From NCBI GenBank assembly GCA_041559575.1, contig JBFFDD010000003.1, positions 1-38,788 of the forward strand: a DNA stretch of 38,788 nucleotides, read 5' to 3'. The translations under genes were made by a program, and so were the position numbers. This document shows positions 1 to 38,788 of this stretch, in pieces; position 1 is the first letter of the stretch; each line of letters begins with the position of its first letter. The notes below the pieces were generated by a model. It was given only the letters and a program-made list of their open reading frames with translations. It did not search any database and had not been told where the DNA came from. This stretch comes from a bacterium (GTDB lineage Bacteria > BMS3Abin14).

Positions 1-935
1 GACGTGGCGCCGGCCTCCACCTCCCAGTAGGCCACCAGCCCTCGAAAGTGATCGATCCGGATGAGGTCATACATGGACAAGGCCTGGTCGAGCCGCCTGA
101 ACCACCAGCGGTATCCGGTGGAACGCAGGTTCTCCCAGTTGTACACCGGGTTGCCCCACAGCTGACCCGAGGCGCTGAAGTGATCCGGGGGCACGCCGGC
201 CAGAAAGGCCGGGCGTCCGGCCGCGTCGAGTTTGAAACACTGGGGATGGGCCCAGACGTCGGCGCTGTCGTGGTTGACGTAAATGGGAAGGTCCCCCAGG
301 ATCCTGACGCCCCGTTCACCGGCGTAGGATCTCAGCCTCCGCCACTGGTTGGAGAAGAGGTACTGAAGGAACTTCTCACGCTGGATGTCCCCATCGAGCT
401 TCTCCTTCGCCAGCGCCAGGGCGTCGGGGTCCCTGTGACGCAATGGGTCCTCCCAGTCGGTCCACGCCTGCCCGGGGGTACGGCTCCGGAGGGCGGCAAA
501 CAGGGCGTAGTCCTCCAGCCAGTCGGCCTCCTCCCGGCAGAACATGCCGTACGGGCCGGGATCGCCCGCGGCGGCAAAGCGCCGCCAGGCGAGGTCCAGG
601 AGGCGGGAACGGAACCTCGAGGCCCCCTGGTAATCCGCCCGGCCCGGCGCGAAAATCGGCGTGCCGGCCAGGTCTTCCGGGTCCAGGTACCCGTCCTCCA
701 CGAGGACCTCGGCGCTGATCAGAATGGGATTGCCGGCGAAGATGGACGGTACGCTGTAGGGGGAATAACCGTGAGCGGCTTCTGTGGGGTTCAGCGGCAG
801 GATCTGCCACACGGATTGACCAGCCCGGGCAAGAAAGTCCACGAAGCGGTACGCTTCCGGGCCCAGGTCACCCACACCGTGAGCCGAAGGCAGGGAGGTG
901 ACGTGACAGAGGACCCCGCTGGACCTTTCTACCAT
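1..935 (-). CDS. malQ: 4-alpha-glucanotransferase (amylomaltase, GH77), 3' part runs off the window
   Basis: Not in the ORF track (no stop in window). Manual translation from ATG at 935: MVERSSGVLCHVTSLPSAHGVGDLGPEAYRFVDFLARAGQSVWQILPLNPT..., the typical MalQ N-terminus; GGAGG RBS upstream; follows glgB. Confidence 0.93.
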   Translation of the reverse strand, partial: MVERSSGVLCHVTSLPSAHGVGDLGPEAYRFVDFLARAGQSVWQILPLNPTEAAHGYSPYSVPSIFAGNPILISAEVLVEDGYLDPEDLAGTPIFAPGRADYQGASRFRSRLLDLAWRRFAAAGDPGPYGMFCREEADWLEDYALFAALRSRTPGQAWTDWEDPLRHRDPDALALAKEKLDGDIQREKFLQYLFSNQWRRLRSYAGERGVRILGDLPIYVNHDSADVWAHPQCFKLDAAGRPAFLAGVPPDHFSASGQLWGNPVYNWENLRSTGYRWWFRRLDQALSMYDLIRIDHFRGLVAYWEVEAGAT

Positions 936-1002
936 GGGTCAGACCCTCCGGACTGTTCCGGCAGGATGGCGGCGGTCAGGACCCATTGAAATCCGCTCCT
1001 CG

Positions 1003-3011
<2,009 letters not shown>

Positions 3012-3015
<4 letters not shown>

Positions 3016-4529
3016 CGGGACCCCGGCAAACCTTCGTCGATCCCCTGCCTGGAAATCCTGGTTTTGCCGGCAAGGCGGGTGTACAGCCCCATGTAAAGGT
3101 CCGCCGACCGGCGCCAGGAATGATCGAGGGCCATTACCCGGGCGACGGCGTCCCCCATCCGCCCGCCGGCGAAGAAGGTCCTGGCCCGCCGGACCGCCTC
3201 CAGCAGTCCCTCGGAACTGGCCTTGTGGAAAACGAAGCCGTTTCCGGTTTCCGGGTCGGCGTCCATGTCGGTCACGGTATCCCGCAGCCCGCCAACGGAG
3301 CGCACCACCGGCAGGGAGCCGTACCTCATGGCGATCATCTGGCCCAGTCCGCAGGGTTCGAAGCGGGAGGGCATGATGAAAAAATCCGATCCGGCGTAAA
3401 TACGCCGGGCCAGGGGTTCGTCGAAGCCGAGGGTGACCGAGATCCGGTGGGGGTGGGAACGGGCCAGGCGCCGCAGCGGCTCTTCCAGGCGCGGGTCTCC
3501 CGTGCCCAGCACGACCACCCGGCAGCCGTCCGCGACCAACTCCGGGATGGCCCCAATGAGCAGATCCACCCCTTTCTGCTCCACCAGGCGGCCCACGAAG
3601 GCGAACAGGGGGGCTTCCGGATCGGGATAAAGACCCAACTCCTCCCTCAGGGCGGAGCGGCCGGTATCCCGGCCGCCGATACGATCGCAGCTGAAGGGGG
3701 CCGCGAGGTGGCGATCCTCGGCCGGGTCCCAGTACCCGTAGTCGATGCCGTTGAGGATCCCCACCAGCCCGTCGCCCAGGCCGGCGAGGAGCGCGTCCAG
3801 TCCGAAACCCATCTCGGAGGTGGTGATCTCCCCGGCATAGGCGGGGGAGACCGTGCTGACCGCGTCCGACTTGAGGATGCCGGCCTTGAGGAAATTGACG
3901 GCCCCGAAATGCTCCAGGCAGTCCGGGGCCCAGGCCGCCTGATCCAGGCCCAGGGAGGGAAAGACGGTCGGGTCGAACACCCCCTGGTATCCGAGGTTGT
4001 GGATGGTCAGAACGGTGGCCGCCCCCACCAGACCGGCCGGGGCGCCTCCGTATTGGAGATAGACGGGAGTCAGGGCCGTGTGCCAGTCGTGGCAGTGGAT
4101 CACGTCCGGAGAGATGCCCTGGTCGGCGATATCCGCCAGGGCGGCCCGGACGAGGAAACTGAACCGCTGCGCGCTGTCAGGATATTCGCCGCCCGGGGGG
4201 CCGTAGATCCCGTCCCGGTCGAAAAGGGCGTCCTCGCGGATGAACAGGAAATCGGCACCGCCGACCGGCAGGCGCATCACCGCCGCTCGCCGGGTCACGC
4301 CGGCGTGGTGCAGGGTCACCTCGCGGCCGGTGGGGACAGGTCGGTGACCCATGCGCAGCACGTCACGGTAAAGGGGAAGGTAAACCCTTACCCGGCTTCC
4401 GGAATCGGCCAGGCGCAGGGGGAGGGTGCCCACCACGTCTCCCAGACCTCCCTCCTTGGCATAGGGGGCGGCCTCGGCGGAGATCATCACCAGTTCCAGT
4501 GCATCCCCCCTGCCGGGAATCTTCCTCAC
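3012..4529 (-). CDS. glgA: glycogen synthase (GT5)
   Basis: [14 protein letters not shown] (KxGGL), [35 protein letters not shown]. Start trimmed from track ORF 3012..5072 to the GTG at 4529 that overlaps the galT stop (GTGA). Confidence 0.94.
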
Positions 4530-5563
4530 GTGACCATGTCCCTCAGGAAGGTCGCCGCGTCCTCCGGTGATGTGGGGTTGATGTGAAAGCCTGTGCCCCA
4601 CTCGAAGCCCGCCAGCATGGTCATGCGCGGGATCAGCTCCAGATACCAGTGATAGTCCATCTTGATGCTGCCCCAGTAGTCCGGTTTTTCGGGCCGCTTG
4701 ATCTGGGGGGGTGATGTGTGGAGGATGCAGTTGTAGGGCGGATCGTTGAGGACCTTCTTGAGCCTCTGGAGCACGTCCTTGACCACCACGGCCAGGTGCT
4801 GGAGAGTCTCTTCGTCCATGGTGCTGAAGTCGTGGTTGTGGGCTTTGGGCACCACGTTGAGCTGGAACGGGAAGCTCGAGGCGAAGGGCGCGAACACGAT
4901 GAACTTCTCCTCGTTGATGACGACCCTCCCTCCCTCCATCACCTCCTGGGAGATGATGTCGCACATGAGGCATCGCTCCTTCCGGGAGTAGTAGTCCCTG
5001 CAGCTGGCCAGCTCGGTGGCCACCATGTTCGGGGTGACCGGCATGCCGATTATCTGGGAGTGGGAATGGCACACCGATGCCCCCGCCTCAACCCCGTAAT
5101 TCTTGAAGAGCAGGATGTAGCGAAGCCGGTCGTCCCGCATGAGGTCCTTGAGGCGTTCCCGGTAGACGAAGAACACGTCCCGGAGTTGTTTGAGGTCGAA
5201 ATCGGCCATCTGCAGGGAATCGTCAGGCGTCTCGACGATGACCTCGTGGGCCCCGAACCCGGAGACCTCGTCGTAGATCCCCCTGCCGCGTCTCTCCTGG
5301 GGGCTCTCGATGGCCAGGGCCGGGAACTTGTTGGGGATCACCCGCACCGACCACCCGGGTTTATTGGGGGCGGTCCCGGACTCCCTGATGGCGAAGATCT
5401 CCGGCGGCGTCCGGTCCTCCTTGCCGGGACAGAAAGGGCAGGCCCGGGCGCCGGCTGCCATGGCCGGGTCTTCCCAGCGCTGGTAGTGGATGGGGCGGAT
5501 GGCCCTCTCGCTGGCAATGATCACCCATGTCTGTTTCAGGGGGTCGTAACGAAGTTCTGACAT
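4526..5563 (-). CDS. galT: GalT-like nucleotidyltransferase (galactose-1-phosphate uridylyltransferase family)
   Basis: MSELRYDPL, CPFCPG, NKFPAL, GAHEVIVETP, GASVCHSHSQ (HxHxQ), AGFEWGTG. Confidence 0.88.
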   Translation of the reverse strand: MSELRYDPLKQTWVIIASERAIRPIHYQRWEDPAMAAGARACPFCPGKEDRTPPEIFAIRESGTAPNKPGWSVRVIPNKFPALAIESPQERRGRGIYDEVSGFGAHEVIVETPDDSLQMADFDLKQLRDVFFVYRERLKDLMRDDRLRYILLFKNYGVEAGASVCHSHSQIIGMPVTPNMVATELASCRDYYSRKERCLMCDIISQEVMEGGRVVINEEKFIVFAPFASSFPFQLNVVPKAHNHDFSTMDEETLQHLAVVVKDVLQRLKKVLNDPPYNCILHTSPPQIKRPEKPDYWGSIKMDYHWYLELIPRMTMLAGFEWGTGFHINPTSPEDAATFLRDMVT

Positions 5564-5602
5564 GAAGCCTCCAATGGTTGTTCCAGGCCTTCCGGCAGGT
5601 TC

Positions 5603-7741
5603 CTAGATGATCCAATAGTCGAGGTCATAATCCTCCGGAACGATGACCTTGACCAGAGAAAACAGGGGAGCCCTCTCTATGGGTGTCCCGTTGCGCCACA
5701 GATTGAAGGACATCAGGATCTCCTCGCCCCCCGAAGCGCCGATGAAACTCAGGGGAATGGAGATCTCCACAACCCTTCCCACGGCCGCCCGGACACCCCC
5801 TGCATCAGAGTCGGGGTCGAATTTCACTGACTGGTTCGGCCCCACTTCCAGGGTGATCTCTCTCCTGTGCCCGGACAGGACCTCCACCACCAGCCTCTTG
5901 CCGGCCAGTATTTCAGACATGTTACCATCGCTGTCCAGGCGGAGAAAGAGCGTGTCCTGTCCGAAGCCGAAATGGAGCAGGTTGAGAATGGAGGTGGAGC
6001 GGTGCATTGAACCCTGTTCGAAGTCGAGGCCGAAACGGCCGGCGCTCAGCCATTCGAAGTAATCGGTAACCTGACCGTCGATGGTCGCCTCGACAGTGCC
6101 GGTGGGGTCCGCCAGATACCCCCTGGCGAAAGGTTTTTTGACAGGTTCCCTGAGCTCCAGCGGCACGGGCAGGTCGGCGAACCGGTAGACGTTGATGAGG
6201 TGCAGACGGAACAGTTCGTCGAACCGGTCGGCCAGGGTGGTGAAGTGGTCGTCGCCGAACCACCAGAACCAGTCGCTCCCCTGGGCGGCCATGAGTTGAT
6301 CCAGGCTCCTTTCCCAGCGCCACTTCGGGATGGTCTCCCTTCGGGTGAACAGGTCGTTGCGGGCCCGGCAGACGAGCTCCCAGGCCCGGTTCTTCTCCGA
6401 ATGGCCCACCCAGGTTGCCAGCCGTCCGCCGATCCACGAACCGGCCACCACGGAGTCGAGGGGCTCCGTATCGGTACCCTCCAGGGCCTGCGACAGGGTC
6501 ACCACATCAAGTGTCGGGTCGTCGGACAGGGCGGCGTAAAGGCCGGTCAGGAAATCGCGGCCGTTATCCGGATAGTGCTCCCAGGCATTCTCGCCGTCCA
6601 GGATGATCGGGATCACACCGTCGTCGTGATCCAGTGAGTCCCTGATGGCATGGAGCCTGGATATGAAATCGTCCACGGCCGAGGAGGCCTCCATCCGCTG
6701 ATAGGTGAAACCGACGAGATCGGACAGTTCCTGGTCCCGGAAGAAAACGGCGATCTCCGAGTCCGGCCCACCGATCCGGTAAGGCCGATAAAGGGCCTCG
6801 GGGTTGTCAGCCAGGTCGCGGCCGGAGGCGGCCAGGGACCGGGCAAGGACGCTCTCGTCGGAGGCGGCGTACCGAACACCCCTGGCGGCCAGCATCGCCA
6901 GCGTCTCCGCCGAAACTGCGCCCTCGGCGGGCCACATGCCGGTACACGGCCTCCCGAAGACCTTCTTGTAACGGGTCAGGGCCCTGTCCACCTGGAGGCC
7001 GGCCTCTTCAGCCATGGAGGAGCAGGTCACGGGAATGGGGATGTTCCTGTCCGCTGCCCGCGCCGACTCGAAATCGATAAGGAGAGGCAGGATCGGATGA
7101 TAGTACGGGGTCGTGGTGATCTCGATCCGTCCCTGGTCCTGAGCCTTCCGGTAGGCCTCGAGAATGCCGGCGGTTCTCTTCATCAGGAGGGCCAGGAGTT
7201 CCTGTTTTTCCTCCTGTGTGAAGTGACTTCCCCTGTCCAGCAGGGATCTGACGAAGGGCTCTTCCTCCCGTATGGTGGTGCCGGTCCACGCCAGGAGGAA
7301 CAGCACCTCCAGGTCGAGCAGCTCCTCGTCGGAAAACAGTTCACCCGTCGGGGTGAACGGGGGCGACCGCTCCTTCTTGTCAAAAAGCTCGTAGTACCTC
7401 GACAGCGGTACGATCATGTGACGCACGTCGCCGATGAACAGGTAGGCCATGAGATGGGCTTTCTCGTCCTCGTCCAGCTCCGTTACCGGTTTTTTGAGGG
7501 TGTCGAGAAACACGTCCTCCGCCGTGCCGTCAGCGTAGCATTCCAGCTGATCCAGGAGGGAGGGGACCAGGTTGAAGGTGACCCTGATCCGGTCATGGCC
7601 CTCGAGAAACCTGAGCATCTCGTAGTAGTCCTTGGTGGCGTGGAGAAACGCCAGGGGCATGACCGTCGTACCGTCAAAGAAGTTGCGGTAGATCGGCTGG
7701 TGCATGTGCCAGAGTATGGCGATTCGAACTCTGCCGGCCAT
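5603..7741 (-). CDS. glycoside hydrolase family 57 (alpha-amylase/amylopullulanase-like)
   Basis: LWHMHQP, FNLVPSLLDQL, TPYYHPILPLL, GMWPAEGAVS, ILDGENAWEHY, GSDWFWW. Confidence 0.92.
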   Translation of the reverse strand: MAGRVRIAILWHMHQPIYRNFFDGTTVMPLAFLHATKDYYEMLRFLEGHDRIRVTFNLVPSLLDQLECYADGTAEDVFLDTLKKPVTELDEDEKAHLMAYLFIGDVRHMIVPLSRYYELFDKKERSPPFTPTGELFSDEELLDLEVLFLLAWTGTTIREEEPFVRSLLDRGSHFTQEEKQELLALLMKRTAGILEAYRKAQDQGRIEITTTPYYHPILPLLIDFESARAADRNIPIPVTCSSMAEEAGLQVDRALTRYKKVFGRPCTGMWPAEGAVSAETLAMLAARGVRYAASDESVLARSLAASGRDLADNPEALYRPYRIGGPDSEIAVFFRDQELSDLVGFTYQRMEASSAVDDFISRLHAIRDSLDHDDGVIPIILDGENAWEHYPDNGRDFLTGLYAALSDDPTLDVVTLSQALEGTDTEPLDSVVAGSWIGGRLATWVGHSEKNRAWELVCRARNDLFTRRETIPKWRWERSLDQLMAAQGSDWFWWFGDDHFTTLADRFDELFRLHLINVYRFADLPVPLELREPVKKPFARGYLADPTGTVEATIDGQVTDYFEWLSAGRFGLDFEQGSMHRSTSILNLLHFGFGQDTLFLRLDSDGNMSEILAGKRLVVEVLSGHRREITLEVGPNQSVKFDPDSDAGGVRAAVGRVVEISIPLSFIGASGGEEILMSFNLWRNGTPIERAPLFSLVKVIVPEDYDLDYWII

Positions 7742-7746
7742 CCCCT

Positions 7747-10236
7747 TTACCTCTGGAGGGTCCAGCGTCTGACACGCCGCTTCCAGAAGGACATCAGCTT
7801 TCTGGCCGCCGCGGCGTCGGTGGACTCGACGAAGAGGGTTACCCGGGGTCCGAAGGCGTCCGGCAGGAGCATGGCCCAGCCCTCCGGAAGGTGCACCTTG
7901 ATGCCGTCATCGTAGGAAACGTCACCACCCTCCACGGCCTGCCGGAAGTTCCTCATGACCAGCCCCTTCTGGTCAGGCGGGCAGACCAGGTCCGACCGGC
8001 TGAAGCCGTAGGCAGGCAGGGAGTCGAAGGCCGCCGACATGCGGCCCCCGCTTTCAGCAAGGGTCTCCAGCGTGGCGGCGATGGAGAACATCCCGTCCGC
8101 ATGTGGTCCGAAACGGGTAAAGGCATAGCGCCCGTTGAGGTCAGCGATAAGATCATACCGGGAGTACTCCTTCTGGGACAGGCGGGACAGCCGCCCTGTA
8201 TCCACCGTGAGGCCTTGAATGGAGGCGGCTGTCGTGAGGGGAGCCATGACCGGAAGGAACACCCGCCTGCGGCCTTTCTTCCGGGAGGCTTCCAGGGTCA
8301 TCAGGAACAGTATCGTTTGATGATCCTCCCACACGCGTCCCCTGTCGTCCACCACGAACATCCGCTCACCGGAGGGCGCCACGTAGAATCCCATGTCGGC
8401 TTTCAGGGACCGGACGATCTTTCCCACCTGTTTCAAGCTGCCGTGGACCAGGGTGGGGGATGCGGCGAGCTTGGTTTCGTCGCTGTGCGCGTTGATGATC
8501 ACCGTCTCACATCCCAGGTGGTTCATGAGGTCGGGCAGGATAACGGCGGAAGCGCCGTTGGCGAGGTCCAGGACGACCTTGAATTTTCTCTTCCTGACAA
8601 GTTCGGCGTCCAGGGATTTTAAAAAGTGCTCGCGGTAATAATCCAGCGCGAGGGGCATCTCCGTGATGGTTCCCACCTCGTTGTGATGGCTGCGGCGGAA
8701 ATTTTCCCGGAAAAAGATCCTCTCGATGTCCTTGGCCGACTCCTCCCCGATCTCGTACCCTTCGGAGTTGAAGAAAAGGATCTCGGTGGAGGTCTCGTCA
8801 CCCGGTTTCTGCCGAAAATGGACGCCGGCGACCTCACCGAAGGAGGTCAGCTTGTAACGGGTCACCGGAAGCGGCATGTGCCTGAGGTCCCTCACGGAGA
8901 CCCCCGTGGAGAGAACCCCGCCGAGGAACGACCGTTTGAGCATGCGGGAGGACTTGTGGCCGTCGCGGCTCACCAGGATGCTGTCGCCGGACCGGAACAA
9001 AGAGCCGAAGGCCTCTCCCAGCTTGGCGGTGAAACCCGAGTTCATCTCCTGATTGGTGTGTCCCGATATGGTGTTGCCCTCGAAGAGGCTCGCCCGCCAC
9101 CGGTCACCCCAGATGAGGTTGGATGAGAGCACGGAACCTGCCTCCACCAGTTTGCCCGGCCACAGCATGACGTCACGCACGATGGAAACGGCTTCCTCGA
9201 TGACCGTGTCCGAGGCGATGATGGCCCCCTCGGGGATGGAGGCCCCGTCTCCCATCCGGACGTTGTCGCACAGTACGGTGTTGGTCAGGCGGCAGTTACG
9301 GCCCACTGAGACGTTGCTCCAGATCACGCAGGATTCGATGTGTGAACCGGTGCCGATCTCGCTGCCGTCACCAATGACCGAATTCGAGTAGACACCTGCC
9401 GGCAGGCTGACCCCGGCGCCAAGGACGAGGGTCCCCTTGATGCGGGCCCTCCTCGACAGCGTCGAACCCTCACCGATCCACGCGGTCCCGCTTTCCGTCT
9501 CCAGCCGCTTTCCGGGAAAGGGGACATGGGTCCTGCCGGCGAAGATGTCCCGGTGGACATTGCGGTAGGACTCGGGGTTTCCGACGTCCCTCCAGTATCC
9601 TCTGGAAACGTGACCGAAAAGGGGCTTTTTGAGAGCCATGAGTCTGGGGAACAGGTCCCTGGAAAAATCGAAGCTGACCCCCTCGGGGATGTGGTCCAGG
9701 ACCTCCGGTTCCAGGACGTAGATCCCGGTGTTGATGGTGTCGCTGACCACCTCGCCCCAGCCGGGTTTCTCGAGGAAGTTCCTGATCCGCCCATCCTCTC
9801 CGGCGATGACCACGCCGAACTGAAGGGGGTTCGCTACGGGTGTCAGCGTCAGGGTGACCATGGCCCCGCTCCGCCGGTGGAAATCCAGCACCTCCTCGAG
9901 ATCGATATCTGTGACCAGGTCGCCGCTTACCACGAAGAAGGTTTCCCCGACCCTGTCGAAGGCGAATTTCACCGATCCGGCCGTGCCGTAATCGGCGTCA
10001 GGTACGATGTACCTCAACGCGGAGGATCCTTCCCAGATCTGGTTGAAGTAGTCGCGGATCTTCTCGGGCATGTAGTAGAGGAGAAGGGAGGTCTCCTGCA
10101 CCCCGATCCTGTCCAGGCTGTCCAGAACATACTCAATCATGGGCCGGTTGACCACAGGGAGCATTGGTTTTGGTATCGTTGCCGTTAGGGGTTGGATCCT
10201 TGTCCCGAAACCGCCGGCCAGAACCGCGGCCATCAT
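7747..10236 (-). CDS. NDP-sugar pyrophosphorylase (mannose-1-phosphate guanylyltransferase-like) with hexapeptide repeats fused to a phosphoglucomutase/phosphomannomutase-like module
   Basis: LAGGFGTRIQPLT..PKPMLP, GTAGSVK, FLEKP, INTGIY, YWRDVG, beta-helix region, then alpha-D-phosphohexomutase-like C-terminal half. Confidence 0.88.
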   Translation of the reverse strand: MMAAVLAGGFGTRIQPLTATIPKPMLPVVNRPMIEYVLDSLDRIGVQETSLLLYYMPEKIRDYFNQIWEGSSALRYIVPDADYGTAGSVKFAFDRVGETFFVVSGDLVTDIDLEEVLDFHRRSGAMVTLTLTPVANPLQFGVVIAGEDGRIRNFLEKPGWGEVVSDTINTGIYVLEPEVLDHIPEGVSFDFSRDLFPRLMALKKPLFGHVSRGYWRDVGNPESYRNVHRDIFAGRTHVPFPGKRLETESGTAWIGEGSTLSRRARIKGTLVLGAGVSLPAGVYSNSVIGDGSEIGTGSHIESCVIWSNVSVGRNCRLTNTVLCDNVRMGDGASIPEGAIIASDTVIEEAVSIVRDVMLWPGKLVEAGSVLSSNLIWGDRWRASLFEGNTISGHTNQEMNSGFTAKLGEAFGSLFRSGDSILVSRDGHKSSRMLKRSFLGGVLSTGVSVRDLRHMPLPVTRYKLTSFGEVAGVHFRQKPGDETSTEILFFNSEGYEIGEESAKDIERIFFRENFRRSHHNEVGTITEMPLALDYYREHFLKSLDAELVRKRKFKVVLDLANGASAVILPDLMNHLGCETVIINAHSDETKLAASPTLVHGSLKQVGKIVRSLKADMGFYVAPSGERMFVVDDRGRVWEDHQTILFLMTLEASRKKGRRRVFLPVMAPLTTAASIQGLTVDTGRLSRLSQKEYSRYDLIADLNGRYAFTRFGPHADGMFSIAATLETLAESGGRMSAAFDSLPAYGFSRSDLVCPPDQKGLVMRNFRQAVEGGDVSYDDGIKVHLPEGWAMLLPDAFGPRVTLFVESTDAAAARKLMSFWKRRVRRWTLQR

Positions 10237-10616
10237 GATTCCGGTCGCCCGTGACTCGAGTAGTGTTTGTCGATCACCCTTTCCACCTCCGATGTCAGCT
10301 CAGTCAGGTCCGAGGATTTGATCACATAACCATCGGCCAGCCAGGACGAGAAATCCATCTTGTAGCAGCTGTAGACCGAGGAGATGATCACCGGGATATC
10401 GATGTTCTCGGTCGTCATGCCCTGGAGGAGTTCGAGGCCGCTTTCCCCCTCAAGCCTGATGTCGAGGATCATGAGGTGGTAGTCTCCCTCCCGGAGAAGG
10501 CCCATTGTCTCGGTGATGTTCGAAGCCATGTCCACCTTGTAGCCCAGGTCTTCGAGCTCTATTCTGTAGAGGTTCCGGATACCTTCGTCGTCATCTACCA
10601 CGATAATCCTGTGCAT
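10233..10616 (-). CDS. single-domain response regulator (receiver)
   Basis: MHRIIVVDDD..., LDIRL phosphoacceptor, YVIKSS; start moved to ATG 10616 with GGAGG upstream; stop overlaps the next start (ATGA). Confidence 0.9.
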   Translation of the reverse strand: MHRIIVVDDDEGIRNLYRIELEDLGYKVDMASNITETMGLLREGDYHLMILDIRLEGESGLELLQGMTTENIDIPVIISSVYSCYKMDFSSWLADGYVIKSSDLTELTSEVERVIDKHYSSHGRPES

Positions 10617-12024
10617 ATTCCCTCCCTTCCGCTTTGTTAAGCGGAAATTGCACCACCATTCGTCCCTCTTCGTGCCTGAGGGTGATGCCTTCCGCGGCCA
10701 GACGACCGACGATCCTGTCCCACTGGCCTGGAAAGGCGTCAGCGGGCGTGATGGCATCGCCCCCCCCGATAAGGACCTGGACCAGCCCGTCACCGAGGGC
10801 GGTGGTTACCTCCACCTGCATCCCCCGCGGCCGTTCTGCGAGGATGATGCCGAGGAGCCTCAGGAGGATCGATCGGGTGAGATCGTAGTCAAGGAACACA
10901 AGGGGGAGTTCGCCCTCCGTAAGACGGACCGCAGTGCTCTCCATGGGACACGTCTCACGGAACAGCCTGAGGGTTTCCCTGACGAGGTGATTAAGGTCCC
11001 AGAAGTGGCGGGAGGGGTAACTTTCCTCCACCTGCGATATGAAATCCTCGGCGAAGTCCTCGAGGGCGGCAAGGTCGCTGGCGATGGCCTCGGTGAACTC
11101 AACACATGCTGAAGGGTCGTGACGATGCTCCTTCAGGAGTTTAAGGTTTCCCATCATTGAGATAATGGGGTTCTTCACGTTGTGGGCGAGGACGGCAGAG
11201 TACCGGTTCATGAGCATCCTCTTTTCCATGTTGAGGATGGTCTCCCGTTGGGCCTCGATCTTTTCGTGGGCCGCGGTAAGCTCTTGTACCTTTGTTTCGT
11301 ACTGCTCGATGATAATGGACCGTTCCAGGAAGCTGGCAAATGGCTGGATGAAAGCGCTCAGATCAAGGAGGTCCCCTCCGGTGATTCCCTTTCGGGTGAC
11401 GAAGTTGTCCACGATGATCGTCCCGAAATGGCCCCGCTGGCCCCACAGGGGAAGGAACCCCAGGAGGTCGGTTGAAAGGAGGTCGAAAAGCCATTCTCCC
11501 TCGCCACCTAGCGATGCCCTGGACACCACCGCCGGTTCGGGTCCCGAGAGGCCCGCAGTCAGAGGGTCCTCTGTGCCGAAGGTGAACCCAAACCGGTCGA
11601 GGATGGGAGCGAGCCGCTGGTTTTCCTGGAGAAAGTCATCCAGGGCTCTCCTGACCAGGTCCTCGAAACCCAGTTTCTCCTCCTGAATGTGACGCCACCT
11701 GGACAACGCCTCCTCGCGGTCCACTGGACCAATGCCGAATGCTTCCCGGAGGTGTCCGTCGAGGCCCCTGAGGAGTAGGATGGCCCGGTTGTATCCGAAG
11801 AGTTCCCCGGCGGTGATGACGGTAAGCATGAGGGCGGCAACGTGTTCCGGGTCCTGTGACCGGCAGAGGTAGAGGTCTATCTGACGGCGCAGTCCGGCGG
11901 ACCTGAGCAGGTCCTGGTGATCGGCCCACAGCCGGCTCACTCTTTCCAGCAGCTCGGGTGAAAGTTTTTCACCTAGCGGCCCCTTGATAAATTCCCCAAA
12001 ATCCTGGACGGTGGCGCTTTCCAT
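10591..12024 (-). CDS. GAF-domain protein with HisKA-like H-box and degenerate ATP-binding domain
   Basis: GAF-like GYNRAILLL...GTIIVDNFVTRKGI, coiled coil, H-box LAHNVKNPI; ATG 12024 has GGAGGA RBS (track start 12102 lacks one). Confidence 0.75.
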   Translation of the reverse strand: MESATVQDFGEFIKGPLGEKLSPELLERVSRLWADHQDLLRSAGLRRQIDLYLCRSQDPEHVAALMLTVITAGELFGYNRAILLLRGLDGHLREAFGIGPVDREEALSRWRHIQEEKLGFEDLVRRALDDFLQENQRLAPILDRFGFTFGTEDPLTAGLSGPEPAVVSRASLGGEGEWLFDLLSTDLLGFLPLWGQRGHFGTIIVDNFVTRKGITGGDLLDLSAFIQPFASFLERSIIIEQYETKVQELTAAHEKIEAQRETILNMEKRMLMNRYSAVLAHNVKNPIISMMGNLKLLKEHRHDPSACVEFTEAIASDLAALEDFAEDFISQVEESYPSRHFWDLNHLVRETLRLFRETCPMESTAVRLTEGELPLVFLDYDLTRSILLRLLGIILAERPRGMQVEVTTALGDGLVQVLIGGGDAITPADAFPGQWDRIVGRLAAEGITLRHEEGRMVVQFPLNKAEGREYAQDYRGR

Positions 12025-12398
12025 TATTCCTCCGCTTATAAGTCCCAGGGAGCCCTTCTCCCCTTCACCCTGACGGCCGGTGCACAAGTAACATTTTAGC
12101 ATACATCCTTCATTTTCAGTCGTTTGACCACAGGGGTCCTGTTTCCGGTAGCTCCTCTCTCATTTCCCCTGTCCGGCAGTTCTCAACGGACAGAGGGCGG
12201 CGGAGGACACCGGGCTCTCGCCTGAACTGACGTGCCGGAATTCGAAGGGCGGAGACGAAGATCATAATTGATCCCACCCCGGAACAATAATTTTTTATGG
12301 GACCCCTCAAAGCCGGCAGGCAGCGCTATACTTCACCAATGGCGGCACTGAGGCAGCCGATCGCGTGTTTCCAGAGGATTAAAAAAGGAGATGGGCGC

Positions 12399-12926
12399 AT
12401 GGAATCTGAAAAACGAGGATCCTATCGGTGGGGGAGTTTACTGTTGTCGTTGGTGCTGTTGTTCCTTTTGCTGGTCGGTGGGGCCCATGCCAAAGAAGGC
12501 CTGAGTTTCGCCATCGATCCGTCCTGGACGTTCCTGAGGGATGAGACCGTCGGCCGCACATACCTGATGACCTTTCTTCCCGCTGGTCAGACGGATGGGA
12601 ACTGGCAGAGCCGGTTCGAGATCCTGGAGGTGTCCCGGAAGGATTACCCTAAAAAGGTTGAGGAGGCCCAGGCCGGTCTTCTCAATATCAGGCTCAAATC
12701 ATGCCCCGATACACGGTCCGAGATCCTCGAACAGGACAAGACCAGCCTGATCTTCGAGATGGTCACATTCGACTGCGCTCCGCAGCCGGATCAGGATCAG
12801 ATCACCAGGATCCTCTACGGCAAAAAGAAGGCGTATGTCATGACCTTCACCCACCGGGCCGGAGAGGTCCCCCCCGGGATGAGGGACGGCTGGTTGAAGG
12901 TCCTGAGGGCGGCGAGTATCCGGTGA
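12399..12926 (+). CDS. hypothetical secreted/periplasmic protein
   Basis: AAGGAG RBS before ATG 12399; signal peptide-like LLLSLVLLFLLLVGGAHA; two Cys in mature part. Confidence 0.75.
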   Translation: MESEKRGSYRWGSLLLSLVLLFLLLVGGAHAKEGLSFAIDPSWTFLRDETVGRTYLMTFLPAGQTDGNWQSRFEILEVSRKDYPKKVEEAQAGLLNIRLKSCPDTRSEILEQDKTSLIFEMVTFDCAPQPDQDQITRILYGKKKAYVMTFTHRAGEVPPGMRDGWLKVLRAASIR

Positions 12927-13022
12927 GGAGGATAATCTCGACTTCGGAGCGGTGCCGGGGTCCAGCCGGGCCGCTGCTGGATCAAGGCAATCCCTTGAAG
13001 CAGAGATAAGAACGGCTGAGGT

Positions 13023-13622
13023 TTAAGGTTTCTCACCCCCGGTTGATCCTTTCCGATAAGCCCTCAGGATCGGCCAGGCGATGAGGGTCCCGAGGAGGAA
13101 GGGGAGGGCGATCTGCACCACCATAAGGTTCACGGGCAGGAGGAAAGATGGCGGCGCGTGCTGGGGGTTGCCGGGGAGGGTGCGCACGTAATAGGAGATG
13201 GCGGCCGTCACCCAGGTGAAGGCCCACACTCCGAACATGGCTGGACCCAGCCACCTCCTCTTACGGTAGAGCCCCGCCTTGTCGAAGTAGGAGAGATATG
13301 TCTTCCAGGCGAAGATCGCCACCAGGGGTATCGAGATCCAGGTGTGGATGTTGAAGGACAGGCTGTTCAGCTCCAGGGGAGGGTCGTTGATCCGGATGGC
13401 CGACACCAGGGAGTTAACGCCGTTAAAGAGCCCAAGCAGATAAAGGGTGGTGGCGAAACCGCCGAAGGCCCGGTGAGCCCGGTTCAGGACCCTGTCGGTG
13501 GTCAGCAGGGCGGGTTTGGCGAGGATGTACCCCGTGTAAAACCCGGTGGACATCTGGACGGTGGCACACAGGCATCCGAGAAAGGTAATGATGGTGTTGT
13601 ATTCGGCCAGATCAATGGGCAT
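13023..13622 (-). CDS. multi-pass membrane protein, cytochrome b-like (resembles DUF6529)
   Basis: About five hydrophobic segments; AHRAFG and IHTW His motifs, W-x-T-A-A-x-x-Y pattern. Confidence 0.65.
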   Translation of the reverse strand: MPIDLAEYNTIITFLGCLCATVQMSTGFYTGYILAKPALLTTDRVLNRAHRAFGGFATTLYLLGLFNGVNSLVSAIRINDPPLELNSLSFNIHTWISIPLVAIFAWKTYLSYFDKAGLYRKRRWLGPAMFGVWAFTWVTAAISYYVRTLPGNPQHAPPSFLLPVNLMVVQIALPFLLGTLIAWPILRAYRKGSTGGEKP

Positions 13623-13636
13623 GGTTCTTCAGTTCC

Positions 13637-13662
13637 TGGGGTCGTAGCTTGTATTTTAACAT
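13637..13662 (+). repeat. left terminal inverted repeat (26 bp)
   Basis: Exact reverse complement of 14604-14629. Confidence 0.93.
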
Positions 13663-13749
13663 CTGTATTTTAATTAGTCCTTTTATCTTCTCTTTGGCAA
13701 TATCTTTGCAGCAATTCTTCGACAACCCAAAGGTCGGAGACCTGGAATT

Positions 13750-14610
13750 ATGGCTAGATCACTCAGGGTTCAATATCCAGGAGCAGTTTACCACATTTCG
13801 TCCAGGGGAAATTCCAGACAGGATATCTATCTTGATGAAAAGGACAGGCTTCGGTTTCTGAAATTCCTGGACAGCACCATCAAGCGGTATGGATGGTCCT
13901 GCCATGCCTACTGTCTGATGACCAACCACTTTCACCTTCTTATTGAAACACCAGAACCGAATTTGGCTCCTGGGATGAAAAGACTCAATAGCCGTTATGC
14001 CCTGTCATTTAACAAGAGGCATCAAAGAATTGGTCATGTTCTTCAGGGCCGTTATCATTCCATCGTTGTCGAAAAACACAGCTATCTTTTGGAGTTGTGC
14101 CGGTATGTCGTATTGAATCCGGTTAGGGCGAAGCTTGTGGAGAATCCTGAAGAGTGGTTTTGGAGCAGCTATCGTGCCACGGTTGGGATCATAAGACCCG
14201 AGTCCTTTTTGACCGTTGACTGGATTCTTGGCCAGTTTGCAAAAGGAAAAAGGAACGCAGCGAGATTGTACGCTGATTTTGTCAGGCAGGGATACGATCG
14301 TTCACCGCCCTGGGAGCAGCTCGAAGGGGGTATTTTTCTGGGTGAAGAGGGTTTTGCGCAAACCGTTCGAGAGCAGTTCCTTGTGCGGTCCGATTCAGTT
14401 GCAGTCCCCCGTGTTCAACGAGGTGCAGGAAGACCGTCATTGGAAGACCTGTTCCCGAAATCCATCCTCAAGTGCAAATCCAGAAGGAACAGAAAAATCA
14501 CAGAGGCTTTTGAGTCACATCTGTATACCCAAAGTGAGATAGGCGATAAACTCAGGCTGCATCCAGCATCGATCTCGAGGATTATTAAAGACTGGAAAGG
14601 GAAATGTTAA
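13750..14610 (+). CDS. REP-associated tyrosine transposase-like (Y1/HUH, IS200-related) protein with C-terminal HTH
   Basis: YHISSRGN, HAYCLMTNHFHLL (HUH), GHVLQGRYHS, YVVLNPVRA (catalytic Tyr), WSSY, C-terminal YTQSEIGDKLRLHPASISRII. Confidence 0.92.
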   Translation: MARSLRVQYPGAVYHISSRGNSRQDIYLDEKDRLRFLKFLDSTIKRYGWSCHAYCLMTNHFHLLIETPEPNLAPGMKRLNSRYALSFNKRHQRIGHVLQGRYHSIVVEKHSYLLELCRYVVLNPVRAKLVENPEEWFWSSYRATVGIIRPESFLTVDWILGQFAKGKRNAARLYADFVRQGYDRSPPWEQLEGGIFLGEEGFAQTVREQFLVRSDSVAVPRVQRGAGRPSLEDLFPKSILKCKSRRNRKITEAFESHLYTQSEIGDKLRLHPASISRIIKDWKGKC

Positions 14611-14629
14611 AATACAAGCTACGACCCCA
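14604..14629 (-). repeat. right terminal inverted repeat (26 bp), contains the transposase stop codon
   Basis: Exact reverse complement of 13637-13662; TAA at 14608-14610. Confidence 0.93.
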
Positions 14630-14637
14630 AGAATTAG

Positions 14638-14868
14638 CTACCAGTTCTCAGGCGCCTTGGGAGGGTCGGGCCACTTCTCGGAATCGTACATGTTGTCATC
14701 CCGTTCCCAGCACTCCTTTGAGCAGAAGTGGACCGGCTCGAAAACGCAGCACCAGCCCGAAAAGCTGGTGTCGTAGGGATCCCCATCGATCTTGTGCCCG
14801 CACTGCTCGCACCACAGGTCCACAGTTCCGGTGTTGTTAAGGGTCGATTGCTTGAAGTTCGTTGACAT
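14638..14868 (-). CDS. small Cys-rich protein (TRASH/MYM-like metal-binding motif)
   Basis: 76 aa, CEQC...CC...HFCSKEC; GGAGG RBS 7 nt upstream of ATG; AT-rich upstream region. Confidence 0.7.
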   Translation of the reverse strand: MSTNFKQSTLNNTGTVDLWCEQCGHKIDGDPYDTSFSGWCCVFEPVHFCSKECWERDDNMYDSEKWPDPPKAPENW

Positions 14869-15114
14869 TGCGTCCCTCCCGTTTGATGGTCAAAGCGCAT
14901 ATCACCTTAGATTTAAGTATTATAAATTTAATATAATATGAAAATTCCGTTAAAAGCAAGGGAAAAATATCAGAATTTGCTAATATACCGATGCATCTTC
15001 GGAGGTGAGGATTTTCAAGCGGGCCGGAGTCAGGCGCAGGACCGGAAGCAGCCAGCCGGCTGTGACCAGTCTGTTTGGAACAATACGGGGAGGGTAGAGG
15101 CAGAAGGCAGGTTA

Positions 15115-16401
15115 TTAGGATGTCAGCTGGACCACTTCGGCGGCGGGCTTGATGAAATGCTGGCGCAGGCTCCACGTGTAGGCGCCCTGCCGGGGAAGGA
15201 GGAGGACGTCGCCCGGTTCGATTCCGTCCCCGAAGTAGGACCACCCCCAGACGTCGTGCGGTGTGCACAGAGAGCCGGCGATGAGGCAGGGACGCTCCTC
15301 CAGGGAGGGCCGGCTGAGGTTGATGACCGGCACGTAGTCGGTCTCGTAGCGTTCCCACCCCACGATGTTGGTCCCGGCGTCGGCGATGACCAGGTCGTCG
15401 GCCTTCCGGTCCGCCACACGGATCAGGATGTGCATGGCGTCGTTGACGATCCACCGCCCCGGCTCGGCGTAAACGACAGGGGAGGCGAGGGGGAACACCT
15501 GCTCGTGGAGTGCCCGGGAGATCTCCCGGGCGAAATCGTCGATGGGCGCCGCCTCCAGGCTCCGGTGCCCCCTTAGACTGATAGCATCTTCCGGTGAAGG
15601 TCTTTCCTCTGTCAACAGCCACTCTCCGTCAGAGGGCCAGTAGCCTCCGCCGATGTCCAGGAAGCATAGGGACTCCAGTTGCGTTGGGTCGAGATCCCGC
15701 AGAGCACCCCCAAGGCGGTGGATGAAGCCGACCTGGGCTTCCGGGGTGAGGTTCCAGCTGGTGTGGAACTGGAGGCCTTTAAAAATGATGTTGGGGCAGG
15801 CGGCTGACCGGTCCAAAAAAGATCTCAACCGGGACAGGGGGATACCGAACTTGCGCCACAGACCCTCTTCCTGGGTGGTGAGCCTTACCCCGGCGGTAGC
15901 CGTCACACCAATCCTGCGGGCAGCCTCCTGGAGACCATCCAGTTCGGCGAAACTGTCCATGAGGACAGTAACCCGGTCATGGTGTTCCGCTGCCAGATCG
16001 AGTTCCCGGGCTATCTTGCCGGGGCCGGAGAAGAGGATCCGGCGGCAGCCGGTCTCGAGGGCCATCTTCAGTTCGATGCCGCTGGACACCTCCAGGCCGA
16101 GCCCTGAACGGACAGCCTCGGCCGCCACCAGGGGATGGTTGCTGCACTTAACGGCGAAGAACGCCTCAAAGGCCGGGAGCCGCTCATTGAAAGCGGCGAG
16201 GAAGGAACGGGCCCTGTCCCTCAGGACGGGCGCTTCGAAGAGATAGACGGGTGTTCCCTTTTTGCGGGCCAGTCCCTCCATTTCCCGGGCCCGGTGGAGG
16301 AACCCTCTGACGAGGTCCCTGACCTGGCTCCGGGGTCCCTGGTTCAAGGGCGCTGCGGAGAAAAGAGCGCCCGCGGGATGTTCTTGCGGCACACCGGTCA
16401 T
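15115..16401 (-). CDS. PLP-dependent decarboxylase, diaminopimelate/ornithine decarboxylase (fold type III) family
   Basis: FAVKC (PLP Lys), FSGPGK, KFGI, LDIGGG, EPGR, GSLC..HD, GAY. Confidence 0.88.
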   Translation of the reverse strand: MTGVPQEHPAGALFSAAPLNQGPRSQVRDLVRGFLHRAREMEGLARKKGTPVYLFEAPVLRDRARSFLAAFNERLPAFEAFFAVKCSNHPLVAAEAVRSGLGLEVSSGIELKMALETGCRRILFSGPGKIARELDLAAEHHDRVTVLMDSFAELDGLQEAARRIGVTATAGVRLTTQEEGLWRKFGIPLSRLRSFLDRSAACPNIIFKGLQFHTSWNLTPEAQVGFIHRLGGALRDLDPTQLESLCFLDIGGGYWPSDGEWLLTEERPSPEDAISLRGHRSLEAAPIDDFAREISRALHEQVFPLASPVVYAEPGRWIVNDAMHILIRVADRKADDLVIADAGTNIVGWERYETDYVPVINLSRPSLEERPCLIAGSLCTPHDVWGWSYFGDGIEPGDVLLLPRQGAYTWSLRQHFIKPAAEVVQLTS

Positions 16402-17681
16402 GAGGCGATCTCCACCTCCGCCAGGGCCTCCAGGCCAGAACCTTCCTCGGCGAGCCGGTTTCGGTCCCGGGGCCGGAAGACGATGTGGCCAAGAATGCGC
16501 GAGAAGTAATCATGGGGGGGAAGAGACACCACGTGGCCCGGCTGCCTGTAGAGCACGACCTCGAGCACTCTCGGGTCCGCCTGGAGACGTCCGTTGGCCA
16601 GGCTTCTCAGAAGACCCTCCCGGCGGGCGAACAGGCGGAACGCGGCCAGGGAATAATGGGATTCGAGGGGTTGCAGCGAAGTCGGCCGGTCCTCGGCCAG
16701 ATCCAGGGCCAGTCCCAGGGTGTCGATGCCGCTGCTGGACCTGACCAGCCAGGGGAGACAGTCGCCCGCCGGCCGCGCCGAGACCTCCAGGAAATAGGGG
16801 CGTCCTCGATGAACGATGAAGTCGGCCATGAAAATGCCCCTGTCGAATCCCAGGGCTCTGGCAGCGTTACGGAGGTGGATCTCCAATTCCCTCTGGCCGA
16901 TGCCCGTTTCCTCGATGTCAGCAACGTAATAGATCAGAGCCGTTCCCGTCCCGATCTCAGGGGCCAGGACCTTGCCGGACAGCCGGACGAGCTGCGCGCG
17001 GCGGCCCGAAAGGATGAAATCGCAGCTGAATTCGGGACCGGTAAATCCCTCTTCCACGACAACATCCTGCTTCGGGTCCAAACCCTGGCCCGGAGAGGAT
17101 AGGTTCTGATACATCCGATCATCCGGATGATCGGCCAATATTCTGGTGATGATCCGAAATGCCTTCCTGGCGTCCTCACGTTTCTGGCACCAGAAGACCA
17201 GTTCACTGCCGGACCCGGTTAGCGGCTTGAGCACCAGGGGCAGACCCAGCTTGTCCATGGCCCCCTCGAGCCCGTCCCTGTCTCTCACAGTCAGGGTCCT
17301 CGGACAGGAAACCTCTGACCGGAGCCACGCCCGTTTGGAGTGAAACTTGCTCCGGCTCGTCCTGATCGACTCCGGCGAATGAAAGGGGAGGTTCCAGATA
17401 TTGGCAAGATCGGAGGCGAGGATCAGGGATTCGTCGTCGTAACAGGCGATACCGCTCAGTTCGATGCCGTAGCGGGCAAGGTGACTGTCCACGGCCTTGG
17501 CCGCCACCCTGGTGTGGCGCAGGTCTACAGTGATCTCCTCCTCGGGGCCCGGCCGCTCCTCCGCAGCCGCCTGCCGCAATCTTTCATCGGTGAGGAAGAC
17601 GGCGCGCCCCGGATATCTCTTTCTTATGATGTCCACGTAATCCGGGGTTGTGCCGGTCACCAGGGCCCGTTTAATGCTCAT
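16398..17681 (-). CDS. ATP-grasp ligase (L-amino acid ligase-like)
   Basis: VLKPLTGSGSELV, VVEEGFTGPEFSCD, FLEVSARPAGD; start set at ATG 17681 with AAGGAG RBS. Confidence 0.85.
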   Translation of the reverse strand: MSIKRALVTGTTPDYVDIIRKRYPGRAVFLTDERLRQAAAEERPGPEEEITVDLRHTRVAAKAVDSHLARYGIELSGIACYDDESLILASDLANIWNLPFHSPESIRTSRSKFHSKRAWLRSEVSCPRTLTVRDRDGLEGAMDKLGLPLVLKPLTGSGSELVFWCQKREDARKAFRIITRILADHPDDRMYQNLSSPGQGLDPKQDVVVEEGFTGPEFSCDFILSGRRAQLVRLSGKVLAPEIGTGTALIYYVADIEETGIGQRELEIHLRNAARALGFDRGIFMADFIVHRGRPYFLEVSARPAGDCLPWLVRSSSGIDTLGLALDLAEDRPTSLQPLESHYSLAAFRLFARREGLLRSLANGRLQADPRVLEVVLYRQPGHVVSLPPHDYFSRILGHIVFRPRDRNRLAEEGSGLEALAEVEIAS

Positions 17682-17694
17682 GGGAATCTCCTTT

Positions 17695-18609
17695 TCAGGC
17701 CGCCTGAGTGCCGGTGTCGGCCAGAAGGTACAGGGGGCGCTCCTGAAGGTGAAACATCTTCTTCCAGTTGAAATCGCCGCACAGGAAATCCACCTCGTGA
17801 AACCTCTCCTCGCAGGCGCGATGCATGTGATGCAGATTGATGAGCTTGGCGATGCCCGGAAAGCGAGGGTTGGTGCCCCCCGCCATGAGGGAGTAGACAC
17901 CGCGGTAAAGAACCCCCACGTCCACGGCGGCAATATCCCCCGCAACCAGGGCCGTCGTCACTCTGAGCCAGCCTTGCCGGGCAAAGAAAAGGACCATGCC
18001 CCTGAAACCTCTTCGAAAGCGGGGATCACTGAAGTACGAGTCGCTGCCGAAGCGGGAGACGTTCATGGCCACCATGGAATCGAAATCCTCGATCCGGTCG
18101 TAACGCCACGCGATGCCCCTGGCCTCAATGGCCTCCACCTCGTGCCGGATCCTCTTGGCCGACTTGCCGGAAAACCGCTTCATGTATCGGCTGAACTCGT
18201 AATCGAAGAGGGGGGGGCGGAACAGATAGCCCACCTCGTCCACCGTCCTGCTCCCCGGTAGGATGGTGGAACGGGGTGACAGATAGCGTATGTGGAAGGG
18301 GCCCGGGACAGCAGCCAGCAGACGTTCAAGGTCCGTGGCAGTCAGGATGTTCTGCTCCAGCCAGGTCCTGCCCTTGTATGTCTCACCGGGAAAGAAGGAG
18401 TAGCATCCCTGCTCCTCCACCCAGCAGAGGGGAAGCAGCCCGGACGGGCGGCCTCCGGTCTCCTCGACCAGGAAATGAAGGGGCCTTGCGAAGTGCCGGT
18501 GAAAGGAGGCGCGCACCTCCCACAGATCGGTGACCATCTCGCTGGGGATAATGGTCTCCCAGAGGTATCTGGCCTCCTCAAGTTCCCGGACGACGCGTAT
18601 ACCGTTCAT
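17695..18609 (-). CDS. GNAT-fold acyl/aminoacyl transferase (Acetyltransf_6-like)
   Basis: FSGKSAKRIRHE, YSLMAGG, GIAKLINLHHM..AC, VDFLCGDFNWKKMF C-terminal pattern. Confidence 0.78.
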   Translation of the reverse strand: MNGIRVVRELEEARYLWETIIPSEMVTDLWEVRASFHRHFARPLHFLVEETGGRPSGLLPLCWVEEQGCYSFFPGETYKGRTWLEQNILTATDLERLLAAVPGPFHIRYLSPRSTILPGSRTVDEVGYLFRPPLFDYEFSRYMKRFSGKSAKRIRHEVEAIEARGIAWRYDRIEDFDSMVAMNVSRFGSDSYFSDPRFRRGFRGMVLFFARQGWLRVTTALVAGDIAAVDVGVLYRGVYSLMAGGTNPRFPGIAKLINLHHMHRACEERFHEVDFLCGDFNWKKMFHLQERPLYLLADTGTQAA

Positions 18610-18611
18610 TT

Positions 18612-19013
18612 CTATCTCCGGAAGGTGACGTTGGTCTCCACCCTCGATCCGCCGAAATAAAGGCGGGCGAACTGGGCCACGACTTCAGGGTCGTAGGGTT
18701 TGCAGCTGAAGACATCAAGATACGTCGTGTTCGTAAGGTTGGCGAAGTGCGCCGAGATCAGGGAGGTCTCGATGAGCTGGACCATGGAGTAGCCGGCGAC
18801 CTTCTCGTCTTCCCCGAAATGGATCACCTGTGTCTCACCGAAACGTTTCATCTCGATGAGATCGCACAGTTCGACCACGAATCGACGGATGGCGTCCGGG
18901 TCCCGGATGGTTTCCGGACTGCAGTCGTAGATGTCGATGGCCGTAGCAATTCCCCACACGTTGTCAGCGGCGGCGCGCTCCGGCACGCTCATGGTTACGG
19001 GCTGAATTCCCAT
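18612..19013 (-). CDS. speD: S-adenosylmethionine decarboxylase-like pyruvoyl proenzyme
   Basis: IDIYDC, GYSMVQLIETSLISAHF, YLDVFSCKPYD; AGGAGG upstream of ATG 19013 (track start 19088). Confidence 0.85.
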   Translation of the reverse strand: MGIQPVTMSVPERAAADNVWGIATAIDIYDCSPETIRDPDAIRRFVVELCDLIEMKRFGETQVIHFGEDEKVAGYSMVQLIETSLISAHFANLTNTTYLDVFSCKPYDPEVVAQFARLYFGGSRVETNVTFRR

Positions 19014-19084
19014 GATCTCTTTTTTCCTCCTGTCATCTCCGCCGGTGGCCTGCGGCCTTGCCGCTGAACAGGCGTTGGGGCCGG

Positions 19085-19747
19085 TCACCGCTGGTTCTCA
19101 TCCTGACGGAGAGCGTCGCCGATGAACCGCGTCATGCTGTTCACCAGGGCCCCCCTCAGGGACTGTAGATTGGAGTCCACGTCATCGTCCTCAGAGGCGA
19201 TGACGGCGAACGAGTAATAGCCGGAAAGGAAACCCGCCACGGCGCAGCCGATGCGCCGCAGAAGGGGCTTGTCGAGGCGCTGCCTGACCACGGAGTCCAC
19301 CAGCGCCTCGATGGACTCCAGATACTCGATAAAGGGCGGTTCCAGACCGGAATACCCCTCTTGGAGCTTCAGGTCGGCGCGCCCCTGGTAGTAGAGGACG
19401 AAATCCTCCCACCGGGAACTGAAGAAATCGATGTGGGCCTGGATGATCGATTCCAGAAGGGAGGTCAGGTAGTGGGCTCCACGGCATCGTTCCTCCATGA
19501 GCGATACAAGCTCTCCCAGAACCTGCCTGATCTGCTGGGCGACGATCTCGTTTTTGTCCGCGAAGTGGTAGTAGAAGGTGCCCTTGCCGACATCCGCCCG
19601 CTGGGTGATGTCGTCGATGGTGGTCAGATCCATCCCCTTCTCGGCGAAAAGCTCCCTGGCCGCTTTCAGGAGCCGTCGGCGGGTAGCCCGAAGCTTCCTG
19701 TTCTGGCGGGTGATCTGTTTTCCGGGCTCCCTGTCGACAACTACCAT
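19085..19747 (-). CDS. TetR/AcrR family transcriptional regulator
   Basis: LLKAARELFAEKG...TTIDDITQRADVGKGTFYYHFADK HTH. Confidence 0.95.
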   Translation of the reverse strand: MVVVDREPGKQITRQNRKLRATRRRLLKAARELFAEKGMDLTTIDDITQRADVGKGTFYYHFADKNEIVAQQIRQVLGELVSLMEERCRGAHYLTSLLESIIQAHIDFFSSRWEDFVLYYQGRADLKLQEGYSGLEPPFIEYLESIEALVDSVVRQRLDKPLLRRIGCAVAGFLSGYYSFAVIASEDDDVDSNLQSLRGALVNSMTRFIGDALRQDENQR

Positions 19748-19774
19748 AACGTTTCCTCTCGTCCGTGATTTTTT

Positions 19775-19806
19775 TGACTAAATAGTCATAAATGACCAAA
19801 TAGTCA
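19775..19806. promoter_or_regulatory. tandem palindromic operators, probably for the adjacent TetR
   Basis: TGACTAAATAGTCA (19775-19788) and TGACCAAATAGTCA (19793-19806), 28-59 nt upstream of the tetR start. Confidence 0.78.
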
Positions 19807-19979
19807 ATAATAAAATAACCGTTTTTTATTTTTATTTTGGGGTGGGCAGGGAGGGTGGTCGGAAAAGAAAATATCCTTTAAATCAAGCTTGTTGGACTGG
19901 ATCAATGAAAGGGCCTCGGGGCGTTTACCTTCGGCAGGGATCTCTTTTTCCGGCCTCCGGGAGGGGAAGATTCGGACGT

Positions 19980-20013
19980 AAAAAAGCCCGGCTCATTTCG
20001 AGCCGGGCCTTTT
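19980..20013 (-). terminator. intrinsic terminator downstream of pyruvate carboxylase genes (possibly bidirectional)
   Basis: GCCCGGCTC-ATTTC-GAGCCGGGC 9-bp stem with A6 on the left (U6 on minus strand) and TTTT on the right. Confidence 0.8.
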
Positions 20014-20099
20014 ACATTAGTATGAGTGGAAGGAGGACCCGGATTATGTTCCCCGCTCCATTATTTTTGTGACCAAAAACTTCAAACTGTAAACTTTTT

Positions 20100-22121
20100 C
20101 TATCCTTCCTCCTCCAAAACGAACAGCAGCTGGTTTTCGATCACCGGTTCGTTCAGTCCGATGCAGATCTCGGCGATCCGTCCCCCCATGGGGGCGGCGA
20201 TGATGTTCTCCATCTTCATGGCCTCGATGTTGGCGATCTCCTCACCCTCGTGGACGATGTCCCCCACCGCGATGTCCCCCCGCTTGGGGTTGCCCATCCG
20301 CCACACCGATCCGGTGATGGGCGATCCGACCTCGTTGGGGGCCTTGGCCATGCGGATCTCCGCCTTCACCACCCGCGGCGTCTCCACCGTGAACACCTTG
20401 GCCTGATTGTTGATCCTGAGGACCACCGGGATGTAGCCGTCGTGTTCGTCACCCACCGAGACCCTCTCGATGGTGTGCGGCTTGTCCCTCATCAGGAAGT
20501 CCACGCTGTCGCCGGGGCGGGTGAGCCCGGAGTGCCACACCTCGGTGGGCAGGACTATGGGGGCCTCCCCGTACTCCTCGCGGAACTCGATCATCTCCAC
20601 CGTGTCCTTGGGGTGCATGAGAAAGAGGATGAACTCTTCCTCGGTGGGCTGCCACCCCAGCCTGGCGGCCAGGTCCTCCCTCAGGGCATCGAGATCCTCC
20701 TCCTCGAGGGCGTCGAGGGGCGATTCGTCGGTCCTCCGGGCCAGGTTGTCCTTCCACTGGTCGCCGAAAGCGCTCTGGTAGACCCAGTCCGCCGGCCAGC
20801 CGGCGGGAAGTCTTCCGTATCCTCCCAGGATGAGGTTCTTGAAATCCCCCGGTGCGGTGACGAAGAACTCCATGAGCTCCTCCCTCTCCTCCGGGTCCAG
20901 CCGGTCCAGGTCCTGGTCGACCTCCTCGGTGAATTTCTTCAGCAGGGCGATGAGGCGGTTGACGCCCGTGATGCCGAACTCCTTGGCGTACCGGTTGACG
21001 GTGCCGCTGCAGGTGACCCAGGTCATCTGGCTTCCCGGGGTTACGTCGAAGTAGTGGACGATGCGGTTGTAAAGGGACATCACCTGAAGGATCTGGGGCA
21101 TCAGGTGGAGGAACCCGCCCCTCTCGGCCTGTTCGAAAGAGCTGGGAAAGGCGCCGCCGGGCATCCGGTGCTGGACCACGTTGTGGTCGAACCCCTTGAA
21201 GGGCGACTCGGCCCATCCGTACTGGCGCACCCAGTCCCGGGCCTTCTGGACGGCGGCCTCCGCTTCCGGACGGTTCAGGAGCACCGGTATTCCCGCCTCC
21301 TCGAGGTAGGCGTGGAGGGACAGGATGGGGGCCTGACCGTAGAAACGGGTCAGGGAGTCCTCCTGGGCGTCCAGCAGCTTGGCGCCGGCCTGGGCCGCGG
21401 CCAGCAGGGCGGGGAGGGCGAGGCCGTCGGTGGAGTGGCGGTGGTACTGGACGACCGCCTCCGGGTACTTCTGCAGGATGGCGTCCACCAGTTCCCGGAT
21501 CCTCTCCGGGCTGCCCACCCCGGCCATGTCCTTGATGCACAGGACGACCTCGTCCACGCCGCTGCACAGGTCCACCATGTCGTCGACCACCCCGAGGTAG
21601 TAGTCGTTGGTGGCCCAGTCCGCCTGGGTGAAGGACACGGAGGGCTCGAAGAGCAGGCCCCTCTCCATAACCACCTCGCAGATGGTGCGCATGTTCCGGA
21701 CGTCGTTGAGGAAGGAGAAGCACCGCCAGACGTCGATGTCCACCTTGGACACCACGTATTCGATGACGTTCCTGGGATAGGGCCGGTAGCCCCACAGGCT
21801 GGTCTCCCGGATGAGGGTCTGGAGGAGAACGCCGGGCATCCTCTCGCGGAGGATGGCCGTCTCCTCGAAGGGGCTCTCCCTGCGGTTGAGGATCCCCACG
21901 TGCCAGCGGGCCCCCCCGTGGACCTCGGCCGAGAACAGGTTCATCCGTTCGTAGTGGGGAGCCAGGGTGGCCTGATCGTGGATCCTCAGCCGGTTCTTGT
22001 AGTCCGACTGCCCGGCGTCCCTCATGCCGGTGGAGGTGAGGGCCACCCCGGGCAGGGAGCGGACGGTGTTGACGATCTCGGAGGGGGACATGCCGGGTTT
22101 GAAAACCATCTGATCACTCAT
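20100..22121 (-). CDS. pycB: pyruvate carboxylase-type carboxyltransferase + biotin carrier subunit
   Basis: MRDAGQS, CIKDMAG, HRHSTDG, MPGG, VTPGSQ, C-terminal EAMKMEN biotinylation motif. Confidence 0.85.
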   Translation of the reverse strand: MSDQMVFKPGMSPSEIVNTVRSLPGVALTSTGMRDAGQSDYKNRLRIHDQATLAPHYERMNLFSAEVHGGARWHVGILNRRESPFEETAILRERMPGVLLQTLIRETSLWGYRPYPRNVIEYVVSKVDIDVWRCFSFLNDVRNMRTICEVVMERGLLFEPSVSFTQADWATNDYYLGVVDDMVDLCSGVDEVVLCIKDMAGVGSPERIRELVDAILQKYPEAVVQYHRHSTDGLALPALLAAAQAGAKLLDAQEDSLTRFYGQAPILSLHAYLEEAGIPVLLNRPEAEAAVQKARDWVRQYGWAESPFKGFDHNVVQHRMPGGAFPSSFEQAERGGFLHLMPQILQVMSLYNRIVHYFDVTPGSQMTWVTCSGTVNRYAKEFGITGVNRLIALLKKFTEEVDQDLDRLDPEEREELMEFFVTAPGDFKNLILGGYGRLPAGWPADWVYQSAFGDQWKDNLARRTDESPLDALEEEDLDALREDLAARLGWQPTEEEFILFLMHPKDTVEMIEFREEYGEAPIVLPTEVWHSGLTRPGDSVDFLMRDKPHTIERVSVGDEHDGYIPVVLRINNQAKVFTVETPRVVKAEIRMAKAPNEVGSPITGSVWRMGNPKRGDIAVGDIVHEGEEIANIEAMKMENIIAAPMGGRIAEICIGLNEPVIENQLLFVLEEEG

Positions 22122-22130
22122 CGTGTTTCC

Positions 22131-23585
22131 TCACACCCAGGACCGCGGTCCCAGGGCTGATACCTCCGCCAGGTACTTGGCGACCTTGAGCAGCTCGTCC
22201 TCGGTGCTCGGCTCACGGAAGGCCTGGACGAGGTCCTGGAGGTTGTCGTCGATGAACCGGGTGGAGAAGTCGCCGGCCCGGAAGGCCGGGTGGCGGATGA
22301 TGCTCATGAGCATGGGTTTGAGGGTCTTTACCCCCTCCACCCGCAGGCTGCGCCCGAGGGCCCGGTCCATGACGTTCATGGCATCCTCACGGTTGTGGCC
22401 CGCGCTCATGATGAGCATGAGCAGGGAGTCGTAGTAGGGGGGGACCGAAGCCCCGTGGTACACACCGGTGGCGATCCTCAGATTCGGTCCGTCCGGGGTC
22501 CGCAGCCGGGTGATGGTGCCGAAGGACGGGCCGAAGGTCTCCGGATCCTCGGCGTTGAGCCGCACCTCGATGGCCCACCGGTTGGGTTTGACGTCGTCCT
22601 GGGTGAAGCCCAGGGGTCTGCCCTCGGCCACGTCGAGCATGAGGCTCACCAGATCGTACCCGGTGGTCAGCTCGGTGATGCCGTGCTCCACCTGAAGGCG
22701 GGTGTTGACCTCCAGGAAGTAGTATTTTCCGGCGCTCTGGTCGAAGATGAACTCCACGGTCCCCGCCGAGGTGTAGTCGATCTCTTTCATCAGCGACACC
22801 GCCTTGGCGCAGATCTCCTCCCGGAGGTCCTCGTCCAGGGACGGGGAGGGCGCTTCCTCGACGACCTTCTGGTTGCGCCTCTGGATGGTGCACTCCCTCT
22901 CGTAGAGGTGCACGATGTTCCCATGCTGGTCGCCGAGGATCTGGACCTCGATGTGCCTGGCGTTCTGGATGAACTTCTCCAGGATGAGGCTGCCGCTCCC
23001 GAAGGCCTTCTCGGCTTCGGAGCTGGCCTGGGACAGGGCCTGGTCGAGGTCCTCGGCCCGGTCAACCCGGACGAGCCCCCGGCCCCCGCCCCCGGAGGCG
23101 GCCTTGATCATGATGGGGTAGTCGACCCCCGATTCGGCCATCCAGGCCAGAGCCTCCGCCGAGGCGGTGACGTTCTCCCTGCCCGGGATGGTGGGCACGC
23201 CGGCCTGCTCGGCCACCTGCCTGGCGTGGGCCTTGTCGCCCATGCTGCGGATCACCTCGGGGGAGGGGCCCACCCAGGTGAGGCCGGCATCCAGGACCAT
23301 CTGGGCGAAATCTCCGTTCTCGGCCAGGAATCCCCAGCCGGGATGGATGGCATCGGACCCGGTCTCCCGGGCCGCTCGCAGCACGTTCTCCATGTTCAGG
23401 TAGGATTCGACGGGAGGAGCCTCGCCGATGTGGACCGATTTGTCGGCCATGACCACGTGGTGACCCAGCCTGTCCGGTGTGCTGTAGACGGCCGTGGTGG
23501 GCAGCTTCCGGTCCCGGCAGGTGTGCATGACCCTGACCGCTGAAACGCCCCGGTTGGCCACCAGGAGCCTCTCGATCTTTTTCAT
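22131..23585 (-). CDS. pycA: biotin carboxylase subunit
   Basis: LLVANRG, IHPGWGFLAEN, KAASGGGGRG, RECTIQRRNQKVVEEAP, FLEVNTRLQVEH, PPYYDSL. Confidence 0.9.
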   Translation of the reverse strand: MKKIERLLVANRGVSAVRVMHTCRDRKLPTTAVYSTPDRLGHHVVMADKSVHIGEAPPVESYLNMENVLRAARETGSDAIHPGWGFLAENGDFAQMVLDAGLTWVGPSPEVIRSMGDKAHARQVAEQAGVPTIPGRENVTASAEALAWMAESGVDYPIMIKAASGGGGRGLVRVDRAEDLDQALSQASSEAEKAFGSGSLILEKFIQNARHIEVQILGDQHGNIVHLYERECTIQRRNQKVVEEAPSPSLDEDLREEICAKAVSLMKEIDYTSAGTVEFIFDQSAGKYYFLEVNTRLQVEHGITELTTGYDLVSLMLDVAEGRPLGFTQDDVKPNRWAIEVRLNAEDPETFGPSFGTITRLRTPDGPNLRIATGVYHGASVPPYYDSLLMLIMSAGHNREDAMNVMDRALGRSLRVEGVKTLKPMLMSIIRHPAFRAGDFSTRFIDDNLQDLVQAFREPSTEDELLKVAKYLAEVSALGPRSWV

Positions 23586-24025
23586 ACCGATTACCTCTCC
23601 TCTCCTCTGGCTGGAGAATACCTTTCAGGTGTGGAACGGTTGCAGAATCCCTTACCCGGTTCGGTCGCTTCCCGAAGGGCCGTTCTCTCGATGGAGATAG
23701 TTTTGATGATGCTTCAGGACTAGGATCGTTGCCTGATTTTTCCTGAGAAGCTGAATATACTAGATGTCCCTGTGGCATAAAGCAAGGGCAAAGACGGAGG
23801 TGCTGGAAGGTCCCGGTCACCCCGCTGCCGATTGCGCCGCCGCACGAATAGTGCTAGTTTCCTGTTCCCAGTGTGGGAACCCCGGCAGGTAAAAAGATCG
23901 GTGTATGTCGAGGAAGTCCTCCTCCATGGGGAGGGTGCGGGTGGTTACGCTTTTTCCAAAAACCTGAAATAATATCTCCAGCCGCATCCGCCGTTTACTG
24001 TTATCCTCAGCTGCTGGTCGACATT

Positions 24026-25615
24026 ATGGAAGACAAAGACAGACAAAACATCATCCTGACCGGATTCATGGCCACCGGGAAAACCATCGTCGGCAGAAAC
24101 CTGGCTTCCCAGCTCGGCTATGAATTCATCGATACCGACGAGGTGATCGAGTCACGGATCGGCATGACCATCGCCGAATTTTTCAAGGAAAAGGGCGAGG
24201 CCGCCTTCCGGAAGATGGAGTCGGACCTTGCCCGGGAGCTTGCGGATCGGAGGGGCCTGGTCATTTCAACCGGCGGCCGGTTCATGCTGGACCCGGACAA
24301 TGCCGCCGCACTGGGCAGGACCGGCCGGGTCTTCTGTCTGGTGGCGACCCCGGAGGAGATCCTCGAGCGCGCCGAGGGCGACACCCACGTCCGCCCGCTG
24401 CTTCAGGTGCCCAACCCCCTGGAGAATATCGTCGAGCTGCTGCAGCAGCGAAAGGAGGGTTACGGGCAGTTTCCCCAGCTAGTCACGTCAGAAAAAACCC
24501 CGGAGACCCTCGCCGGGGACCTGGCGGGGGTCATAGCCGGAGGGCCGGACGTCCGTCTCCCCATCGCGGCTCCTTACGAACGCTACGAGTTTATCGTCGG
24601 CGGGGGGCTCCTGCCGTTCCTTTCCCACCTGGCGGCAGTTGACGGCCCCATCGCCATCATAACCGACGACAACGTCGGCCCCCTGTACGCGAAGAGCTGC
24701 GGCTCCGTCGATGTGGTGATCACCACACCGCCGGGCCGGCAGCACAAGACCCTGGCAACCGCCCAGTCCATCTGCGAGCAGTTGATCGACGCGGATTTCG
24801 ACCGCAGCGGTACCATCGTCGCCCTCGGCGGCACGGTGATCAGTGAGCTGGCCGGCTTCATCGCCGCGACCTATATGCGGGGGGTCGACTGTGTGCAGTG
24901 CCCGACCAGCCTGCTGGCCATGGTCGATACCAGCATCGGCGGAAAGACGGGTGTCGATCTGCCCCAGGGCAAGAACCTGATCGGCGCCTTCAAACAGCCG
25001 AAAACGGTGATCGCCGATGTGGCTACCCTGCAGAGCCTTCCCCCCAGGGCGTTCGCGTCCGGCATGGCCGAGGTCATCAAGCACAGCCTCATCGCCGATT
25101 CGGACCTGCTCGGCAAGATCGAATCGGGAAACTGGGTCCGCACCGCCGGGGAGATCCAGCAGCAGGCAGCGGAACTCCAGGCGCTGGTCGCCCAGGCCAT
25201 CCAGGTCAAGATCAACATCGTTCAGGAGGACCCCTTTGACCACGGCCGCAGGGCGGTGCTGAATTTCGGCCACACCTTCGCCAACGCCATCGAACGTCTC
25301 AGCCGTCACAGGGTCAGTCACGGTGAGGCCGTGGCCATGGGCATGGTCGTATCCTCCCATCTCTCCGCGCAACTGGGCTACTGCCCTGGGGAACTTACAG
25401 AGAGGATCGAAGCGGTCCTGACTTCGGCGGGCCTTCCCACCCGGATCCCCGCCGAACTGTCTCCGGACAAACTGCTCGAGGCCATGAGAACAGACAAAAA
25501 GAAGAGGGCTGGAAAGCTGCATTACGTGCTGCTGAAAAATATCGGTGACGTCTTTGTGACCGATCAGGTCCCGGAAGAAAAAGTGCTTTCAACCCTCGCA
25601 GTCCTGAATTCCTGA
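24026..25615 (+). CDS. aroKB: bifunctional shikimate kinase / 3-dehydroquinate synthase-like fusion
   Basis: GFMATGKT P-loop, GEAAFR, STGG, RPLL; then PTSLLAMVDTSIGGKTG, KNLIGAFKQP, GMAEVIK, LNFGHT, HGEAVA. Start set at ATG 24026. Confidence 0.88.
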   Translation: MEDKDRQNIILTGFMATGKTIVGRNLASQLGYEFIDTDEVIESRIGMTIAEFFKEKGEAAFRKMESDLARELADRRGLVISTGGRFMLDPDNAAALGRTGRVFCLVATPEEILERAEGDTHVRPLLQVPNPLENIVELLQQRKEGYGQFPQLVTSEKTPETLAGDLAGVIAGGPDVRLPIAAPYERYEFIVGGGLLPFLSHLAAVDGPIAIITDDNVGPLYAKSCGSVDVVITTPPGRQHKTLATAQSICEQLIDADFDRSGTIVALGGTVISELAGFIAATYMRGVDCVQCPTSLLAMVDTSIGGKTGVDLPQGKNLIGAFKQPKTVIADVATLQSLPPRAFASGMAEVIKHSLIADSDLLGKIESGNWVRTAGEIQQQAAELQALVAQAIQVKINIVQEDPFDHGRRAVLNFGHTFANAIERLSRHRVSHGEAVAMGMVVSSHLSAQLGYCPGELTERIEAVLTSAGLPTRIPAELSPDKLLEAMRTDKKKRAGKLHYVLLKNIGDVFVTDQVPEEKVLSTLAVLNS

Positions 25616-25628
25616 TTTGGGACCTGTC

Positions 25629-26714
25629 GTGGCTTTGAGCGTCGTCAACGTTGAACTGGGTGAACGGTCCTACTCCATCCACATTGGAGGCGGGGCCTGG
25701 GACCTTCTCGAGGAATATCTGCGCGGTTGGAATCCGGCCGGCAGGATCATGATGGTGACGGACGAACGGGTGAACTCCATCTATGGCCGCCGAATCAATC
25801 AGCTGGCAGGTGCCTGCGGGACACCCGCAGCAGTCGTGGCTGTTCCGGAGGGAGAGGGGAGTAAATCCTTCAGTCACCTGGAGGATCTTTGCAGGAAGAT
25901 GGCTGGTGCCGGCCTGGACAGGAACTCCCTGGTTGTTGCCCTGGGAGGCGGGGTAGTGGGGGATCTCGCGGGTTTGGCAGCCTCCATATACCTTCGGGGG
26001 GTGTCCGTCGTTCAGGCCCCGACCACCCTCTTGGCCATGGTGGACAGCAGCACTGGGGGCAAGACCGGGATCAACATCCCGGAGGGGAAGAACCAGGTCG
26101 GCGCCTTTCATCAGCCGGAGGCGGTGTTCGCTGAAATCGACGTTCTGAAGACCCTCGACCCGAGGGACTGGCACTCCGGCATGGCAGAGGTGATCAAGAT
26201 CGCCTTGACCCTCGATCCGGAGCTCTTCGAATACCTTGAGGGGATTCCCGATCTCGGGCCGGGAGGGGACGTGGATATAAGCCGCGTTGTGACATCAGCC
26301 TGTCGGAGAAAGGCTGAGATCATAGAGGCCGACGAGTGGGAGTCGGGGCCCCGCCTGGTTCTCAATTTCGGACACACGCTGGCCCATGCCCTGGAGGCGT
26401 CCACGAGTTACGGGGAGATCCGCCACGGCGAGGCGGTCCTGTTGGGGATGAAGGCCGCCATGGTCCTGTCCAGGAAGGTCTGCGGCCTGCCGGATGACCA
26501 ATTCGAAAGGGCCGTGAGGGTCCTGGACCGCATTCCCGTGCCGCCGGTGAAGCTGGGGGAGGATCTGAACGGCTACATGACCCGGGACAAGAAGCGGTCC
26601 GGTGGGCGGGTTCAATCCGTGCTCCTCGACCGGATCGGCCAGTGCCGCATCGTACCGCTCGACGATCCGGGGGACCTCATAAGATCACTTGAGTCCATTC
26701 AGCCCACGGGTTGA
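25629..26714 (+). CDS. aroB: 3-dehydroquinate synthase
   Basis: GEGSKS, GGGVVGDLAG, PTTLLAMVDSSTGGKTG, KNQVGAFHQP, LNFGHTLAHALE, HGEAV, DKK. Start uncertain (25617 or 25629). Confidence 0.92.
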   Translation: MALSVVNVELGERSYSIHIGGGAWDLLEEYLRGWNPAGRIMMVTDERVNSIYGRRINQLAGACGTPAAVVAVPEGEGSKSFSHLEDLCRKMAGAGLDRNSLVVALGGGVVGDLAGLAASIYLRGVSVVQAPTTLLAMVDSSTGGKTGINIPEGKNQVGAFHQPEAVFAEIDVLKTLDPRDWHSGMAEVIKIALTLDPELFEYLEGIPDLGPGGDVDISRVVTSACRRKAEIIEADEWESGPRLVLNFGHTLAHALEASTSYGEIRHGEAVLLGMKAAMVLSRKVCGLPDDQFERAVRVLDRIPVPPVKLGEDLNGYMTRDKKRSGGRVQSVLLDRIGQCRIVPLDDPGDLIRSLESIQPTG

Positions 26715-26784
26715 AACCCCGGATTCCCCCGGCAATAGGGGCAGAGGCCAATGGCCGCCGCCCCATTCCTGCGCCTCAGGTTTC

Positions 26785-27573
26785 CTAATCCTTCCCCAAC
26801 AGGAATGAGAGTCTGCGGGCCGAGTCCAAAAGCGGCAGGAGGATCTCCTGTCGCTTTTTTGGTGTCAGGCGCTGCGCCGGACCACCGAGGTGGATGGCGT
26901 AGTCCACCCTGGATTCGTGATCAAAGACCGGCGCGGCAAGGGAGACGGCATTTGGCACAACCTCCCCCTCGCTGACAGCGTATCCTTGTCGACGCACCGA
27001 ATCGAGTTCCTGTTCCAGTTCTTTTTTGCCGGTGATGGTTTTCGACGTGTATTTTTTCAGTTCCTGGTCCTTAAGGAACCGGTCCCTTATGTTCTCAGGG
27101 GCCCAGGCGAGGAGCACCTTTCCCGGTGCTCCCGCATACAGCGGCAGAGGCTCTCCCTCGATTACGGAGTACCGGAGGGAAGCCGGCCCCACCCTCTGGT
27201 CGACGCAGAAACGGGTCATCCCCTGTCTCATAAAGATGGCTGCCGATTCCCCCGTAACGGCGACGAGGTCGTCGAGGATGGGGCCGACAGACTTGAGAAG
27301 GCTGTGGGTTCTCTCGTAGATCTTGCCCAGGATCATCACCCTGGGCCCCAGTTCATAGGTGGATCGAGAGGTCTTGATCAGGAAGCCCTGCGCGCAGAGG
27401 GTGCCGCAAAGCCTCATGATGCGGCTTTTGTACATTCCGGTTTTTTCGTTCAGTTCCTTGAGGGACAGCTCCGGTTCGGTGGTGGAAAAACAGTTCAGGA
27501 TGGTCAAGGCCTTTGAGACGGTTTCGACCTGGCGCTCCGATTCCCTCACCTTCTTTTCCCCTGTCTCCGTCAC
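26785..27573 (-). CDS. IclR family transcriptional regulator
   Basis: VSKALTILNCF..., YELGP, TGESA, GAPGKVLLA, RRQGYAVS, LAAPVFD. Confidence 0.93.
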   Translation of the reverse strand: MTETGEKKVRESERQVETVSKALTILNCFSTTEPELSLKELNEKTGMYKSRIMRLCGTLCAQGFLIKTSRSTYELGPRVMILGKIYERTHSLLKSVGPILDDLVAVTGESAAIFMRQGMTRFCVDQRVGPASLRYSVIEGEPLPLYAGAPGKVLLAWAPENIRDRFLKDQELKKYTSKTITGKKELEQELDSVRRQGYAVSEGEVVPNAVSLAAPVFDHESRVDYAIHLGGPAQRLTPKKRQEILLPLLDSARRLSFLLGKD

Positions 27574-28499
27574 GCTGTTACCCTCTTGATGATCCGTTTC
27601 ATCCGTCCCGGCAGGGCGCGCCCCAGCTTCTCCTCAAGGAAGGCCACCACCTCGCAGACACCCTCCATATCGATGCCGGTGGCGATGCCCATGGATTCGA
27701 ACATGTTGACGGCGTCCTCGGTGGCCACATTTCCCGACGCGCCTTCGACAAAGGGACAACCACCCAGTCCTCCCGCCGCGGTGTCGAAGATCCGGACACC
27801 CGCTTCGTACCCGGCCACCATGTTGGCAAGGCCCAGGCCAGCCGTGTCGTGCAGGTGCAGTGACAGGCGGACACCGGGCAGCATCCTGATCGCCTTTCCG
27901 GCCAGGTCCTTCACGGAGTAGGGGTTGGCCATCCCTGTGGTATCGGCCAGGTTGACTTCGGAAGCTCCCGCCTCGGCCATCCTGGTAATGCCGTCGAGGA
28001 CCCTGTCAGGGTCCACGGTACCCTCGTAAACGCAGCCGAAGCTGCACTGGAAACCGGCCCTGACATGGATCCCTGCCCTCGCGGCCCGCTCTATCAGGCC
28101 CGTCATGGAATCCAGGGCCTCGGCAGCAGGTTTTCCGGCGTTTTTCCGGCTGTGGGTGTCGCTGGCGGACACGGACATGCTGAGGTGACGCACTCCGCAG
28201 GCAAGGGCCCGGTCAAGCCCCTTTTCATTCAGGACCAGGGCCGAAACCACCGTCCTTTCCGGGGTCCCGATGGTCCGGACAAGCTCGTCGGTGTCTGCCA
28301 TCTGGGGGACGATCCCGGAATGGACGAAGGAGCCCACCTGGATCCGGCCGATTCCCGCCTTCTCGAGCATTCGGAAGATCAAGAGCTTCTCCTCGAGGCT
28401 GAAGATGCGTGATTCCATCTGGAGCCCGTCCCGCAGCGCCTCGTCCTCGAGAAGCATTTTGTCGGAACCGACAGCCTTTTTTTCACCACCGGCTGGCAT
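27570..28499 (-). CDS. hydroxymethylglutaryl-CoA lyase family protein
   Basis: LRDGLQME, LADTTGMANP, LHLHDTAG, GLGGCPF..GASGNVATED. Confidence 0.9.
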   Translation of the reverse strand: MPAGGEKKAVGSDKMLLEDEALRDGLQMESRIFSLEEKLLIFRMLEKAGIGRIQVGSFVHSGIVPQMADTDELVRTIGTPERTVVSALVLNEKGLDRALACGVRHLSMSVSASDTHSRKNAGKPAAEALDSMTGLIERAARAGIHVRAGFQCSFGCVYEGTVDPDRVLDGITRMAEAGASEVNLADTTGMANPYSVKDLAGKAIRMLPGVRLSLHLHDTAGLGLANMVAGYEAGVRIFDTAAGGLGGCPFVEGASGNVATEDAVNMFESMGIATGIDMEGVCEVVAFLEEKLGRALPGRMKRIIKRVTA

Positions 28500-28511
28500 C
28501 TCCGTTATTCC

Positions 28512-29495
28512 TCAGAGGGAGACCAGCACCTTGATGCGGTCCGGTGCATGGAAGTCCCTTATGGCTCCATCGAGGTCTTCAAGCCCTATCACATTGGAAA
28601 TCAGGGCAGTGGGATCGATCCGTCCTCTTTCGAGGAGCTCGAGAACCCCGGGGAATTCTGTGGTGTAGATCATGGACCCTGTGATGGAAAGCTCCTTGCG
28701 CACGATCTGGGTGGTGGAGACCGGATGTTCCTGCCCCGGCAGTCCCAGAAGAACAACCCGTCCTCCGGGTGCCGCCAATCCAACGGCGTCCGCGAGGGCA
28801 GATGGCGCCCCGCTGGTCTCGTAGATCAGATCGAAGGAGGATGGTTCCAGTTTCTCCTTTCCCCCGACCTTGGAAGTATGGTCGGCGCCCAATTTCCCGG
28901 CCAGTGACAGGTGCTCGGCCAGGAGATCGGATACGGTGAGGTCCGCCCCTTCCAGCTTGGCCAGCAGCAGCGTAAGAAGGCCGATGACCCCGGCACCGAT
29001 GATCAGCACACGGTCACCCTTGGCGGGCGGCAGGAGTTTCAGGGCGTGAGCGGCAACCGCCAAAGGCTCCGTCAGCACGGCGGTCCTGTCGTCGACACCT
29101 TCCGGTACCGGCCAGGCATACCTGGCCGGTACCTTGACGTACTGGGCGAACACGCCGTTGGTGTCGATACCGAGGCGCACCTTTCCATGACAGATGTTGT
29201 CATGCCCCGAATTGCACAGTTCGCAGTTCCAGCAGGCGAAGTTGGGCTGGATGACGACCCTCTGCCCCACAGTCACATTGGATACTCCCGGGCCGACTTC
29301 CCTGACGATCCCCAGCCCCTCGTGACCTGGTACCACGGGCAGGGGCACGCCGAACTTTCCGTGGTAAAGGGAATAGTCGGATCCGCAGACACCGGCCAGG
29401 GTCACGGCTATGACGACCTCCCCTGTCCCCGGTTCCGGATCAGGGATCTGGTCAACAGTCAGGTCGGCTGTATTGTTCAGCACTGCTGCTATCAT
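28512..29495 (-). CDS. zinc-dependent (MDR) alcohol/polyol dehydrogenase
   Basis: GVCGSD, GHEG, CWNCELCNSGHDNIC, EPLA, GAGVIG. Confidence 0.92.
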   Translation of the reverse strand: MIAAVLNNTADLTVDQIPDPEPGTGEVVIAVTLAGVCGSDYSLYHGKFGVPLPVVPGHEGLGIVREVGPGVSNVTVGQRVVIQPNFACWNCELCNSGHDNICHGKVRLGIDTNGVFAQYVKVPARYAWPVPEGVDDRTAVLTEPLAVAAHALKLLPPAKGDRVLIIGAGVIGLLTLLLAKLEGADLTVSDLLAEHLSLAGKLGADHTSKVGGKEKLEPSSFDLIYETSGAPSALADAVGLAAPGGRVVLLGLPGQEHPVSTTQIVRKELSITGSMIYTTEFPGVLELLERGRIDPTALISNVIGLEDLDGAIRDFHAPDRIKVLVSL

Positions 29496-29926
29496 AGTGG
29501 TTCCTCCGTGAAGCTTGTTTTGGCTGATTTCGGGTGAAACCCTTCCGAATATAACCAGGGATATATTGACTGAAGTTGTGGAGGCAATCGTGCCGGGGGC
29601 ATTTTCCGCTTTTACCCTCGCCGGGCAGGCTGCGCGGCCGGTGGAGATGTCCCGACCTTCTGGTGGCCGCGGTCATCAGCCGGTTGAACGTCGGCAGGTT
29701 ATCCACCGGACCCTCATTATAATTAAAAGTATCACGTTCTTTACAGTAGGACAACAAGGCCTTCCTGAAATATGGTATCCTTTTCGATATATCCGGTTTG
29801 CCGGTTGCGAAGGCCACCGGCCGGGCCGGTGACGCCCGGGCTAAAACCGGCTTTTCGGGCCGTCAAAGTCGGTGGCCTGTCTGCTTTGCACGTCCGGAGG
29901 CTCCAGGGGGGGAAGGAAAAAAACGT

Positions 29927-29955
29927 TTGACAAGACCATCAGGGCCTCTTATCCT
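29927..29955 (+). promoter_or_regulatory. sigma70-like promoter for the TRAP operon
   Basis: TTGACA (29927-29932), 17-nt spacer, TATCCT (29950-29955). Confidence 0.6.
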
Positions 29956-29969
29956 AATATTAGTAATTC

Positions 29970-29988
29970 TATTCTACTAGATAGGATA
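29970..29988. promoter_or_regulatory. candidate IclR operator
   Basis: TATTCTA-CTAGA-TAGGATA imperfect palindrome just downstream of the -10; TAGGATA/TATCCTA half-sites recur at 36321-36340. Confidence 0.55.
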
Positions 29989-30257
29989 TTGATCTCGACA
30001 ACCATAGGATAAAGGGCAGATCCATTCAAGGCCCGCCCCGGTTGGAACCAGGGTCCTTGGGCATCGGCTCCTCCCGGGTTGGCTCATCGCTGCCGTCCAG
30101 GGTTTGTCTCCCCGGGATGAAGCACTGTGGATCCGTGTTTATACAGGTCCGGACGGCCGAGTCCCGGAAGGACCCTGGAAGGGGCTGGGAACCGGCGGGG
30201 AGGGCCGGTGCCACCCCACCCTCTGGATACAACGCATGTTAGGAAAAGGAGGATGAG

Positions 30258-31289
30258 ATGAAAGGTGGAGTCGGAAAACTCATGAAGTACGCGAGCCTGG
30301 TGGCGGTAGCCGCTCTGGTGCTCGCACCGGCAGCTGCCATGGCGGCCACGACCATCAAACTGGCCCACGTGGACCCTGCCGAGTGGCAGTCCTCTAAAAA
30401 GGGAGCCGCCAGCGTGATCTTTAAAAACATCGTTGAGGGCGAGAGCGACATGAAGGTCGAGCTTTTCCCGGCCAAGGCCCTCGGCGATGAGAACTCACTC
30501 GTCCAGCAGGCGCAGGAAGGGACCCTTCAGATGGCCCTGGTCTCCGGCGCCATGGCCAAGGTCTGCAAGGTCGCCGACGTTCTCAATATCCCGTACACCT
30601 TTGCCTCGGCGCCCATCGCGTGGGATGTGCTCGACGGATCCTTCGGCAGGGATCTGGCCGACTACTGTCTCGAGAAGTCTGGTCTGCGCACCCTGGCTTA
30701 CGGGGAGACAGGATACCGGAACTTCACCAACGGCAAGCGGGAGATCAAGACCCCTGCCGACATGAAGGGCCTGAAATTCCGGGTTCAGCCGATCCCGCTG
30801 TACGTGGAGATGGTCAAGGGTTTAGGTGGTGAGCCGGCCCCCATTGCCTGGTCTGAGCTTCCCAACGCCCTGGCCACCGGTGTCGTTGACGGCCAGGAGA
30901 ACCCAGTCGGCGTCATTTACAACAACAAGCTTCACAAACTGCAGAAGTACATGACCCTCGATGGTCACGTCTACGCTGTTGATTTCATCCTCATCAACGA
31001 GGAGTTCTTCCAATCACTGTCGGCGAAGGACCAGGCCCTGCTCAAGAAGGCCGCCCGCACCGCCGGTCTCATGGGGCGCGCCATTCAGCAGTTCAACACC
31101 GCCGAAGGCGTGACCAAGGTTGTCGCAGAAGGGATGAAGGTCTACTCGCCCTCTGGCGCCGAATTGAAGCAGTTCAAAGATGCCGCACAGCCGGCCGTGG
31201 TCAAATGGCTGCGAGGTGAACTGGGCAGCGATGCCGGCTGGATCGACAAGCTGGAAAAGGCCGTCGCTGCAGCAGAAAAAAGCCAGTAA
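30258..31289 (+). CDS. dctP: TRAP transporter substrate-binding protein
   Basis: Signal peptide, GYRNFTN, DMKGLKFRV, ALATGVVDGQENP. Confidence 0.94.
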   Translation: MKGGVGKLMKYASLVAVAALVLAPAAAMAATTIKLAHVDPAEWQSSKKGAASVIFKNIVEGESDMKVELFPAKALGDENSLVQQAQEGTLQMALVSGAMAKVCKVADVLNIPYTFASAPIAWDVLDGSFGRDLADYCLEKSGLRTLAYGETGYRNFTNGKREIKTPADMKGLKFRVQPIPLYVEMVKGLGGEPAPIAWSELPNALATGVVDGQENPVGVIYNNKLHKLQKYMTLDGHVYAVDFILINEEFFQSLSAKDQALLKKAARTAGLMGRAIQQFNTAEGVTKVVAEGMKVYSPSGAELKQFKDAAQPAVVKWLRGELGSDAGWIDKLEKAVAAAEKSQ

Positions 31290-31308
31290 CCTGATTGTGC
31301 AAAATTCG

Positions 31309-31339
31309 CTTCCCCGGGCAGGAACTCTGCCCGGGGAAG
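31309..31339 (+). other. intercistronic hairpin between dctP and dctQ
   Basis: CTTCCCCGGGCAG-GAACT-CTGCCCGGGGAAG perfect 13-bp stem, no U-tract; typical mRNA-stabilising element after binding-protein genes. Confidence 0.65.
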
Positions 31340-31400
31340 GGTCTTGATGACTTCCCTGATCCTTCATCCGGGGGGATGAAAAGGTCTCTACGGGCGGAGC

Positions 31401-31982
31401 ATGTACCGGTCAGCTGTTCAAAGGACATCGCGTTTTTTCACCAATCTGTTCGCCGGTGGCGCCTCGCTCTCCATGATGGCCATCTTTGCCATCATCCTCT
31501 TTAACTCGGTGCGAAGGTACACCCTCGGCAAGTCCCTCGAGTGGGGCGAGGAATTGCCGGTCTTTTTTGCTGTCTACGGATTCATGTTCGGGGCGGCTTA
31601 CGCATACATGCAGGATCGTCACGTCCGGTTCACCATTCTGGTCGGTTTTTTACCCCGTACTTTGATTGAAAAACTCTATATGCTGCTGGATCTGATCATG
31701 GTGGGGATCGGTGGCCTGATGGCCTGGTCCGGCTGGCAGTTCGTCCTCAAGAGGGGCGGCATGGAAACGTCCAGTCTGATCGGTCTGGCCAAGGGGCTGA
31801 GGGATGCGACAGGCTGGGACTGGACGATCTGGCTGGGACATTTCGGTCCTTACCAGGCGGCCATGGTGATCGGTGGCGGGATGCTGTCTGTCGCGGCGTT
31901 GCTGAAATTTTTACAGCGTGGAATCGACAGGGCGTGGGTAGCAGACAGGCAAGAGGCGGATGACAAAGCGGTGGGAAGGTAG
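31401..31982 (+). CDS. dctQ: TRAP transporter small permease
   Basis: RRY...WGEEL...FGAAYA...HVRF, four TM segments. Confidence 0.9.
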   Translation: MYRSAVQRTSRFFTNLFAGGASLSMMAIFAIILFNSVRRYTLGKSLEWGEELPVFFAVYGFMFGAAYAYMQDRHVRFTILVGFLPRTLIEKLYMLLDLIMVGIGGLMAWSGWQFVLKRGGMETSSLIGLAKGLRDATGWDWTIWLGHFGPYQAAMVIGGGMLSVAALLKFLQRGIDRAWVADRQEADDKAVGR

Positions 31983-31985
31983 GCC

Positions 31986-33257
31986 ATGGTCTATATTATT
32001 CTGCTGACGGGTCTGGTCATCGGGCTGCCGGTCGCCTTCTCCATCCTGGCCGCACTGTTCTACTTTATGGCGGTTGGCGATTTCCCCTATAGTCTGCGCA
32101 TCGTTGCCACCCAGATGTACGGGGGTATGAAATCCTTTCCCCTGCTGGCGATCCCGCTGTTCATCCTCGCCGGCGAGTTGATGAACGAATCGGGGATCAC
32201 CAGCCGCATCATCGCCTTTACCACCCTGTTGGTGGGACGGTTCCGTGCCGGTCTCGCGATGGTCAACATCTGGGCCTCGGTGGTCTTTGCCGGGCTTTCC
32301 GGATCCGCTGTGGCTGACACGTCGGCCATTGGCCGGATCTTTATCCCGGAGATGGAAAAGCGGGGTTATCCGCGCGATTTCTCCGCGGCGATCACCGCCG
32401 CGTCCTCGGTGATCGGCCCCATCATCCCACCGAGTATCCCCGTGATCATCTACGCCCTGACCGTGACCGGCGTCTCCGTACCCGGGCTTTTCCTGGGTGG
32501 GATCGGCCCCGGCCTGCTGCTGGCCACCCTTCTGTCCGTCTACGTTATGATCTTCGCCGGGCATTTCGAAAAACCCTCACCACGAACTTCCCAGGCCTCC
32601 AGGCTCAACATCCTGATGCAGGGAATTATCCCGCTGTTCATGCCTGTTTTCGTAGTCGGCAGCATCCTCCTGGGGGTGGTGACCCCGACAGAAGCAGCCT
32701 GTTTCGCTGTCGCCTACGCCCTGGTGGTGGGGGTCTTCATTTTCCGGGAACTGAAGATAAAAAAATTGCCGGAGATCTTCGGCCGGTCCATGCGGGACAC
32801 TTCCACGATCCTGGTGGTCATCGGTTCGGTATCGGCCGCGAACTGGCTTATGACCTACAACAGGGTTCCCAACAAAGTCACCGATTTTGCCCTGGAATTC
32901 ATGACCGCCAAATGGATGTTCCTCCTCTCGTCCATGATCCTGTTCCTCATCGTCGGCCTGTTCCTGGAAGGGATCGCCGCCATGCTGGTCCTGGTGCCGA
33001 TCCTGCACCCCATTGCCGTATCCATGGGGGTTGATCCGACCCATTATGGCATCCTGGTGGTCTTCAACCTGATGATCGGGCTGATCACGCCGCCGATGGG
33101 CCTGTGTCTTTTCGTCGCCGATTCCGTCGCCCAGGTGGGACTGGGACCGCTGATCCGTCAGATCATCCCGCTGTTCCTGGTGGAGGTTCTGGCCCTGATC
33201 ATCATTACCTTTTTCCCGGCGACTGTGGTCTGGATACCAAGGTTTTTTGGATTCTGA
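31986..33257 (+). CDS. dctM: TRAP transporter large permease
   Basis: LLAIPLFILAGELM, SGSAVAD, IGPIIPPSIP, TPTEAA, IGLITPPMG. Confidence 0.95.
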   Translation: MVYIILLTGLVIGLPVAFSILAALFYFMAVGDFPYSLRIVATQMYGGMKSFPLLAIPLFILAGELMNESGITSRIIAFTTLLVGRFRAGLAMVNIWASVVFAGLSGSAVADTSAIGRIFIPEMEKRGYPRDFSAAITAASSVIGPIIPPSIPVIIYALTVTGVSVPGLFLGGIGPGLLLATLLSVYVMIFAGHFEKPSPRTSQASRLNILMQGIIPLFMPVFVVGSILLGVVTPTEAACFAVAYALVVGVFIFRELKIKKLPEIFGRSMRDTSTILVVIGSVSAANWLMTYNRVPNKVTDFALEFMTAKWMFLLSSMILFLIVGLFLEGIAAMLVLVPILHPIAVSMGVDPTHYGILVVFNLMIGLITPPMGLCLFVADSVAQVGLGPLIRQIIPLFLVEVLALIIITFFPATVVWIPRFFGF

Positions 33258-33337
33258 AGCGTCTTTTCAAGCCCCGTTGACCAGGCAAACAGTGGCCGCT
33301 TGAGAAGTTACCTGAAACATAATTTACGGAGGTCGTC

Positions 33338-35101
33338 GTGAAAGTTCCGGTTTCCCGTCAATTGGTCAAATATCTTGAGCATCGTTCTGTCGAGTACATC
33401 TTCGGACTGTGCGGCCACACGAACATTGCGCTCCTCGCTGCCCTGGAGAACAGCTCCATCCGTTTTGTCAACGTTCGCCACGAGCAGATCGCCGCTCACG
33501 CGGCCGACGGTTACGCCAGGGCCAGCCGTAAAACGGCCGTGGTCCTGACCCACCTGGGCCCGGGAATGACCAACGCCGTTACCGGTGTGGCCAATGCGGC
33601 CCTGGACTGCATCCCCATGGTGGTCATCGCGGGGGATGTCCCGAGCCACTACTACGGTAAACACCCGCATCAGGAGATCAATCTGCACGCCGACGGCAGC
33701 CAGTGCGAGATCTACCGCCCCTTCTGCAAGAGGGTCTGGCGGGTGGAGCGGCCCGAGCTCCTTCCCGGGATCATGGAGAGGGCTTTTACTTTGGCGGCAA
33801 GCGGACAGCCGGGCCCGGTTCTGGTGGACGTTCCCATGGACATCTTCTCCATGGAGACGGAAGCGGCGCCCTTCGAGCTGGTCATGAGCAACGCGGTGGA
33901 ACTCAGCCGGCCGTCCATGGACGATGAGACGGCCAGGGAGATCGTTCACCGCCTGGGCGGAGCCGAGAGGCCTGTGTTGTATGTGGGAGGCGGGATCGTC
34001 CTGGCCGGCGCGGCTGAAGAGCTGAGGAAGTTCGTGGATCATCTTCAGATCCCGGTGGCCCACAGCCTCATGGGAAAGGGCGCCCTGCCGGACGATCATC
34101 CCCTGACCCTGGGAATGACAGGCTTCTGGGGTACCCGGTACACCAACGATTCGTGCCGGAACGCCGACTATCTTTTGGCCCTCGGGGCCCGGTTCAAGGA
34201 GGCCGACAGCAGTTCGTGGTACCCCAGGTATACCTTCGACATCCCCCGGACGAAGCTCATCCACATCGACATCGAACCCACCGAGGTCGGCAGGAACTAT
34301 CCGGTGGAGATCGGTGTCATCGCGGACCTCAGAATGGCCCTGGCTGTCCTGAACCGTGTGGCGCGGGAGCTTTTTCCCGAGGGAATCCGAAGACCACAGC
34401 TCATCGATGAGATTGCGGCCCTCCGGAAGGAGTTCAGGAAGAGTAATCTTGAGATGGAGACAAGCGACGCCTTTCCCATGATGCCGGAGCGGATTCTGGC
34501 GGAGCTTCGGGAGGTCCTTCCCAGGGATGCCATCCTCACCACCGATGTCGGATGGAACAAGAACGGCGTCGGCCAGCAGTTTCCTATCTACGAACCAGGC
34601 AGTATCCAGATAACCGGCGGCCTGGCCACCATGGGGTTCGGCGCCCCGGCGGCCATTGGGGCGAAACTGGCCCGGCCCGACAGGGTGGTCGTCGCCCTGG
34701 TGGGGGACGGAGGGTTCGGCCAGAACCCGGCCGTACTGGCCACAGCCAGAGCTGAAGGCGTGGCGGCCGTTTGGATCATCATGAACAACGATGCTTTCGG
34801 CACCATAGCCGGCCTGGAGAAAGCCCATTTCGGCACCACCTTCGGCACCGTGTTCAAGGTCGACGGCAGATCCACCTCACCCGATTATGCCGCTCTGGCG
34901 CGGGCCTACGGTGTCCAGGGGATCAGGATCGAATCCGCCGACCAGTTCAAGCCCGCTCTGGAGCGGGCCATCGCTTCCGATGAGCCGGTTGTTATGGATG
35001 TTCCCATGATCAACAACCCGACACCGACCACCGGACACTGGAATATCCTGGACATCTATTCCCCGGGAAAGGACATCTCCCATGTCGGTACGGACAGCTG
35101 A
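33338..35101 (+). CDS. thiamine diphosphate-dependent enzyme (acetolactate synthase-like fold)
   Basis: FGLCGH, VRHEQIAAHAADGYAR, GPVLVDVP, TMGFG, GDGG...NN ThDP motif; no ilvN/ilvH partner nearby. Confidence 0.9.
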   Translation: MKVPVSRQLVKYLEHRSVEYIFGLCGHTNIALLAALENSSIRFVNVRHEQIAAHAADGYARASRKTAVVLTHLGPGMTNAVTGVANAALDCIPMVVIAGDVPSHYYGKHPHQEINLHADGSQCEIYRPFCKRVWRVERPELLPGIMERAFTLAASGQPGPVLVDVPMDIFSMETEAAPFELVMSNAVELSRPSMDDETAREIVHRLGGAERPVLYVGGGIVLAGAAEELRKFVDHLQIPVAHSLMGKGALPDDHPLTLGMTGFWGTRYTNDSCRNADYLLALGARFKEADSSSWYPRYTFDIPRTKLIHIDIEPTEVGRNYPVEIGVIADLRMALAVLNRVARELFPEGIRRPQLIDEIAALRKEFRKSNLEMETSDAFPMMPERILAELREVLPRDAILTTDVGWNKNGVGQQFPIYEPGSIQITGGLATMGFGAPAAIGAKLARPDRVVVALVGDGGFGQNPAVLATARAEGVAAVWIIMNNDAFGTIAGLEKAHFGTTFGTVFKVDGRSTSPDYAALARAYGVQGIRIESADQFKPALERAIASDEPVVMDVPMINNPTPTTGHWNILDIYSPGKDISHVGTDS

Positions 35102-35428
35102 AAGCCGGCGCTCTTTTCAGAGTTTCTGACCCGGCTGCCGAATCGGGGACTTTACAGGGCCGACGGTTGTGGAGGCGCAGGTGGGCATAAGCATGCGGGT
35201 CAGACCCGACGAAGGGCGAATGCTGGACAGCTTCGAGAGCGAGGTCCTGTTTTCCGTTGGGAAAGACCCAGCCACCTGATCCCCGGGGACATGGTGAGCG
35301 TGCCGCCCGATCCGTACTCACACCATTCAATCAATGGCGGCCTGCGTGCGTCTGATCGATACCTTTGCCCATCGGTGGTGCGGGTTCTCCCCGGGCTCAT
35401 CGGGGGACCGGCTTTTGGAGTCGGGAAG

Positions 35429-36217
35429 TCAGCCCGTGCCGCCCATGAGGCGGGAGATCCTTCCCGTGGTTGTGAGGAGCTTTTCCACCAGACCGGCCAG
35501 TTTGTCATCCGAAAACCGCTGGACCGGACCCACCAGGGAAATCGCGGCTGGAACCCTCTTTTCGAGGTCGAAGTCGGGGGCGGCGACAGCGGCCACTCCA
35601 GGTTCCCTTTCCTCGCGGCTGACGCTGTAGCCGCGATCCGGAATGGCGCGGCACTCCTCCTCGAGCCATTCTCTGTCCGTGATGGTCGCCGGCGTGATGG
35701 CCTCCAGTTTCCCGCCAAGGACCCTCCTGCGAAAATCAGCAGGGGAGTAGGCAAGGAGGACCCTCCCGGTGGCCGTGGCGTGAAGCTCCATGTAGTCGCC
35801 CTCGTTGATGGCGAAAAAGAGCTTGGAAGGTCCGTATTCCCTGGCCAGGCAGATGGACCTCTCGTCTCTGAGGGCGAAAAGGGCCACGGATTCGTCTGCG
35901 GCGAAGGCGAGCTCCCGCATGATCGGGCGGGCGATGGAAACCAGGGTGTTGGTCCTCTCGTAAACCTTTCCCAGGACAAGGAGTTGAGGCCCGAGGCGGT
36001 AACTGGAGTAGGAGGAGCGGATCAGGTACCCGCAGTCGAGCAGGGTCCTGCACAATCGGTGAACACGGCTCTTGTAGAGCCCGGTCTTTTCGCAAAGCTG
36101 TTTTAGAGTCTGTTCCGGCTCGTCGATCGTGAAACACTCCAGGATGCCCAGGGCTCTGGCGACAGAGTCTACTTTGGGAACGGCAAGACGGGGGCTTTCC
36201 TCATGATCGCGTGTCAT
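35429..36217 (-). CDS. IclR family transcriptional regulator
   Basis: VARALGILECF, YRLGP, ATATGRVLLA, RGYSVS..ERE.GVAAVAAP. Confidence 0.93.
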   Translation of the reverse strand: MTRDHEESPRLAVPKVDSVARALGILECFTIDEPEQTLKQLCEKTGLYKSRVHRLCRTLLDCGYLIRSSYSSYRLGPQLLVLGKVYERTNTLVSIARPIMRELAFAADESVALFALRDERSICLAREYGPSKLFFAINEGDYMELHATATGRVLLAYSPADFRRRVLGGKLEAITPATITDREWLEEECRAIPDRGYSVSREEREPGVAAVAAPDFDLEKRVPAAISLVGPVQRFSDDKLAGLVEKLLTTTGRISRLMGGTG

Positions 36218-36320
36218 CGATTTTCACGTCCTTATGGAGCGGCGTATATTGCTGCCGGCAATTGTCTGCCTGAAACGGGGATTTCCCCTTTGGGTTTCGG
36301 CTGCGGAAAACTATTTGTTG

Positions 36321-36340
36321 AATAGGATAGATATCCTATT
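36321..36340. promoter_or_regulatory. palindrome in divergent iclR/aroQ promoter region
   Basis: AATAGGATA-GA-TATCCTATT, perfect 9-bp arms. Confidence 0.6.
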
Positions 36341-36406
36341 ATATGCGATCATATGAGGATTTTCACCGGTTTCATGTTGACAACCTCATTTCTTTGACGC
36401 ATATTG

Positions 36407-36439
36407 AGTATAGCGTTCTGTTTGGCAGAACGCTATACT
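36407..36439. promoter_or_regulatory. long perfect palindrome, candidate IclR-type operator
   Basis: AGTATAGCGTTCTG-TTTGG-CAGAACGCTATACT, 14-bp arms, 5-nt spacer. Confidence 0.62.
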
Positions 36440-36664
36440 TAGCATTAGGATTGTCGCCGGTTTTTCCCTGTCAGGGCAGGTGGAAACGGGGTGGACCGCC
36501 CGTTTTTTAAAGCAATTTAATGTAAAAATGACAAACCTGAGGTGGCGATGCGGTCTTTGATCTTCCATAATTGAATCATCAACCGGCTATACTCCGCAGT
36601 GGAAAAGGTTTACGGGACTTATTGTTCCCCTGAGGGGAGGGGAAACCTGAATTCGGGAGGAATC

Positions 36665-37111
36665 ATGAAGAAAATACTGGTGCTGCATGGAGTTAACCTG
36701 AATATGTTTGGCAGGCGTGATCCGGCCCAATACGGCACGGTCACCCTTTCGGAGATCGACGACCGGATACGCCAAGTGGCCACGGAACTGGGTGTGGAAG
36801 CGGACTGTTTTCAGACGAACCACGAGGGAGAGATGGTAGACAGGATCCACAGGGCCCACGAGGAGGGCGTTGATGCCGTGGTGATCAACGCGGGTGCCTG
36901 GACCCACTACAGCTACGCCATCATGGATGCCCTTGGCATTCTGAGGGCTCCCATCGTGGAGGTGCACATGTCCAACGTGCATGCCCGCGAGGAATTTCGC
37001 CACCACTCGGTCATCGCCCCCCTGGCCAGAGGACAGATCGCCGGGTTCGGAGTGGACAGTTATCTGCTTGGACTGAGGGCGGCCATAGAGCTGACAGGTG
37101 AGGATAGCTGA
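36665..37111 (+). CDS. aroQ: type II 3-dehydroquinate dehydratase
   Basis: LHGVNLNMFGRRDPAQYG, FQTNHEG, INAGAWTHYS, EVHMSNVHAREEFRHHS; GGAGG RBS before ATG 36665. Confidence 0.96.
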   Translation: MKKILVLHGVNLNMFGRRDPAQYGTVTLSEIDDRIRQVATELGVEADCFQTNHEGEMVDRIHRAHEEGVDAVVINAGAWTHYSYAIMDALGILRAPIVEVHMSNVHAREEFRHHSVIAPLARGQIAGFGVDSYLLGLRAAIELTGEDS

Positions 37112-37194
37112 GAGAAGACTGTCGCGGCCCTTCCGCACCGCATGGAATACCCCCCGGTTAAAATTAAAAGGATTTGTTTGGAGAGGAGAAAACA

Positions 37195-37575
37195 GTGGAG
37201 ATCAAGATCATCAACACGTTCAAGGACGCTGAGCAGATCTGGCTGGGACTGGATGAGGAGGGGTACCGGAGGAAGGTCTTCCGCGCCGTGGACCACGCCC
37301 AGTTGGGCGCCGAGCAGATCGTCGCCGGTCTGACAATCTTCGAACCAGGAGAGCGCTGCGCTCCTCACTCACACCCCGGCTCCGAGGAGATCAACTTCGT
37401 GGTCAGAGGCGGCGGGATAGCCATCGATGTGGACAACGACAAGGAGACCCGGTTCAAGCAGTACGACTACATGTGGATCCCGGACGGTGTTGAGCACATC
37501 CATTACAATGACATGGAGGAACCCCTCTGGCTCCTGTGGGCCTATGCCCCTCCAGGGCAGCTGCCAACGAAGTAG
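37195..37575 (+). CDS. cupin domain protein
   Basis: HSHPGSEE...V..G.G and IPDGVEHIHYN cupin motifs; GAGGAG RBS before GTG 37195. Confidence 0.88.
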   Translation: MEIKIINTFKDAEQIWLGLDEEGYRRKVFRAVDHAQLGAEQIVAGLTIFEPGERCAPHSHPGSEEINFVVRGGGIAIDVDNDKETRFKQYDYMWIPDGVEHIHYNDMEEPLWLLWAYAPPGQLPTK

Positions 37576-37661
37576 GAGAAGCCAGGCCGATCGATGAAGG
37601 AAGGAGGAGCTGTGGCCTCAGGTTCCTTTACCCTGACCAGCTGGCTTCAAGGAGAGTTGAA

Positions 37662-38788
37662 ATGGCAAGACCGATCACGGAGGAGGAAAAGCGGCACGCC
37701 CAGGAACTCCTCAACAGGGCAAGGGCGGCAATGAAGGCTGTCGAGGACTACGACCAGGATACCGTGGACAGACTTTGCCAGGCATTGGGGTGGGCCACGG
37801 CCAACGAGAATACATTTACCCGTGTCGCCCAGATGGGAGTGGACGAGAGTGGCATCGGGGACCGGGACGGGAGGGTGGCCAAGCGTTTCAAGATCATGGG
37901 GATCCTTCGCGACGCCCTCAGGCAGAAGAGTGTAGGGGTCATCGAGGAGGATCCCGAGAAAGGTCTGGTCAAATATGCCAAGCCGGCAGGTGTTATCGCC
38001 GCCCTCGTGCCGACCACGAACCCCGAACTGACCCCTCCCGGAGTCGGGATCTACGCCCTCAAGTGTAAGGACGCTGTGATCTTTTCCCCTCATCCGCGGA
38101 GTAAAAACACAACATCCGAGATGGTGAGGGTCATGAGGCAAACCCTCAGAAAGCACGGGGCCCCTGAAGATCTCTTCCAATGTGCCGAGAAACCCAGTAT
38201 CCCTCTGGCCCAGGAACTCATGTCGATATGCGACCTGACCATCGCCACCGGGGGCATGGCCATGGTCAGGGCTGCCTACAGCTCGGGAAAACCTTCCTTC
38301 GGGGTGGGAGCAGGTAACTCCACGATGGTCATCGACGAGACGGCCGACATCGAGGAGGCGGCGTTGAACACCCGCCTCAGCAAGACCTCGGACTTCGGAT
38401 CCGGGTGCTCCGCTGACGGCAATCTCCTCGTGGAGGCTGGCATTTACGATGCTTTTCTAAACCGGCTCCAGGCCGAGGGAGGATACCTCGCATCCGACGA
38501 GGAAAAGGCGAAGCTGGAGGCCGTCATGTGGGACGGGGAGGGGAACAGGATCGTTGACACGGTGGCCCGTTCGGCTCAGGAGATGGCGGCGGCAGCGGGA
38601 TTTCCTATCCCCCTGGACCGGAAATTCATCATTGTCAGACAGGACAGGATCGGGAAAGAGTATCGCTTCTCCGGCGAAAAGCTGACTACCGTTCTGGCCA
38701 TCTTCAGATACAGCGGCTTCGACAGCGCCCTCGAGATGGTCAGGCAGAAATATGAAGTGGGCGGTAAGGGGCACTCCTGCGGTATCTA
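37662..38788 (+). CDS. CoA-acylating aldehyde dehydrogenase (acetaldehyde/sulfoacetaldehyde dehydrogenase-like), runs off the window
   Basis: Not in the ORF track. Manual translation from ATG 37662 (AAGGAG RBS): MARPITEEEK...KPAGVIAALVPTTNP...FSPHPR...ATGGMAMVRAAYSSGKPSFGVGAGN...SKTSDFGSGCS...EKL. Confidence 0.88.
   Translation, partial: MARPITEEEKRHAQELLNRARAAMKAVEDYDQDTVDRLCQALGWATANENTFTRVAQMGVDESGIGDRDGRVAKRFKIMGILRDALRQKSVGVIEEDPEKGLVKYAKPAGVIAALVPTTNPELTPPGVGIYALKCKDAVIFSPHPRSKNTTSEMVRVMRQTLRKHGAPEDLFQCAEKPSIPLAQELMSICDLTIATGGMAMVRAAYSSGKPSFGVGAGNSTMVIDETADIEEAALNTRLSKTSDFGSGCSADGNLLVEAGIYDAFLNRLQAEGGYLASDEEKAKLEAVMWDGEGNRIVDTVARSAQEMAAAAGFPIPLDRKFIIVRQDRIGKEYRFSGEKLTTVLAIFRYSGFDSALEMVRQKYEVGGKGHSCGI

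Follow-up and report, generated by a model that had tools for sequence, protein, structure and literature searches.

A TIRtron in a BMS3Abin14 bacterium: a single-copy RAYT-like Y1 gene between inverted copies of a dispersed extragenic repeat

The 993-bp unit at positions 13637 to 14629 of the window (the whole 38,788-nt stretch of DNA that was analysed) belongs to a known kind of locus, the TIRYT/TIRtron class of 2013, with an enzyme of the TnpA_Y1 subclass 2.1 of 2018, and is here one further example of it. In the reading that we consider very probable, a single-copy TIRYT gene lies between inverted copies of its cognate repeat, which is non-palindromic and 26-30 nt long, and the gene encodes a subclass 2.1 enzyme that resembles RAYTs: an HUH/Y1 endonuclease/ligase for single-stranded DNA whose C terminus carries a helix-turn-helix (HTH). 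The locus comprises the following features:

13633..13662, + strand: left terminal inverted repeat (TIR-A), exact over 13637-13662
13663..13749, + strand: spacer of 87 nt from the left TIR to the start codon, all of whose 16-mers occur once in the genome
13750..14610, + strand: TIRYT gene, present once in the genome; its ORF encodes 286 aa and ends in a stop codon
13750..14313, + strand: HUH/Y1 catalytic domain, aa 1-188, from alignments A1 and A2 and the structure match
14434..14607, + strand: C-terminal helix-turn-helix domain, aa 229-286, from HTH families and structure matches
14604..14633, - strand: right terminal inverted repeat (TIR-A), exact over 14604-14629

As the preliminary description had noticed, the Y1 gene is enclosed by exact 26-bp inverted repeats (13637-13662 on the + strand and 14604-14629 on the - strand), and its TAA stop codon (14608-14610) lies inside the right arm, the right TIR-A overlapping the final two codons of the gene as well as the stop. 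The arms are 941 nt apart, and the inverted repeat reaches 30 nt with one mismatch (97%; 13633-13662 and 14604-14633). The 25-nt core, searched with up to 3 mismatches, was found at two sites in the window, versus 0.00 expected from 100 shuffles. The left TIR-A has GGGGTCGTAGCTTG as its outward-facing head and TATTTTAACAT as its inward-facing tail; on this side, exact 16-mer genome counts climb from 1 to 26 only within 13633-13662. A lone TIR-A arm does not fold (0 kcal/mol, z +0.81) and is not palindromic, and no subterminal hairpins were detected, the ends of the unit folding no better than shuffles. The initial reading of terminal inverted repeats in place of subterminal hairpins is supported. 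That reading had also seen no target-site duplication. Indeed, no direct repeat adjoins the arms at either end, but the boundary had been drawn inside the repeat unit: because the flanking ..TTCC and ..AGAA belong to that unit, a duplication cannot be judged there.

TIR-A forms a dispersed, extragenic family in this genome. In the 2.9-Mb draft genome (G000), the 26-mer is present in 33 copies at up to 4 mismatches and in 34 at up to 5, while a 19-mer at up to 2 mismatches gave 31 copies and its reversed-pattern controls gave 0. The top TIR 16-mer occurs 26 times, and only 80 distinct 16-mers of the genome reach 25 occurrences. A blastn search of the same genome with a 1071-nt query returned 51 matches, a single one of which was full length: the gene is single copy, with nothing near 95% identity elsewhere and a next best match of 44% at the protein level, giving a ratio of repeats to gene of about 30 to 1. 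The contrast originally drawn with classic RAYTs, which sit among multiple REP copies, does not hold, as the arm is itself a 33-copy extragenic family around a single-copy gene. Likewise, the search for further copies proved fruitful for the repeat, with these 33 copies, but neither for the gene nor for an empty site, none of which was recoverable. The extragenic position of the family is apparent from the stop-free frames that span its copies, which have a median of 82 aa versus 386 aa for 500 random 26-nt windows; frames of at least 150 aa span 8 of 33 TIR-A copies versus 87% of the random windows.

The 34 copies are arranged in several ways. Two flank the gene, ten form five complete tail-to-tail dimers, two more dimers are interrupted by contig ends, and one extra copy adjoins a dimer; four lie in direct groups, seven are singles adjoining another repeat, one is at a contig end, and the remaining seven are singles. 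Tail-to-tail dimers form 26-bp hairpins in silico; for two of them the folding energies are -28.8 and -23.3 kcal/mol, with z scores of -14.8 and -8.2, respectively. At least 14 of the 34 copies are singles, which form no hairpin alone. In seven singles, the boundary with an unrelated high-copy repeat is the same one, with 91-98% identity across 70-224 nt, suggesting that part of the copy number may stem from duplication of larger segments and not from TIR-specific movement. Singles followed by 'GGGGTTAAGAGC...' were considered as the ends of a larger TIR-A-bounded element; no inverted partner was found, and the sequence adjoining these singles belongs to a distinct repeat family, for which blastn gave over 100 matches. 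A CRISPR array, considered for three direct copies on one contig (C94) at spacings of 40 and 71 nt, was rejected, the spacing being irregular and most TIR-A copies dispersed or inverted. Searching Rfam with three loci that carry TIR copies and the neighbouring repeat gave sub-threshold miRNA-hairpin matches on the dimers only.

Three TIRYT loci are present in this genome, each with its own repeat family. The intact paralogue, on contig C183, is 44% identical and is flanked by its own 25-nt inverted repeat, which has 13 genome copies and a head, GGGGTCAG, that fits the motif GGGGWSAS in full. The third locus, on C254, is a truncated remnant, a 445-nt internally deleted derivative with its own 24-nt inverted repeat, present in 3 genome copies.

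The encoded protein was assigned to the RAYT-like Y1 enzymes at the levels of both sequence and predicted structure. Pfam Y1_Tnp covers aa 13-120 of the 286-aa protein (E 3.4e-11); NCBIfam NF047646 (REP_Tyr_transpos) scored 77.7 bits, slightly short of the required 80, and NF033573 (transpos_IS200) 14.3 bits versus a cut-off of 55. Among 8000 candidates scored, 7761 were homologues at E <= 0.001, and nearly all of the best 120 of these 7761 are about 285 aa long. The HUH motif corresponds to H60-F-H62, the catalytic tyrosine is Y119 within Y119-V-V-L-N123-P124 (Y---NP), and a serine motif, W138-S-S-Y141, follows the tyrosine. Across the 77 aligned sequences of alignment A2 there is no variation in the HUH motif, at Y119 and N123 or in the serine motif, which argues that catalysis is retained, and P124 is conserved in at least 90% of the aligned sequences. 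A PDB sequence search with the family profile gave no match at E <= 0.01. The AlphaFold2 model of the catalytic domain (aa 1-188, pLDDT 87.7) has as its top structural match 4er8_A, the RAYT of E. coli in complex with a REP hairpin, both by Foldseek (E 5.9e-7, TMt 0.75) and by VIA-align (Z 17.1, rmsd 2.2 A, 155/165 residues aligned; next entry Z 9.5). The transposases of IS608, ISDra2 and IS200 were matched to this model by Foldseek at E values of 2e-4 to 1e-3. The 286-aa protein thus combines a RAYT fold, as modelled, with intact catalytic motifs.

The C-terminal part carries an HTH. In the window's protein itself, the match to HTH_23 is weak (aa 259-283, at an E of 0.0068, below the Pfam cut-off), and across the 77 family members HTH_23, HTH_38 and HTH_28 match 51, 32 and 11 sequences, respectively, at E <= 0.01. 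Among the 25 families listed for alignment A2, Bac_DnaA_C was hit by none of its members, so this branch carries the short HTH version. Modelled alone (pLDDT 83.6), the C-terminal part had no Foldseek match at E <= 0.001 and just local HTH matches of about 40 residues; the C-terminal domain has middling structural matches to DnaA domain IV (1j1v_A; Z 6.3, rmsd 2.0 A, 58 residues aligned) and also to Spo0J/ParB and DeoR/SorC HTH domains. Taken together, the Y1_Tnp and HTH_23 matches and the 4er8_A superposition (Z 17.1) support the early view of a RAYT-like Y1 protein to which a C-terminal HTH has been added.

Sequence comparison shows a repeat head that is conserved across distant phyla in homologous loci. 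In other species, a flanking inverted repeat of at least 13 nt was found in 64 of 73 testable loci, all 64 with a GGTC-type head, and the direct-orientation control gave 6 of 73. The conserved head of these loci is gGGGTCAGGTCTTG, and their consensus, GGGGTCAG, matches GGGGWSAS. The GGGGTC...GACCCC ends anticipated for homologous loci were therefore recovered in those 64. Among the loci of relatives, 12 of 22 bear an inverted repeat of at least 16 nt with a GGGGTC or GGGTC head. From the left TIR to the start codon, most homologous loci have a spacer of 20-40 nt; it measures 87 nt at the present locus and 85-96 nt in the closest homologous loci (L010, L012, L017 and L018). One of these, the same-genus homologue L012, also shows the overlap of stop codon and right TIR (gene end 2364, TIR 2355-2385).

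The homologue of G001, a genome of the same genus, is 58% identical and has a variant TIR, different at 4 of 23 positions, with 16 copies in G001 and 0 in controls. TIR-A itself is present in 31 copies in G000, where the gene is intact, in 4 copies in G011, where it is broken, in 3 in G006, which has a C-terminal fragment only, and in 1 each in G001, G004 and G008; it was not detected in the 15 other genomes searched. In this small sample of related genomes, TIR-A copy number tracks the intact cognate gene. TIRYT genes were found in 26 of 41 genomes of relatives, a patchy distribution with many fragments and broken copies.

These properties are those of a described class. TIRYT and TIRtron were named by Di Nocera, De Gregorio and Rocco in 2013 (BMC Genomics 14:522; PMC3733652), and the portions of that paper on TIRtrons describe a RAYT-like Y1 gene framed by long TIRs rather than GTAG REPs. 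Some TIRs are stated there to carry GGGGWSAS, and the right TIR to overlap the 3' end of the gene; TIRs are single, dimeric or grouped, forming a moderately abundant family in some genomes only, and TIRYT genes are single copy, possibly several per genome, each with different TIRs (PMC3733652). The present locus likewise has a RAYT-like Y1 protein with HUH motif and catalytic tyrosine, long TIRs instead of REP stem-loops, a right repeat shared in part with the 3' end of the gene, a repeat family of moderate abundance found as singles, five complete dimers and direct groups, and several TIRYT genes in one genome with differing TIRs. Its head is of the GGGG-W-S type: GGGGTCGT matches GGGGWSAS at positions 1-6 and not at 7-8 (6/8), the motif being stated for 'some' TIRs.

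The enzyme, for its part, fits TnpA_Y1 subclass 2.1 of Quentin, Siguier, Chandler and Fichant (2018; BMC Genomics 19:475; PMC6006769), according to the parts of that paper on this subclass the second largest of Y1, present in 14.9% of strains and defined by Y---NP and an additional C-terminal domain like Bac_DnaA_C, HTH_23 or HTH_28. Here too, Y---NP is followed by the serine motif, the protein is long and ends in an HTH of the HTH_23/HTH_28 type, no REP-like hairpins adjoin the gene and the distribution is patchy; this branch differs in having no Bac_DnaA_C matches among the 25 families listed. A bioRxiv text (10.1101/2020.03.09.984088) equates, in the part concerned, subclass 2.1 with RAYT group 1 of Bertels et al. 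2017, with GGGG[AT][CG]A[CG] inverted repeats. The class had been called poorly characterised at the outset. This is right insofar as no biochemical work on subclass 2.1 was found under the names TIRYT or TIRtron in the literature searched, but the class has had a name since 2013 and a subclass number since 2018.

More distant systems share only some of these traits. Classic RAYT/REPtrons are reportedly represented by E. coli TnpA_REP with REP/BIME and by Pseudomonas RAYTs with REPINs, and are said to be the subject of work by Bertels and Rainey in 2011, Messing et al. in 2012 (PDB 4ER8) and Corneloup et al. in 2021. As in these systems, the HUH/Y1 gene is single copy here and is flanked by inverted copies of a repeat dispersed through extragenic space, every paralogue is paired with a repeat family of its own, dimers fold into REPIN-like hairpins, and the catalytic domain superposes on 4ER8 (Z 17.1). 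Unlike them, the repeat unit is non-palindromic and folds only as a tail-to-tail pair, its copies number tens and not hundreds, and the protein has an extra C-terminal region of 100 residues with the HTH. IS200/IS605 elements share the HUH/Y1 fold and the absence of a target-site duplication; by contrast, the present unit has no subterminal hairpins, its ends are inverted and not asymmetric, its gene is single copy and it has Y---NP instead of Y---Q. Terminal inverted repeats also recall DDE-type insertion sequences, but only Y1_Tnp and HTH families match this protein, its fold is HUH, and no direct repeat is found at the ends.

How such a locus might work can be proposed by analogy. As RAYTs are thought to do on REP/REPIN, the enzyme would act in trans on the repeats. 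Two inverted copies on single-stranded DNA, either those around the gene or those of a tail-to-tail dimer, would snap back into a 26-bp stem; the HUH/Y1 core would cut and rejoin close to the conserved GGGGTC head, at the foot of the stem, and the HTH would bind the stem or the duplex repeat in a sequence-specific manner. Given the position of the left repeat immediately upstream of the gene, such binding may also be autoregulatory. On the other hand, the repeat motif of subclass 2.1 is described as unlike DnaA boxes (PMC6006769, in the part on this motif), and the HTH may for that reason not read the repeat. The tail-to-tail dimer would be the minimal mobile form, a TIRtron without its interior, and singles would have arisen by decay or as one-ended products; these singles (at least 14 of 34) are not accounted for by hairpins alone. 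This scheme could be extended to a transposition mode of the TIRYTs' own, a proposal that we regard as rather unlikely: any inverted, non-palindromic TIR pair that snaps back on single-stranded DNA would constitute a mobile unit, the gene-bearing TIRtron being its giant-loop form and the 52-nt tail-to-tail dimer its minimal form, with the HTH reading the phylum-wide conserved head GGGGTCAGGTCTTG on the stem and the HUH/Y1 core cutting at its base.

An autonomous insertion sequence was also considered, in which the complete 993-bp unit moves, its ends being the inverted repeats, and the remaining repeats are deletion derivatives (MITEs). The unit is indeed compact and bounded by perfect repeats, the 445-nt internally deleted derivative on C254 exists, and the dimers resemble the unit without its interior; the patchy distribution in relatives (26/41 genomes), with its many fragments and broken copies, would also suit such an element. 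Its position is not conserved: the same-genus homologue is flanked by other genes, and the 199-aa neighbour gene, not found in the same-genus G001 with this query, has orthologues in 4 of 40 relatives (69-82% identity), with no TIRYT or 76-aa gene in the 472-1,500 nt fetched upstream of it. The upstream regions of these relatives do not align with the window, however, so that no clean empty site can be defined. Each of the three TIRYT loci occurs once only, the next best gene being at 44% at the protein level, repeats outnumber the gene about 30 to 1, and the unit has neither a target-site duplication nor a recoverable empty site. The locus is present in 18 sequencing runs; two other samples yielded contigs in which it is whole, keeps its place and shows no excision, with 6-7 base differences. 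Apparent excision joints in contigs of X1, X4 and X8 (13656>14605, 13662>14607 and 13663>14606) were rejected: their sides of 21-23 nt lie wholly within the repeat, with extra letters between, so we attribute them to tail-to-tail dimers elsewhere (e.g. of the C33 type). Altogether, the searches found no second gene copy, empty site or excision joint. The published view, in the sections of PMC3733652 concerned, is one of single-copy genes with moderately abundant repeat families. All in all, we consider an autonomous element improbable.

It is even harder to credit, and in our view highly improbable, that the repeats are chiefly protein-binding sites or RNA/DNA structural sites (operators, terminators or mRNA stabilisers), with the HTH regulating them or its own gene and transposition chemistry minor now. 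Such a role would suit the conserved HTH, the extragenic copies and strong dimer hairpins, as well as the left repeat head, which in most homologous loci lies 45-52 nt upstream of the coding match, the place of a promoter or operator. In the window, moreover, the left TIR-A lies upstream of a divergent 199-aa membrane-protein ORF, 10 nt from its start codon (13622). Yet the HUH, Y119, N123 and serine-motif positions do not vary among the 77 aligned sequences, and a dispersed repeat family for each paralogue would be left unexplained. Scans of 13560-14700 gave nothing above chance, with two sigma-70-like promoter sites versus 1.3 expected, none of them in the 87-nt spacer, and two terminator sites versus 1.3 expected. 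A regulatory role is in any case compatible with the TIRtron explanation and does not exclude it.

In conclusion, the TIRtron reading has consequences for annotation and for experiment. The repeat should be counted genome-wide before 'perfect TIRs' around a Y1 gene are called a new IS class. The hairpin-forming dimers, the deleted derivative, the conserved head and the three enzyme/repeat pairs may guide the choice of oligonucleotides and mutants for a first in vitro test. The three pairs, with 31-33, 13 and 3 repeat copies, would provide a natural test system for specificity and co-evolution.

The window's locus is a new member of the known, named TIRYT/TIRtron kind, in which the gene of a RAYT-like HUH/Y1 transposase (TIRYT) is framed by terminal inverted repeats (TIRs), and the earlier interpretation is partly supported. 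The window's own repeat, here TIR-A, and its neighbours are arranged as follows.

Features at and around the TIRtron in the window
10591-12102, minus strand: 503-aa protein, weak HisKA match
13023-13622, minus strand: divergent membrane-protein ORF, 199 aa, start conserved in four orthologues, no Pfam match
13637-13662, plus strand: left arm of TIR-A, exact part, 26 nt; 30 nt with one mismatch as 13633-13662
13750..14610, plus strand: TIRYT ORF, 286 aa, sole ORF between the arms, TAA stop at 14608-14610
14604-14629, minus strand: right arm of TIR-A, exact part, 26 nt; 30 nt with one mismatch as 14604-14633
14638-14868, minus strand: 76-aa ORF, no Pfam match
15115-16401, minus strand: PLP-dependent Orn/DAP/Arg decarboxylase-like protein (Orn_Arg_deC_N, E 3.6e-20)

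As the preliminary description had claimed, the two 26-nt arms are identical and inverted, and the TIRYT stop codon lies within the right one. The 25-nt TIR core (at most 3 mismatches) is found at exactly 2 sites in the window and at 0 in 100 shuffles. The absence of a target-site duplication also stands, in that no direct repeat occurs outside the arms in the window, but the letters taken for flanks are part of the repeat unit. Upstream of the 199-aa ORF, 10 nt lie between its start codon and the end of the left TIR (13623-13662) and, since this start is conserved, the TIRtron parts that gene from its former upstream DNA. The 76-aa ORF lies on the same strand as the 199-aa ORF, and read-through from it would therefore run antisense to the TIRYT gene. 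None of the ORFs of 199, 76 and 209 aa adjoining the TIRtron has a Pfam match.

The 286-aa protein matches Y1_Tnp (E 3.4e-11, aa 13-120) and, weakly, HTH_23 (aa 259-283) in Pfam; it scores 77.7 bits with the NCBIfam RAYT model, below the cut-off of 80, and 14.3 bits with the IS200 model, whose cut-off is 55. The family is very large, with at least 7761 homologues at E ≤ 0.001 among 8000 candidates scored; nearly all of the best 120 are about 285 aa long, and one source names several RayT. In one homologue (P0009, 369 aa), roughly 100 residues from the beginning of the catalytic domain are duplicated internally, which shows as a long insertion in protein alignment A1. Across 77 aligned members, H60 and H62 (the HUH motif), Y119, N123, and W138 and S140 (WSSY motif) are invariant; P124, at least 90% conserved, completes Y---NP. 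In the AlphaFold2 model (pLDDT 87.7), aa 1-188 superpose on 4er8_A, the E. coli RAYT with its REP hairpin, with a VIA-align Z of 17.1 (rmsd 2.2 Å, 155/165 residues aligned; runner-up Z 9.5) and a Foldseek E of 5.9e-7. Residues 229-286 gave middling structural matches to DnaA domain IV (Z 6.3), ParB/Spo0J and DeoR-type HTH domains, and the C-terminal part folded alone had no significant Foldseek match; HTH_23 is present in 51/77 members and HTH_28 in 11/77. The TIRYT, described beforehand as a RAYT-like Y1 enzyme with an added C-terminal HTH, is just that, a RAYT-fold enzyme with this extra domain, and apparently catalytically intact.

The main correction concerns the repeat, which had been read as the ends of one unit. 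A search for further copies in the window's own draft genome (401 contigs, 2.9 Mb), as had been proposed, showed that TIR-A is a dispersed family: blastn with 13600-14670 returned one full-length match and 50 short ones, all to the arms only, and a direct scan with the 26-mer found 33 copies at ≤4 mismatches and 34 at ≤5.

Arrangement of TIR-A copies in the window's own genome
Flanking the gene: 2/34
In five complete tail-to-tail dimers: 10/34
In dimers cut by contig ends: 2/34
Extra copy adjoining a dimer: 1/34
In direct groups: 4/34
Singles adjoining another repeat: 7/34
At a contig end: 1/34
Other singles: 7/34

Of the arm's 16-mers, the commonest has 26 occurrences in a genome where only 80 distinct 16-mers reach 25 or more, and 16-mer counts drop to 1 directly beyond 13633-13662 and 14604-14633. 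TIR-A copies avoid coding sequence: the median length of the longest stop-free frame spanning each is 82 aa, versus 386 aa for 500 random windows, and this frame reaches 150 aa in 8/33 copies versus 87% of these windows. The gene is framed by a cognate, non-palindromic repeat that also lies scattered over extragenic DNA. One dimer (L002:1505-1556, a locus on contig C225) lies about 100 nt from a cspA thermoregulator 5' UTR (L002:1661-2041, minus strand; Rfam RF01766, 95.6 bits, gathering score 78).

A single TIR-A unit is without secondary structure (0 kcal/mol, z +0.81), and dimers form near-perfect hairpins (-28.8 kcal/mol, z -14.8; -23.3 kcal/mol, z -8.2). A model of TIR spread by hairpins alone has against it the many copies that are single, seven of which share a common junction, at 91-98% identity, with an unrelated high-copy repeat; because of this junction, segmental duplication may account for some of the spread. 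This separate repeat of about 120 nt, located outside the window, has as its core AGTCGTAAATTCGAGC, the commonest 16-mer of the genome (52 copies), and blastn finds over 100 matches to it, 72-98% identical (e.g. C76:1281-1400, C94:2745-2966, C123:5734-5888); one copy had no match in Rfam. Tandem repeats of 7-nt period are extremely common in this genome (555/1215 TRF arrays with score ≥40), their heptamers are diverse (e.g. AAACTGG, AATAGAG, AAAGTGG), and several top 16-mers are such arrays; the window has none, its 3 TRF arrays having periods of 12 and 24.

The same genome holds two further TIRYT loci.

Additional TIRYT loci in the window's own genome
C183:4362-5378: second intact TIRtron, gene C183:4479-5327, 44% identity to the window's protein
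C254:2569-3013: third locus, 445-nt unit with an N-terminal remnant, only the first ~55 codons kept

The C183 gene lies between the arms of a 25-nt inverted repeat of its own (head GGGGTCAGGACG, 13 copies in the genome), and the C254 remnant between those of a third TIR type (GGGGTCGGAGCGGG, 3 copies). Repeat families are paralogue-specific, and the 445-nt unit looks like an internally deleted TIRtron derivative.

TIRYT matches occur in 26 of 41 genomes (40 relatives and the window's own). Inverted repeats of ≥16 nt with a GGGGTC/GGGTC head are present at 12 of the 22 loci from relatives that were examined; two loci have one of 11 nt, one has an unrelated repeat, and the remaining seven have none in the scanned range. 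L019 was counted with these seven solely on account of a partial gene match in the scan, and its TIRs were located afterwards. This locus (G011:C5:4470-7940), in a relative of the same family but a different genus, is a broken TIRtron framed by two TIR-A copies (locus positions 1481 and 2938), which are exact and share the window's 18-19-nt head, though the gene has decayed: it is split in three, and ~610 nt are inserted between codons 61 and 58-94. The same-genus homologue (genome G001, 58% identity) has a perfect 31-nt inverted repeat differing from the window's at 4/23 core positions, and this variant has 16 copies there. The TIR-A 19-mer (≤2 mismatches) occurs 31 times in the window's genome, 4 times in G011, 3 times in G006, where copies adjoin a C-terminal gene fragment, and has a single occurrence in each of G001, G004 and G008; a search of 15 further genomes gave none (controls 0). 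Across species, 80 loci were kept, and the 73 with ≥100 nt on both sides formed the testable set: inverted repeats of ≥13 nt are present at 64/73, versus 6/73 for the direct-orientation control. All 64 have a GGTC-type head (consensus gGGGTCAGGTCTTG.att.T.acattt), of which the left one is mostly 45-52 nt before the coding match. The check for shared GGGGTC-type ends at homologous loci, also proposed earlier, thus had a positive outcome, and the TIR head is conserved across phyla.

As for mobility of the whole unit, it was not shown by gene copy number, relatives' loci or run contigs. The TIRYT gene is single copy in its genome, and the same-genus homologue sits between other genes. The 199-aa neighbour has orthologues in 4/40 relatives; the 472-1,500 nt of upstream sequence retrieved for these hold no TIRYT, and no empty site is definable there because these upstream regions fail to align. 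Positions 13000-15300 are present almost unchanged in 18 runs from at least 13 studies; in one run a single 13.4-kb contig piece spans them, with 7 differences, and in another they are covered by two contigs meeting at the left repeat. Contig joints considered as excision of the unit were rejected, their sides (21-23 nt) lying inside the repeat, as TIR-A dimers from elsewhere. The bin containing the left repeat has a summed contig depth of 153-267, versus 11-14 beside it, a value that fits a multi-copy repeat and is not a copy number.

In the study that named TIRYTs and TIRtrons (Di Nocera, De Gregorio and Rocco 2013, PMC3733652), RAYT-like genes are flanked by long TIRs with a common GGGGWSAS motif that overlap with gene ends; TIR families are moderately abundant, their copies being single, dimeric or grouped, and where one genome has several TIRYTs, each has different TIRs. 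Later work places 20/26 of these examples in TnpA_Y1 subclass 2.1, with a C-terminal HTH (Bac_DnaA_C, HTH_23 or HTH_28), class 2 Y---NP, a serine motif and no REP-like hairpins nearby (Quentin, Siguier, Chandler and Fichant 2018, PMC6006769); a preprint (10.1101/2020.03.09.984088) equates this subclass with RAYT group 1 of Bertels et al. 2017 (PMC5581495), who report ~12 occurrences of the flanking 16-mers for that group. The window's locus agrees with both descriptions in every feature save the motif, its head matching 6/8 GGGGWSAS positions; closer published examples may exist. The class, called poorly characterised beforehand, had been named in 2013 and placed in 2018, but the label holds for its biochemistry: among the papers listed by our search of the literature from 2018 on (TnpAREP / subclass 2.1) there was no biochemical study of the subclass. 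Corneloup et al. 2021 deals with REP-associated enzymes.

By analogy with what is proposed for RAYTs and REP/REPINs, the TIRYT would act in trans on its repeats, on single-stranded DNA. Its substrate would be a stem of two inverted TIR copies, either a dimer or the pair around the gene, cut near the conserved TIR head, and the HTH would add sequence recognition and perhaps autoregulation.

Follow-up and report, generated by a model that had tools for sequence, protein, structure and literature searches.

The window analysed here, the whole 38,788-nt stretch of contig JBFFDD010000003.1 from a bacterium of the BMS3Abin14 lineage, carries five co-oriented genes on its minus strand (15115-19747). 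They are packed as tightly as the first-pass annotation had described, with gaps of 2 nt (18610-18611) and 13 nt (17682-17694) and an ATGA overlap of 4 nt (16398-16401); 71 nt separate the TetR gene from the SpeD-like gene. Pfam domain calls on all five proteins exceeded gathering scores. The features are as follows.

19985..20008, minus strand: terminator-like hairpin with T-run, an inverted repeat after the upstream pycB that marks the upstream operon boundary
19775..19806: two tandem 14-bp palindromes, putative TetR operators, TGACTAAATAGTCA (19775-19788) and TGACCAAATAGTCA (19793-19806), with starts 18 bp apart
19085..19747, minus strand: TetR-family regulator, first gene of the operon, 220 aa (Pfam TetR_N, 61.9 bits)
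18612..19013, minus strand: AdoMetDC-fold (SpeD-like) pyruvoyl proenzyme, 133 aa (Pfam AdoMet_dc, 81.9 bits)
17695..18609, minus strand: double-GNAT (FemX-fold) transferase, 304 aa (Pfam Acetyltransf_6, PF13480, 77.6 bits)
16398..17681, minus strand: ATP-grasp ligase of the L-amino-acid-ligase type, 427 aa (Pfam ATP-grasp_4, 27.8 bits, cut-off 27)
15115..16401, minus strand: fold-III (alanine-racemase-fold) PLP decarboxylase, BtrK/DAPDC-like, 428 aa (Orn_Arg_deC_N, 72.8 bits)
14750..14770, minus strand: terminator-like hairpin, a consensus match only, about 345 nt past the stop codon of the PLP decarboxylase gene

The upstream neighbours were named PycA and PycB by Pfam, and the hairpin at 14750..14770 is a possible end of the operon. 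The ATG of the SpeD-like gene is preceded by GGAGG; a GTG further upstream, at 19088, would give a 158-aa alternative. Contigs from RNA libraries of three studies, almost all of them 99% or more alike, mapped to the operon, and some run across the junctions of TetR with SpeD-like, SpeD-like with GNAT and GNAT with ATP-grasp. Such libraries may also include DNA, and the contigs are a weak sign that the operon is expressed. No family among the PADLOC anti-phage defence models was matched by any of the five proteins (E up to 0.001).

Putative operator palindromes and probable TetR control

The TetR protein has the N-terminal helix-turn-helix domain of its family and a palindromic putative operator at its own promoter, and is probably an autoregulated repressor. 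Its best NCBIfam match was the ScbR family at 59.4 bits, under the cut-off of 150. The palindromes overlap a TTGACT -35-like hexamer (19807-19802, minus strand). The tandem sites described at first pass were borne out by the motif count: two occur in the window against 0.16 expected, a number reached by 0 of 100 shuffles, and the tandem form has no second occurrence in the 2.9-Mb genome. TGAC-N6-GTCA palindromes were also found upstream of tetR in 15 of the 21 TetR-type related loci, six of which carry two or three of them spaced 18 bp.

Control by TetR, proposed at first pass, is probable at this locus and is a minority version of the arrangement: among the best 80 related loci, a TetR orthologue occupies the same position in 21, and 42 have instead a sigma-54 activator gene, divergently oriented and no more than 1.5 kb upstream. 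A 47-row tree built from the three larger enzymes, concatenated, placed all 10 TetR-type rows inside one 15-row clade (SH-aLRT 99).

Conservation of the four-enzyme cassette

The SpeD-like, GNAT, ATP-grasp and PLP decarboxylase genes were present together, in one order, in 67 of the best 80 related loci, and 10 of the remaining 13 loci end at most 212 nt from the last cassette gene. The loci span at least 12 phylum-level groups, as read from record titles, so that the co-occurrence sought by a gene-neighbourhood search was confirmed across many phyla. Three kinds of natural fusion were found: GNAT with ATP-grasp (four protein clusters, 752-783 aa), ATP-grasp with PLP decarboxylase (a single 856-aa reading frame with no internal stops, in one lineage) and PLP decarboxylase with the SpeD-like protein (three clusters). 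Since these fusions join them, the four enzymes would act in one pathway, and together with the kept gene order they support the view of the cassette as one functional unit. The SpeD-like enzymes stand out by their conservation, with a median identity to the window protein of 74% vs 38-49% for the partner enzymes.

The spermidine synthase and transporter genes reported missing are indeed absent from the operon; speE is present elsewhere in the genome, where it adjoins the canonical SpeD gene (contig C185). No transporter, carrier, cell-wall, lipid or membrane gene was found to recur near the cassette in the 80 loci, with gene calling at open reading frames of at least 80 aa, which a small flanking carrier gene could escape. 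In the organism's own family there were six cassette loci in five genomes, and the marker gene was detected in only 15 of the 301 genomes sampled from one phylum.

Predicted activities of the four enzymes

The SpeD-like protein shares 23% identity with the genome's own canonical SpeD, and in an alignment of the two, S84, H89 and C104 match that enzyme's Ser, His and Cys, the processing serine and catalytic residues of class 1b AdoMetDC (S63, H68 and C83 in T. maritima). Self-cleavage is predicted between T83 and S84. Seven residues (Q79, T83, S84, H89, F90, Y98 and C104) were invariant in 33 SpeD-like sequences. The text of Li et al. (J Biol Chem 2023, PMC10407285) describes SpeDC as pyruvoyl L-ornithine decarboxylases derived from AdoMetDC/SpeD, some of them SpeD-SpeDC fusions, that act on L-ornithine and not on AdoMet, Arg or Lys, and names four diagnostic residues of the central region, Gln, Thr, Phe and Tyr. 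In the window protein Q79, T83, F90 and Y98 stand in that order around S84 and H89, which fits these diagnostics as judged by that text and the serine positions. The class 1b fold and the Ser/His/Cys set are common to both, and the Thr directly before the Ser and the central Gln, Phe and Tyr appear to be. The protein would therefore fall in the 'ETS'-motif SpeDC group and, on that account, is probably an L-ornithine decarboxylase that yields putrescine rather than decarboxylated AdoMet. The initial label, AdoMetDC-like, is right for the fold, but the ETS motif and the invariant residues make a SpeDC-type enzyme most likely.

A 278-aa fusion of SpeD and SpeDC type, encoded beside speE, has a C-terminal domain 61% identical to the window protein and serines at 79 and 229, the latter being the ETS serine; the validated Desulfotignum SpeD-SpeDC enzyme has serines 79 and 229 according to the text of PMC10407285. 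Identity between the window protein and domains of fused forms was 53-72%, and the central stretch QLIETSLIS.HFAN...YLDVFSCK is nearly identical in the SpeD-fused, ODC-type domain. In a 45-row tree, cassette-type SpeD-like proteins grouped separately from the SpeD-fused domains, in a clade with local support 95, and their substrate may for that reason differ from free ornithine. The published genes also lie in a different context, namely polyamine clusters that contain speD/speE, casdh/casdc or hss, whereas the window gene lies in a GNAT/ATP-grasp/PLP-decarboxylase cassette; the main text of PMC10407285 has no occurrence of 'ATP-grasp' or 'GNAT'. Canonical AdoMetDC/SpeD was rejected as an assignment, with 27.9 bits on TIGR03330 (cut-off 75.65) and IETS...HFAN in place of the AES...HTWPE of the genome's SpeD. 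Source annotations call relatives of the SpeD-like protein 'S-adenosylmethionine decarboxylase'.

The AlphaFold2 model of the GNAT (pLDDT 92.4) has the double-GNAT fold of FemABX-like enzymes, in which the substrate cleft lies between both domains. Its nearest solved folds were Sba18 (Z 17.6, rmsd 3.7, 260 aligned), Sbb17, FemX (Z 17.1) and MprF (Z about 15), and the top 21 rows of the ranking (Z 17.6-14.5) were all aminoacyl-tRNA-dependent enzymes. Row 22 (Z 14.3) was a protein of unknown function and the best acyl-CoA tandem GNAT had Z 14.1; fold ranking with Z 17.6 vs 14.1 cannot separate the two kinds of donor with certainty. Sba18 and Sbb17 aminoacylate a soluble small-molecule amine, according to the text of PMC12945691 on Orf11, Sbb17 and Sba18 of streptothricin-type antibiotics. 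These enzymes and FemABX resemble the window GNAT in fold and length (about 300 aa) and give its best structural matches (Z 17.6-16.5; PDB 9wqy, 9wqw and 1ne9), but differ in sequence, with 10-13% identity; a sequence-level search found no match of the GNAT to any solved structure. W282-K283, invariant near the C-terminus, recalls the aromatic-Lys pair of DhpH-C (F328-K329) and Lys305 of FemX, a likeness by sequence position. On the model, the GNAT probably transfers an aminoacyl (or acyl) group to an amine.

For the ATP-grasp enzyme, the AlphaFold2 model (pLDDT 93.4) has a three-domain fold nearest to known L-amino acid ligases. The best match was 3vot, an L-amino acid ligase from Bacillus licheniformis, with Z 36.0 (rmsd 3.2, 395 aligned), a lead of about 5 Z over the next family; RizA (Z 30.8) and YwfE (Z 30.4) came after it. 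A phmmer match to an L-amino acid ligase had an E-value of 8.4e-6 and Pfam LAL_C2 gave 17.2 bits (cut-off 29.4). The window enzyme shares the full-length architecture of BL00235, RizA and YwfE/BacD but only 16-18% identity, and where those enzymes take a second amino acid as nucleophile, it likely takes an amine, for instance putrescine.

Fold-III PLP decarboxylases are recognized by a PLP-binding Lys, a Gly-rich phosphate loop, an EPGR motif and a C-terminal Cys. The corresponding motifs FAVKCSN, DIGGGY, EPGRW and GSLCTPHD are present in the window enzyme and conserved in 61 sequences, and its Lys aligns with that of the BtrK motif LKANN, in keeping with a PLP-dependent decarboxylase of this fold. 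BtrK, an L-glutamyl-[BtrI acyl-carrier protein] decarboxylase by its PDB titles (7ru7, 2j66), was the best PDB sequence match at 68.2 bits, with DAPDC matches close behind at 59-62 bits. The motif LCTP.D is common to the window enzyme (LCTPHD) and BtrK, whereas DAPDC has CES.D (LCES.D in 2yxx and 1twi). LysA (DAPDC) was rejected as an assignment on 112 bits for TIGR01048 (cut-off 297.9) and the absent CES.D motif; a canonical LysA is encoded on contig C13 (223 bits on Orn_Arg_deC_N).

A candidate pathway and its alternatives

The reading that we favour, with moderate confidence, is that this operon represents a TetR-repressed version of a widespread, self-contained four-enzyme biosynthetic cassette that turns ornithine into an amide-linked, putrescine-derived pseudo-polyamine or peptidyl-amine. 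The SpeDC-type L-ornithine decarboxylase would supply putrescine, or alternatively act on an ornithine-containing intermediate. The ATP-grasp enzyme would then spend ATP on coupling an amine to the carboxylate of an amino acid, probably that of a Glu or Asp side chain; the BtrK-like decarboxylase would strip the alpha-carboxyl of the tethered amino acid to expose a new terminal amine; and the FemX-fold GNAT would place an aminoacyl group, probably from aminoacyl-tRNA, on a free amine, giving a small amide-linked product based on putrescine. The order of steps and the amino acid identities are guesses. The product class suggested at first pass, acylated or peptidyl polyamine-like, would fit the enzyme folds. 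No paper on this gene set and no published description of the pathway was found in the open literature, in agreement with the earlier remark that it was not recognised as a characterised one.

Known systems offer partial parallels. Carboxyspermidine decarboxylase serves a polyamine route that ligates and then decarboxylates; there and in the rhizoferrin route (FslC), as would be the case here, a fold-III PLP decarboxylase finishes a molecule based on ornithine or putrescine, but the window operon has no dehydrogenase or NIS synthetase, and ATP-grasp and FemX-fold enzymes would form the bonds instead. In butirosin side-chain synthesis the ATP-grasp enzyme BtrJ works with the PLP decarboxylase BtrK by a carrier-tethered logic. 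The pairing of an ATP-grasp ligase with a DAPDC-like decarboxylase recurs here, a likeness that rests on the BtrK sequence (a 68-bit match), with BtrJ set beside the window ligase by enzyme type; the operon differs in that it lacks acyl carrier protein, monooxygenase and aminoglycoside genes.

That unrelated housekeeping genes, a plain SpeD and a plain LysA, merely stand side by side would agree with the annotation of relatives as S-adenosylmethionine decarboxylases and with lysA as the best NCBIfam model of the PLP enzyme. This is hardly credible, as the scores lie far under the equivalog cut-offs (27.9 vs 75.65 and 112 vs 297.9), all four genes are linked to one another by strict synteny and by fusions, and a canonical SpeD-SpeE pair and LysA are encoded elsewhere in the same genome, so that the two decarboxylases are not the plain enzymes whose presence would have undone the first-pass proposal. 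A rather unlikely scheme has the ATP-grasp enzyme link two amino acids through their side chains (as when gamma-Glu is joined to Orn at its delta-amine), the pyruvoyl and PLP enzymes each take one alpha-carboxyl from this double-headed intermediate, and the GNAT cap the resulting diamine-amide, so that the SpeD-like enzyme acts on a conjugate. The fusions of PLP decarboxylase with SpeD-like protein are in its favour, as is the separation of the cassette clade from the validated-type fusion domains; the 74% median identity of the SpeD-like protein fits a tightly constrained, specialised role, and FslC, a fold-III decarboxylase of N-acylated ornithine (N-citrylornithine), is a detectable relative of the PLP enzyme (42.4 bits on NCBIfam NF041039, 57.6 bits on PDB 7kh2). 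Against it, the near-identity of the central active-site stretch to that of the SpeD-fused domain argues for the same substrate as the ODC-type domain.

In a butirosin-type route, the ATP-grasp enzyme would load Glu on a carrier encoded elsewhere, the BtrK-like enzyme decarboxylate it and the GNAT transfer it to putrescine or another acceptor. BtrK as best solved sequence relative, the shared LCTP.D motif and the overlap and fusion of the ATP-grasp and decarboxylase genes speak for this route, which we nevertheless regard as improbable: no carrier gene of a size that was called recurs near the 80 loci, the short gaps within the cassette leave no room for one, and the ATP-grasp model is nearest to free-amino-acid ligases. 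The chances are slimmer still that the decarboxylases give diamines and that the ATP-grasp and FemX-like enzymes decorate peptidoglycan precursors or a lipid with these or with an amino acid. FemX, FemA and MprF, structural relatives of the GNAT, do modify cell-wall precursors and lipids, but its two best matches by structure, Sba18 and Sbb17, have a soluble small-molecule amine as substrate (text of PMC12945691), none of the four enzymes matches a membrane-protein family in Pfam, and no cell-wall, lipid or membrane gene recurs beside the cassette. An accessory metabolite also suits better than a wall component the sparse marker gene and the decay of copies within the family.

Under the favoured reading of a TetR-repressed cassette for a putrescine-based product, the TetR protein would probably sit on both promoter-overlapping palindromes and let go once ligand is bound, and in other lineages its place would mostly be taken by a divergent sigma-54 activator. 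Within the window's family the cassette appears dispensable, because two of seven copies have decayed, the window's own copy being counted among the seven.

Layout and conservation of the cassette

The operon comprises a TetR gene followed by four enzyme genes (the cassette), preceded by a pair of putative operators.

Features of the operon; all five proteins passed the Pfam gathering score
19775-19806: two 14-bp palindromes, TGACTAAATAGTCA and TGACCAAATAGTCA, with starts 18 bp apart
19747-19085, minus strand: TetR gene, 220 aa
19013-18612, minus strand: AdoMetDC-fold (SpeD-like) protein gene, 133 aa; GGAGG precedes the ATG
18609-17695, minus strand: Acetyltransf_6 GNAT gene, 304 aa
17681-16398, minus strand: ATP-grasp gene, 427 aa
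16401-15115, minus strand: fold-III PLP decarboxylase gene, 428 aa

The tight packing of five co-oriented genes described in the first-pass annotation (2-nt gap, 13-nt gap and ATGA overlap) was reproduced on the minus strand. Its putative tandem operators are likewise present as a palindrome pair; 0.16 chance occurrences of the motif are expected in the window, and no second tandem copy exists in the 2.9-Mb genome. The upstream border of the operon is a terminator-like hairpin 3' of pycB. Membership of pycA and pycB in the unit was rejected, as these neighbours are shared with a same-genus locus only. Directly downstream of the operon the GC content dips to 0.478 (14001-15000), and an IS200-like Y1 transposase gene (Pfam Y1_Tnp) is found at 13750-14610 on the plus strand; together these may be traces of an insertion or of the border of a segment that was acquired. 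No PADLOC model matched the five proteins of the operon and no tblastn match to the GNAT was obtained in plasmid sequences. Elsewhere the window encodes a 580-aa shikimate kinase/3-dehydroquinate synthase fusion followed directly by a 365-aa dehydroquinate-synthase-like gene (23873-26714, plus strand) and a glycogen-type cluster (1003-10236, minus strand) with a branching enzyme, a 686-aa starch-synthase-like protein, a GH57 protein and an 829-aa fusion of nucleotidyl transferase, hexapeptide repeats and phosphoglucomutase domains.

Conservation of the gene neighborhood was evaluated by scanning 185,579 species, with a single genome for each, in which 461 places encode a relative of the SpeD-like protein. 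In the best 80 of these loci, the SpeD-like, GNAT, ATP-grasp and PLP decarboxylase genes occur in that order 67 times. Ten of the remaining 13 loci stop at most 212 nt from a contig end and two have 517 and 830 nt left; a single locus of the 80 (L087) is truly without partner genes. The four enzyme genes make up a single unit that is conserved. Judged by record titles, relatives of the first cassette gene span at least 12 phylum-level groups (Thermodesulfobacteriota, Planctomycetota, Ignavibacteriales, Omnitrophota, Zixiibacteriota, Krumholzibacteriota, Lentisphaeria, Hydrogenedentota, Deferribacteraceae, Nitrospirota, Fibrobacteraceae, Sumerlaeota and GN15). The spread is patchy, with the GNAT marker in 15 of 301 genomes sampled evenly across one phylum, and the GNAT family is small (428 matches at E up to 0.001 among 1.84 billion cluster representatives). 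Matches to the ATP-grasp or PLP decarboxylase fall into two or three pieces in L026, L027 and L066, resembling frameshifts or assembly errors.

Within the family of the window the GNAT marker was found in 6 of the 15 other genomes. The five-gene order is intact in four loci of four genomes; a fifth locus is a second copy in one of those four genomes and retains only the C-terminal half of TetR, while the enzyme genes of a sixth have decayed and no TetR is present. Decayed copies amount to two of seven, window included. One relative (G002) carries two cassette copies (L012 and L013). In another (L014 of G010) the PLP decarboxylase is reduced to residues 27-183, and in a third (L016 of G004), which has no TetR gene, a deletion fuses ATP-grasp residues 4-119 to PLP decarboxylase residues 109-426.

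Natural fusions exist for each pair of adjacent enzymes. Four protein clusters of 752-783 aa join GNAT to ATP-grasp, one of which is 41% identical to the window ATP-grasp along its full length. ATP-grasp and PLP decarboxylase form a single 856-aa ORF with no stops in a Phycisphaerae record, and three clusters join PLP decarboxylase to the SpeD-like protein, one being 44% identical to the window PLP enzyme across 416 residues. A further candidate GNAT fusion (P0270, 626 aa) was not counted, as it aligns with ATP-grasp in fragments only and appears frameshifted. Many Leptospira proteins of 284-288 aa carry both a SET domain and an ETS-type SpeD domain (PF00856+PF02675; proteins P0134-P0213; L082 2034-2453), and in 4 of the 80 loci separate SET-domain genes are located a few kb ahead of the cassette.

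Assignment of the enzymes

That the two decarboxylases are plain SpeD and LysA, the alternative raised in the first-pass annotation, was rejected. A canonical SpeD is encoded beside spermidine synthase on contig C185 of the same genome (145 bits on AdoMet_dc) and a canonical LysA-like gene on contig C13 (223 bits on Orn_Arg_deC_N). Both operon proteins score well short of the NCBIfam equivalog cut-offs, at 27.9 bits against 75.65 for SAM decarboxylase and 112 bits against 297.9 for lysA, and the SpeD-like protein shares only 23% identity with the canonical SpeD of this genome. The canonical polyamine genes of C185 (L097 749-2476) encode SpeD (138 aa), a 160-aa ORF and SpeE (276 aa); the SGSSEGY stretch of the 160-aa ORF presumably resembles pyruvoyl arginine decarboxylase.

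The most conserved of the four enzymes is the SpeD-like protein. Outside the family, its median identity to the window copy is 74%, versus 46%, 38% and 49% for the other three, and its centre, QLIETSLISAHFAN...YLDVFSCK, is invariant. Among its longer relatives ETS is found in all of the 120 best matches listed, and 81 of those 120 also have a canonical ES[HL] site, that is, a SpeD fused to an ETS-type domain. One such fusion (L096) adjoins speE; counted from the first Met inside it, the protein measures 278 aa and has serines at positions 79 and 229. In the text of PMC10407285, the 278-aa SpeD1SpeD2 of Desulfotignum requires S79 for AdoMetDC activity and S229 for L-ornithine decarboxylase activity. 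Four residues of the central region (Gln, Thr, Phe and Tyr) are described there as diagnostic of SpeDC, the AdoMetDC-derived pyruvoyl L-ornithine decarboxylase (Li et al., PMC10407285). As the window protein carries Q79, T83, F90 and Y98 in that order, it reads as a predicted SpeDC-type ornithine decarboxylase, the residue match being judged from the paper's text and from the serine positions. As a caution on this reading, cassette-type proteins form a separate clade of their own in a tree built from every third near match and every second longer match. A PDB sequence search with the SpeD-like protein returned no match at E up to 0.01. The main text of the SpeDC paper (PMC10407285) mentions neither ATP-grasp nor GNAT.

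The predicted GNAT model (pLDDT 92.4) has a double-GNAT fold. Its best solved structural relatives are Sba18 (Z 17.6) and Sbb17 (17.3), both aminoacyl-tRNA-dependent peptide synthases, and then FemX (17.1), FemA and MprF, whereas acyl-CoA tandem GNATs score 14.1 or less. A PDB sequence search gave chance-level matches only, and ESM Atlas names for GNAT matches are limited to the generic 'GNAT family'. The ATP-grasp model (pLDDT 93.4) lies nearest to L-amino acid ligases (3vot Z 36.0, RizA 30.8 and YwfE 30.4). The PLP enzyme retains the PLP-binding lysine and the GGG, EPGR and Cys motifs. Among solved proteins it comes closest in sequence to BtrK, a decarboxylase of carrier-bound glutamate, with which it has an LCTP.D motif in common where DAP decarboxylases have CES.D.

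Regulation, transfer and expression

Two regulatory arrangements were observed. A TetR gene precedes the cassette in 21 of the 80 loci, with TGAC-N6-GTCA palindromes upstream of tetR in 15 of these 21 (two or three at 18-bp spacing in 6). A divergent sigma-54 activator lies within 1.5 kb upstream in 42 of the 80, and a TGGC-N8-TGC[AT] motif precedes the first gene in 36 of the 59 loci without TetR, where a rough hand estimate gives about one such locus by chance. In related loci (e.g. L022, L023 and L036) the first cassette gene follows the sigma-54-like motif at a distance of 90-400 nt, which implies a long leader. This leader holds no known riboswitch, since no Rfam family reached gathering score in the window or 8 related loci. 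The promoter scan found no sigma-70 consensus upstream of tetR on the minus strand; a TTGACT/TATTTA pair read by eye there is weak.

A tree was calculated from concatenated sequences of the three larger enzymes, using the 47 loci with full-length copies of all three, window included. All 10 TetR-type rows fell in one 15-row clade (SH-aLRT 99). As this clade mixes phyla, the tree suggests that the whole unit and its regulator were transferred together.

In three studies, contigs from RNA libraries map to the operon, almost all of them at 99% similarity or above, and some bridge the TetR/SpeD-like, SpeD-like/GNAT and GNAT/ATP-grasp junctions. Cover has holes at 14500-15081 and 19738-20300 and does not span the ATP-grasp/PLP-decarboxylase junction, although such holes prove nothing. 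This is weak evidence that the operon is expressed, because RNA libraries can hold DNA and contigs are not single transcripts. At the DNA level, near-complete copies were present in 14 runs from 10 studies, whose labels are sediment, soil or marine-sediment metagenome, or just metagenome.

Proposed pathway and its implications

From these assignments we infer a tentative four-step scheme, its step order and building blocks provisional, in which ornithine would be decarboxylated to putrescine, the ATP-grasp enzyme would join an amino acid carboxylate to an amine, the BtrK-like PLP enzyme would decarboxylate the tethered amino acid and the FemX-fold GNAT would attach an aminoacyl group. The most far-reaching reading, of low probability, is that the product belongs to a new class of amide-linked polyamine analogues. 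Putrescine from the pyruvoyl ornithine decarboxylase would be extended, possibly repeatedly, by ATP-grasp ligation of Glu or Asp and PLP-dependent decarboxylation to 4-aminobutanoyl or beta-alanyl units, and finally capped by tRNA-dependent aminoacyl transfer. The compound would be an accessory metabolite widespread in sediment bacteria, many of anaerobic groups, its pathway turned on by the sigma-54 activator in most lineages and the compound sensed by the dedicated TetR in some.

Three other readings were weighed against the four-step scheme. A double-headed isopeptide intermediate is unlikely, ranking just after it. A carrier-tethered route is improbable; in its favor, BtrK acts on a carrier-bound substrate, but among the neighbors of the 80 loci (ORFs of 80 aa or longer) no transporter, carrier or further enzyme recurs near the cassette. 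Modification of the envelope, with FemX, FemA and MprF among the structural relatives of the GNAT model, is the least probable of these three.

The first-pass annotation did not recognize a characterized pathway here, and the gene set was found in no paper by an open full-text search, subscription journals and one 2009 amidoligase survey lying outside its range. The cassette was rated a new combination of known enzyme families. At only 4 kb it is self-contained and comes in two simple regulatory versions, and is therefore directly testable by heterologous expression; TetR and the 14-bp putative operators may offer a ready-made biosensor for the product. If the proposal is true, SpeDC would gain a second biological role beyond classical spermidine and homospermidine synthesis, an amide synthase that depends on tRNA and makes small molecules would operate in primary or accessory metabolism outside actinomycete antibiotic clusters, and sediment bacteria would contain a so far unknown polyamine-like compound.
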